From the NCBI GenBank assembly GCA_032718475.1, contig JAUCBJ010001286.1, positions 95,255-159,254 on the forward strand: a stretch of DNA of 64,000 nt, in the 5' to 3' direction. The stretch's first letter is position 1; every line of letters starts with the position of its first letter. This stretch comes from Nemertoderma westbladi. Lineage: Eukaryota > Animalia > Xenacoelomorpha. Below the pieces are notes generated by a model. It worked only from the letters and a program-made list of their open reading frames with translations. It was not told where the DNA came from and made no database searches. This document shows, one piece after another, positions 1 through 64,000 of the stretch. The position numbers and the translations under genes are program-made.

Positions 1-2545
1 TCCGTATGCGTCTGTACTAGTTCTGTATGCACCTCTACACTAGTTCTGTATACACGTCTACACTAGTTCCGTATGCACCTCTACACTTGTTCTGTATCCA
101 TTTCTACACTAGTTCCGTATGCGTCTGTACTAGTTCTGTATACACGTCTACACTAGTTCCATATGCACCTCTACACTTGTTCTGTATCCATTTCTATACT
201 AGTTCCATATGTACCTCTACACTTGTTCAGTATCCATTTCTATACTAGTTCCGTATGCACCTCTACACTTGTTCTGTATCCATTTCTATACTAGTTCCGT
301 ATGCGTCTGTACTAGTTCTGTATACACGTCTACACTAGTCCCGTATGCACCTCTACACTTGTTCTGTATCCATTTCTATACTAGTTCCGTATGCACCTCT
401 ACACTTGTTCTGTATCCATTTCTATACTAGTTCCGTATGCGTCTGTACTAGTTCTGTATGCACCTCTACACTAGTTCTGTATACACGTCTACACTAGTTC
501 CGTATGCACCTCTACACTTGTTCTGTATCCATTTCTACACTAGTTCCGTATGCGTCTGTACTAGTTCTGTATACACGTCTACACTAGTTCCATATGCACC
601 TCTACACTTGTTCTGTATCCATTTCTATACTAGTTCCGTATGCGTCTGTACTAGTTCTGTATACACGTCTACACTAGTTCCGTATGCACCTCTACACTTG
701 TTCTGTATCTATTTCTACACTAGTTCCGTATGCGTCTGTACTAGTTCTGTATACACGTCTACACTAGTTCCGTATGAACCTCTACACTTGTTCTGTATCC
801 ATTTCTATACTAGTTCCGTATGCACCTCTACACTTGTTCTGTATCCATTTCTATACTAGTTCCGTATGCGTCTGTACTAGTTCTGTATACACGTCTACAC
901 AAGTTCCGTATGCACCTCTACACTTGTTCTGTATCCATTTCTATACTAGTTCCGTATGCACCTCTACACTTGTTCTGTATCCATTTCTATACTAGTTCCG
1001 TATGCGTCTGTACTAGTTCTGTATACACGTCTACACTAGTTCCGTATGCACCTCTACACTTGTTCTGTATCCAATTCTACACTAGTTCCTTGCGTTTACA
1101 CTAGTTCCGAATGCACCTCTACACTTGTTCTGTATCCATTTCTATACTAGTTCCGTATGCACCTCTAGACATGTTCTGTATCCATTTCTATACTAGTTCC
1201 GTATGTACCTCTACACTTGTTCTGTATCCATTTCTATACTAGTTCCGTATGCGTCTGTACTAGTTCTGTATACACGTCTACACTAGTTCCGTATGCACCT
1301 CTACACTTGTTCTGTATCCAATTCTACACTAGTTCCTTGCGTTTACACTAATTCCGAATGCACCTCTACACTTGTTCTGTATCCATTTCTATACTAGTTC
1401 CGTATGCACCTCTAGACTTGTTCTGTATCCATTTCTATACTAGTTCCGTATGTACCTCTACACTTGTTCTGTATCCATTTCTATACTAGTTCCGTATGCG
1501 TCTGTACTAGTTCTGTATACACGTCTACACTAGTTCCGTATGCACCTCTACACTTGTTCTGTATCCAATTCTACACTAGTTCCGTATGCGTCTGTACTTG
1601 TTCTGTATACACGTCTACACTAGTTCCGTATGCACCTCTACACTTGTTCTGTATCTATTTCTACACTAGTTCCGTATGCGTCTGTACTTGTTCTGTATAC
1701 ACTTCTACACTAGTTCCTTGCGTTTACACTAGTTCCGAATGCACCTCTACACTTGTTCTGTATCCATTTCTACACTAGTTCCGTATGCGTCTGTACTAGT
1801 TCTGTATATACACGTATACACTAGTTCCGTATGCACCTCTACACTTGTTCTGTATCCATTTCTACACTAGTTCCGTATGCGTCCGTACTAGTTCTGTATA
1901 CACGTCTACACTAGTTCCGTATGCACCTCTACACTTGTTCTGTATCCAATTCTACACTAGTTCCGTATGCGTCTGTACTTGTTCTGTATACACTTCTACA
2001 CTAGTTCCTTGCGTTTACACTAGTTCCGAATGCACCTCTACACTTGTTCTGTATCCATTTCTACACTAGTTCCGTATGCGTCCGTACTAGTTCTGTATAC
2101 ACGTATACACTAGTTCCGTATGCACCTCTACACTTGTTCTGTATCCATTTCTACACTAGTTCCGTATGCGTCCGTACTAGTTCTGTATACACGTCTACAC
2201 TAGTTCCGTATGCACCTCTACACTTGTTCTGTATCCATTTCTATACTAGTTCCGTATGCGTCTGTACTAGTTCTGTATACACGTCTACACTAGTTCCGTA
2301 TGCGTCTGTACTAGTTCTGTATCCATTTATACACGTCTACACTTGTTCTACCTCCATTTCTACACTAGTTCCGTATGCGTCCGTACTAGTTCTGTATACA
2401 CGTCTACACTAGTTCCGTATGCACCTCTACACTTGTTCTGTATCCATTTCTATACTAGTTCCGTATGCGTCCGTACTAGTTCTGTATACACGTCTACACT
2501 AGTTCCTTGCGTTTACACTAGTTCCGTATGCCACTGCACTAGTTC
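1..2545. repeat. Satellite array of 19-23 bp subunits (CTAGTTC/CTTGTTC-initiated) with a frequent 90-bp higher-order unit; runs off the window start
   Basis: Subunits ctagttccgtatgcacctctaca, cttgttctgtatccatttctata, ctagttccgtatgcgtctgta and ctagttctgtatacacgtctaca repeat in variable order; period 90 is visible at e.g. 541/631/721. Confidence 0.97.
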
Positions 2546-2708
2546 CGCACGCACATAAACTAGTATCTCTATTCGAATTATACTGATTTCAATAGCAAAA
2601 ACGCAGACGGATTTTTTATAATTTGTCATTGTGACAGATGTTAACGGTACCGGTATCAAGATATTAATGTAACATGTCCCATACTGAAGGAAAAATTTGT
2701 TAAGAAAA

Positions 2709-4295
2709 ATGGATAAAATTCCAGCAGTTATTCTAAACAATAACTGCCGATTATTAACGTTAAAAGAAATCTGCATTGTCAATATAACCCAGACATTGGC
2801 TGCAGGAATAGTTAATACAGAATCTAAGAAGTGGGAACACAACTTAGCTGAACACCAACTACAAGATCACAGAAACACCCTCCGTGACTGGCTGAAAGAA
2901 CATGAACTCACTATTCACCTACACAATGATCTACGGAAGTTCATTTTACATTCATACGATATTGCGTTTGAAGAGTTATATATTATATACAAAAGGCTAT
3001 CAGATACTGATGACCAGCTACAAATTCCATCATTGCTTGACATCATGAAGACCTATAGAAATATATATTTCTATCAATGTTTTGGTAAACTTGATGTCAA
3101 TCTTGGCGATGAGTTTCAAGTTGAATATTATCCCTATACATATATCAATGGAACTATACTGTTATACTGGCTCCCTCAATTAGCTTCTAAATTGAGGTCA
3201 CTATCTGTTTCTCAATTAGATTACGACTATAACACAGCCCTTGACATAATTTTTAACTTTGCTAAATATAATGTCCTCACAACTATAAAGATCAATGGAA
3301 TAAATGATTCCATTCTTACTAGAATTATAAAGAACTGCCCAAACCTAGTGATTCTACACATACCTACATCAAGCATCACCTTCACTGGACTAGTGCCTCT
3401 TTATAATTTGCAAGAATTGCGGGAGCTGAATATTATATCGTGTATTAGTTTAGAAATTAATGAAATAATCAGTTTACATACGTTGCTCCATCGAGTCAAC
3501 TTTATTATAGATAATACGGTATCGATATTTGAATGTTTAATTGGTAACCAATTGGAACTTAAAATGCACATCGACGAAATTCGTTTTCCACATATTAGCA
3601 TTGATGATCGCCACATTCAGGCATGCCTGAGACCGACAAATACTACCCCAAATATCAGACAATTTCTTATTTATTTTAAGTCTACTATCAACAGTCTTAC
3701 ATTGAACATTCATGGTCGTGATTGGGATCTAGAAATATTTGAGTTCTTTGAATGTTTCCCTAACCTATCTCATTTGAAGATAGAGACGACTGGACAACAC
3801 TTTCCCGAAGCTATGGCGCTAGCGGTTGCCAGAAGAATTGGTTTACCTCAAGTCACGGATTTAACACTGGATTTGGCAGTAATTCGTCTTTCTTTAACTA
3901 AATTAGGCAACATGTTTACCAACTTAAAGACTTTGGACTACAGAGGTATATTTGATCACCCAACTAACCAAGTAGTTATGAATTCGCTCTATAGTCTCCG
4001 AATAGAAACATTACATGTCGACCGCATTCTATTATTGTCACTGCAACGTCTGTATTCATTAAAAAAACTTTGGATTCGCATAACTGGAGTTAATTTTGGA
4101 GAGCCAGTGGACCAAACGTTGTCAGAAGTAACCGGGAATATCTTCGATAGTGGTACATTCGATGATCTAGAGGCATTTAGTTTATTGTGTGACTCTGATT
4201 CTACGCCAGCAATAGAATACTTAGCTGGTTCTGTCTGGAGACGATGTATGAAGTTGCAGTATTTTAATGTGAAATGGCCAAACTTATTTGCCTAG
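2709..4295 (+). CDS. Intronless leucine-rich-repeat (RNI-like) protein with putative N-terminal BC-box
   Basis: 528-codon open frame from ATG 2709; LRR-like segments (IIKNCPNLVILHI, LQELRELNI, FPNLSHLKI, FTNLKTLDY); N-terminal TLKEICIVNI fits the [TSP]LxxxCxxx[VIL] pattern. Confidence 0.7.
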   Translation: MDKIPAVILNNNCRLLTLKEICIVNITQTLAAGIVNTESKKWEHNLAEHQLQDHRNTLRDWLKEHELTIHLHNDLRKFILHSYDIAFEELYIIYKRLSDTDDQLQIPSLLDIMKTYRNIYFYQCFGKLDVNLGDEFQVEYYPYTYINGTILLYWLPQLASKLRSLSVSQLDYDYNTALDIIFNFAKYNVLTTIKINGINDSILTRIIKNCPNLVILHIPTSSITFTGLVPLYNLQELRELNIISCISLEINEIISLHTLLHRVNFIIDNTVSIFECLIGNQLELKMHIDEIRFPHISIDDRHIQACLRPTNTTPNIRQFLIYFKSTINSLTLNIHGRDWDLEIFEFFECFPNLSHLKIETTGQHFPEAMALAVARRIGLPQVTDLTLDLAVIRLSLTKLGNMFTNLKTLDYRGIFDHPTNQVVMNSLYSLRIETLHVDRILLLSLQRLYSLKKLWIRITGVNFGEPVDQTLSEVTGNIFDSGTFDDLEAFSLLCDSDSTPAIEYLAGSVWRRCMKLQYFNVKWPNLFA

Positions 4296-5399
4296 GCTAC
4301 TATCTACATTGAGAAAGAGCATCTTGCAAAATCTGCTGAATAATTTTATTGTATGTTTGTACACTTTAATTTGAATAAGATCCATGTGATGTATATGACA
4401 TGTCTAGTTCCAGTTCATATTAACTTTCGTGTGTCATATATTTCATGAATTTGTGACACCCATTACTCGAACCGCAGTCAACTCATTAATCGTTGTACCA
4501 CCGCATTCTATTGTACAATAAAATATCATAGAACCCAATAACCAGGCATAGCACTTCCCTACCCCAAGAGACCAAAAATACCAAACCGGAATTCTCTCAG
4601 AGAAAACCATCCTATCAAATTTATCTATAAATTATAAATATATGTTTAGTATGCCAACGTCACTCACTTACATTATCATCGTTCATCAATAATCATAAGA
4701 AACCTTTTAACATTAGGACTAAAAATATATTTTTGCAGTACAAATGTGAACATACTAGGACATAGCAGAACAAATTAAATACAGCCCTAAAATAGACATA
4801 GACGATGACATATACACGAGTGAAAGGACAAGCAGAAATCATAATAATTTAAGAAGTGAATGATTGTATTTTAATTATATTTTTAATTAAATTACATTCT
4901 TACCAGCCACCAAATTTTATTTATCTATTATAATCATGCATCCATATGACTACCCTCCTGGGCTGGTAACCAGAATAAGGCTTAACCTCATCTTTACTTC
5001 TCCAGTAGCACCCACTGAATGGCCAATGTACCTTTAAAGCCCTGCATTTGTCATATAAAAGCGGAGCTAGCTCAAGCTAGGTTCCAGCCCCGCCAGGATT
5101 CACTAATACTTTCGCCCAACTGTTTGCTTCGGCTTCCCCTCTTGCTGACCATGTGTTACTTCCTGCTGAAATTAGTGATGTCCTTGTACCTATATATAAT
5201 CGAAATGCTGCATTGCAGCTGCTCTAAGAATGCTATTTCGGCTATCAGAAAAATTCTACCTTCACAACTCCCTATGGCACTCATGAATTTTGCGAGTTTA
5301 TTTGCTTTTAAGATGTACCTCTAGAATGTTATAAGCTGTCCAACTAGACTAATTCACTAAGTCACTGTTAAGTCACTAGTCTAGTCTCAGTTAATACCC

Positions 5400-8220
5400 T
5401 AACACTCGGCTCCCCAATGCGACAAGGTGAGCTGAGAGCTGACTGCCTTGGGAGATAAGCTTTCCCTTAGCGGAGCGTGTATTCAACGGCACCGAATGCG
5501 GACTGGACAGACTGATGAGGCTCTGATTAAGAACATGGGGGGCGGTTGGCGACTCGCCCTCGCATTAGCAGATGATAGTGGTAATGGTGTAATTGGTCTA
5601 TTGATGAATCCAACTGCCCATGAAGCATTGTACAAAATAGACCAAATCTCTAACCGCATCATCCATTGCCACTTCTCATGTTCTGGAGGACTGGCTAAGA
5701 AGTTTCCTAAAGTGGTTCTGATTGTGTGCTACTCTCCAAACTAGTGTTGCCCCAGTAGCGGACGTGGAAAATTTCTACCATATTCTACAAGCAGCTACTG
5801 ATGGAGTGGATCAGCATGCATTCTTAACTTTCCTGGGTGACTTTAATGCAAGTCTGCATCACTCGTCCACATCGCCCTGGGTCTATAGCATTAGTGTTAA
5901 CCGAAATTCCATCCATCTTCAGGATTTCATCTCTGGAAATGGACTGTTTTCGGCTGGAACTCTACTGTAAAGCTATGGACTGACAATGGACCCAGTGGCC
6001 ACAAGTCCCAAATAGACCACATTCTGTTTCGTAGGAAATACAGGAGCTCTGTACAAGACTGTAGTGCATTTACACTTCGGCCCTTCTCTAGTGATCACCG
6101 CCTTATAGTGACCAAGGTAAGACTTAGTCTCCGTTCGTTCGTTCGTCCAACAGAATTACGAAATCTGCTTTACCATGGCATGACTGGTCCTCTCTGTTCC
6201 AACAGCCCAGTATGAGATCCAGCTTCACACTAAAGCTGAGCAACATGTACGAGGTTCGCACCTCTGAGGCAACAGATCATTACGAGGGCTATACTGCCTT
6301 CACAGAAGCAGTTAAGTTAGCAGCTACAGAAACAGTTCCTGTATACCCTCGAAACAGGAAAAAGGCCCCCTGGACTGACCACAAAATTCGGAAGACATCT
6401 ATAAGGCAAAGAAATAGGCGAAGATAGACTACAGCAGCGGCCAAGAATCTACAATGTAAACTGTTAATCTCCAGGAGCTTATAAACCAACGGGTTGATGC
6501 CATCAATAATGCCGACGATAGCAGGCAATCATCCCAGGCATGTAAATCTATCAACTTACTTACTGGGCGGAAAAGCCAACCATCCACCAAGGTTAAGGCA
6601 GAATCACCAGCCGATCGCCTCAATTTTAATTGTTGATTTTGAATTTGGCCCACTTTGAAAAGCTCCTCAATAATGACAGGGCATTGCCTGATAACTTTAT
6701 AGAAGTAAAAGTGTCTGAGTATGTACTCCCAGATATTCCCATTGGTGATATCTCCTTTGCTGAAGTGAAGATCTTTAAATTGCCTGAATGTTTGGAACTT
6801 ACTTATCCCATCATATTAGACATGTACAAAACGACAAGAGTCCCACAAGAAATGAAAACGAATACGTTGGTGCCAGTTCCCAAGAAGGGCAAACTAACAC
6901 TTTATGGTTATTTTCGAGGAATCTTATTGATCTCGATTGCTGCAAAGCTATACAATAGAATTCTATTAAATCGCATCAGGGATCCCATTGAGAGACTGCT
7001 CCGTGGAAATCAGAATGGGTTCCGTAAAGTTCGTTTGACCATGGAGCCCATTTTGGCACTTAGAAGGATAATTGAAGAGTTATCAAAAAAGAAAGACAGG
7101 CATCTGGCTGTTACCTTTGTTGACTTCTTCAAGGCCTTTGATTCAGTCTCTCGCTCACGTATGTTCAGCATACTTTCATTATATGGGATTCCAGATGAAA
7201 TTATTGCAGCAATCAGATCAGTATCAGGTGGTTCGACATTTGTGTCTACTGTTGAGGGTGACACAGAACCATTTGAAGTGTTATGGGGCGTCCTCCGGGG
7301 AGACACACTTGCACCATTCTTGTTTATAATTGTGGTTGACTATGTTCTACGCATGTCCTTAGATCATCATAATGATGATGGGATGATGATAACTCCACCT
7401 ACTGGCTCCAGAAGTCGAGGAAATCCTGCCAAGTACCTAAATGATCTAGACTTTGCTGATGACATAGGAATACTCTCAGAATCAATAGAGGGAGCCCAAC
7501 GGCTCCTCAGCTCATTAGAACATGCTGCTTCTAGTGTTGGTCTCTTTGTTAACTACAAAAAGACCAAAATTTTGACAGTAAACTTTGAAAGTCCTTTGTT
7601 TTAACTTTGAAAATCTCTGATCGGATGAGCATAAGCTCAAAGGAGGGTGTGCTTGAGCATGTGGACGACTTCTGTTACCTGGGAGCATGGATCTGGAAGT
7701 AAGGTGAGAACCTTAGAATACGTAATGGAAACGCATATGGGCAGCTTTTAATGGACTTTCCAGGATTTGGAAGTCACATAGAAATCATCGGAATCTTAAG
7801 GTCCGATTATTTAGAGTAGCAGTAGTTCCAGTACTCCTCTATGGGAGTCCATGCTGGGCTCTAACTGTTATGGACACCAAGACACTGGATGGCACATTCG
7901 CAAGACGTACAATGCACACATCTCCAACCAGACACAATATAACATTGGAGGTGTTTCGATGTTCCCTCCAGCTTGATACTAGAATAAAGCCGCCTCCACT
8001 TTGCAGGACATTGTTTTCGCCGCGAGGACCAGCCTGTGCACAATCTTGTGCTTTGGCAGCCCCATGGAGAAAATAAGCATGGTTGACAGCCCATGACTTT
8101 CGTGAGACGCCTCCTAAAGGCCACGGACCTTGAAGATGCGGATAATTTCGCGAAAGTCATGGGGGATAGTGAGTTGTGGCGGTGCAACTTTGTTGATAAG
8201 GCGGCATAGCATTCGTAATG
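5400..8220 (+). mobile_element. Degenerate non-LTR retrotransposon (RTE-like; APE endonuclease + RT) with multiple stops/frameshifts
   Basis: APE motifs ISNRII, VCYSP, LGDFNA, IDHIL, SDHRL; RT motifs QNGFR, FVDFFKAFDSV, GDTLAPFLF, DFADD; C-terminal RLHFAGHCFR near 7990. Boundaries approximate. Confidence 0.9.
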
Positions 8221-8761
8221 CATGCTGCATTGGGCTTGCCAATTGTAGATTGCATGGTGGTGACAAAATGTTTTTGTAAAGCTGGCATAGCATCTCAATA
8301 TGCAGTTTCAATGCAGCAGGCCGATTATAATAGTAGTAGTTTATCACATGATCTTTGGTCTACTACTGTGCTAATTGTACTTATCGTATCGTACTATTTA
8401 TTATACTTAGTAGACTACTTTGATCTTCTCTTTTGGAAGCGGTCTACTAAAATGCTCATTTAATTAGTTTAGGCTATTATTCCAGCCCAAATAGGTGAAA
8501 AAATTTGGTTTTCCTTTTCACTTGTTCTCGAAAGAGGCACTCTATAACAACCAAAGTGCCTGCTCTTCATCAAAGACACATTAAAGCGGGAAATTTGAAT
8601 TCACCAAAAACAGCAATCTTGTTTGTAATGAATGACTGTCCTCACTGGTAGTGTGCTGCAGTAGAGTATTTATTTACGATTTGCCTTATTTTTTTTCAAA
8701 CGGACATCCGTCAAACTGTGTTGTTACATAATCCAATAAATAACGGACGTTCCTTTATACG

Positions 8762-9547
8762 ATGAGTCTCCCACTGATAGAACTAACTGGTAAAGTAGCC
8801 CTTATCACGGGCGCGAGTTCGGGAATCGGCGCCCGTACGGGCATTCTATTCAGCCAACTGGGCGCGCGAGTCGCCTTGACCGGTCGCAAACCGGTCCCAC
8901 TCGACTCTACCGCATTACAATGCGAGAAACCTCCCTGCGGCGAAGTATTCCGGAAGAGCTGCGATCTTTCCGATGAGAAACAATGTCGGGATCTAATAGA
9001 CGCTGTTATTGAACGGTACGGCAGACTGGATGTCCTCGTGAACGTGGCGGGGATTCTACTAACAGGCACGTTAGAATCTACAACATCTCAACAGTACGAC
9101 GAATTATTCGATGTAAACGTGAAAGCACCGTTCCGTCTTAGCCAAATGGTCCTGCCATACTTAGAAGAATCTCGCGGTAACATAGTTAATGTGTCGAGCG
9201 TTAACGGAATGCGCTCTTTCCCCGGGGTCACGGCTTACAATATGAGTAAAGCGGCTATGGACCACATGACGAGGAGTACGGCTCTCGAGTTGGCGCCCAA
9301 AGGTATTCGAGTGAACTGCGTGAACCCAGGGGTCACAGTGACTGACCTACATCGTCGGGCGGGTCAGGATGAAAGCACCTACGCCGCCTTCCTGGAGCGA
9401 GCCAAGTCTACGCATCCGCTGGGACGCCCAGGGGAGCCCGTTGATGTTGCTAATGCTATAGCATTCCTAGCTAGTGGGGCTGCTTCTTTTATAACTGGGG
9501 TTACTATGCCAGTGGATGGAGGACGCCATGCTACATGTCTGCGTTAA
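8762..9547 (+). CDS. Classical short-chain dehydrogenase/reductase (FabG-like), intronless
   Basis: TGASSGIG Rossmann motif, NVAG, catalytic YNMSK, IRVNCVNPG, C-terminal VDGG. Confidence 0.95.
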   Translation: MSLPLIELTGKVALITGASSGIGARTGILFSQLGARVALTGRKPVPLDSTALQCEKPPCGEVFRKSCDLSDEKQCRDLIDAVIERYGRLDVLVNVAGILLTGTLESTTSQQYDELFDVNVKAPFRLSQMVLPYLEESRGNIVNVSSVNGMRSFPGVTAYNMSKAAMDHMTRSTALELAPKGIRVNCVNPGVTVTDLHRRAGQDESTYAAFLERAKSTHPLGRPGEPVDVANAIAFLASGAASFITGVTMPVDGGRHATCLR

Positions 9548-12066
9548 ACAATAAGTTATTATTGCAGTGCTGTATTTGTGGAGTACTTCGAATCATATAC
9601 TTCTGGAGATATTTATTGCTTATTAAATAAATTGTGAAGTAATCGTGAATCATCGAATATGTATGTAATTTAGAGATTAAATTTAGTTTCTATGACGTGG
9701 TGGTGGTTTTCTGATAAGATCTCAATTAATAATGGTGACATGAAATGTATATTTCAACTCTGGTCCATATAAATATTAAATAAAGTTTATTGATTAAAAT
9801 ATATTCTTAAGGTTCTAATGAATCCTTTGAATAAAATTGAATGATCAAAAGGGAATTTAATCCTATTTCGCTATCATTGATTCGGTAAAAATATCATACG
9901 AAATACACGCGCCTCCCGCTTAGAACGTCAGAAAACCAGAATAGTAGATAATAAGAATAACTTCGAATTTGGAGTATCTTTTTATTTCTTCGTGGCATGA
10001 GATCTCATGAAACCATGAAAGACAACTAAGTTATTACGTTCCATACGCAGTAACTTCGTCACTTACCTGAAACTGAAAATTGTAGAACGAACTGTACATG
10101 TCATTAATAGTCTGAATCTAAAAGGCATAGAAATGCATTAACTTATTCATGGTCACTATAGTGACCATGAATGGAAAAAAAATTTCAATATATTGCTAAT
10201 ACCGCTTCGCGCAGCACGTGACAAACTCAAGAGTTTTTATAATTTTTGCAAAAAAGTTAATTTTAAATTGAGCGACATTTCCTCAATTTTCATTAAATTT
10301 ATAGGCAGTCCAGCGTAGGTATTCAATGATGTTAATAAATTTTGTCAGGAGAGAGCGATATTCCCTTCGCGCAGCATGTGAGAAAAAATATTTTTCCATT
10401 GTATATTTTTTAAGTATTACGCACTCCTTGTGAGGACTACAAAACAAACAACTAACACAATCATACGTCAAGTGCATTGTGCATTGGATATATGTAGGTC
10501 TACTGTAATTACTGCTGTACAGCATACCGTACCGTTAATTTGCAATTGTATAGGCCTAGTATATGTAGTTTGCAATAATTTTTTTTAATAGAATTTTTAA
10601 TTGTATTGTAACGCAACGAAATACCGGTGATGGTATTTTGTAATTTGTAATAATTGGTGTTAATTTAGTTGCATTTTGTTATACTCTTCGCAGTTTCCGC
10701 AAATTTAATGCATTTGTTATGATATTCACTTTATTAAATCAATATATAAATTTTTAAATATCATCATAGTTTTAAATAGTTACTAAAGTGTTTCATCACC
10801 GGCATACATAAATAGCCAGAATGGTAATTAAAAGTATAACTCTTTCCCCGCAGGCATAGATAAATAGCCAGAATGGTAATTAAGGGGGGTGGGGTAGCCC
10901 AGCCCCCCCCCCCCCCCCCCTAACAGCGAACCCGCGGAAACCCCCATAAATATAATTTTAGCTCGGTGGTGTGCTTCCTTCCTCTCAGACACTATTAACC
11001 AACCAGACCCCATACAGGTAGTATCGACACAAAATCTGGAAAAATCGGGAAGGGGGAAATGTGCCAAATTTACATTTTAAAAGTGCTAAATGTAGGCTAC
11101 TACTATTTGTAATAACCATCGGTGGGCCAGGAATTATCTTTAGAGATAGCCATCAATATTCTAGAACATCACATTTTTTACATTTGTGTTTACAGGATTT
11201 ATTTTAGATTTGTTTTATTATTATATTTATACACGCTATTGCACACGATTGTGATTGATATTTGGATTGTATTAAGATCTTGGATTGGAAAGTAAAAAAT
11301 GCCTAATGCGTATGGCATTAGGCGAATTTCAATCATTATTATTGTTACATCATTATGTTTCGATATATACATGGTTTACATTGTTATATTGTTTCGCATA
11401 AATCAGTAATAAATACAGTAAAAATATTCAATTTAGCTGAAATCTGATTGTTTTGAAGATTTATATTCGATTCAGCTTTGCTAATAGGAATATTAAACTA
11501 CCTACTAACTCGCTTCGCATGTAAATGGCACTAGATTTGCTGTATGGCTGTATGTATCTCGGGATCAATTATTATTGTCACTCGCTGTGCTCGCTCCACC
11601 AAATATAATTCCAGCAAGCAAGTTTACATGCTTGCATACTTATATTGTTTGCATAAGTTTTTCATGTAATTAGTGAAGCCATGATTCCGATTCTACTGTA
11701 GTACATGTTTGCAATAAACTATTTTTGAAGCGCTTTAATGTGTAAAAGGACACCATTTTAAAATATAAATTTGGCATATTTCCCCGTTGCCGATTTTTCC
11801 CAATTTTGTGTATGACATTCCTGGATATATATAGAACAAATCGCAAAATAAAAAAAACTATTGCAATTTGTTCTAGGTTCCCCCTTTTTTTTGGACTAAT
11901 TTGACTAGACTATTAACCTTTACCCAAAATAAAACCCTGTTCTTTGTGATCCTAAATAAAAGAAAATTAACAGAATGAAGATCTATATTTGATATTGATA
12001 AATTTTTCTTCTATATATATTTACAACCGAAAAATCAGCCTCAAACAAAATTAAATAATCGTGACA

Positions 12067-13062
12067 CTATTTCTGTCGAGCCGAGACCCTCGCAAAGTAC
12101 CTCTCCCTAGCGGCGGCTATTGTCTCTTCCGTATTGCGTTTAGCGAATATGTTTATAATAGCGTGCTTGGTAGATAAACTATCCCCCTTTTTATTTGTTT
12201 CTGTCTGGATCTCCTCGTCAGCTGAACAGCCCGATTCGTTGGTGCTAGCGGAGTCATCTGCGTCTAGGGGGTCGTGGTTCAGTTCCTCCTTGATGATCGG
12301 TTGGTCTGTCCGTCCGTCGGGTTGCCTACCAGTCCTTCCGTCCGAATGTCTGTCTGTTCGGCCGTGCGGTTGTCTATCTGTCCGTACGTCGGGGTGTCTG
12401 ACAGGCAGTCCGTCTGATTGTCTGTCTGTTCGGCCGTCGGGTTGTAGGTTTGTCCGTACGTCGGGTCCACCTGATTGTCCGTCTTCCATTCCATCAGTTC
12501 TCTGTTTCAGTAAATGCCCATAGAACATTGACATATCGCCGACCTTCTTGGGGTCCAGCTTATCTTCCAACTCTTTATCCTTCGCCTCCTTAGCTTCTAA
12601 CTCCTCCAACTCTTCTAGTTTCGCTTTGTATGCCGACGATATAAACTCCTCCTCTTCGCTCCCATCTCCCGTCGCTTCCCGTTCCCGCTGTATCTTCCGT
12701 TGATATCTCCGTTCGTTATTCAGTTTCCTACGCGACGCCTGAGCCAATAAACCTTCTACGTACCGCGGTTCATCTCTCTTATTAACTTCCGTCGACGGAT
12801 TCACTTTATTTCTATTAAACTCATCGTAAACAGCGTCGTATTCGTAAACATTGGGATCCTCGTTCAGCGCGTTGCTCATCTCGATTTGAGCCTGCCGCTG
12901 TTTCTTCGCGGCGATTTTGTTGATTTCGTAATTAATCGCTTGTTTCGGGTGATCTTCTTCGCTCGACGAGTTACCGAACACCGTGGTTCGCCGAATCGCG
13001 CTCGGTCGAACGCGAATCTTCTTGTTGAAAGATAAACCGTAAACTTTCGATGAGTTATCCAT
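12067..13062 (-). CDS. NSRP1: Nuclear speckle splicing regulatory protein 1 (CCDC55) homolog, intronless
   Basis: N-terminal KVYGL, EDPNVYEYDAVYDE, ERRYQRKIQRERE, EEFISSAYKAKLEE and C-terminal FAKRNTEETIAAARERYFAR are characteristic of the family. Confidence 0.88.
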   Translation of the reverse strand: MDNSSKVYGLSFNKKIRVRPSAIRRTTVFGNSSSEEDHPKQAINYEINKIAAKKQRQAQIEMSNALNEDPNVYEYDAVYDEFNRNKVNPSTEVNKRDEPRYVEGLLAQASRRKLNNERRYQRKIQREREATGDGSEEEEFISSAYKAKLEELEELEAKEAKDKELEDKLDPKKVGDMSMFYGHLLKQRTDGMEDGQSGGPDVRTNLQPDGRTDRQSDGLPVRHPDVRTDRQPHGRTDRHSDGRTGRQPDGRTDQPIIKEELNHDPLDADDSASTNESGCSADEEIQTETNKKGDSLSTKHAIINIFAKRNTEETIAAARERYFARVSARQK

Positions 13063-13214
13063 TTCTATTACAGTATTACTGTATTAGGCTTAGGCCTTTT
13101 GACTAATACCGGTACTGACTTAATTACTTAATTAGAAGGGTCGGCTGGGCTGCCTCGCCTCGCTTCCTTCCACTAATCAATAATTATTCCTAGTCAAGCA
13201 CGGGTCCACTCCAC

Positions 13215-13440
13215 GGGTGTAAACGTTACGCCGACAAACTACAGCAGACAACCGATACCAGGCAACCGACAGCAGACAACCGACAGCAGACAACCGATAC
13301 CAAACAACCGACAGCAGACAATAACCGACAGGAGACAACCGACAGAGACAACCGACAGCAGACAACCGACAGCAGACAACCGACAGAGACAACCGACTGC
13401 CGCAGACAACTAACATCAGACAGAGCAGACAACCGAACTG
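13215..13440 (+). repeat. Left arm of a GGGTGTAAACG-type inverted-repeat element with (ACAGCAGACAACCG)n subrepeats
   Basis: Begins gggtgtaaacgttacgccgacaa, matching the TIR at 60213; followed by ~14-bp subrepeats. Confidence 0.7.
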
Positions 13441-14214
13441 TTGCTCTACAAATTCTACAATATTAATTTACAATATTTATATCCCTACAATATACGTATA
13501 CGCACGTACGTACATACATGGCGGGGGGTGGTACCACCCCCCCCCCCCCCCCACCCCCCCTCCCCCCGCCGCACCCCTCGCTAAAAATTTAAGAAATTTG
13601 TATTTTATTGCATCTATTTAATGGGGATTTCAAATCTGAAAACGGCTTAGAGAGATCTCTATTAGTTCTCGAGTTATCAATGAATATCGGTCTGCCAAAT
13701 TTGACTGTCAAAATGTAACACAGACATAGACATACAACCGACAGACGGACACTACATCCCACCAAATATTAAAACTGACATCAGAAATGAAATCAGCGAC
13801 CCCGAAAACGCCCATTTTTACGTTTGAAAAATTGTATGTTTTTTCAATGGGTTGCAATAATTAATTGTCCGTGTTATTTATTGCAATTTTCCTACCTTCG
13901 CCAACTTAGTTCAAATGAAATCGAACTTAGTTCCAATGTGGGAGTTTCATCGTAGCCTAGGTCCTAGTACTGCGTATAAGAAACTAAGGTCGATATCTTT
14001 GGAACTAAGTTCCCATTTGAAAATGTGCCATAGGAACTAAGTTCTTGATACCCAATCTGCCTTTTACTTATATTATTATTGTGTGTGATTATGATATCTG
14101 AATGTGTGTTCTGTTCACACAATATATTGGTGAGATAGTGGTGTTTGTGTTGTTATGAGGACATTTTTACAGTAGGGCCTATTGTTTTGAGTTATTCCAA
14201 AAATTGCCTTTAAC

Positions 14215-14459
14215 GGGTGACTATAAATAAATATAAAACAAAGACCAAAATTTTCATTTATTGTTTTGGTTCCTCCAACACGCCTCTTTAACCTGCTCCT
14301 TTCTTTTACTAACCTGCTCCATTAAATGGCAATGGGACATAACGCTCTATGGCAAATGGGACATAACGCTCTATGGCAAATGGGACCTAACACACCTCTT
14401 TGGGACCTAACGATCTTTGGGACGTAACGCGACTGTACCTCTTTGTTTTGTACACTCCA
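14215..14459 (-). mobile_element. MITE-like element, GGGTGA family (related copies at 33476-33710 and 38967-39180)
   Basis: Shares tacaaaacaaaga ends, ttaggtccca subrepeats and the AACCAAAACAATAAA core with the other copies, in the opposite orientation. Confidence 0.7.
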
Positions 14460-14611
14460 CGTAGGCCGTTGATATGGGAAATTCTATTAAATAAATTTAT
14501 TTATTTATTTTACTAATGATTTTACTGTACATTGTCTGCTGTCAGTCTGCTGTTGGTTTGTCACTTGAACATGTTTATTAGCGGATTACAAAGTAAAATA
14601 AATACAAATCA

Positions 14612-15855
14612 TGTAAAAGCTTCTGTGGGATATAACTGGCCCTTTTGCTTCGCAATCCAGTTTCCCCCCTAGGCGCTGGAATACTCTAAAAGGCTCTCTA
14701 ACTATATATATAATTTCCCCTCGCCCGCAAGGTACCGTTATAGGTGTTTTAACGGACATAAAAGTCATTCTTCTATATACGTGTTTTGGCGGACATGGTA
14801 AGGCAAAAAACCCGCAATGCACCAAATACCTTTACACAGCTTATCCTTGATGATTCAGATTACGACATCTAACAGCTGGTTGCTGACATGGGAACAGCCA
14901 TTGGACACGTAGTTCTTTGTTTAGCTTAAGCCAATCAGAGCGATTTTTTCTGTCGATGTGGAGATATTCGGCCGATCATACTAGGAGTGTTCAGTCTTAC
15001 TGTTTTTTCTTGATACTGTTGTGTTGTTGCTATCTAGGCCAGGAACACCGGCTCTAGAGTCAATTCGTTTTCATACTTTTAGAAGAAACATTAGTAGGCT
15101 TAAGATTATAGAGCGTATAACTGTTATCAACTCACATATCAGTCCAGTTCATATCATATCTTAACCTACCGTCTTAATGCTGTTTACTGTTGTGTTTTGG
15201 TTGAATATTATTTGGAGAACATATATAAAGAACCCAAATTTCCCAATTTTCTTGATACACTACAGGTTAGAGAGACGGGTTATATATAGCGATTGCGACT
15301 TATATTATTGTGGTTTGTAGTGAATTTAATGCTATTTGATAAGCGCTACATGAGTCCGTTGCTGTTCTCTTTATATATGATAAAATTCATTGACGGTCGG
15401 CAAATTAGTGAGCAGTATTGTGTGTTACCGGTAGCGTGCATGATTGTGGCTGATAACTAAGCATTTCCTAAAGAATGCGCCTCATACGTGAATCATAAGC
15501 CTTACCGACTTACCGTTGTGATTAGTATAAGTCATATCTCTATTTACTTAGATAGAGCGCCACGTCCTAAAGGAACTGTTAATATTTCCCGAAAGTGAAT
15601 AATATTGGTCAGAAATTATTTATTAACGATCAATCGAATAATACAGTAAGCTTACACTGCAATAATAATCTAAGCCCTCAGAATCCAGTCTCCCGGGTAT
15701 ATCCAGCGGGTGAATGGACGCGCACTAGGCTGGCTTCTGCTAATGTTGTGTTTATTGGTATTAAATATTTGTCATCTTCTAAAGTCTATTTATAAACCAA
15801 AAGACATATAAATTTTGGCAGGTTAAACTGCTAAAGGTCTTCAAAAGCGCGTACA
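14612..15855 (+). repeat. 5' LTR
   Basis: tgtaaaagcttc...gcgcgtaca; near-identical to 26926-28169 (one substitution seen, A15542 vs G27856). Confidence 0.97.
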
Positions 15856-16209
15856 ATAACAGTTATTGTCTTTATTGCAGTAAGCAATAAAGTTGAAAGT
15901 ACCGGTCGACCGGTAAACCTGAACCGGTACTTCGGTAGGTCAGTAGGCCCAACTGCCAGAACCGGTACTGCTGTAGGTCCGTAGGTCCAACTACCAGAAC
16001 CGGTACTTCTGTAGGTCTGTAGGCCCAATTGTCCTAACCGGTACTTCCAGTACAAGTACATTAGTATTATTTCGATTGTGATCTATAGTATATTGTAGGC
16101 TGCCAGGGGAATAGGGATTGATCACCCCTCATTCTTTTGTATAGTTTACTTGTTTCTGTCAGTTTTATTTCCTAGTAAGTTAATATTGAGCTGAAGACGT
16201 GTAAGTCTG

Positions 16210-16800
16210 CTCAGATTGTTCAGATAATTGTAGGCCGGACTGTTGTTGGATTGTTGTTGGGTTTGGAGAGATTACGGCGTGTGTAGAGTTTGTCCGATAG
16301 AGTGCCAGTTAGTAAGTTGGGGCAGCCATAGCTGTAAGGTCAATCCCCTCTTAAAGAATAAGTCGTACTACCGTGTTAGAACGCATACTAACTAACCATT
16401 TTGGAATCTGCACATACTGTAGTTTATTTAGGCTTGACAGTATTCTGCCAGCGTTTTGGCCTGTGTTTGTTTGTGTGGTCTGTTCAGGTACCGTAATAGT
16501 TATTACTCAGATATTTTGTAGGCTGGATTGTTGTCTAGCTATTATTAGGTCTGAAGAGATTGCTGCGTGTGTAGAGTTTGTCCGATAGAGTGCCAGTTAG
16601 TAAGTTGGGGCAGCCATAGCTGTAAGGTCAATCCCCTCTTAAAGAATAAGTCGTACTACCGTGTTAGAACGCATACTAACTAACGATTTTGGAATCTACA
16701 CATACTGTAGTTTATTTAGGCTTGGTGGTAGTCTGCCAGCGTTTGGTTTGTATTTTGTTTGAATATTCTGTACGGGTAGCGTAATATTTATTATTCAGAG
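16210..16800 (+). repeat. About two copies of a 288-bp direct repeat in the retrotransposon 5' leader
   Basis: 16277-16437 is almost identical to 16565-16725; the flanks are more diverged. Confidence 0.9.
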
Positions 16801-18089
16801 TTTATGCGATTATTCGCAACATTCATGTCCCCAAGTTTATTCCTACAGTAATTGTGTTTGTTACACATACCGTTATAGTTAAATTAACCCCGGTACTACA
16901 CGGGCTGCTTGGCGTAGGAAAAGACTGGTGACTTTGTGCTTCGGTCACTCCAGCAGATGCCGTGGTTCTTTTAACTGTTCAAGTATATTTAACTACTGAT
17001 TATTTGTTGTACCGGTACTTGTACCTAATTTAGGGTTTAGTGTACAGTGCTTTCCGAAAGTAATTAGTGTATAGGCAGTGTATTGTGTTGTAAAGTGGTT
17101 AATAGGCACGTTGGATCTGGTAGTCCGCGGTAATTAACTTCTAGGTAGGAACACTCCGTGATACATAACGTAGTACCTATAGCGATACGGCTATAGGTCG
17201 TCAGGTGGTGGTATTTTTCCTATCTGGACAGTGCAATATATTTACTACTACATATTATTTTCAAATACCGTAGTACCCTGTCCGTTGTAATAACCAGAAA
17301 TCTAACCCTTTGTTAGGCTGGTTTGTAGACTTCCTGTAAAATTACCCTAAAATTTCGTACGTAATATTTTTGTTGTGTTTAATTAGAGAATAAATCTCAC
17401 CGTATCGTAAGTAATTTGTAGTATTAAGTAACTTAGGTAAATTAGAATTATCTGTTTTAGTGTCCAATAAATAGCACTTCACTAAGAGCGCCCAGCTTCT
17501 GTGTAGTGACCCCCCAGAAATAATAACATTTATTTCGAATATTGACAAAACCCATTTTAAACGGGTATATAAATATTATAAATCAACTCAAACGATTTAT
17601 AAATAGTAGGCCTGCCATACAACAACTAGGTCTCAATATCAGTTGGACTACTGCTTAAATAACGGTAATAAAGTAAGTTAAAGTAACCAAGTAACCCTAA
17701 AATATTCAGAAATTCAATTATTCTAAAATAATTGACATACCGGTATTTACCATAGGCTTATTATATTTATTTCTATAAATTTGAGCTGAAATCATACCGG
17801 TATTCTGTAATTAATTCTAGTTCATAATTATACTTATATATACTATAAGTGTAAGCTGTATACCGGTATTCACGATAGGCCTATTATATATTTATATATA
17901 TTTGTGCTAAATTTATATACCGGTACTCTGTGACAAAACTAGTTTACAATACTTATATATATTATAAGTGCATACCGGTATTCTAATATACTGCAATAAA
18001 TTACCGGTACTAGGCCAACGGTCATACTGAATTACTAGACTTGCTTTAACTATAACTATAGCAGTAAGCATTCAACTGTATAGCTAAAC

Positions 18090-21000
18090 ATGTCTGACAC
18101 CCAGCAAAACCTGTCAGACAGTCTAATCGATACAACCATCTGTGACACAGATAGGAGTGTGGAGCGATTAAGAAAGGAGTTCAGCTCACCTCCTACTGAA
18201 AGAAAGGTCATCCCTCCAGTAGAAGTATCAGACCCTAAGCTAATCCAACACCGTAGGTCTATCATCGGCACTCGGGCCCAAGTCAAACGGAACCAGGAAG
18301 CAGCTGTCCCACAGCAGCAACAGCCTAGTCAAGAAACTTGTTCCCAGCGATCCGATAGCTCCAGTAATTCGGATACTGTCGAGCTGACCCCCGAACGCGG
18401 ATTGCAGATGGCGGCTAAAGCCTACTCGGACCCCCTTCTCACCCTTCCTGCCGCAGTGCTAACTACTATATTGATTGCAGTGGAGGAACATCAAGCCGAT
18501 TGGGCGAGAAGTAAGCGAGCGACCCAAGATAATTATGCGGGATACGCCAGGGAAGAATTGATGTCTATTGTCGAGTCACAATGGAACTTTCCCGGACCCG
18601 GACTCCCATTAGATCTGTCCGAAGCTACTTGGGAAGACATACACAGGATGGGAGTGACTAAAGATACAATGGATCCAGCTGTTTGGAAGAGGTCGGCAGC
18701 AGGATATGTGCAGGGATTCTTCGGCTCCTTAGAGCGATTGGAAGAAAGACTGTTTCGACAACCCCAAGGACCTCAAGAGCAGGAAGAGCTGCTATATCAA
18801 GTACGCGAAAGAACCCTACGCATTAGACTAATCCTATCAGCCTTTGAGGAAACTTCCAAAAGAAGACAGGACACGTCGCTGCAGGTTGCTGTCAAAACTT
18901 GGTTCCAGCGGGTAGGTCTCAAAGTACAAGAAACGGACCAGTGGAAATCCCAGCTGTCTGAGAGACTAACCTATGAAGAACCAACCGATGTCACCCTTTC
19001 TCAAGTGGAAGGTGAAGAGACCGCAGAGAGACCACAAATGAGAGACGCCATCGACATATATCTGTCCGACTATCAGCGATTCCTAGGAGACGAAGAGTTG
19101 AGGAGATGGCTGTCTGGACTTTCCCCTAATAGTGAAGGAACCCAGCGTGTGTTAGACTCAATCGATGCTGAAATGTTAGCTGCTAACCAAGCTGAGTTTG
19201 ATGAAAAACTCCGCCTCACTAGAGTCCAAGAAGAACTAGTAAAGAAAAAACGGATAGAGGACCGAAAGGCAGCTGCAGTAACAGCGGCAATGGCCGAAGT
19301 GGAAGCGGAAAGAAAAGCAGCGGCGGCAGAAGTAGAAGCAGAAAGAAAGGCAGCGGCGGCAGAAGCAGAAGTAGAAAGAAAAGCAGCAGAAGCAGAAAGA
19401 AAGGCAGCGGCGGCAGAAGCAGAAGCAGAAAGAAAAGCAGCAGAAGCAGAAAGAAAGGCAGCGGCGGCAGAAGCAGAAGCAGAAAGAAAAGCAGCAAAGG
19501 CAGTGGCAGAAGCAGAACGGAGAGCCTCTGAGGAGACTACCCAACTGGAGTTGGAAAATCTGCAAGAGACGCAAGACAACATAAATAAACAGTTAACTGC
19601 TAGTCACATGCAGATGATGAGAAAATCTACTCCCAAACGCCAGGGATATACGTCATCGGAGGAAAGCGAAACCACCGATCCTGAAGGTGGAGGAAATAGA
19701 TCTCGTCTAAGCAGGCGTAGAAAAACATCTTACCGTCACAAATTGCCTGATTTGCCTCCAGCTGTTAGAAGACAACTAGCTAGCACAGACTTAAGTAGTA
19801 TAGAACCTACAGACCAAATTATTAAGGTCAAAAAACTCCCTACTATAGTTGATGAGCCTGAAATAATTAGGCCTGTCGTTCCCAAAGTCACTCCTGTGTT
19901 AGAGACCCCTGTACTTCCAGAGCTTAACTCTAAATTCCCTTTACACAGTACTACACTGCCTGTGCCCGGTAGAACAGTCCATGAGAATATCCCTGTCCTG
20001 GAAGCTGAGAGAGAAATCAAAGATTTGTCTCCCGTCGTCCCACGTCAGCCCGCTACAATGTTGGCGACTCCCGCTTCGGCGGTCGAGTGGGTAGAGGAGG
20101 GACGGCGGGGGATGAATCTCCTGCTCGGACAGATGCAGGAGACTGTCCAACAGCTTAAGGGAACAGTAAGGGAAGGTAGGGCAGAATTGCAAGAAGTGCA
20201 GCAAAGTATCGCACTGGAACGCGACAAATTAGTCAATATACAAAAAGGTATACCAATACCCCCTGTAAAATTGTGTCAACCTGTTAGGTCTGAAGTATTA
20301 CATGCGCAAGGTGTGGAGCCTACACGCATCTATACTGCTAGTGAAGTAGAAACTCCTATAGCAAACCCTATTAAGGGTGATTATAGACCTGTTATTAATG
20401 ATATCCCCTATAGACCTGACAATGATCCGAGAAATTTATATACCGATAATTCGATATTAAATAACACGATGGCCCAAGAAAGCTTTACGCGTCAGATGGC
20501 TAGAACAGAAGCCCGCCAAGCGGTTAAAGTGGGAGAGATCGTCAAATTCAATGGAGATGAGATGAAATGGTTACCTTTCAACGAATATTACAAAGACAGC
20601 ATACAGAACTCTGTGCTATCTAACGGAGAGAAACTTAGGTTCCTCATCAAGTGCTTGGAAGGACCTCCCAGGTTAATGGCGTTAAAGTTTATTGGACATC
20701 CAGAAGGATTAAGACAAGTATGGGATACATTAAACATCAGGTATGGTAACAAGGATAACATAGCTAAGTATTTGTATGCAAAATTAGTAGCCCCCCGACA
20801 CTTCCTTAGTAGCGGGATTATAGAGTTTTCCGATGAAATTCAGGAGATCTGTAGACAATTGGACTGGTTAGGTAAGTCTCATGAATATCAGAGTTCCATG
20901 GTTATTGGAGCCGTAGTCTCTACTTTACCAAAGGGTGGAGTATGTACACGCTGGGACAAGAAAGTGTTGTACATGAATGAACAACAACGACGAAGTCCTA

Positions 21001-23837
21001 CCATGGCTGATCTCATGTCCTTCTTAGATGGTGAGGTAAAACTACAACTCATCAAGCAGTCCAGAGAGAAAACATCGGAAAATAAGGTAAGTGAGAAACC
21101 CGCTTCTAGGAGAAGAGTAACACCGGTGTGTTACACTGACGACGGCGAAAGCCAAGCTTCTCAAGAAGAGGACAGCGGGAAAGACACAGATCGATCTTAC
21201 TATGTTGACAAAACCTCAAAAGACGTAAGTAAATACAAGGCTCGAAACAACGATAGGAGAGAACAGGTTGCCAAGACCCCTCCTCAGTCTCCTAACAGAA
21301 TGCACCGAAGAAAATCCGAAGAAAAAACGAGAGTGCATCAAGTTACCCAAGGTAAAGTGAGTAACATAAAACCTAACTGTGCGCTGTGCGACGGGACCCA
21401 CCGTTTGAGTGCGTGTGCTGAATTTCTAAAGAAATCCCTTGTAGACAGATGTGCAGTCGTGTGGGACAAGCGGTTATGCTATAATTGCCTCAGACCAGGA
21501 CACCAACGGCGAACCTGTTACTCCGACATAAAGTGTGCAAAGTGTGGCGCGAAACATCACATCTTGTTACACAGTGAGTTCGAACGAGACAAACTGAGTC
21601 AGGTAAGTGAGCCCAAACTACATGTCCAATTCAGTGATGTAAACGACACTGATCAAGAATCTGAGATGGAAGGATTCTATACTGACGAATTCTCCGACGC
21701 CAACGAATCCTGTTATCTAATCAATACCGCAGTGTATCGAGCACTTACTTATGAAAAGGACACCAACAATGAGTTTCCCCCAACTACTTTTGCCAAACAA
21801 CCATCTTGGAAAGCTCCAACTTCCAACGTAGGAATCAGAGAATTTCCTGTAGTGCAGGTAAGAGTTCACGGTCCTAACAAAAGTTACATAGTGAACGCAC
21901 TCCTTGACTCCGGCAGCACAGGAACATTCATCGATCAAGAATTAGCCGAAGATATCTTTGCTGGACAACCCAAATTCCGGACTAAATTGAATATGTCAGG
22001 AATTATGCAGGTTTGGAAATCTACCTTAACGGCAGATTACTATGTAGGTGTGTTGTCCACCCCCCAGGATAAGTTAGGAGCACAAGGTATAAGGTCGGTA
22101 AAAATGGTGGCTATAAAGAACTTCGCTACTACTCAAGCAGACCTTTATAATTGGGATGAGGATGAGAGCATCCAACATCTTAAGATACCTCGATTCCAGA
22201 CAGATTATCCTGGAGTACAAATACTCATCGGCCAAAACGCGCATGAGGCGCTCGAAACATTGGAGAAACGGCCTGCTCAACCACAGCCACTGCAAACCTA
22301 TGCGGTAAGAACTAGAGTAGGTTGGTACTTTACTGGCCCTTCCCGCAGGACTCTCGAAGAGAGAATGCCACAAGAACAAACATACCAAGTAAACGATTGG
22401 GAAGGGGAGAGCAGTGATGTGGACGAACTAACTGAGGGAACACCGTACTCCTCAGATAATGACGACATCTACCAACTCTTCGATGAAGAGAACACAATCG
22501 ACCTACTTACAGAAAACCAAACTTGGAAAAATCAGGTGAACCTATGTCAACTGATTCGCCCATCGGAACCCATCGCTTACAATGACGAACTAAACGATGA
22601 GATAGAGCGCTACAACGCTAGAACTCGGGACGAACTAGCCGTACGATTCTTTACTCAGGAACTGGTAGAGCCCAATTCATATGATAAGGCTCTATCGATA
22701 GAAGAAGAAAGAGCCAAGCAAATCCAGGAAACAACTACACGTTTTTTAAGGGACCAAGGTAGATATGAAATCGGCCTACCATTTCGAAAACGAGAACCTA
22801 GATTTATAAATAACAGACCCTTGGCAGAGAAAAGAATCGCTCAATTACATCGACGCCTTACAGCTAATGCTTCAGCGAAAGAAATGTACCAAACTCAGCT
22901 GAAGAAATTTATAACAAAGGGATACGCGGAGCGAGTACCGGAAGGAACACCAGTGACTGAGAGAACGTATTACTTAACACATCATTACGTTCCCAAACCC
23001 GGTAAACCCCACGAAGTACGAGTCGTATTCGATGGCTCCGCCCTATATATGGGCCAATCCCTCAATTCCGAGTTTTTACCAGGACCCAACTTACTCCAAT
23101 CTTTGTTGGGAATACTTTTAAGATTAAGACAATATTCCATCGCGTTCGCCTCAGATATAGAAGGAATGTTCTTACAAGTCAAGGCGCTGGATAGAGATAG
23201 AGACAGCCTGAGATTTCTGTGGTGGCCTGAAGGAGACCTCAATCAGAAACCGGTAGAGTACTGGATGACCATCCAGGCTTTTGGAATCATATCAAGCCCT
23301 TCCAACGCCTGCTCCGTGGTGCGAACCACTGCGAATGACAACCGAGACTCCTTCTCAAAAGAAGTGATAGACAACATAAAACGCAATATATACATGGACG
23401 ACAATTTAAGGTCCCTTCCATCAGTAGAAGAAGCCATAGCTGTCGCGAAAGGAACGGTAGAGTGTTTGAAAAGAGGTGGATTTCGACTGACGAAATTCAC
23501 TAGCAACTCCCGTGAGTTTCTGGAAGCCATACCGGTAGAAGACCGAGGAACGAAAGACCTAGACTTAATAAAGGACGATCTTCCTGAAACCAAGACGCTA
23601 GGCTTGAAGTGGGACACTGAAAGAGACATCCTGTTTTTTCAGTTAAAACAGCGAGATAATCCAGTTCGGACCAAACGGATTTGTTTAAGTATCCTGAGCA
23701 CTTATTTCGACCCATTGGGATTTATTAGCCCAGTTATATTGATTGCTCGGAGTTTAGTACAACAAATGTGGCTTGAAAACCACTCATGGGACGATCCGCT
23801 TACTCATGGGACGATCCGCTTAAGGGAGAATTGTTAA
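18090..23837 (+). CDS. BEL/Pao Gag-Pol, part 1 (Gag, triple zinc knuckle, protease, RT); frameshifted at about 23800
   Basis: KFNGDEMKWLPF Gag core; CALCDGTHRLSAC / CYNCLRPGHQRRTC / CAKCGAKHHILLH; ALLDSGS; RVVFDGS, DIEGMFLQV, YMDD; KTLGLKWD. Confidence 0.95.
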   Translation: MSDTQQNLSDSLIDTTICDTDRSVERLRKEFSSPPTERKVIPPVEVSDPKLIQHRRSIIGTRAQVKRNQEAAVPQQQQPSQETCSQRSDSSSNSDTVELTPERGLQMAAKAYSDPLLTLPAAVLTTILIAVEEHQADWARSKRATQDNYAGYAREELMSIVESQWNFPGPGLPLDLSEATWEDIHRMGVTKDTMDPAVWKRSAAGYVQGFFGSLERLEERLFRQPQGPQEQEELLYQVRERTLRIRLILSAFEETSKRRQDTSLQVAVKTWFQRVGLKVQETDQWKSQLSERLTYEEPTDVTLSQVEGEETAERPQMRDAIDIYLSDYQRFLGDEELRRWLSGLSPNSEGTQRVLDSIDAEMLAANQAEFDEKLRLTRVQEELVKKKRIEDRKAAAVTAAMAEVEAERKAAAAEVEAERKAAAAEAEVERKAAEAERKAAAAEAEAERKAAEAERKAAAAEAEAERKAAKAVAEAERRASEETTQLELENLQETQDNINKQLTASHMQMMRKSTPKRQGYTSSEESETTDPEGGGNRSRLSRRRKTSYRHKLPDLPPAVRRQLASTDLSSIEPTDQIIKVKKLPTIVDEPEIIRPVVPKVTPVLETPVLPELNSKFPLHSTTLPVPGRTVHENIPVLEAEREIKDLSPVVPRQPATMLATPASAVEWVEEGRRGMNLLLGQMQETVQQLKGTVREGRAELQEVQQSIALERDKLVNIQKGIPIPPVKLCQPVRSEVLHAQGVEPTRIYTASEVETPIANPIKGDYRPVINDIPYRPDNDPRNLYTDNSILNNTMAQESFTRQMARTEARQAVKVGEIVKFNGDEMKWLPFNEYYKDSIQNSVLSNGEKLRFLIKCLEGPPRLMALKFIGHPEGLRQVWDTLNIRYGNKDNIAKYLYAKLVAPRHFLSSGIIEFSDEIQEICRQLDWLGKSHEYQSSMVIGAVVSTLPKGGVCTRWDKKVLYMNEQQRRSPTMADLMSFLDGEVKLQLIKQSREKTSENKVSEKPASRRRVTPVCYTDDGESQASQEEDSGKDTDRSYYVDKTSKDVSKYKARNNDRREQVAKTPPQSPNRMHRRKSEEKTRVHQVTQGKVSNIKPNCALCDGTHRLSACAEFLKKSLVDRCAVVWDKRLCYNCLRPGHQRRTCYSDIKCAKCGAKHHILLHSEFERDKLSQVSEPKLHVQFSDVNDTDQESEMEGFYTDEFSDANESCYLINTAVYRALTYEKDTNNEFPPTTFAKQPSWKAPTSNVGIREFPVVQVRVHGPNKSYIVNALLDSGSTGTFIDQELAEDIFAGQPKFRTKLNMSGIMQVWKSTLTADYYVGVLSTPQDKLGAQGIRSVKMVAIKNFATTQADLYNWDEDESIQHLKIPRFQTDYPGVQILIGQNAHEALETLEKRPAQPQPLQTYAVRTRVGWYFTGPSRRTLEERMPQEQTYQVNDWEGESSDVDELTEGTPYSSDNDDIYQLFDEENTIDLLTENQTWKNQVNLCQLIRPSEPIAYNDELNDEIERYNARTRDELAVRFFTQELVEPNSYDKALSIEEERAKQIQETTTRFLRDQGRYEIGLPFRKREPRFINNRPLAEKRIAQLHRRLTANASAKEMYQTQLKKFITKGYAERVPEGTPVTERTYYLTHHYVPKPGKPHEVRVVFDGSALYMGQSLNSEFLPGPNLLQSLLGILLRLRQYSIAFASDIEGMFLQVKALDRDRDSLRFLWWPEGDLNQKPVEYWMTIQAFGIISSPSNACSVVRTTANDNRDSFSKEVIDNIKRNIYMDDNLRSLPSVEEAIAVAKGTVECLKRGGFRLTKFTSNSREFLEAIPVEDRGTKDLDLIKDDLPETKTLGLKWDTERDILFFQLKQRDNPVRTKRICLSILSTYFDPLGFISPVILIARSLVQQMWLENHSWDDPLTHGTIRLRENC

Positions 23838-25846
23838 AGAAATGGATGAAATGGGAAGATTCTCTACCTGCCATCGAGAACTTTATAATTTCCCGTGCAT
23901 ATTTTGGCCATGTTCTTCCTACGTATTCTTATCAACTCCATGTGTTTGGAGACGCCAGCGACATGGGAATAGGTATAGTAGCATATCTGCGAGTCGAAAC
24001 TCCGGATGGAATCAAAGTCGCCTTGGTTACCTCTAAGGCATTGATTAACAACGAGTTAAAAGTTCCTCGAGCGGAGTTAAAGGCGGCTTTATACGCTACA
24101 GCCATCGGCCGGAACGTAACGGAACAAATCGACTATCCACTGGAGAAAACGGTTTATTGGACCGACGCTTTACTCGTGTTGGAGTATCTAACCAATGAAG
24201 TCTGTCAGTTCAGCGTTTTTGTTACTAACAGAGTAGCTATTATTCTTAGTCGCACAAAGATAGATCAATGGAGACATTGCCCTGGTACGATTAATCCAGC
24301 CGATATTGCCTCCAGGGGAGCAACTCCACAGGAACTGATAGATACTCCAGATTGGTTGGGTGGACCCGACTTCCTGAGCAAGGAAGAGGATGAATGGCCT
24401 CCTCACCTTACTACGGCAGAGATTAGACAAGCCAAGGGAGCGGAGACAGTCAAACCTAAAACCCGGGCGAGTAAATCGAAGTTATTTAAACCGACTATCG
24501 ATCTATCTGTATTACATACTTCCGGGAATGATGCTTCGGATCCACAATCCCTCAACACAAATAAGTCTGTTGTGGAAATTAGAGATAGAGATTGGAAATC
24601 TGGAATACCAGACGTCTCGCAAGGAATCTCACCCATGCTGCAGAGAGCAATGCATCATTACAGTTCCTGGAATCGGCTCTGTAAAGCCGTCACATATTTG
24701 AGACGATGTTTTCATCATCACTACTCCAGGACGAAGACCACTAGTGATAACGCTCCATTGACATCTGCACAAGTTCATGTTATTAAAAATTTACCCAAAT
24801 ATAAGACATCTGACCGTTTTCTAAAGGAGAAAATTAGTCACCAGGAGCATGAAGAAACCAATAAGCAGATACTGAGACTCCTGCAATGCTATGAGGATTC
24901 CGAAAAGTATTTCCTGTTGTTGAGAAATTTGCAGATGCGCTTAAGGGATCGATTCTCGAGCACAATGATAGATGGGCTAATACGTGTTGGAGGAAGACTC
25001 ACCAATGCGCCCTTATCCTTTGACACCAAATTCCCCATACTTATTAGAAATCTTGAAGTACAAATCAAGATGATTGTAGATGTTCACAGTAAACTTTATC
25101 ATGCTGGTAGAGAACGAATTCTTAGCGAAATTCGAACTCGCTATTATTTTGATAAACCCCGTAGAGCTCTGAACCAAGTTCTTAGGAACTGCATACCCTG
25201 TAGGAAAGCATTCAGTAGGCCTTTAACACAGCGAGAGGCAGAATTACCTAGGGAACGAGTAAGCTTCTATGAACCACCTTTTACTAATACTGGTGTAGAT
25301 TTATTTGGCCCTATTGAAGTATATCGTGCTAGGACTATAGTCAAGAGATGGTGTGTCATCTTCGTGTGCACGACTTGTAGAGCCATCCATCTCGATATGG
25401 TGAACGATCTATCTACCAACAGCTTCGTCTTAAGTTTACGACGACAGATCGCTCGCTTCGGGACGAGTAATACCATGAGATCGGATAAGGGAACGAACTT
25501 CATTGGTGCCAACAACGAAATACAGGCTTACGTGAAGGACTGGAACCAAAGACAGGTGGACGACCAGCTAAGGATAACAGCGTCTAGCTGGACCTTCAAT
25601 GCCGCCGACGCCCCTTGGTGGGGAGGAAGTTGGGAGAGATTAATTCGAAGTGTCAAAACCGCATTTCACTTTATAGTGCCATGCCGCGCGTATCTCACCG
25701 ACGAACTTTTGCGGACATTAATGGAGGAAATAGCTGCCTATCTCAACGAGAGACCGCTTATGCCAGTCTCATCGAGTCCCGATTCCTTGGAAGCTCTAAC
25801 ACCCGCGCACTTCCTACTGAAGAAACCTGTAGCCATTACATCATAG
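23802..25846 (+). CDS. BEL/Pao Pol, part 2 (RNase H, integrase zinc finger and DDE core)
   Basis: LHVFGDAS, VPRAEL, YWTD, NPADIASRG, RVGGRL, H..HAG..CIPC, GVDLFGP, SDKGTNF, WERLIRSVK, LTPAHFL. Continues part 1 if the 20-bp duplication at 23782-23821 is removed. Confidence 0.93.
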
Positions 25847-26847
25847 AATGGTATCAAGGTCCACAGTGTCTCACTGCGTACGATTATCGACATGCCAACT
25901 ATGTTTCTAGGCAACGTTGTCGGTTATGCGCATCGAGAGACCACGATACGCCCATGGACACCAACGTCCGCTGTTCCTATTTCCAAGACCAACCGACTAT
26001 GGAAATTTATTGCGCATATTGCAGACTCAATAACTTGCATATCTTTGCGGTTTGCCCTCAATTTATGACTCAATGTCACCATTGTCAATTAAAGGGACAT
26101 GCCAGTTTCGACTGCCCTTTTAATCACGATTTGGAAAGCGTAGATGAAATGATCACACTACGTTACATCAGAGCTTGGGAAGCGAACGCTGATTTACATT
26201 GTGATTCGCGCCATCGCTATTATCCCGGACGCGCTTACGAAGGAGTTTATGCGTTCCATCCTTATCTATTTGCTTCGGTTGAACAGAAATCACGCATATC
26301 AAGTTACGAGCTACTGAAGCGCGTCGGAGAATGTATTTCACCCAAATTCGTACGCAAATTCCTCAGGAGTGTTAATCCTAGCGACCTTCATTCCTATAAC
26401 TTAATCAATTATATCCGTCAGGATCCGGACTATGGAGACTTGTTTGTTAACTCACACCCCGAGTTACAGGAAGTATATCGACGGCCTTACGAATACCGAG
26501 CCCGCGAACGTGAGTTGGAAAGGACCATTAAACCCCGGAGGTTTCTAACTGCCTATGGTCCACCCACGGCCCTCGTTCAGACCACTCGTAAAGGACCCGT
26601 AAGAGCGGCTGTCTTGAAACGAGCTCTCAAAGCCGTTAGACCCCTCTCCCCTGACGTTGATGTCAATCAACCCGGTACTTCGACTGGCGGATACACCGAC
26701 CATAATCCTACACCCTCTGATGCAATCATATTGCACCCTTCACCCAGGAGTTATAGCCCTCCTTGTAAAGTGGCTCGCCCCAAAGAGAAAAGGACTCTGG
26801 CTAGCTTTAAAAAACTGCGTAAACGCCGTCCGCGCAAGAAAGACTGA
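25830..26847 (+). CDS. Extra ORF between integrase and 3' LTR: Cys/His zinc-knuckle protein with basic C-terminus (start uncertain)
   Basis: About 335 open codons past the pol stop; CRLCASRDH..C, CAYCRLNNLHIFAVC, CHHCQLKGHASFDC; ends KKLRKRRPRKKD. Confidence 0.7.
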
Positions 26848-26925
26848 CTGTTTAGAGTATTTACGTATATTAGAAACTGTGATTTTGTATATTTTATAGA
26901 CTCAAATCCCATTTTCTGGGAGCGG

Positions 26926-28169
26926 TGTAAAAGCTTCTGTGGGATATAACTGGCCCTTTTGCTTCGCAATCCAGTTTCCCCCCTAGGCGCTGGAATACTC
27001 TAAAAGGCTCTCTAACTATATATATAATTTCCCCTCGCCCGCAAGGTACCGTTATAGGTGTTTTAACGGACATAAAAGTCATTCTTCTATATACGTGTTT
27101 TGGCGGACATGGTAAGGCAAAAAACCCGCAATGCACCAAATACCTTTACACAGCTTATCCTTGATGATTCAGATTACGACATCTAACAGCTGGTTGCTGA
27201 CATGGGAACAGCCATTGGACACGTAGTTCTTTGTTTAGCTTAAGCCAATCAGAGCGATTTTTTCTGTCGATGTGGAGATATTCGGCCGATCATACTAGGA
27301 GTGTTCAGTCTTACTGTTTTTTCTTGATACTGTTGTGTTGTTGCTATCTAGGCCAGGAACACCGGCTCTAGAGTCAATTCGTTTTCATACTTTTAGAAGA
27401 AACATTAGTAGGCTTAAGATTATAGAGCGTATAACTGTTATCAACTCACATATCAGTCCAGTTCATATCATATCTTAACCTACCGTCTTAATGCTGTTTA
27501 CTGTTGTGTTTTGGTTGAATATTATTTGGAGAACATATATAAAGAACCCAAATTTCCCAATTTTCTTGATACACTACAGGTTAGAGAGACGGGTTATATA
27601 TAGCGATTGCGACTTATATTATTGTGGTTTGTAGTGAATTTAATGCTATTTGATAAGCGCTACATGAGTCCGTTGCTGTTCTCTTTATATATGATAAAAT
27701 TCATTGACGGTCGGCAAATTAGTGAGCAGTATTGTGTGTTACCGGTAGCGTGCATGATTGTGGCTGATAACTAAGCATTTCCTAAAGAATGCGCCTCATA
27801 CGTGAATCATAAGCCTTACCGACTTACCGTTGTGATTAGTATAAGTCATATCTCTGTTTACTTAGATAGAGCGCCACGTCCTAAAGGAACTGTTAATATT
27901 TCCCGAAAGTGAATAATATTGGTCAGAAATTATTTATTAACGATCAATCGAATAATACAGTAAGCTTACACTGCAATAATAATCTAAGCCCTCAGAATCC
28001 AGTCTCCCGGGTATATCCAGCGGGTGAATGGACGCGCACTAGGCTGGCTTCTGCTAATGTTGTGTTTATTGGTATTAAATATTTGTCATCTTCTAAAGTC
28101 TATTTATAAACCAAAAGACATATAAATTTTGGCAGGTTAAACTGCTAAAGGTCTTCAAAAGCGCGTACA
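26926..28169 (+). repeat. 3' LTR
   Basis: Copy of 14612-15855, preceded by a short purine-rich tract gggagcgg (weak PPT). Confidence 0.97.
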
Positions 28170-28544
28170 AATCACTACAGTTAGGTATATGGCTTGTACA
28201 ACTACAGTACAGTACGATAATCATAGTGCAATTGTTACTGTTTAACACAATATAGGCAATTTAGTACATAATATACGCCATTTAGTACATAATATAATAT
28301 ACGCAATTTTAGTGTTAAATATTAAATATTTACAACAATGTTCAATTCTCAGTTGAAATAAAATGAATATAGAACGTAATTGATACAGAAACTAAGAACA
28401 TAATTGAATATAATATAATATACAGTATAAGCGTTATAATACTCCAGTTAAATAAAAATAATAAAATGGTAATGGTAGCCGACAGCAAGTCGGTAGCAGA
28501 CACCATGTCGGCAGACACTATGTCGGCACTATGTCAGACACTAG

Positions 28545-28782
28545 ATCGGCTGTCTGCTGTAGGTTGACTGCCGTCGGTTTGTCTGCTATTGGTTTATCTG
28601 CTTTCTGCTCTGTAAGTTGACTTGTTGCTGTCGCCTGTCTACCGTCGGTTTGTCTGCTGTCAGTTTTCTGTTGTCGCGGTTGTCTGCCGTCGGTTGTCTG
28701 CTGTCGTTTGTCTGCTGTTGGCTGTCATCGGTTGTTGGATGTCGGTTTTCTGCTGTTTGGCTGTCTACTGTCGGTTGCCTGA
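28545..28782 (-). repeat. (CGGTTGTCTGCTGT)n degenerate subrepeats, inverted relative to 13215-13440
   Basis: Reverse complement caggcaaccgacagtagacagcc... aligns collinearly with 13260 onward. Confidence 0.7.
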
Positions 28783-29629
28783 TGAATTTCACAGACGTTA
28801 TACAGCATTAGTTACTTTACAGTAGGTACGGTACCGAACCAACATTATTTCATTAACTTCTGCAACAAAGCCGCTAGAAAGAAGATATTTTTTCCCCTTC
28901 GTTCCGAAATAGGGACCCCCATGCTGCCATGGCCCTTTGTTGGGTTAAGGACCCATATACTCGGCTACTGTATGGCCGACAAGGCAGATATGGTAATCTG
29001 ACTCTGACAATGGCTGGTTCGGATTAGAGCGCTGGCATAGAGCGCCGTATTGATGTTTGCACTATTGTGTATTATTTTAACCAGCGATTTACCTATTAAA
29101 TCTATATTAAATGTAAAAAAAATTAACTATGCTCTTTCAATACAAAACATGCTGGCTTACCCTGACATGTACTCATGTACAGGATGTACTATATTATTGT
29201 AATAAAGCCTAGAATTTAGTAAATTTAACCAAAAAAATATTTAACTTTCTTTCGTCGGAAAAAAGTAAATTAGGCCTATTGCAATCCTGAAGTATGGGTT
29301 TACTTTCTCACTAAGCTGCTAAGTGCTAAGGAAAAGGACTCCTTTTTAGATCGATTTTGAGGTAGGCATATATTCGTGCGCAAAAGTAACAAAATTTCAA
29401 AAACATGAAAAAAACATAATAAAAACATATTGCTTTACATTCACGATCAGACATTAGCGTACACTGCTGCATTGAGACTGTTACACTGTTACCCCATCCT
29501 ACTGCCTACCGCCCGCCCCTTACTGCCTTACGTCCTCACAATCTCTGGTCTTACCATACTGCCATAGGCCTAGTGCAGTACAACAGTAGTTTAGCACTAC
29601 TGCACTACGGTACATAACTAGGCAAAGTA

Positions 29630-30063
29630 CAGTCAGGAACACTGGTCACAATGTCCAATTTACAGCCAGAATGTGTCCGCGGAAAACGCTCTCAGAGTGA
29701 AATTTCTCCATAGAAAACAATGCTAAATTTCATTTGAAAACCGGCAGTGCTGCAGTGAAATTTTAACATTGGCATTCTAAAAATTATGCCATTAGAATCA
29801 CCATAAAATTCTGTATAGGCCTAAATTAATTTGAGAATTAGAATCTCATCGTTGGGATAACTATCATAATATTAAAAATAAAAATGTGCCCAGCTTCTGC
29901 TTTGAGTACTAGTGGAGTTACAGCCAAAATATGTCCGGAAATATAATCGCAGCCTGTGAAGGACAAATACAGAAATAGTGGCTGCACGGACACTTTCTGG
30001 CTGTAAATATGTGGACAATTTTTGGCTGAGCTTCAGCCAGAAAGTGACCAGTGTTCCTAACTG
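29630..30063. mobile_element. MITE-like inverted-repeat element upstream of ZDHHC
   Basis: aggaacactggtcac (29635-29649) / gtgaccagtgttcct (30044-30058); internal inverted tttacagccagaa / ttctggctgtaaa. Confidence 0.7.
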
Positions 30064-30221
30064 ACTGACTGAAGTTGCGTACCGTAGGCCTGTCTGCCTG
30101 TAGGCCTAATAGAAAACACCTCAACTTCTAAAACTAAACTAAAACTATACCAGTATACGTACGTATACCAGTATACGGTATTATTTCATTCAGTACCGGT
30201 ATTGATGATCGAAGCTGAAAA

Positions 30222-31232
30222 ATGAATCTTTGTTTGAATGTGATTATAAACATAGTACGATGGATCCCGGTTGTATTTATATGGGGGATAATCGGATGGT
30301 CCTATTACGCCTACGTAGTCGCAATGTGCAGCTACACCGTGGTCTCTATTACAGAGAAAACTATATACCTGGTGTTGTACCACTTGTTATTCATCCTATT
30401 TATATGGTCCTACTGGCAGGCGATATTCACTCCGGTTTGGGAGCCGCCGCGGCAGTATTTCCTCGACTCTTCGCAGAAGGCGCAACTCGATAGCGACGAT
30501 CGCGCCGACGTACAGCAGGAGCTGTTACGTGAGTTCGCGAGGGATCTTCCCATACAGACGTACACGACTACAGGACTAGTTCGCTACTGCGACGTCTGCT
30601 GCTGCATCAAGCCGGACCGCGCCCATCACTGCTCGCTCTGCCGCAAATGCGTTCTAAAGATGGACCATCACTGCCCATGGGTTAATAGCTGCGTCTCCTT
30701 CTCAAACTACAAATTCTTTCTGCTATTTCTCGGCTACGGAATATTTTACACTTGTTTCGTCGGCGCAACGGACTTCCAGTATTTTTTAGGATTCTGGAAC
30801 AATTCCATTAATGGCGACGGTAAATTCCACGTGCTTTTTCTCTTTTTCGCCGCCATTATGTTCTGCATTTCGTTAATTTCCCTCTACGGTTACCATATAT
30901 TTCTTGTTCAGGTGAACCGCAGCACGTTGGAATCTTTCCGATCCCCGATATTCCGGACCGGACCGGATAAGTGGGGGTTCAGTTTGGGCCGACGACAGAA
31001 CTTCCGTGAGGTCTTCGGGGACTTGTGGCCCATGTGGCTGGTTCCGTTGTACTCGTCGCGGGGTAACGGGTACTCGTTCGGGCGGAACGTTCAACCGGAG
31101 TCGGCGAACGGGTTGCTGTCGGGTCGCGGTTGCCGGTGGATGGAGGAGGGCGTTCTGAGTAGCGAAGATGAGGGCGGGGTGGGGGTTGGGGGCGGGATCT
31201 CTGATCTAACACCCAGTACTGCTAACAGCTGA
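30222..31232 (+). CDS. DHHC palmitoyltransferase, ZDHHC2/15/20 subfamily, intronless
   Basis: [79 protein letters not shown]. Confidence 0.96.
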
Positions 31233-32279
31233 GGAGGGCGGGGGTGTGAGATCTAGGGGGTTGCCCGATTTAACGTCCAGTAGTGCTAACAGCTGAGAGG
31301 GGCGGGGGGGGGGGGGAATGTCCAACTAACGCCAAGTACGATTGCTGAGGGGGGATTGGGATCTCCGATAGGGGGACAACGTATAGTAGTAAATGACGTT
31401 GTGTTACCGTAAAAAATATTCGTATCTATTTGTGTATAAAATTATCTGCTTTCTTTCTATTATATGTGCGACAATTATTATACCACTAAAATTTCCCCAA
31501 TTAATTGATTATATAGACGACTGTCGTTGTGCAATTTATCCCTCTGTAGGAATGAGTTGAGTACCGGTATCCTAAATTATTGTTATTGACGATGTCTTCC
31601 CTCTTTACCCGCATATTTTTCTTAGATAAAATATCATTTTGATATATTTAGATATTATTTGTTCATCAACAATGTAAGATATTTCATTAGAGAAGATTTT
31701 CATCGGTTCTCTTCTGCGTCGCGTATTATTATTTTGGTTATGTGACACCCCTGTTTAATTCAAGTCATTGGCCTACTGAGGAAAGGAACATGTTAAAGGC
31801 GCTAGTTTTTCAAGCCAAAACAATAAACGATACTCAATGACACAGTAGAAATTATTCTTTGGTAATTTATCTTAAAATGGTTTAGGCAAAAGTTACAAAA
31901 ATGCCTAAATGCTAATAATAAAAACTGCAGTTTGCAGATAGAGTGACACTTTTTTGCTCGATGATATTTTAACCATCCCTGGGGGGAAATCGACAGAACT
32001 AATACCTATGCAGAGAGGGAACCACACAATTTCCATACAATTGACGTCCAATAATTTTTAAACATATTGAACGTTAGTAAATTTCCATGTATTGGTAAAT
32101 TGTTCAAAAAATTTATAAAAAAAATGAATTTTGTCCAAAATCCTCTAATTACTTAATTAAATACATAACTTTTTTTCATGCGCAACATTCCATAAATTTT
32201 TTCAATATAAAAAGCGAAAAGTGCATCTTCTCTTCACAGTATATACACCATATTAAAAAAATCAGGAGTGTCAGCAGAC

Positions 32280-34092
32280 TATAATAATAAGACTACAAAT
32301 TAAAGTCACACCAAAATTGATGAAAATTTCACCAAAAAAATTTTATTACACCAATTTATAAAATGTTACCCCAAAAAAAATTATTCAACACCAAATAAAA
32401 TAAAGTAATAAATAAATTTGTCAACACCAAAAACAATTGTTCAACACCAAAAACAATTATTCAACACCAATATTAATAAATGCTCCCCAAAACCAATGAT
32501 TCACACCAAAATAAATGACAAAACCCCCCAAAATAAATACAAATTTTCCCAAAATAAATACAAATTTTCTCAAAGTAAATGCAAATGTTCCCAAAATAAA
32601 TACATAATACCCCAAAATAAATACATAATCCCCCAAAATAAATATATAAAGATAAACCCCCATAATAAATACATAATACCCCTATATAAATACATAATCC
32701 CCCAAAATAAATATATAAACCCCCATAATAAATACATAATCCCCCAAAATAAATTCATAATCCCCCAAAATAAATACTTAATCCCCAAAAATAAATACTT
32801 ATTCCCCCAAAATAAATACATAATCCCCCAAAATAAATACTTATTCCCCCAAAATAAATACATAATCCCCAAAATAAATACTTATTCCCCCAAAATAAAT
32901 ACTTATTCCCCCAAAATAAATACATAATCCCCCAAAATAAATACATAATCCCCCAAAATAAATACATATTCCCCCAAAATAAATACTTATTCCCCCAAAA
33001 TAAATACATAATCCCCCAAAATAAATATATAAAGATAAACCCCCATAATAAATACATAATACCCCTATATAAATACATAATCCCCCAAAATAAATATATT
33101 TTCCCCCAAAATAAATACATAATCCCCCAAAATAAATACATATTCCCCCAAAATAAATGCTTATTCCCCCAAAATAAATACATAATCCCCCAAAATAAAT
33201 TTATAATCCCCCAAAATAAATTCATAATCCCCCAAAATAAATACATAATCCCCCAAAATAAATACATATTCCCCCAAAATAAATGCTTATTCCCCCAAAA
33301 TAAATACATAATCCCCCAAAATAAATTCATAATCCCCCAAAATAAATACATAATCCCCCAAAATAAATACTTATTCGCCCAAAATAATCAAATATTATAC
33401 CAAAATAAAGAGACTCTTGAGTTACAGACTCTCAATTGAAGACTATTATTGTTGACTATTGTTACGTGTATCGTCGGGTGAGTACAAAACAAAGACAAAA
33501 GATCCACTGATTTACTGCCCGTTCTGTACAAAACAAAGAGGTAAAGTCGTATTAGGTCCCAAAGCGCGCTAGGCCCCTGCCATTTAAAGGAACAGGTTAG
33601 TAAAGGAACAGGTTACAAAGGCGTGTTGGGGGAACCAAAACAATAAACGAAAGTTCACATGTTACAAGATTATGAGGGTCTTTATAATTGGGTCTTTGGA
33701 CTTATAAATAATGAATGAATTTGTATAAATAAATTTTCCATAAACTATTTGGTGCTGGAAGAATTGTTGTTGGTTGACAAGTAATTATTTTAGGGAGATT
33801 GAATAATTATTTTTGGGGTGTGAATAATTGTTTTTGGGGGAATGAATAATTGTTTTTGGAGAATGAATAATTGTTTTTGGGGGATTGATAATTGTTTTGG
33901 GGGGATCACTAATTGTTTTTGGGGGATTAATAATTGTTTTGGGGGGATGAATAATTGTTTTTGGTGAGTGAGATATTCAAAATTGGGGGATGTAAATTGG
34001 TGCTACAAAAAAATATATTTGGTGCTAAATAATTTGTTGGTGAGAAATCATCTAATTTGGGGTGGCATTCAATTAGTGGCGTAATAATAATA
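32280..34092. mobile_element. Foldback-like element with internally repetitive (~21-bp) inverted arms
   Basis: Left arm contains (ataatcccccaaaataaatac)n, expanded at 32530-33380; right arm contains (gaataattgtttttggggg)n at 33780-33990; outer ends 32280-32360 and 34015-34092 are diverged reverse complements. Confidence 0.7.
33476..33710 (+). mobile_element. GGGTGA-family MITE-like element inside the foldback element
   Basis: gggtgagtacaaaacaaagac...aaaggaacaggtta...aaccaaaacaataaacga; collinear with 38967-39180. Confidence 0.7.
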
Positions 34093-34813
34093 CGTGCTGC
34101 CGTTTCTATAATAGTTACATAGAATTGGATATATCACGTACAGTATGCAGGATCTGTACATATCACTTCACTTATTCGGAGATATCACATACTAAACTAA
34201 TAACCTTTATTATACGTATTTTTATTAATGTTAATTGTATTGGTTACAAATAAATGCCCAGAGTTCCATGCCTGAAGTGTACGTACGTTCAAGCACTACA
34301 TAATTGTATATTAATTGCTAAACAATTAGTTGTAGTTTATTTTAATGTTAAATCTGTGCTCTTCATTGCACAAAATGTGCTGCTTCTTTATTGACATTTG
34401 ATTATTTATTTGTTTGTATATTGAATATCCTAGTTAGAGAAATTATATATAAAAATTATATCAAACAATATATTTATCACAATTATTATTAAATTTAATC
34501 ATTTTGTTTAACAACATAAAGATAATATCCGATAACTAATAAATACCTTATTCGGCATCAGTTAGTGTGTGACGATTATACATACCAGTAACATTAAATA
34601 TAAACTATACATAACCGGTTAACAAATAACCACACAAATATTAATTTTACAAAACTGTAAGTAATTTGTGATAAGTGTTCACTAATCACTAAAGATAGTG
34701 AGTTGTTTTGGAATAGATTACTAAGCAATGCATTCATATTTCGTACGGAAACCAAGACGAAGAGTATTTCCTCCATAGTAGACAAAACTAGTTCAATATA
34801 CTTTGTCTACATT

Positions 34814-35046
34814 CTATAGCATTGGATCGTCTTCAATGGCCACCGCCGCGTCTTGAGGTATCAAGAAATTGTCCAATCGGTGACGAGTTCTTGCCTCAAT
34901 ATAGTCATATGCATTCGGTGGTTGCCTAACAACACACAGTTTCAAGGCACTTCTATTCACCATCATTGGTGTAATGCTGTACCATTGGTTGGTTAAGTCG
35001 TCATAGAACTCCGATTGGGCTATCGTTGTGTCGCCATCGAAACCAC
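34814..35046 (-). CDS. KLHL10: Kelch-like protein 10 homolog, terminal coding exon
   Basis: tttatag|GT GGT TTC GAT; GGFDGDTTIAQSEFYDDLTNQWYSITPMMVNRSALKLCVV...stop; phase matches exon 41657-41853. Confidence 0.85.
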
Positions 35047-35230
35047 CTATAAATAAATAATATTCGAGTAAATAATACAATTTGCACGGGCACAATATTT
35101 GTTACTATCAGTGCTGTATTTTTCAGTTCAGTAACATAAAGCATGCTGCGGAAAAGTTTAACAAGTTCAAGTTTATAAATGGTCATTTAGGTAATCAATC
35201 ACCATGTTTGTTATTAATCACTTGTTCTAG

Positions 35231-37306
35231 CTATCCGTCACTATCAGGCATTTCATCCGTGGCAGCTTCGCTTAGTAGTTCCAACTCTTCTATGGGCTTA
35301 CAAGCGTAACACTCTTCATTTAATTCATCCCAGCATTGACCGCAATACCCAAATGAACAACTTTTGTTTGGACATTTAAAATATTTCGATTTCTTGTTAG
35401 AGCTGTCTCCACAAACCAAACACTTATCCCAACTCGAGCCTATTAGTTTCGTACAAGGTCTCAGAAATGGCAACTCCGACGACAAGGCCATCATAAACGT
35501 ATTATCATGCTCTAGTTTCCTTTTCTTTGCATTTCTCACCAGTCTCTTTATAGCGAACCGGATATAGGTGACTCGCTTTTTTAGAGTCGTGTTATACAGC
35601 CAAAGTATCCGTTGTTTTTCCCGTTTTCTATAAAAGAATGCGCATATCCTGCTTCTGCTCCGCATGAAGTAACGCTCAAGATATTGAAGAACAGCCAAAG
35701 TTGTTAAAAGAATGTAAATTTCTACTAGAATGTGCGTAGCAGTTTGTGCTGGTTTTACCATACACTTGTCATTCGATTCTTGAATGTCTATGGTATATAT
35801 CTGAGTGGGGTCTTTCAGCGCTCCCAATAACTCCCTGAATGTTTCAGCCAAAAACCCTTCCCCCATAACCTTATACTGAAACACATGACGCCCAATAGCC
35901 TCTGTTCCCGTTCTTGTATGCGAATATACCAAATCCATGGCATTGAAAATTAATTTGTCCATAATAACAATGACAGTAACGATAATTACACGAAGAACAA
36001 GCTGCACTACTTGGATCATAAAAGATGTCTTCTCTTTTGCGTTTAATTTAAGACTATAGGGTTCAGTTAAAATTTTCTTCTCCAACTTTCTGAGCGGAAA
36101 TAAGTATCTTGATCCTCTTTCCAACCTTCTTCTATCAATTCTTTCGAAATAATTTGTAATAAAATGATTATCATAGCTGATGTCTTCCATGTAGTTTTTC
36201 TCGTATGTGTAAGCCGAATAGAATATCGTCATAAATACCAACGACATCACAAGTACGAGTACATCTACAACGAGAACGAACCAGGCCTTAACTTGCCGAA
36301 AATAATACTCCAGCTCCATTGCAAAATCAGCGCTAAGTCTGATGTAGAGGTTCTCTGGATTTGTTGTCAACTTGTACAAGATGTTCACCTGTAGTTGAGT
36401 GTCGATTTCCCGTATGGAGTCTCGAGTTTTAACGTAAATATCCGAAATATCAGGCGGAATGTAGGATTCCTCCGGGCAGATAAATTCGATCCAGTACATG
36501 AATCCGCACCAAGGTGCTTTTATGATCGCACATAGGAGAGATGCCGCCCATTCGGGCCAACCTATAGCTGCCATGCACTTCTTGTGCACCCTAGCCAATT
36601 CCTTCTTGCACTTTTTTTTCGCCATTCTAAATATTTTATCACAACTCACTTCCAACTTCTCCTCATATGAATCTATCATGGCCTCTTTATCTTTATAGTC
36701 CCCGTCTTCATCGTGACTATCATCAAATCCTCGTTCGAATTCGTTAATAATCGGAAAGAAATCCTCCTTAAGACCTTCTGTTTTCTCAGCCATGTTTTTG
36801 CTTTTCATCGTAATATTCGCCATAGACAGGAAAAACGGCGCATTAATGAAGTTGAATATAGCTATGGAATGTCGAAATCCCATCTCCGTGGAACACGCTA
36901 TCGAAAAAGCTATAGACTGGAAGTTATTCCCCATATTTACAATGGGGTACTCGATGACCAGTCCAAGAATAACCGTAGCTAACACAGTACGCCCGGCCCG
37001 ACCGCACATGGTGGGTATGAGCAGACAGACTAGGCACCGACAATAGGATGACAGACCTACACCGACGGTAATCGGTACGACTAACGAGTAGAAGATGACG
37101 TCTCTGTAGTACTGAGAGAAAGAAAGATTGAGCATGTAGAGATTGTAGAAAGAGACACCGATAATGTATCCAATAGCCGCCCCGAATATAAGTCTTACGA
37201 TGTAATATATAAAGGATGGCTGTTCCTCAAATATCGTTGTATAGATCGGCGGGATCCAGATGCGCAGCCACAGCTGAAATCGTTCTATTAGCAGTCGGAC
37301 CTTCAT
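35231..37306 (-). CDS. DCST1: DC-STAMP-domain multipass membrane protein (DCST1/Sneaky-like sperm-egg fusion factor), intronless, nested in the kelch gene's last intron
   Basis: Multiple TM segments, Cys-rich ectoloop, YDNHFITNYFERIDRRR..LFPLRKLEK, ICAFFYRKREKQRILWLYN, C-terminal CLVC..C..C..YCGQCW..CYAC RING-like cluster; ATG at 37306. DCST1 versus DCST2 is not certain. Confidence 0.85.
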   Translation of the reverse strand: MKVRLLIERFQLWLRIWIPPIYTTIFEEQPSFIYYIVRLIFGAAIGYIIGVSFYNLYMLNLSFSQYYRDVIFYSLVVPITVGVGLSSYCRCLVCLLIPTMCGRAGRTVLATVILGLVIEYPIVNMGNNFQSIAFSIACSTEMGFRHSIAIFNFINAPFFLSMANITMKSKNMAEKTEGLKEDFFPIINEFERGFDDSHDEDGDYKDKEAMIDSYEEKLEVSCDKIFRMAKKKCKKELARVHKKCMAAIGWPEWAASLLCAIIKAPWCGFMYWIEFICPEESYIPPDISDIYVKTRDSIREIDTQLQVNILYKLTTNPENLYIRLSADFAMELEYYFRQVKAWFVLVVDVLVLVMSLVFMTIFYSAYTYEKNYMEDISYDNHFITNYFERIDRRRLERGSRYLFPLRKLEKKILTEPYSLKLNAKEKTSFMIQVVQLVLRVIIVTVIVIMDKLIFNAMDLVYSHTRTGTEAIGRHVFQYKVMGEGFLAETFRELLGALKDPTQIYTIDIQESNDKCMVKPAQTATHILVEIYILLTTLAVLQYLERYFMRSRSRICAFFYRKREKQRILWLYNTTLKKRVTYIRFAIKRLVRNAKKRKLEHDNTFMMALSSELPFLRPCTKLIGSSWDKCLVCGDSSNKKSKYFKCPNKSCSFGYCGQCWDELNEECYACKPIEELELLSEAATDEMPDSDG

Positions 37307-37405
37307 TGCCACAATAACAGTATTATCTTTTTATGAAACTTATGTCAATATTATTAATCTCATTTAAGTCCCATGTCCTTCACAACAATTAATAAATAAT
37401 ATATA

Positions 37406-37773
37406 AAGCACCATTTTCGTTAGCAAAAGTTATACAAAAATTATCAAAAGTTATATAACTATTTCCAAAGCCTCTATTAAAAGCTATATAAAAATTTCTA
37501 AAAGTTATTAAAAATTCTTAAAAGTTATATAATATTCGTAACAGTTAAATAAAGTAAATTAACTACAGTACTGCGTTTATAAATATTCTAGAATACATAA
37601 TTAGGCTGACAATAATACAATCGGATTACTATGTAATTCTTATATCACGTTTTGGAATTTTGATACAATTTTGAGGAATTTTTATTTTTTATATAACTTT
37701 TAAAAATTTTATACATCTTTTAATACAACTTTTTGAAATTTTTATACAACTTTTGCTATCGAAAATGGTGCTT
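37406..37773. mobile_element. AT-rich MITE with long TIRs, ~100 bp upstream of the DCST ATG
   Basis: aagcaccattttcgttagcaaaagttatacaaaaatt is the near-perfect reverse complement of aatttttatacaacttttgctatcgaaaatggtgctt. Confidence 0.85.
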
Positions 37774-38966
37774 AATATATATAGCAGTGTTAAAAATTTC
37801 AAACACTTCTTTTAGCTAACGAATTTTCTCGATTTCGTATCCCTGGGTTAATTATAATTGTCGGACCACGGTAGGTAAAGAATCGGGAGCATGGACATCG
37901 ATAAATATTTTATTTGTTGTTTTTAAGTCACATTTTTTACCAAACTTATTAACAAATTTAACAAAAAGAAGACCACTTTTATGTCAACAGAATAGCAATG
38001 TTTGAATTACAATTAACATAATGTCATGTATTTTCCATAACATTAATTGCATTAGGCCTACTATTTCATTAAAATACATAGCGCTGATGGTATACACAGT
38101 TTATTTAATATTCTAGAATATTATAATATCATAAAAGGGCCTACTCTCTACCTATTTTGATATTTTGCTTTATCCATTTCATTACGTTAATTATTAGGGT
38201 ATGTTATGTAATTGACGATATTTAAGCTAAAATAGGGCCAGATTAAAGTGAAAAGAAAGCTAGACAGGACAATCCGCAGAAAATCCATTACGTCACGATG
38301 TTAATTTTCTACGAAAGACTTAAAACATTAAATTCATCGACAGTGTAGTCTCATTACACCGCGCCCTGGAATATAGTCGTAAATCGGTGAAACGTGTACG
38401 TGTTAAACAATGCAAATATATTTGAATTTGGTTGCGATATAGCTGAGATATGGGCATTTGAATGTTCCATGTATTTACTTGCGCTGCAGGCCATTTATTC
38501 TATTAATAAATACACAATGTTCTGGAACATTTTGTTTATCTCATTAGTAGCTGGGCAACAATGCAATGACTATAATTAAAGTAAAATTACATTGATATTC
38601 ATAAATAATCAATATGTTCTAGAACATGGCGTATTTATTAAATATAATAAACGGATTGTAGCGGAAGTGAATACATACTGTACAACATTCGAAAGCCCAT
38701 AATATATCAACTATTTCCCTACCAAATTAAATATGTTCCTTTTACGGCCAGCTTTCCACAAGTACCAACAACTGGTATAAGGTTGAAACTGAATTACGAC
38801 TGGTGCAATATCGCCTGCGACACTTTTTTCAAATGCTTGTAACTAAAGATTGAAAGCGAAAATAAAAATTCTGGCTCACCCACTAAGCTTTTTCTGTTTC
38901 AAATTTAAATAAATCTCATTTTAATTTGTAGAACAATATAGCGGGGGGGGGGGGGGGGGGGTCTAT

Positions 38967-39180
38967 GGGTGAGTGTACAAAACAAAGACCAAAAGAGGTA
39001 AAGTCGCGTTAGGTCCCATTGCCATTTAAAGGAACAGGGTACAGAGTCGTGTTGGAGGAACCAAAACAATAAACGACAGTTAACGCATGTTACAAGATTA
39101 TGCAGGTCTGGGTCTTTATTTTATTATCTTTTCTTTTATTATTTTTGTTTGACTATTGGGTGTTTGTTTTGTATTCACCC
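38967..39180 (+). mobile_element. GGGTGA-family MITE
   Basis: TIRs gggtgagtgtacaaaacaaagacc / gggtgtttgttttgtattcaccc; no clear TSD. Confidence 0.75.
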
Positions 39181-39487
39181 GGGGGGAGTATCACTGATTT
39201 ACGACACCGTATTCCAGGACATGTGAATTAGATGTTAAACAGCTACCACAAGATAATGTGAAGACGTAGAGCAAAGGATGTGTTCTGAAAGTGGCCACAG
39301 CCTCCACCTTGAACAACCTTCATGAATTCTTAAGGAAGGAATTGCAACACCGGATGGGACTGTGAAGAAAGCAATTGTATGGTCGGGATGAATGCGGTCA
39401 GAAGAACTGCATAAACTAAAGCGGGGTGACATCAAGAAAACGGATTGTGGGTTTGTCATCGTGTTTAGCAGATCGAAGCAAGTTGGT

Positions 39488-41495
39488 GAAATCCATACGG
39501 GTACCACACTGTACTTGTGGTTACTGAGTTGATACTTACTGAAATCCATACGGGTACCACACTGTACTTGTGGTTACTGAGTTGATACTTACTGAAATCC
39601 ATACGGGTACCACACTGTACTTGTGCTTACTGAGTTGATACTTACTGAAATCCATACGGGTACCACACTGTACTTGTGGTTACTGAGTTGGCACATGCTG
39701 AAATCCATACGGGTACCACACTACACTTGTGGTTACTGAGTTGATACTTACTGAAATCCATACGGGTACCCCATTGTACTTGTGGTTACTGAGTTGATAC
39801 TTACTGAAATCCATACGGGTACCACACTGTACTTGTGGTTACTGAGTTGGCACATGCTGAAATCCATACGGGTACCACACTACACTTGTGGTTACTGAGT
39901 TGATACTTACTGAAATCCATACGGGTACCCCATTGTACTTGTGGTTACTGAGTTGATACTTACTGAAATCCATTCGGGTACCACATTGTACTTGTGGTTA
40001 CTGAGTTGATACTTACTGAAATCCATGGGTACCACACTGTACTTGTGGTTACTGAGATGATACTAAATGAAATCCATACGGGTACCACACTGTACTTGTG
40101 GTTACTGAGTTGATACTTACTGAAATCCATTCGGGTACCACATTGTACTTGTGGTTACTGAGTTGATACTTACTGAAATCCATGGGTACCACACTGTACT
40201 TGTGGTTACTGAGATGATACTAAATGAAATCCATACGGGTACCACACTGTACTTGTGGTTACTGAGTTGATACTTACTGAAATCCATACGGGTACCACAC
40301 TGTACTTGTGGTTACTGAGTTGATACTTACTGAAATCCATACGGGCACCACACTGTACTTGTGGTTCCTGAGTTGGCACATACTGAAATCCATACGGGTA
40401 CCACACTGCACTTGTGGTTACTGAGTTGATACTTGCTGAAATCCATACGGGTACCACATTGTACTTGTGGTTACTGAGTTGATACTTACTGAAATCCATA
40501 CGGGTACCACATTGTACTTGTGGTTACTGAGTTGATACTTACTGAAATCCATACGGGTACCACACTGTACTTGTGGTTACTGAGTTGATAATTACTGAAA
40601 TCCATACGGATACCACACTGTACTTGTGGTTACTGAGTTGATACTTACTGAAATCCATACGGGTACCACACTGTACTTGTGGTTACTGAGTTGATACTTA
40701 CTGAAATCCATACGGGTACCACACTGTACTTGTGGTTACTGAGTTGGTACTTACTGAAATCCATACGGGTACCACACTGTACTTGTGGTTACTGAGTTGA
40801 TAATTACTGAAATCCATACGGATACCACACTGTACTTGTGGTTACTGAGTTGATACTTACTGAAATCCATACGGGTACCACACTGTACTTGTGGTTACTG
40901 AGTTGATACTTACTGAAATCCATACGGGTACCACACTGTACTTGTGGTTACTGAGTTGGTACTTACTGAAATCCATACGGGTACCACACTGTACTTGTGG
41001 ATACTGAGTTGATAATTACTGAAATCCATACGGGTACCACACTGTACTTGTGGATACTGAGTTGATAATTACTGAAATCCATAAGGATACCACACTGTAC
41101 TTGTGGTTACTGAGTTGGTACTTACTGAAATCCATACGGGTACCACACTGTACTTGTGGATACTGAGTTGATAATTACTGAAATCCATACGGGTACCACA
41201 CTGTATTTGTGGTTACTGAGTTGGTACTTACTGAAATCCATACGGGTACCACACTGTACTTGTGGTTACTGAGTTGATACTTACTGAAATCCATACGGGT
41301 ACCACACTGTACTTGTGGTTACTGAGTTGATAATTACTGAAATCCATACGGGTACCACACTGTACTTGTGGTTACTGAGTTGATACTTACTGAAATCCAT
41401 ACGGGTACCACACTATACTTGTGGTTACTGAGTTGCTACTTACTGAAATCCATACGGGTACCACACTGTACTTGTGGTTACTGAGTTGATACTTA
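39488..41495. repeat. Intronic 53-bp tandem array (~38 copies)
   Basis: Unit ctgaaatccatacgggtaccacactgtacttgtggttactgagttgatactta, highly homogeneous. Confidence 0.97.
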
Positions 41496-41656
41496 CTTAT
41501 ATTAATATACCAGCGCGGAGGTGTCTTTTTTTAATCGTTGTAATATGCCTAGCAACATGCCGTGAACATGGTGATTGTTGCAGTGAATTTTTCTTAATTA
41601 GGCGTCACCAAATATTGTTTTTCCCCTACTCTATTGGTGAACTGAAAGGAACTGAC

Positions 41657-41853
41657 CTGCGACGAATATTCTGTCTGCCAGTACACATAAACCGAAGTTA
41701 CTGCGTTGGGTTATCATTGGGGGGAGTATTTCCCAGCGGTTACTGCACGGGTTGTATCGTTCCGCCGATCTGAGTCGCGACTCACCATCGTAACCTCCTA
41801 TTATGTAAATCTTCCCTTTATAAACACAGGCTGATAACCCGGATCTGGGACTA
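41657..41853 (-). CDS. KLHL10: KLHL10-like kelch exon
   Basis: ttgcag|..SPRSGLSACVYKGKIYIIGGYDGESRLRSAERYNPCSNRWEILPPMITQRSNFGLCVLADRIFVAG|gtcagt; phases fit neighbouring exons. Confidence 0.9.
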
Positions 41854-42683
41854 CTGCAATGGATAACGCAAACAATTAAAAACAATGAGTAAATTAAAGT
41901 TTTATTCTTCAGTTTGGCTAGGGATTACGCACAAAATCATACGACTAATTTCCAGTGCCCCCCCCCCCCCCCCAGAACTATACTCCCAAGAGGAGACTGG
42001 TGTTAATTTAGCCACAATGCGGTAGAGATGAGGTAGAGAAGCGCCTGGCTAGTCCTTTTAAAGCATTTGTGCCTAAATTTAGACTCCCCCCCCCCCCCCA
42101 TGCGGGGATCGAAACCACGACCTCCGAAGAGTTGAGTATTCAAGGTAACCGATTGTTTTTATACCAAACACAGATGGGGGGGGGGGGGGGGGGGGGGGGG
42201 TCGCAGGGCGCTGGGAAAATATAAGAAAATAACATTGGATTGCCCTATAAAATATAACTGTAACCTAGATGCTATTAACCGCTTATTGTTTTCGTTAGAA
42301 TAACGTACCACTGTAACCTGCTCCTATCCCTAGAGTGGTAATTTAACATTTAGACGAAATATTAATTCGCCGAGTTTTGAAATTAGGAAAGTCAATTATA
42401 AGAATTTAATATTATAAAAATATATGTAATATATACTGTATGAGTATAACGTTGATTTCCAAATCGGAGTTTGTACTCTTTATGATTTAGGGTTATAGAT
42501 TATAGGTTGTTTTGGATTGAATGCGATAAATTTGTATGCGCGTGACTAAATACTTCTCAAATTCCAGATAGGGGCCTACGCGTATTGATAAAGTTATATC
42601 AGGTAACTCATGTTAGTCATATACTTATTTGGTGTAGAAGGGAGTCAGAAAGTGGTGTGTAACCATTTGTGATGTTTAATTAC

Positions 42684-42815
42684 CTCATAGTTGGTAGTGC
42701 CACCCACTCATTTGTTTGCGGCGTATATTTCTCAGCAGTTGGCAAACATTCGTGTCCGTTAAAACCACCAAACATATATATACAGCCATCAAATGCCACA
42801 GCGCAGGAATCGCTC
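42684..42815 (-). CDS. KLHL10: KLHL10-like kelch exon
   Basis: ttttag|G SDSCAVAFDGCIYMFGGFNGHECLPTAEKYTPQTNEWVALPTM AG|gtaatt; 132 nt, phase 2/2. Confidence 0.9.
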
Positions 42816-42924
42816 CTAAAAAATAAACGAGACACGCCTAAATACTTAATATTTACGTATATAATAATGTAAAGAGACTTTTATAATATCGATCAAACTT
42901 GACATCGCAACGTTGGTACACGTA

Positions 42925-45900
42925 CTTATGTTGTGTCCACCACCCACCTAGTATAAATCATACGCTGCACTTGTGTTGTGTCCACAACTCACCTAGTATA
43001 AATCATACGCTGTACTTGTGTTGAGTCCACCCCACCACCCACCTAGTTTAAATAATACGCTGTACTTGTGTTGTGTGCATCACCCACCTAGTATAAATCA
43101 TACGCTGCACTTGTGTTGTGTCCACCACCCATCCACCTAGTATAAATCATACGCTGTACTTGTGTTGAGTCCACCCCACCACCCACCTAGTTTAAATAAT
43201 ACGCTGTACTTGTGTTGTGTGCATCACCCACCTAGTATAAATCATACGCTGTACTTGTGTTGAGTCCACCCCACCACCCACCTAGTTTAAATAATACGCT
43301 GTACTTGTGTTGTGTGCATCACCCACCTAGTATAAATCATACGCTGCACTTGTGTTGTGTCCACCACCCACCCACCTAGTATAAATCATACGCTGCACTT
43401 GTGTTGTGTCCACAACCCACCTAGTATAAATAATACGCTGTACTTGTGTTGTGTGCATCACCCACCTAGTATAAATCATACGCTGCTCTTGTGTTGTGTC
43501 CACCACACACCTAGTACAAATCATACGCTGTACTTGTGTTGTGTCCACCAACAACCACCTAGTTTAAATGATACGCTGCACTTGTGTTGTGTGCATCACC
43601 CACCTAGTATAAATCATACGCTGCACTTGTGTTGTGTCCACCACCCACCCACCTAGTATAAATCATACGCTGCACTTGTGTTGTGTCCACAACCCACCTA
43701 GTATAAATCATACGCTGCACTTGTGTTGTGTCCACCACCCACCCACCTAGTATAAATCATACGCTGCACTTGTGTTGTGTCCACAACCCACCTAGTATAA
43801 ATCATACGCTGCACTTGTGTTGTGTCCACCACCCACCCACCTAGTATAAATCATACGCTGCACTTGTGTTGTGTCCACCACCCACCCACCTAGTATAAAT
43901 CATACGCTGCACTTGTGTTGTGTCCACAACCCACCTAGTATAAATAATACGCTGTACTTGTGTTGTGTGCATCACCCACCTAGTATAAATCATACGCTGC
44001 TATGGTGTTGTGTCCACCACACACCTAGTACAAATCATACGCTGTACTTGTGTTGTGTCCACCAACAACCACCTAGTTTAAATGATACGCTGCACTTGTG
44101 TTGTGTGCATCACCCACCTAGTATAAATCATACGCTGCACTTGTGTTGTGTCCACCACCCCCACTTAGTATAAATCAAACGCAGTACTTGTGTTGTGTCC
44201 ACCCCACCACCCACATAGTATAAATCATACGCTGTACTTGTTGTTGTGTCCATCACCCACCTAGTATAAATCATGCGCTGCACTTGTGTTGTGTCCACCA
44301 CCCACCTAGTATAAATCATACGCTGCACTTGTGTTGTGTCCACCACTCATCCACCTAGTATAAATCATACGCTGCACTTGTGTTGTGTCCACCACCCACC
44401 ACATCGTATAAATCATACGCTGCACTTATGTTGTGTCCACCACCCACCCACCTAGTATAAATCATACGCTGCACTTGTGTTGTGTCCACCACCCATCCAC
44501 CTAGTATAAATCATACGATGCACTTGTGTTGTGTCCACCACCCACCCACCTAGTATAAATAATACGCTGCGCTTGTGTTGTGTCCACCACCCACCCACAT
44601 AGTATAAATCATACGCTGCACTTGTGTTGTGTCCACCACCCACCCACCTAGTATAAATCATACGCTGCACTTGTGTTGTGTCCACCACCCACCCACCTAT
44701 TATATATATTACGCTGCACTTGTGTTGTGTCCACCACCCACCCACCTAGTATAAATATTACGCTGCACTTGTGTTATGTCCACCACCCACCCACCTAGTA
44801 TAAATCATACGCTGCACTTGTGTTGTGTCCACCACCCACCCACCTAGTATAAATCATACGCTGGACTTGTGTTGTGTCCACCACCAACCCACCTAGTATA
44901 AATAATACGCTGCACTTGTGTTGTGTCCACCACCCATCCACCTAGTATAAATCATACGCTGTACTTGTGTTGTGTCCAGTCCACCCCACCACCCACCTAG
45001 TATAAATCATACGCTGCACTTGTGTTGCGTCCACCCCACCACTCACCTAGTATAAATCATACGCTGCACTTGTGTTGTGTCCACCACCAACCCACCTAGT
45101 ATAAATCATACGCTGCACTTGTGTTGTGTCCACCACCAACCCACCTAGTATAAATAATACGCTGGACTTGTGTTGTGTCCACCACCAACCCACCTAGTAT
45201 AAATAATACGCTGCACTTGTGTTGTGTCCACCACCCATCCACCTAGTATAAATCATACGCTGTACTTGTGTTGTGTCCAGTCCACCCCACCACCCACCTA
45301 GTATAAATCATACGCTGCACTTGTGTTGCGTCCACCCCACCACTCACCTAGTATAAATCATACGCTGCACTTGTGTTGTGTCCACCACCAACCCACCTAG
45401 TATAAATCATACGCTGCACTTATGTTGTGTCCACCACCAACCCACCTAGTATAAATAATACGCTGCACTTGTGTTGTGTCCACCACCCATCCACCTAGTA
45501 TAAATCATACGCTGCACTTGTGTTGTGTCCACCACCAACCCACCTAGTATAAATAATACGCTGCACTTGTGTTGTGTCCACCACCCATCCACCTAGTATA
45601 AATCATACGCTGGACTTGTGTTGTGTCCACCACCAACCCACCTAGTATAAATAATACGCTGCACTTGTGTTGTGTCCACCACCCATCCACCTAGTATAAA
45701 TCATACGCTGTACTTGTGTTGTGTCCAGTCCACCCCACCACCCACCTAGTATAAATCATACGCTGCACTTGTGTTGTGTCCACCACCAACCCACCTAGTA
45801 TAAATCATACGCTGCACTTGTGTTGTGTCCACCACCAACCCACCTAGTATAAATCATACGCTGTACTTGTGTTGTGTCCACCACCAACCCACCTAGTATA

Positions 45901-47616
45901 AATCATACGCTGCACTTGTGTTGTGTCCACCACCAACCCACCTAGTATAAATCATACGCTGCACTTGTGTTGTGTCCAGTCCACCCCACCACCCACCTAG
46001 TATAAATCATACGCTGCACTTGTGTTGTGTCCACCACCAACCCACCTAGTATAAATCATACGCTGCACTTGTGTTGTGTCCACCACCCACCCACCTAGTA
46101 TAAATCATACGCTGCACTTGTGTTGTGTCCACCACCAACCCACCTAGTATAAATCATACGCTGCACTTGTGTTGTGTCCACCACCCACCCACCTAGTATA
46201 AATCATACGCTGCACTTGTGTTGTGTCCACCACCCACCCACCTAGTATAAATCATACGCTGCACTTGTGTTGTGTCCACCACCCACCCACCTAGTATAAA
46301 TCATACGCTGCACTTGTGTTGTGTCCACCACCAACCCACCTAGTATAAATCATACGCTGTACTTGTGTTGTGTCCACCACCAACCCACCTAGTATAAATC
46401 ATACGCTGCACTTGTGTTGTGTCCACCACCAACCCACCTAGTATAAATCATACGCTGCACTTGTGTTGTGTCCAGTCCACCCCACCACCCACATAGTATA
46501 AATCATACGCTGGACTTGTGTTGTGTCCACCACCAACCCACCTAGTATAAATAATACGCTGCACTGGTGTTGTGTCCACCACCCATCCACCTAGTATAAA
46601 TCATACGCTGTACTTGTGTTGTGTCCAGTCCACCCCACCACCCACCTAGTATAAATCATACGCTGCACTTGTGTTGTGTCCACCACCAACCCACCTAGTA
46701 TAAATCATACGCTGCACTTGTGTTGTGTCCACCACCAACCCACCTAGTATAAATCATACGCTGCACTTGTGTTGTGTCCACCACCAACCCACCTAGTATA
46801 AATCATACGCTGCACTTGTGTTGTGTCCACCACCAACCCACCTAGTATAAATCATACGCTGCACTTGTGTTGTGTCCACCACCAACCCACCTAGTATAAA
46901 TCATACGCTGCACTTGTGTTGTGTCCACCACCAACCCACCTAGTATAAATAATACGCTGCACTTGTGTTGTGTCCACCACCCATCCACCTAGTATAAATC
47001 ATACGCTGGACTTGTGTTGTGTCCACCACCCACCCACCTAGTATAAATCATACGCTGGACTTGTGTTGTGTCCACCACCAACCCACCTAGTATAAATAAT
47101 ACGCTGCACTTGTGTTGTGTCCACCACCCATCCACCTAGTATAAATCATACGCTGTACTTGTGTTGTGTCCAGTCCACCCCACCACCCACCTAGTATAAA
47201 TCATACGCTGCACTTGTGTTGTGTCCACCACCAACCCACCTAGTATAAATCATACGCTGCACTTGTGTCCACCACCAACCCACCTAGTATAAATAATACG
47301 CTGCACTTGTGTTGTGTCCACCACCCACCCACCTAGTATAAATTATACGCTGCACTTGTGTTGTGTCCACCACCCATCCACCTAGTATAAATCATACGCT
47401 GTACTTGTGTTGTGTCCAGTCCACCCCACCACCCACCTAGTATAAATCATACGCTGCACTTGTGTTGCGTCCACCCCACCACTCACCTAGTATAAATCAT
47501 ACGCTGCACTTGTGTTGTGTCCACCACCAACCCACCTAGTATAAATCATACGCTGCACTTGTGTTGTGTCCACCACCCACCCACCTAGTATAAATCATAC
47601 GCTGCACTTGTGTCCA
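42925..47616. repeat. Intronic ~49-bp tandem array (~95 copies) derived from the kelch exon end plus splice donor
   Basis: Unit cctagtataaatcatacgctgcacttgtgttgtgtccaccacccaccca; the terminal copy overlaps the coding exon at 47585-47616. Confidence 0.97.
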
Positions 47617-47786
47617 CAAGTTGGTGTTAATGTTATATTTTTCCACGTTGTCGTGTCGATGTCTCCCATCGAAACCTCCCAGAGAGTAGATAAAGTTACC
47701 CAATAAAGCGACGCTAACGTAACATCGTCTAAAGTGCATTGGCGCCTTGTTGGTCCATTGTTGTGTCGTTGTATTAAACATCTTAG
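47585..47786 (-). CDS. KLHL10: KLHL10-like kelch exon
   Basis: tcgcag|CT KMFNTTTQQWTNKAPMHFRRCYVSVALLGNFIYSLGGFDGRHRHDNVEKYNINTNLWTQVQRMIYT AG|gtgggt; RRCYVSV is typical of KLHL10. Confidence 0.9.
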
Positions 47787-48200
47787 CTGCGAAACATAAT
47801 ACAGAAGAGTTTATGAGGATTTATAGTTATTACATCAACGTAACAGTAAAAAAACTTGTCTTTAGTGGATTAAAAAAATATATTTAATTTAATACATTAA
47901 AGGAAATGACCAGGTTACAATTGTGGTGTTTTCAAACCAAAACAATAAACGAAAATTTATTTCATATGCGACCAATTTGCGCCGAAGATAACTTGTTTCT
48001 CTTCCGGAACTTTATCTTTACTATCACTGGTTTTACGACAATGTGTGTGTATCGTAATTATAAGTTGATAACTAATATTAGATTTATTGAAATTTATTAA
48101 TAAATTGGGCTGAAATTAAAACGAGAGTTCAATTTAAAATACAGGGAATTATTCAAACCCAATGTTGTTTTATTTATATGGATTTTTTTAATTTTTTTTA

Positions 48201-48843
48201 CAGATTGCCACTCTATTTCTCACTTTTCCCTGACTTTTTGAAAAGATTCCCTTATCCTAAAAGATACATTACATTTTTATAGAATATATTATATTAACCG
48301 GTTTATCTTATTCATAATATGTGATAATTGAATGTACCGACATACTGACTAACAGGGGGTTGTGATGTATATATTAACTGATTCTATATTTTCTTTTGTA
48401 GTTAAAGGTTGTAAGACTCTAGTGTTTACCTTAAAGTTAATATCTTATTCATGACCGTTTTATTATATTCCAAACAAAGTTAAGTAGATATCATTAGCGA
48501 GAAACTACCACAGACAAAGGAGCGATAATAATTAATTAGTGACAAAGAAGAGAATACAGAGTGCCTGTATATATAATATATATTTGGTGATATGATGAAA
48601 TGGAATCGCAAGCGAAGCGAGCCGAGAAAATTTTACACATTTTCGTTTCTGGCACATGTCCTGTAGGACCTACCGGTACTGTACTGTAGGGCCTACCGGT
48701 ACTGTCCTGTAGGGCCCACCGGTACTGTACTGTATGTATCAAAATTCCCTGACTTTTCTCTGATTTGTAAATTTTTTACAAGAATTCCATGGCATTTCAA
48801 GAAAAATGAAATTCCCTGACTATTCCAGGCGAGTGGCAACCCT
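48201..48843. mobile_element. Non-autonomous TIR element remnant
   Basis: gattgccactc / gagtggcaacc ends; repeated ttccctgact subterminal motif. Confidence 0.5.
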
Positions 48844-48859
48844 TGATAACTTTACTAAC

Positions 48860-49001
48860 TTGTGCTGAAGTATTCCCCTCTACCATCGAAACCCCCGATT
48901 ATATAAATACATTTTCCTACCACGGCAACCCCATGGTAAGCTCTTGCGTTTCCGTCTAGATTGCCTACAATCCTCCAATGGTCAGCATTTACATCGTACA
49001 C
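48860..49001 (-). CDS. KLHL10: KLHL10-like kelch exon (5'-most exon found in the window)
   Basis: ttctag|VYDVNADHWRIVGNLDGNARAYHGVAVVGKCIYIIGGFDGRGEYFST A|gttagt. Confidence 0.9.
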
Positions 49002-49709
49002 CTAGAAACAAACAAACAAAGGAGGCACGCACTATAAAAACAACGGATGGTAAAGGACCAATATATGTAAGACAACAATCATCCTGAAATTAGTAAAGAA
49101 TGACCTAAAGTCGGCAAGTCGTTGTTAAATAAAATTTAATAAACTAATGAGTTACAGTCATTCCCTTATTACTACGGTTGTTAAAAATATAACCATAACA
49201 TTTTGGTATGTAACCTCACATCTTGGTGTCTCTGGACCCTAAAATTGGGTGGAAATTATTTTTTGTGCAAGTAAACATCGTCAGTGTTGTTTAAACAGCC
49301 AATATTTATAAAATTGGCCCCAAAATGGCTTTGTAATGGGCAAATGTGAATTTTGCCCCAAAGGCTATTTATCCACCAATATTTGTTGGAATATATCGAA
49401 ATTTAGAATATAAGTTCAAAAGACCCTTGCATCAAGGGTCCTAAGGCCTTCAAGGCCTTGTAACTAAATTGCGAAACAAAATTAAAATTAAAGTAGAAAC
49501 GAATTGCGACGACTATGGAGAATCGGGAAGCCTGGAAGGATCTCATTTCCACTGTCCAAGTTCACTCGACAGTAGTAGAGTGTAACCATATAAATATTAA
49601 GATTCATTTCTAAGATTCTAATAAAATTAATTTCTTTGTTTCCTCTGGAGAGTATAGTTCTGGGGGGGGGGGGGGGCACTAGAAAGAAGTTATCACACTT
49701 TGTCCGTAA

Positions 49710-49971
49710 TCCGTGGCCTAACGGCAGAAGAAAATTGAATTTACTTCTTTTGCACAAGTTTCTGTGTACAGGTTAAATTTGCCTGCAGAAACAGTTCCCA
49801 GCAAACCGCGTAATACTTTGATATATTTAAGCATAATTTAAAATGAATTATCATTTTAATATTATGTAAGTAAATAATTCGAGTATTTACAACAATTGTG
49901 AAAATATCAATAAATAATCTGTAATTGTGAATCAACTTTAACAGCGTGAAACACTAATTTGTGGTATAAAT
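49710..49971 (+). repeat. Dispersed repeat; diverged direct copy at 52510-52823, with an inverted relative of the adjoining 49640-49740 segment at 41880-41990
   Basis: ccgtggcctaacggc.gaagaaaattgaa...caggttaaatttgcctgcagaaacagtt...cactaatttgtggtataaata in both copies. Confidence 0.85.
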
Positions 49972-50299
49972 AGTAAATGTATAACACAATTAATTATATT
50001 AAATTGCCTCGATTTGTTATTATCGCCACCGTGATTACGATGGCCTAATTATTCCAAAATTGAATATGTTCATAATGTTTTCTAAAAATATTGCTTTCTT
50101 GCGTCATTGTATAATTTACTCATTTAATTACTATGTACTGTTATATTTATTAACAACCCCCGTTGATATTTCTGATTATCAATATGATTCAATCAATACG
50201 AGTTATTGATTGAATAATTAATAAAATGACCTACTGTACATGTAGGTCATGGAACAACAAATTTTTATTATTATTTTATTTTATTCAATTCGGACTTGC

Positions 50300-52440
50300 C
50301 GACAATAAAAGATAAGATAAAATAAAGTACTGGGAGATGCCCTGCACAAATAAACATATGATATATAGCCAGCTATGCGTGTAGTTATAAAGGAAATTAG
50401 GTTGCACAAATGGTAATACTGCGAAATCAAAACAGTGAGTCAAAATACAGGCCACAGGGGGGCGAGACACAATGAAGTAAAATTAATAGTATATACAAGT
50501 TAAAAAAAAAAGGATAAAATCAGTGAAGTTAAAAATGCCAGCAATCGATCGCAAACGACAGACGACGCAAACGGTGCACAAACCATCTCTTACGCGATAT
50601 TAAAGAAATTAATTATCCGGTCGTGTTTAACACGGAAGGGACCTGAACTGGAATAACAACTACGTATGAATTGTAAAATGATTGATTCTGCAGTAGAGAT
50701 TGACCCAGGATTCATTCGTTTCTGTAGAGAGTTTAAGCTGTAATCGAACGTGAGCAGGGATGACATTTTGGGCCTCGTGAACGCCTTTCTACTTTTCTCG
50801 TAAGTTGAAAACACACCGACGTGTTCCGGATTTTGTCCGATATGAGGAATACGTGATAGTGATCTCATGAGCGATTGCAGGATAATGTTTGGGCAGTCCT
50901 TTACTCGCATTATAGTGCCCATATATACACAAGCGGTAAATTTCAGTCGAAAGCGGTTTACAGCCGACCAGGCGATCAATTATCTGATTGTTAACGTAAG
51001 GTCCAAGAGGAAGAACACCCCGTAAAGCTGAACGATAATAAGAATCAAGACGTTTAATTTCCGCCCTACTCATTGATCTCACTAAATATTTAGCGATGTA
51101 TGTGATCAAGGGAACCGCCACATGTATCCAACTGTGTCACAGTTTAAGTGGCAGGTAGTCCACCAACTTCTGTGGAAAAGGTCTGACGCCTGGGCGATTA
51201 ATTGGATACAGTTCTGGAGGGAGCATGCTATTTGGCTAAAATCGGAAAACCCAGAAAGCTGATCAGTGAGCTTGTTGATAACAAGGTCCCGTTAATGTTT
51301 AAGAACACAGGAAAAGTTTTATCCAAACAACCCTTTCCTAGATGGTAAGACCATTTTGTTTTACTATCCTCCACTTGCAGGTTAACATCGTACAACTCAG
51401 ACGACATCATACTGTAGATATATTCAATATCTTGAGCAGATCGACCAAACAAGAGAACATTGTCTGCGTATGCAATGACGCCAAGCCACAGGAGATAAAG
51501 GTTGAAGTTACAAAGTTCTGCAACCAAGTCTGATAGAGTGCTGGCCGTATACAGAATGTAGAATAAGGGGGACAGCAATGCTCCCTGTTTAGTGCCTCAG
51601 ATCAGTCTAACATCTCTACTATCAATGATTCCGCCAAATTTCAGGAAGATAAATGTTGAGAGATAATAAGAGAGAGTAACTTGACATATGAATGGATTCA
51701 CATGACCAATTAAATTTCGGAATAAATTTAAATATTCCACATTAACAAAGGCATTAGTAATGTTCAGTTGACATACATAGACTGTCTTTCCATTAATCCG
51801 CCGGGCTTCCAGAAATTCAAGAACTGTAGCTACAATAATGTCGGATCCAATTTTACGTTGGTAAGCAAACTGAGAAGGATGAATGAAGCCTGGGAGTGCC
51901 AAGAACTCATGAAGAATGCTGACACTTGCTATTGGACGATACGATTTTGGTGAGAGTCTATCCCGGCCCTTTCCCTTATACAGACTTATAACAGCTGTAT
52001 AACCAAAAACATCTGGAACTTGGCCTAGACTAAACCAGGCATTCATTATGTCTACCAAAACGCGCCCGCTAACTTCAACGCATAATAAATGTTCAACAAC
52101 AAGAGAAAATACGTCTGCTGATTTTCCCTTTACCAACGCAAGAACCGCACGCTTAGCTGTTGTTGGTGAGATAATTGGCAATGTAGAATCAGCATATTTG
52201 GATTCAGCTCTGAGATTAGTACATTAATATCCGCTTCAGTCTTGGGGTCCCGTATATTGTTAGTTGCGAGGTTCTCTCGTATAGACTCTCGAGCAGATTC
52301 TGGAGGGGGAGTGATCTTAGAATTGAGGTTGGACCAAAAATTATTTGGATTTTCTCTCATATACCTACCTTGCTTTTCGTAGAATCGATTCAGACCTGTT
52401 CTTTTTTAGTAGCCAGTTTTTCAGCCGACGTATTGATTGA
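50300..52440 (-). mobile_element. Degenerate 5'-truncated non-LTR retrotransposon (RT pseudogene)
   Basis: SYRPIAS, QFAYQ, NITNAF, QG(A)LLSPLFY, IAYADN spread across several frames. Confidence 0.8.
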
Positions 52441-53229
52441 CCGACGAGACTCGTTTATAGACGGCCCCATAAACAATCTATTGACATTATTGTCATCACA
52501 ACACGATAGCCGTGGCCTAACGGCGGAAGAAAATTGAAGATACTTCTTTTGCAAAAGTTTCTATGTACAGGTTAAATTTGCCTGCAGAAACAGTTACCCG
52601 CTAAACCGTAGTAATGAAAACGATTTAAGTAAATCCGTAGTCAAAAATATTACTTAAAGGTATAATACTTTGATATATTTAAACATAATTTAAAAATGAA
52701 TTATCATTTTAATATTATAATAGTAAATTATGCGAGTACTTACATAAATTGTTAAAATCTCGATAAATAATCTGTAATTCTGAATCAGCTTAACAACGTG
52801 AAGCACTAATTTGTGGTATAAATACATAATATACGTACAACAAAACGAATTCACATCTCTCCGATTTTTTCACCTTTCCATGAGAGGTTACTTACTATAT
52901 AGCTTTGACTTAAATAATTTGCTTTTTCCGTGAGGCCCAGCCAGTGCACCACCACCATCTTGTGCTTTGGCTGTCTTAACAGACACTATCTACATAATAA
53001 TCAAGTAAGGTTCCCCCACTCGTGGCTAGACTATGTATGTGGTTTGCACTGAACTTATCCCTTATCGATTTCAGTTTTTATTTTCCAATTATACCTGAAA
53101 CAACTAGTCCACCAATCACAAGTCAACAATCAATGACGTCACCGATTGGACCAAAGTCTCGCAATTCCGGATCGCAAATTGCAATCCCGGATCCGTTGAC
53201 TGGTTGTACGGATGTGTACGAAGTGCGAT

Positions 53230-53815
53230 AGCCCGGAAAATTTACATCGTATTGATGAGTTTTATAATCAAATAATTTCGGCTATTAAATCTGCCGCTCA
53301 TACTACACTGCCTAAAAAAGCCAAATTTTATTATAGTAAGAATAAACCTACAGTATTCCAGGACGGAATGTATACAATAAAGCTTTTTATGACGAATCTC
53401 GTTTTTATTTTAAACTATAGAGGCGAGCATAACTGTCCGAAGTTTGGTCCTACCTTTAATCAATATACAGTATACGCTCAAAGCGCGCGTTTAAGCGTGT
53501 GATGCGTCCTTGTAAATTAAATTAAAATTAAAATTTGATTAAAATTAAAAAAATTACAAAATTAAATTAAAAAAAAATTAAAATTTGATTAAAAATTTAA
53601 ATTAAAACCGTTTAGCTGAGTCTCTATACAATAATAATATGAATAATTTCTGGTCCAATGTTAAAAAAAAAAGTAACTATCCCTCTTATTTTCTTCAATA
53701 AATATTCATGGTTACATGCCAGCACCACTTATTGTAAGTTATATTATTCCTCTAGTCAAGGATAAAAACGACGATATTACTGATTCAGATAATTATCGTG
53801 GAATATCGACCACCG
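53230..53815 (+). pseudogene. Small degenerate LINE ORF2 fragment
   Basis: IDEFYNQIISAIKSAAHTTLP; IIPLVKDKNDDITDSDNYRGIS (start of RT). Confidence 0.65.
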
Positions 53816-55382
53816 CTATTCCTATTCGAATACACTATTCGAATAAACTAAAAAATATTCCTAATAGTGTTCTGCATAAAATATTACTATTATTATACTG
53901 AATAAAATATTGCTAATTTTTTTTTTAAATAGGCCCATTCCTAATATTTTCAGAAAACTATTCCTAATCGTATTCCTAATACATTCCTAACAGAAAATAT
54001 TTTAGGCAGAAAGAGATTGACATTAACTGTTATTTTTTTCTCAATGTAGAAATTAGATGATAAAAAATACAAATAGGCCCTACATTGAGAAAAAAATAAA
54101 ATAAAATGTATGCCATAATCAGCTCATCCCTTTGGCCTTTGCGGCACCCATTACATGTGAGGGTTTGTGGGTTTGGGTTGTTTGTTATTCTATTGCGAAC
54201 CGTTAAGAGGATGTACCGTTAGTCAAATTAAATTGTTCCTGAAAATGGAATGTCCTTGAACTGCGTCATCGGTTTTAAGAAGAAGGCGTTGTTGTGTGAA
54301 TGAACTGCTCATACCAATATCTAATGCACAGCATTTTAGCCAGCAGGGTTTACTTAGCCTGTGTGCCTGGATCGGCCTTATTATAAGAGTTTCTCTGATT
54401 GGCTTATTCCACAACACATGATACATAAATCAAGCCCTCCAATTGGGTAATGAAACTGCTGATCTAAACAACCCAATATTTTAATTGCATTCATTCAATG
54501 TCCTTATAAAGTTTGTTTGGGTGCGTCGGGGTCATTATCCTAGAGTTTGAGTACAAACTTTATTGTTAAATTAAGCATTGATTGAGGTTTATACCTGTAT
54601 ATTTGTTTTATTTGTATATCAGTTACGGGTCGGCTATCTGTTTCATCCGTTGCTGAAGCCTATGCATATAATATAGGAAATAAAAAAGGCTATAAATAGG
54701 GATAAATAGGAAAACAGGCAGAAAACATGCAGACATGGTAATTGTTTAATGTGAAGTGAATGCTAACTGTTTATTTAGTGTGTGAGGCGAGACACATAGT
54801 GGGCGAATCCTGAATATATATTATTATATTATACGGGTGGAGAATCCATTGTCACAGAAGCAGAAGCGTATAACAAAAACAAAGATATATCGAAGATATT
54901 CGAAAAAAAATGTGAAAAAAAAAGAAAAAATGTGAAATTAACCAGGAAATATTGCAAAACGACTCATCAGTTTAGCCTTCTTATATACCGGTACTTGTTG
55001 GTTGTTGCCTTCTGTCTGTCCTCGTGCACTACAGCACTATGATTCATTCTGTCAATGTCAGGTCAGAGTTTGTTCTTGCAAAAGGATTTCCATAGTTGAT
55101 CCACTGCTCCGCAGGCCTCAGCCAGTGTTCTTTCTTGCTGGGTTGTTTTGTTATTCCGAAATTATCAGTATTATAGGCTGCTGAGAGACTGTGCCAGAAC
55201 CAGATACCTGGATTGCTGGATAATGTCTTTAAACGGCAAATTTTTCTATGTGAAGAAAATAGCCATAATATCGTAGTCTTATTTTAATTGTCTGTCTATC
55301 TATATCTCCTGTCAGTATGTATATATTATTATGTGCGTGGTATAACACTCAACACTGGCTGACTGGTGTCAGGCGAGTTACT

Positions 55383-57040
55383 TATTAATATATTATTAAT
55401 CAACGATCGGGCTACTTAAAGCCCCTGTTGTACATATACATACATAATATTATCAACAATTTCAGTAAATTAAACATTTCCAATAGACAGTATACAGTAG
55501 TTAGCTAACAGTTGCACGTAATTTAAATGCATGAAAAATATATCGCGCAATATTCAAAACTTTAGTAGGATCGTCAGTTTGCATTAATTCAATAAATTTT
55601 AAAAAATTCGGGAAAACCATATATCTCATACCCAAGTATCTGCACCGCAGGCTGTGATAAAAAGTGCAACCTAATAGAAAATGGTACTCGTCTTCTACTA
55701 AATTACAATCGCACATATTGCAAATTCGCTGGTCCCTAGCTATACCGTACCATCGTCCCGTTTCAATACTCAGCCCGTGTGATGAGCATCTAAATTGCGC
55801 AAAAAGCCGGCGCAACGCTAAATGATTACTCAATATGTAAATGTAAGTAGAGGGTTTGAATGTTTCCTTTATATAAAATCTTCCTTTTGGGGACGATGCT
55901 ACTTCTGATCTCCAAAATTGCACAAACTGATCAGTGATACGTTGCTTTACATTGAATAGAAAAGTATTAACACTATTACCTACATCCTGATTTTGCCAAG
56001 CCCAACTAAATCCTAAATCATTTAGTATTCCTCTTAATTGCACAACCCAACTTTTTGGCGTTAAATGACTACTACTACTATCTAGTACGTTATTCAAATC
56101 ATTGCACAACATTAAATAAGCCTGTTTCACCAACCTAGTATTTGGTAGATTAATAATTCTGGTCCAATACTTAACTAATCTGAATCGACGTTCGAAAATA
56201 AGTGGTAATTGACCTGTCTCTCCATATACTGCAAAATTTGGAGTAGTTTTTTTAACACCCAGAAAATTTTTCAGAAACCGTAGGTGTACCCTTTCTACAT
56301 CATCAGCTGTATCAAAACCCCAAATTTCAGCACCGTACATTAAAATAGGTTTCACTAAAGTGTTGAATAAATTTATAGCACAATCGAAAGTAGCATGGGG
56401 AAATCGTACAAAGTATTTTAGTAAAGAAAAATATGCTCTACTACCTCGTTCTGCAATGTTACTTTGAGCAATATAAAATTTTCCAGATACCGTGAAGATA
56501 ATACCTAAATATGTATACTGATTAATTTTTGGCATCACTTTGTTATTGTAGTAAAATTGCACCGCCGATGGACGACCTTTGTGACCAAAAACAACAACAT
56601 TAGATTTATCTAAGTTTACTTCCAAGCACCAATATTTACAATAAAATTCTAGAATTATTAGGGATTGCTGTAAAGCTGCCTCAGTCTCTGCCAATATAAC
56701 GATGTCGTCTGCAAATAGCAATAAGAATAATTTCATCGTACCAACATCTATACCTTCAATGCCACCTTGTCTTAATTCGTTTTCCAAATCATTAATAAAA
56801 ATACTGAACAAAAAGGGTGATAAGCTCTCACCTTGTCTTACTCCTATAGATACTAAAAATGTTTCTGACAATTTACCATCTACTTTTACACATGACTTTA
56901 CACTACTATACATATTCTTAATAACATTTAGCATTTTGCCACCCGCACCTAGATTGATTAATTTCAACCATAAAGCTGCACGACTAACTGAATCGAATGC
57001 CTTTTTCAGGTCAATAAAAGCACAATATAATTTTTTCTTA
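55383..57040 (-). mobile_element. 5'-truncated, recent non-LTR retrotransposon with an open RT + C-terminal CCHC frame
   Basis: FIDLKKAFDSV, GVRQGESLSPFLF, LFADD, CNMCDCNLVEDEYHFLLGC; stop at 55501; AT-rich tail; 9-bp TSD CGAGTTACT at 55374-55382 and 57041-57049. Confidence 0.92.
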
Positions 57041-58199
57041 CGAGTTACTGAGTTACAGTTAATGTAATGGAACGATGCCTTTCGTGGCGCAAGCAGGCAA
57101 GTATACTCAAATGGTCAAATGGTTTAAATTTTCTAAATTATTTGAAACGTACGTACGGGTACGGTAGGCCTACCAGTACAGTGTACTGTTGGCGTACATA
57201 ACTCAGGCCTATATATCTCACAGTTTCCTTTATAACTATTTTAAGTCATATTGGTCAGTTTGTCTTTCTGTCAGTTAGTTGTTTTATATCAATTAAATTA
57301 AATATGCCTAAATTTGTTTTTAACCTGGTACCAGGCACAGACAGATTGTATGGTAAATCATGTTTTTAAATAAATGTATAGACCTATTTTAAGTTTATAT
57401 GAAATTGGTTCACATACAGACATAGGCCTATATTATTTTTTATCGAGGCCTAATTTATTTTTAACCATGACACTCAGACTCAATTTTGACATACCTTCTT
57501 GTTAGCTAATTCTTACAGTCAGGTCAGACAGTAACAGTAGAGCAGTAGAGTAGGCCTACATGGCCTATAATATAAATTAAATTTAATGTTGTTTATATAA
57601 AAAGATAGCTTGGTCAATTTTGAAATTATTTTAACTCTACCTATATCATGTCCATGTCATGTACATAACTTCTGAACTTAGGCCTATTTAACTAACAGTT
57701 TCCACATTTTTCAACTCATTGCAGCATTAAGCAGTTAAGGTCAATGTCAATGTCAGAATGTATTATTGTAATTTGTGATTATTTATTTTATTGCATGGGT
57801 CTGTGGGTATTCTCAATCTCAATGAAGTTGTTAGGTTAGGCAGTTAGCTGGTTAGTCATACCGTACGACTGTACTACCATCATGTTGCATGTGAGGAGGT
57901 GTTTATCTCTACTTCCTGACTTCCGAGAAACTTAATAACCGCATTACGTACCGGTAGTCTAACAATAAAACAATATTATTTATGGTAATTGGATGGATAT
58001 ATATATCTATATATTGGTAGTGTTGTTTTAAAGTTTTTATAGTGTTAATTGTAAATGTAATATTATTGAAAATTAATAGCGGAAAACCTGGTATCAGGGT
58101 ATCATATACCAGTACTGCAGTATACCTACTGGCTAGGCCTACTGCACGAATTTTATGATTTTATGGCGAACCTCGACTTAGATATATATAAAATTGTAT

Positions 58200-58836
58200 A
58201 ACTAGAATAGCCAGCAAGCTGGCTGGAAAGAGCCCGGGGGAAGAATCATAGCCAAGACTATTACAAAGAACTATGTCCAGATGTCAGTCAGCAGTAAGTA
58301 AACTAAACAATTGTCTAAACTGTAAGGCGTGAGGCTACCGGTAGCTGACTTTGTGGCTCGCCCCACATAATAAAAAATTACACTTTGCTACCACTAAAAA
58401 ATATGATATGAAGCAAATAATTTCATTATCAAGCACGTTTACAAGATATAAGATAAGATTACCGAATATTTACAAAAAATGTCCATGATGCACAACCAGA
58501 TAATAACAACGAATAGAGTCAAATAATAAATTTAGTTTCCTGCTAAATGTATTACCCCGTCGTCAAGCGGAATATCTCTTCCCAGTGAGTCCGACAAAAT
58601 AATTTAAAAAAACGAAATATATCAAATACCACACATAGATAGAATCGATCTGATATTTTGTAACGAGATTATGAACCACCAAAGCAATATACTTGTAAAA
58701 TTTCAACAAAATCGCCAGGCAGGAAGTGCCTGAACCTGAATAATTATCAGTCAGTCAGTCAGTCAGTGTTTTTACAGTGATTTTTACAGTGACTGAGATT
58801 TTTACAGTAAGTATCCCGCTGTCGAGCGGGCTCCTA
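58200..58836 (+). mobile_element. Putative Helentron/HINE (DINE-1-like) non-autonomous element
   Basis: Starts aactag; internal (CAGT)n at 58748-58767; 3' hairpin cccgct-gtcg-agcggg; gagccc near the 5' end is complementary to gggctc at the 3' end. Confidence 0.5.
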
Positions 58837-60212
58837 AATACCGGTAACAATTACAATTATTGTTGGCAGGTGTCATGTCAGGGTGTGTTTTATTGACTAA
58901 TGCTGTAATGGAAATTTGAAACGTCTTTTTGGACTTTGGCTTTGATATTTGGATTATTTCCTGATTTCTGTATTTCAGTATTTACCGGCCATACAGTTTG
59001 TTTGAGATGGCTTTGCGATTTAGTTAGAATTATTTGATTTACTTTAAGATAAATACCTGTACCCTGTGCCTGTATGTACGATACGGTATAAATTAGCACT
59101 TTCTGCTTTAAATTGCTCCCTTAACACGTTGTGGGGGGCCTTCGCGCATTACGAAGTAAGCAAGCCCAGCATACGGGTACCACTACACAGTATTTCGTTA
59201 ATATTAATAATATAATAATAATTGTTTATTCGTAAACTTAACAAATGATTATACAGTTATAGTAAACCAAAATGTTAAAGGCAGTATATGCAGTATGCAC
59301 ATGAATGATAAATATACTAACTGATAGTTCAGCGAACAAAATGATAAATGTGCTAACTGATAGTTCAGCGAACAAGTGTCAATCACTTGGGACATTGCGT
59401 ATATAATTTAAGTAAGCTCCCAAGCTAACTAAATATATAGTGCAGACCCCCATTTTACATATATATTGTATTTATACTGTATATGACAATTTTTGGTGCC
59501 TATTTAGTAGTGTTAATTTTGCGTACCTGTAATTCTAATGGCAATTGATTCAATTTTCTGATTAGATAGACTAGACTATCTATTATACCCATGGCGCCAT
59601 GGCCGATGGCAGACATGCATGGGTATCGAGAGTTTTAGGTGTTTTTATTTTGAATGTGCGTGTATTTTGTGTTGGCTTATTACCCGCTTTTTTTTTAAAT
59701 GTACCGGTACGGTTGTTGACGAACTTAAAATGGTGCAGATAAATTATGCGAAATAATGTATTTGAATAGAAATAAGATGCAGAAGTAATCGTGGTTGCTC
59801 TCTAGAGTGTAGAGAGAGACTTGGAGAACTGCTTATCCCTCTATCCCTCTCACGCAAATCATATTGCAAATCTTTACACAGACTGGCCGACTCTGCAACT
59901 CGCTAAATACAGCAGTACAATATGTACCAAGTTTGGTCTATTGGCATAAATATTCTGTTTGGTTTACATTTTCATCAACGATTGGCAAGAGTGGGAGATT
60001 GAAGAACGGGCACAAATTCCCGACGCAGTTATATTTCATACTTTAACAGATTGACAGTTATTAGCGGTCAAACCGTCAGACAGAGCCGACACACAAACCA
60101 ACCTTGAAACATCAGTACCAGTATTCAAAGCTCGTTTGCTTTGTCAATGGCTCTTCAAGACTGGTGCTCCCATTATCATTTGTATTTAATTAGGCTAGGC
60201 TATGCATGCACA

Positions 60213-60421
60213 GGGTGTAAACGCTACGCTGACAACCGACAACAGCCGACAACCATTATTAAAGCTAATTATTGTTAATTATTAATTCAGGGAAAGGAAC
60301 AGGTTACAGTGTAAGGTTATTCTAACCAAAACAATAAACGAGATTCACGAAATCAAGTTACATTTTTGCTGTTGTCGGCAGTGGTTGTCGGCTGTCGGTT
60401 GTCGGCGTAGCGTTTACACCC
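60213..60421. mobile_element. Mutator-like MITE with 9-bp TSD
   Basis: TIR gggtgtaaacgctacgc.gacaaccgaca / tgtcggttgtcggcgtagcgtttacaccc; TSD GCATGCACA at 60204-60212 and 60422-60430. Confidence 0.9.
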
Positions 60422-60774
60422 GCATGCACAGCAGATCTGTATTTGATTGCTTTAAAGTAGGTCTATAAATTATAATATTTAAATTAAATATAAAACAATT
60501 CAGAAGTAAGTGAAAAATAACAACTTTAATTGCGATAACTCGTTTACCTGTTTCATTTGAACCTATATTAATAGAAGATGTACCTATATATTGTTTGTTA
60601 TTGTCGCGGTCTACACTGCCACAACCGGTGCTTATGAGGTTGATATACCTACACGCTACACGGACTAAATTACAGACTAAAAACCAATCGTGTAATTAAT
60701 AATAGCCCTGCCCTACCCCGGCTGGCTACCTTGGAACCACCTCGCAACTTACCAGGTAATTTTAATGGTGCAAA

Positions 60775-61647
60775 ATGTATTATGTTGGGAACTTGTTTTA
60801 TAATTTCCACAAATTCTACAAAGAAATTAATGCTGCTACTCTAACTGGTGCTATAGACGTTATTGTCGTCAAGCAGGAGGATGGTACGTACATGTGTTCC
60901 CCTTTCCACGTCCGCTTCGGCAAGTTGGGAGTCCTCCGAAGCAAAGAGAAGATGGTTGACATCGAGATAAATGACGAACTCGTTAAACTCCCGATGAAAC
61001 TCGGCGACTCTGGGGAAGCCTTCTTCCTCGTGGAGGACCTCGAATCGGATGACGAGTCGGCGAAATCCAAGTCGGAGGAATCGCCAGCAGTGCCTCGGAA
61101 GGGAGTCGAGTCTATCGAGAAGAAGAGATGGAGGAAGAAACACCTCCGGAAAAGTTTATCCTCCGTCGCGTTGCCGATGTCGACTACGACGACGACGAGT
61201 TTCGAGTCGCCGCGTATTGTCATGGAGACAGCGGGTGAGTCTGTGACCGCGCTGTCGGTAGTGACGGCAACGGAGGTGGTCTCGGACGAGGAGCGGTGCA
61301 GCGACTTCCATCCGTTCAGCGACGGCGAGCTCCCGCCGACCTCATTGGGCCAGCTGTCCCCGCTAGCCGCCGCGCCCAACTCGGACACCGAGCTGGAGCC
61401 GCGCCGGGCCAGCGGATCGGAGCTCCCTACCGCGGACGCCCTCACCTGGACGTGGGGCGCCGTGCCAGAGTCACAGGAACCCAACCCCGAGAAGCGTTCC
61501 GTGCTCGGCTCTATGCTGCAGTACATGCGGAGCAACTCGGACCGCGGCCGTGAGGAGTCCGGGATTTATCTCGACTCGGTCGCCTCGATGGAACCCGATG
61601 TGCTCCGCTTCTATCTGCAGCAGAGTTCGCCGGAGGGCGCCGTACAG
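60775..61647 (+). CDS. LPIN: Lipin (phosphatidate phosphatase), exon 1
   Basis: N-LIP: YKEINAATLTGAIDVIVVKQEDGTYMCSPFHVRFGKLGVLRSKEK; basic NLS-like KKRWRKK; donor CAG|gtaagg. Confidence 0.95.
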
Positions 61648-62251
61648 GTAAGGCCGAGTATCATTATTGTGTAATCGTAATTAATTATTGTCACCAACTG
61701 TTAGAACGTGAGACACTTGGATAGGATTTTTTACAAAAAGCTCTTAAAATTTAGGAACTAATCAAAGCTGCGGTTTAATCTCGTTAACATAAGGGATCGT
61801 AAATTCTACAAATTGTAAAAATTATTTTAAAAATATCAACTTCTAGAACTATATACTACTCCTGTACTCTACTTCTCTATTGACTTTTACAAAATTTGTC
61901 CACCAAACTTTTTGACAAGGGGGTTGGAGGGTCTTGGGGTTTATCCAATGAAACATCCATACAAATTTCAGCAAACTGTAGCCATATGGAATTTACTCTC
62001 GTTTATTGCTTTGGTTAGAATAACCTGAACCTTAATTGATAATAACATCGTGAGTTCGCCCAGGTCCTCCTATATTGGATTGGCGGCAATAATGGAATAT
62101 CGGCCAACATGAGTGAAGTCCCGAAGACGTAAGTGTGGAGTGGATATTCAGTACCTTAAAAACTGATGAAGCAGCACCACTAACTTAAGCCAATCACGTT
62201 TCTGTCTGTAATGTAAAACATTTCTTTATTGTATTTATTATCTCCCCGCAG

Positions 62252-63655
62252 CCCCCCGGCCGTCCGGACGGAGACGAGAGCTCGGACTTCGGAATCTCGC
62301 TCTCCCAGAGTCCCGTCCACATGGGCGTCTTCCCGGACACGGACCCGGACACCGTCCGGCTCTCTCTGTGCGGCCGTCTCGCCGAGTACGAGGGTAAACT
62401 CCCGGAGTCCCTTTTCCTCGAGCACCTCGTCGACTGGGACCGCTTCGCCGGCGACCCCCGCGCGTTGCTAGGACACCCGGACCTGGTGGTCAACGTGGGC
62501 GCCGGATTCTACGCCTGGGAGGTGGCCGGGCCGCTGCTCCTCAGCTGGGCCGCCTTCCAGCGCCCCCTACCGGACGAATGCGTGGACAACCTCGTGGAGA
62601 AGTTCACCTCGCCGCCGCGCCGCCGCCCCGGGAAGGCCGGTTGGTCCATCTTCCCGTGGCGACGGACGACGTACGCGCCGGTGCCGCCGCCGCCGCCAGG
62701 GGGCGTTGCGACCGCGCCCGTGGTCGCGCCGACCCCAGACCCAGACTGGATACCGACGGAGGCCGACGAGTGGCGCGGCACCAACTCCAGTGACACGTCG
62801 ACATCGTCGGACGAGAACCAGAAACCGATTCTCCGACGCAAAAAGAAACTCCGACAGAAGAAATATAAGAAATCCTTGACGCTGAGTTCGGAGATACTCG
62901 CGAAACTGAAACTAAACCCGGGTTGTAATGACGTCACGTTCTCCGTGACGACCAAGTACCAGGGGACCTCGCGGTGCTGCTGTAACCTGTTCCTGTGGAA
63001 CTACGACGACAAGGTGGTGGTGTCGGACATCGACGGGACTATAACCAAGTCGGATGCCCTCGGACAGCTGCTCCCGATGGTCGGCAAGGATTGGACCCAG
63101 TCCGGGGTCGCCAAACTCTTCTCGACCATCCGTAGGAACGGTTACCACTTCCTCTATCTATCGGCGCGCGCCATCGGCCAGTCCCATCTGACGCGCTACT
63201 ATCTGCGTTCCATCTGCCAGGGGGAGTTGCACCTCCCGGAAGGACCGCTCCTCCTCTCCCCCTCCTCGCTAATGTCCGCCTTCCATAAGGAGGTGATCGA
63301 GAGGAAACCCGAGGAGTTCAAGATGAAATGCCTCCGGGACATACAGTTGCTGTTCCCTAGCAACCCGTTCTGCGCGGGTTACGGGAATAAAGTGAACGAC
63401 GTCTACGCGTATCGCGCTGTCGGGATCCCGATATCGAGGATATTCACGGTGAACCCCAAGGGGGAGATGAGTCTCGCGTTGCCTAGCAGCTTCCAGACGA
63501 GTTACGGACGACTGTGGGACGTTGTGGACCAGATGTTCCCGCCCCTCTCCGGTAGACTACAGACTATGCTCCACTCGGCTGAGGAGTACAGTAACTTTAC
63601 CTATTGGTGCAATCCGGTGCTAAACTTGGATGTTACCGAGTTGCTTAATGTTTAA
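62252..63655 (+). CDS. LPIN: Lipin, exon 2
   Basis: ccccgcag| acceptor in frame; M-LIP LSLCG; C-LIP HAD motif DIDGT, YLSARAIGQ, GYGNKVND. Confidence 0.95.
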   Translation, partial: PPGRPDGDESSDFGISLSQSPVHMGVFPDTDPDTVRLSLCGRLAEYEGKLPESLFLEHLVDWDRFAGDPRALLGHPDLVVNVGAGFYAWEVAGPLLLSWAAFQRPLPDECVDNLVEKFTSPPRRRPGKAGWSIFPWRRTTYAPVPPPPPGGVATAPVVAPTPDPDWIPTEADEWRGTNSSDTSTSSDENQKPILRRKKKLRQKKYKKSLTLSSEILAKLKLNPGCNDVTFSVTTKYQGTSRCCCNLFLWNYDDKVVVSDIDGTITKSDALGQLLPMVGKDWTQSGVAKLFSTIRRNGYHFLYLSARAIGQSHLTRYYLRSICQGELHLPEGPLLLSPSSLMSAFHKEVIERKPEEFKMKCLRDIQLLFPSNPFCAGYGNKVNDVYAYRAVGIPISRIFTVNPKGEMSLALPSSFQTSYGRLWDVVDQMFPPLSGRLQTMLHSAEEYSNFTYWCNPVLNLDVTELLNV

Positions 63656-64000
63656 CTGGGCCGTAACCTTTCGTATATTATGTAACTTTCGTACGTAACT
63701 CGTTAACTCGTATACGAACTCAGCGTTTAATCGTAACACCCCAACTAGCGAGACTTGACCTGCAGTGGCGAGGAATTTCCGCCAGCGGTTGTTTATATAA
63801 AGTCTGGGGGGGGGGGGGGGCTATAGTGTTACTTCGGCTCAGGACATATTAATAAACCGATATTATTTGTATCAGATGAATGAGGATGACGTTTTTTATA
63901 ATAAAACTCCTAAGTTCTAATAATTATCTGTTTTTGAATTAAGCTACGGTGAGGACGGGTTTGCCGGCGATGGGTTTTTGGACGGGTTTGCCGGCGATGG

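What the first reader, a model, noticed from the sequence alone, without database searches (positions are those of the whole stretch)
42925..47616. A KLHL10 intron built from ~95 tandem copies of its own exon end + 5' splice site
Seen: on the transcribed (minus) strand each ~49-nt unit is the last ~30 nt of the coding exon (ACACAAGTGCAGCGTATGATTTATACTAG) followed by the real donor GTGGGT and a G-rich tract. The array makes up almost the whole 4.77-kb intron. Reading through the first donor reaches an in-frame TAG within one unit (..YTRWVGGGHNTSAAYDLY*), so any downstream donor gives a premature stop. The spliceosome must therefore pick the first of ~95 near-identical donors. Inference: each TAG|GT junction could also act as a recursive-splicing point, and the GGGTGGGTGG tracts could form G-quadruplexes or bind hnRNP H/F. 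Known parallel: satellite-expanded introns in Drosophila spermatogenesis genes; KLHL10 is a spermatid Cul3 adaptor. Array length might tune expression.
Basis: partly seen in the sequence, partly recalled or inferred. Interest (0 to 1): 0.78.

Follow-up and report, generated by a model that had tools for sequence, protein, structure and literature searches.

The report
Splice-donor minisatellite in KLHL10-like intron
In an animal's KLHL10-like gene, the end of one exon and its splice signal occur 96 times in a row into the next intron, yet the one assembled transcript contains none of the extra copies, so this is likely a tolerated example of a repeat type already known from lancelets, chickens and human genes.

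Summary
A 49-bp array of 96 donor-equivalents, 91 of them TAG|GT, fills 98% of a 4,769-nt intron. Only donor 1 gives an open, gap-free KLHL10-like protein. All 95 downstream donors end at one premature TAG. The repeat is present in DNA runs of two samples, and its 3' edge differs between them. One run that behaves as RNA holds a 1,990-nt spliced contig joining the exon at donor 1 to the next exon, with no array-specific sequence. The class is published: lancelet 'mirages', human F7, IFI6, CBS, LMNB2 and PDGF minisatellites, and chicken exon stuttering. In F7 the most upstream donor wins by position. Recursive splicing, three-tier G-quadruplexes and the Drosophila giant-intron parallel are unsupported. 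This scan noted the same thing before on other DNA, including many other genes of this genome (unchecked notes), which argues against a role specific to KLHL10. Verdict: a new member of a known kind, likely neutral. Rare donor use hidden by nonsense-mediated decay (NMD) is untested.

The parts
42922..47617 (-). Minisatellite of 96 donor-equivalents (44-55-nt units, mostly 49); the first unit spans the exon B / intron boundary
47585..47786 (-). Exon B (202 nt, kelch repeat); its last ~33 nt are the source of the unit
   Evidence: the X4 contig fits 47584-47786 with 0 differences
47579..47587 (-). Authentic donor TAG|GTGGGT (donor 1); codon phase 2 within Arg of YTR|SD
47536..47538 (-). In-frame TAG at the end of copy 2, the premature stop for all 95 downstream donors
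42816..47584 (-). Host intron B-C, 4,769 nt
42816..42947 (-). 132 nt from the last donor copy to the true acceptor (unique tail, T-rich, ends TTTTAG); likely about the size of the ancestral intron
   Evidence: size inferred
42684..42815 (-). Exon C (132 nt, kelch)
48860..49001 (-). Exon A (142 nt, kelch), first exon of the gene found in the window
   Evidence: X4 loose end
41657..41853 (-). Exon D (197 nt, kelch)
34814..35046 (-). Exon E coding part, to the stop codon
   Evidence: X4 loose end

Best explanation
This is a 96-copy minisatellite whose first unit spans the exon end and splice donor of a KLHL10-like gene; it likely arose as a mutational by-product and is likely tolerated because the spliceosome commits to the first donor by position, with NMD predicted to remove any rare slips. 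Shown: unit structure, reading frame, premature stop, presence in two samples, and a spliced contig free of array sequence. Inferred origin: a ~44-nt piece (33 nt of exon, ~11 nt of intron) was duplicated at a short shared GTGG/TGG, gained a 5-nt internal duplication, and was amplified by slippage or unequal exchange, enlarging a ~130-nt intron about 36-fold. The exon-side copy cannot change without breaking the protein, so growth is one-sided, into the intron. Inferred splicing: exon definition or 5'-to-3' first-come choice, as tested for human F7. Donors 2-5 would give exons of 251, 300, 350 and 405 nt instead of 202.
For: The five-exon model is open and aligns without a gap across the junction to 4 of 4 homologs at donor 1. 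Run X4 holds one 1,990-nt contig (depth 42.8) that runs exon A-B-C-D-E. It shares the exonic alleles of DNA runs X2/X3 and has zero depth over the three array-specific bins 47520-47582. DNA runs X1, X2 and X3 show far higher summed depth on the unit than on the flank, and X1 and X2 show go-back joints. Sample S2 differs by about 3% in flanking introns and has an extra, degenerate 36-nt unit at the 3' edge. Turnover pattern: 16 distinct units among the first 56, 23 among the last 39, and three repeated 4-unit blocks. There is no excess conservation of AG|GT: 2 variant alleles against 3.3 expected, P=0.36. A second array in the same gene carries 26 GTAAGT motifs and is also bypassed by the X4 contig. 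In F7 minigenes only the most upstream donor was used, even against GTGAGT-strength downstream sites (PMC1557585).
Against: The RNA evidence is one contig from one run listed as 'DNA?'; contigs drop rare variants and the tissue is unknown. Exon and unit share 29 nt plus the next G. If the assembly word is 31 (recalled for Logan; the index word is 31 per the tool text), no single word tells donor 1 from donor n, so the call rests on the unbroken contig and the absence of array words. Steady-state RNA cannot separate 'never used' from 'used and degraded'. In IFI6 and CBS two pseudo-sites are used as well (PMC1557585 Introduction). An unchecked scan note reports use of an internal copy at GALNS in this genome. 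F7 tested at most nine copies in mammalian cells. Neutrality itself is not tested; the conservation test has low power (35 columns).
Confidence: 0.8

Rival explanations
1. Leaky-donor rheostat: a regulated share of transcripts uses donor 2, 3 (GTGAGT) or later, is destroyed by NMD, and so array length or variant order would tune KLHL10 dose.
For: All 95 alternative donors give the same premature stop, with two or more introns downstream. Copy 3 scores slightly better against U1 than donor 1 (7.5 vs 7.0 on a crude count). IFI6 and CBS use two extra sites (PMC1557585 Introduction). The array differs between samples.
Against: No array-specific sequence in X4. F7 pseudo-sites of GTGAGT strength did not compete. 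The stop is simply the exon's own T-A-G read out of frame. Unchecked scan notes place such arrays in many housekeeping genes of this genome, so no sperm-specific logic is needed.
Confidence: 0.12
2. Recursive-splicing ladder: the intron would be removed stepwise through TAG|GT junctions, each unit acting as a ~49-nt cryptic exon.
For: 91 of 96 junctions are TAG|GT. Spacing equals the ~50-nt cryptic exon of Drosophila ratchet points (PMC8605326 passages). The final mRNA would look the same as single-step splicing.
Against: The 20 nt before the unit's TAG hold 10 pyrimidines and 7 T, against 12-17 and 10-13 for 5 of 5 real acceptors and a mean of 9.8 pyrimidines for 99 background YAGs. There is also an AG at -19, which none of the 5 real acceptors has within that stretch. 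AG|GT shows no excess conservation. TAG|GT follows from the codons YTR plus an ordinary donor. A 4.8-kb intron is shorter than the 6.6-kb last intron of the same gene.
Confidence: 0.05
3. The intron itself was created by tandem duplication of an exonic AG|GT proto-splice site (the intron-gain model of Rogers).
For: The unit holds AG|GT, and mirages were proposed as a route to new introns (PMC3087553).
Against: The acceptor is not the last copy's AG. It lies after about 105 nt of unique T-rich sequence, and exon C does not begin with the unit's GTGG.
Confidence: 0.02
4. Assembly artefact.
For: The copy number rests on one assembly; no long reads were available.
Against: 38 distinct units in ordered blocks. 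Unit variants and go-back joints are seen in the contigs of an independent sample.
Confidence: 0.01

Closest known systems
Human F7 IVS7 37-bp VNTR, with IFI6 (6-16), CBS IVS13, LMNB2 and PDGF intron 4 minisatellites (PMC1557585; abstract, passages and whole Discussion read)
   Same: The first monomer spans the exon-intron boundary and identical donors are repeated into the intron. The F7 donor is also /GTGGGT. The most upstream donor is used.
   Different: 5-25 copies there against 96 here. Mammalian and tested with minigenes there; here an invertebrate with one RNA contig. IFI6 and CBS leak to two extra sites, which is unmeasured here.
Lancelet 'mirage' minisatellites: Adh3, globins BflGb6/BflGb9, troponin C, PGBD5 (PMC3087553 and PMC3902484; passages read)
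   Same: Invertebrate tandem duplications of exon-intron boundaries. Units of 10-160 bp, unstable length, concerted evolution, and normal splicing kept.
   Different: The copy numbers given in the passages read are 2-6; this array has 96.
Chicken dot-chromosome 'exon stuttering' (PMC12954441; abstract, passages and first part of Discussion read)
   Same: Local expansion of an exon edge with its splice site into the adjacent intron, spanning 112-23,555 bp and variable between individuals.
   Different: 1-44 detected copies, and tied to GC-rich dot chromosomes. Here the window is mostly about 33-48% GC and the array about 45%.
Drosophila intronic ratchet points (PMC8605326; abstract and passages read)
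   Same: Juxtaposed AG|GT with a second donor about 50 nt downstream.
   Different: Ratchet points have ultraconserved motifs and a working acceptor in long introns. Here the acceptor context is background-like and no conservation excess is seen.
Drosophila Y-linked intron gigantism (PMC6508621; search listing and abstract start only)
   Same: Repeat-filled intron in a gene whose homologs act in sperm.
   Different: Megabase introns against 4.8 kb. Testis expression is not shown here.

Membership tests
Exon-boundary minisatellite (mirage / F7 class / exon stuttering) | Head-to-tail minisatellite with units of tens of bp | tested here: met
   44-55-nt units, 95.8 copies
Exon-boundary minisatellite (mirage / F7 class / exon stuttering) | First unit spans a real exon-intron boundary of the host gene | tested here: met
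Exon-boundary minisatellite (mirage / F7 class / exon stuttering) | Local origin from the adjacent exon; splice signal repeated | tested here: met
   47 of 95 copies match the exon's last 29 nt; no match of the unit in the window outside this array and the 53-bp array's span (both left out of the count); rest of genome not held
Exon-boundary minisatellite (mirage / F7 class / exon stuttering) | Normal splicing kept at the exon-proximal site | tested here: met
   One spliced contig in run X4, no array-specific depth; minor forms not visible in contigs
Exon-boundary minisatellite (mirage / F7 class / exon stuttering) | Length polymorphism among individuals | tested here: inconclusive
   3' edge differs by one degenerate unit in sample S2; total length not measurable from contigs
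Recursive-splicing ratchet point | Juxtaposed AG|GT with a downstream donor about 50 nt away | tested here: met
   91 of 96 TAG|GT, spacing 44-55 nt
Recursive-splicing ratchet point | Acceptor-like context upstream of the AG | tested here: not met
   10 of 20 pyrimidines vs 12-17 in 5 real acceptors, background 9.8; AG at -19
Recursive-splicing ratchet point | Motif conserved above its neighbours | tested here: inconclusive
   Within the array 2 alleles vs 3.3 expected, P=0.36, low power; no related species available
Recursive-splicing ratchet point | Intermediates or lariats in nascent RNA | not testable with these tools
   Only contigs available
Canonical three-tier RNA G-quadruplex | Four G3+ tracts with loops of 1-7 (or 1-12) nt | tested here: not met
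   0 matches; 81 two-tier matches; G4Hunter of 1.2 or more in 3.9% of 25-nt windows
Drosophila intron gigantism | Megabase-scale intron | tested here: not met
   4,769 nt vs abstract of PMC6508621
Intron gain by tandem duplication | Last copy's AG serves as the acceptor | tested here: not met
   The acceptor lies in a unique tail 132 nt after the last donor
KLHL10 | Kelch propeller closest to KLHL10 | tested here: met
   13 of 16 hits named KLHL10/KLH10, 1 hypothetical, 2-3 unnamed; 38-46% identity over about 280 aa; no tree against other kelch families was built
KLHL10 | BTB/BACK half and testis expression | not testable with these tools
   No BTB/BACK exon in the window; the X4 contig has about 900 more nt upstream of exon A; tissue unknown

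The most novel reading that the evidence does not exclude
The 96 TAG|GT junctions form a working decoy ladder. Downstream donors or stepwise resplicing divert part of the transcripts to NMD, so a polymorphic array length sets the dose of a sperm ubiquitin-ligase adaptor, in a genome that amplifies splice junctions at unusual scale.
Probability: 0.08. Interest if true: 0.7.

Novelty: new member of a known kind. Interest (0 to 1): 0.2.

Why it matters
As a single locus it is ordinary. It extends a known repeat class to 96 copies in an unidentified invertebrate and shows that first-donor choice survives that load in the one transcript seen. Its practical value is as a test case for 5' splice-site choice: position against strength, with four GTGAGT decoys, one only 98 nt downstream. 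If the unchecked scan notes are right that many genes of this genome carry such arrays, the genome-wide habit is the interesting question, not this gene.

Tried and rejected
No whole genome is held, so no genome-wide scan or base rate was possible. The run search listed no holder on record as RNA, which is no evidence either way; one listed run turned out to hold spliced contigs. Depth ratios over the array were not used as copy numbers: the tool says summed contig depth is not one, and flank depth in X1 ranges from 5.5 to 31. The apparent X4 joint 42814-42947 was rejected as use of the last donor, because its loose end continues into unique exon B. The idea that the 49-, 53-, 23- and 21-bp arrays share ancestry was tested: the best P values were 0.02-0.03 among 8 comparisons (3 of 8 below 0.05, none surviving correction), so it was rejected. 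An early idea of a 10-nt microhomology seed was dropped once the S2 edge showed that this stretch is exon-derived. Upstream BTB/BACK exons were sought by tblastn and by an HMM of 14 of the 16 homologs, and none was found in the window. The host could not be placed beyond 'animal, probably invertebrate' (lipin best hits 46-51%). A tyrosine-recombinase-like reading beside the 53-bp array (resemblance recalled) got no Pfam hit. X4 lacks cover of the nested DC-STAMP-like ORF; that is not evidence of silence. PMC10078293 (passages) gave nothing specific. Paper searches with no or unhelpful results. No supplements were read; those of PMC12954441 could hold higher copy numbers.

Full report
Observation. 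TRF finds 42940-47613, period 49, 95.8 copies. Cutting at the donor-equivalent gives 96 sites: 91 TAG|GT (71 GTGGGT, 12 GTGGAT, 4 GTGAGT, 2 GTGGTT, 2 GTGTGT) and 5 with the -1 G changed; all keep GT. The 95 units are 44-55 nt and fall into 38 distinct sequences. Four long arrays cover 16% of the window, so this DNA is rich in minisatellites.

Host gene. Minus-strand exons 49001-48860, 47786-47585, 42815-42684, 41853-41657 and 35046-34814 join into 301 codons and a stop. They align at 38-46% identity to 4 of 4 KLHL10 homologs tried, with no gap at the YTR|SD junction. Four of the five exons hit Pfam Kelch_1. Of 16 hits to exon B, 13 are named KLHL10/KLH10. The BTB/BACK half is not in the window, and orthology was not tested by a tree. 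The host is an animal without close relatives in the protein database, probably an invertebrate; no genome is held. That KLHL10 acts in sperm development comes from abstract starts only (PMC1976628, PMC8568611); its role as a Cul3 adaptor is recalled.

Consequence of using later donors. The intron is 4,769 nt and 98% array. All 95 downstream donors carry the transcript through the same in-frame TAG at the end of copy 2, including the 34 that keep frame by length. Two more introns follow, so NMD is predicted (established knowledge, not tested).

Independent data. Six runs were listed, none on record as RNA; four were laid on the two flanks. DNA contigs of X1 (possibly the source) and of X2/X3 (another sample, S2) show unit variants, summed depth far above the flank, and go-back joints in X1 and X2. 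S2 differs by about 3% in the flanking introns (12 of 365, 9 of 270 and 8 of about 304 letters in X2 pieces) and has an extra degenerate 36-nt unit, with its own donor, at the 3' edge. The array is therefore shared by divergent haplotypes and differs between them at least at that edge. Run X4, listed as 'DNA?', behaves as RNA. One 1,990-nt contig (depth 42.8) fits exon B exactly. Its loose ends are the end of exon A and the start of exon C, and it skips the 830-nt C-D intron and runs on into exon E. It shares S2's exonic alleles and has no depth on the array-specific bins. Limits: one contig, unknown tissue, rare forms dropped, and exon and unit share 30 letters across the junction. The inference therefore rests on the unbroken contig and the missing array words.

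Mechanism. Origin (inferred): the unit is about 33 nt of exon with a 5-nt internal duplication plus about 11-12 nt of intron. One 44-nt copy lacks the duplication, and the S2 edge runs from a donor straight into the unique tail. This fits duplication of a ~44-nt piece at a short shared GTGG/TGG, then amplification by slippage or unequal exchange. The 5' part is more homogeneous (16 distinct of 56 units, against 23 of 39) and has three repeated 4-unit blocks. From the last donor to the acceptor is 132 nt, likely about the ancestral intron. Splicing (product shown once, cause inferred): the exon-proximal donor wins by position. [quoted passage not shown] This held even when downstream sites were raised to GTGAGT strength, and only perfect-consensus sites shifted use (PMC1557585). 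The same paper lists IFI6, CBS, LMNB2 and PDGF, and reports that IFI6 and CBS also use two pseudo-sites, so leakage here is possible. As an internal control, a 53-bp array in the last intron has 26 GTAAGT motifs starting about 160 nt after donor D, and the X4 contig bypasses them.

Recursive splicing has the right geometry (about 50-nt spacing; PMC8605326). But the 20 nt before the unit's TAG hold 10 pyrimidines, equal to background (9.8, n=99) and below all five real acceptors (12-17), with an AG at -19. AG|GT columns are no more conserved than others: 13 of 35 columns are invariant, P=0.36, with low power. There are no three-tier G-quadruplex motifs; 81 two-tier motifs exist, and ViennaRNA with G-quadruplexes allowed places two-tier ones in the one stretch folded. 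hnRNP H/F binding was not tested. Drosophila intron gigantism concerns megabase introns (abstract start of PMC6508621).

Known class. Lancelet 'mirages' are tandem repeats spanning exon-intron boundaries, unstable in length and not disturbing splicing (PMC3087553; PMC3902484). Chicken exon stuttering covers 236 introns, with 1-44 copies and spans up to 23.6 kb (PMC12954441). This locus meets four of five defining features; length polymorphism is inconclusive. Its 96 copies exceed the numbers in the passages I read.

Earlier scan notes. These are unchecked leads. The look-ups report 79 notes in this genome, of which 64 and 62 fit my two sets of words. I saw 16, all describing donor- or acceptor-spanning arrays in other genes, several far larger, and similar ones in other genomes. 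They pointed me to the mirage and stuttering papers, which I read. If true, they argue against a function specific to KLHL10 or sperm. One note reports use of an internal copy at GALNS, which cuts against strict first-donor use.

Verdict. Observation confirmed; interpretation partly supported. A new member of a known kind, most likely a tolerated mutational by-product (0.8). Leaky-donor regulation 0.12, recursive ladder 0.05. Interest 0.2.

Noticed in passing
window 39487-41497: Second array (53 bp x 38) in the last intron of the same gene. On the transcribed strand 25 of 38 unit borders read TCA|GTAAGT, a consensus donor not derived from an exon end; the X4 contig bypasses it.
   Followed up: partly
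window 35231-37330 (-): Uninterrupted ORF of about 690 aa with a DC-STAMP-like domain (PF07782, E 1.8e-45), nested on the same strand inside the last intron of the KLHL10-like gene. It has a Cys-rich C-terminus; relation to sperm-fusion DCST/sneaky proteins is recalled, not tested.
   Followed up: partly
window 49001-64000: No BTB/BACK exons were found in the 15 kb upstream of exon A, although the X4 contig has about 900 more nt. The lipin gene (60766-63655, +) may sit antisense inside a long upstream intron.
   Followed up: partly
window 8744-9547, 12067-13083, 30219-31232, 60766-63655: Several host genes appear intronless or nearly so (SDR, NSRP1-like, DHHC, lipin in two large pieces), unlike the kelch gene.
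   Followed up: no
window 1-2545 and 32506-33387: Two more long minisatellites (23 bp with ~90-bp higher order; 21 bp). No tested link to the 49-bp unit survived correction.
   Followed up: partly
window 47919-47980 and 42270-42370: Short elements with very high summed depth in all three DNA runs (tens of thousands or more), likely ends of abundant small transposons.
   Followed up: no
window 18084-26847 (+): BEL/Pao-type LTR retrotransposon (DUF1759, Peptidase_A17). ORFs at 14586-15795 recur identically at 26894-28109, suggesting long direct repeats around it.
   Followed up: partly
window 55501-57114 (-): 537-aa reverse transcriptase ORF of a LINE-like element (RVT_1); further degraded RT fragments at about 50600-52200 and 5400-8100.
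   Followed up: no
window 47982: The X1 contig (possible source run) lacks one base relative to the window: an allele or an assembly difference.
   Followed up: no
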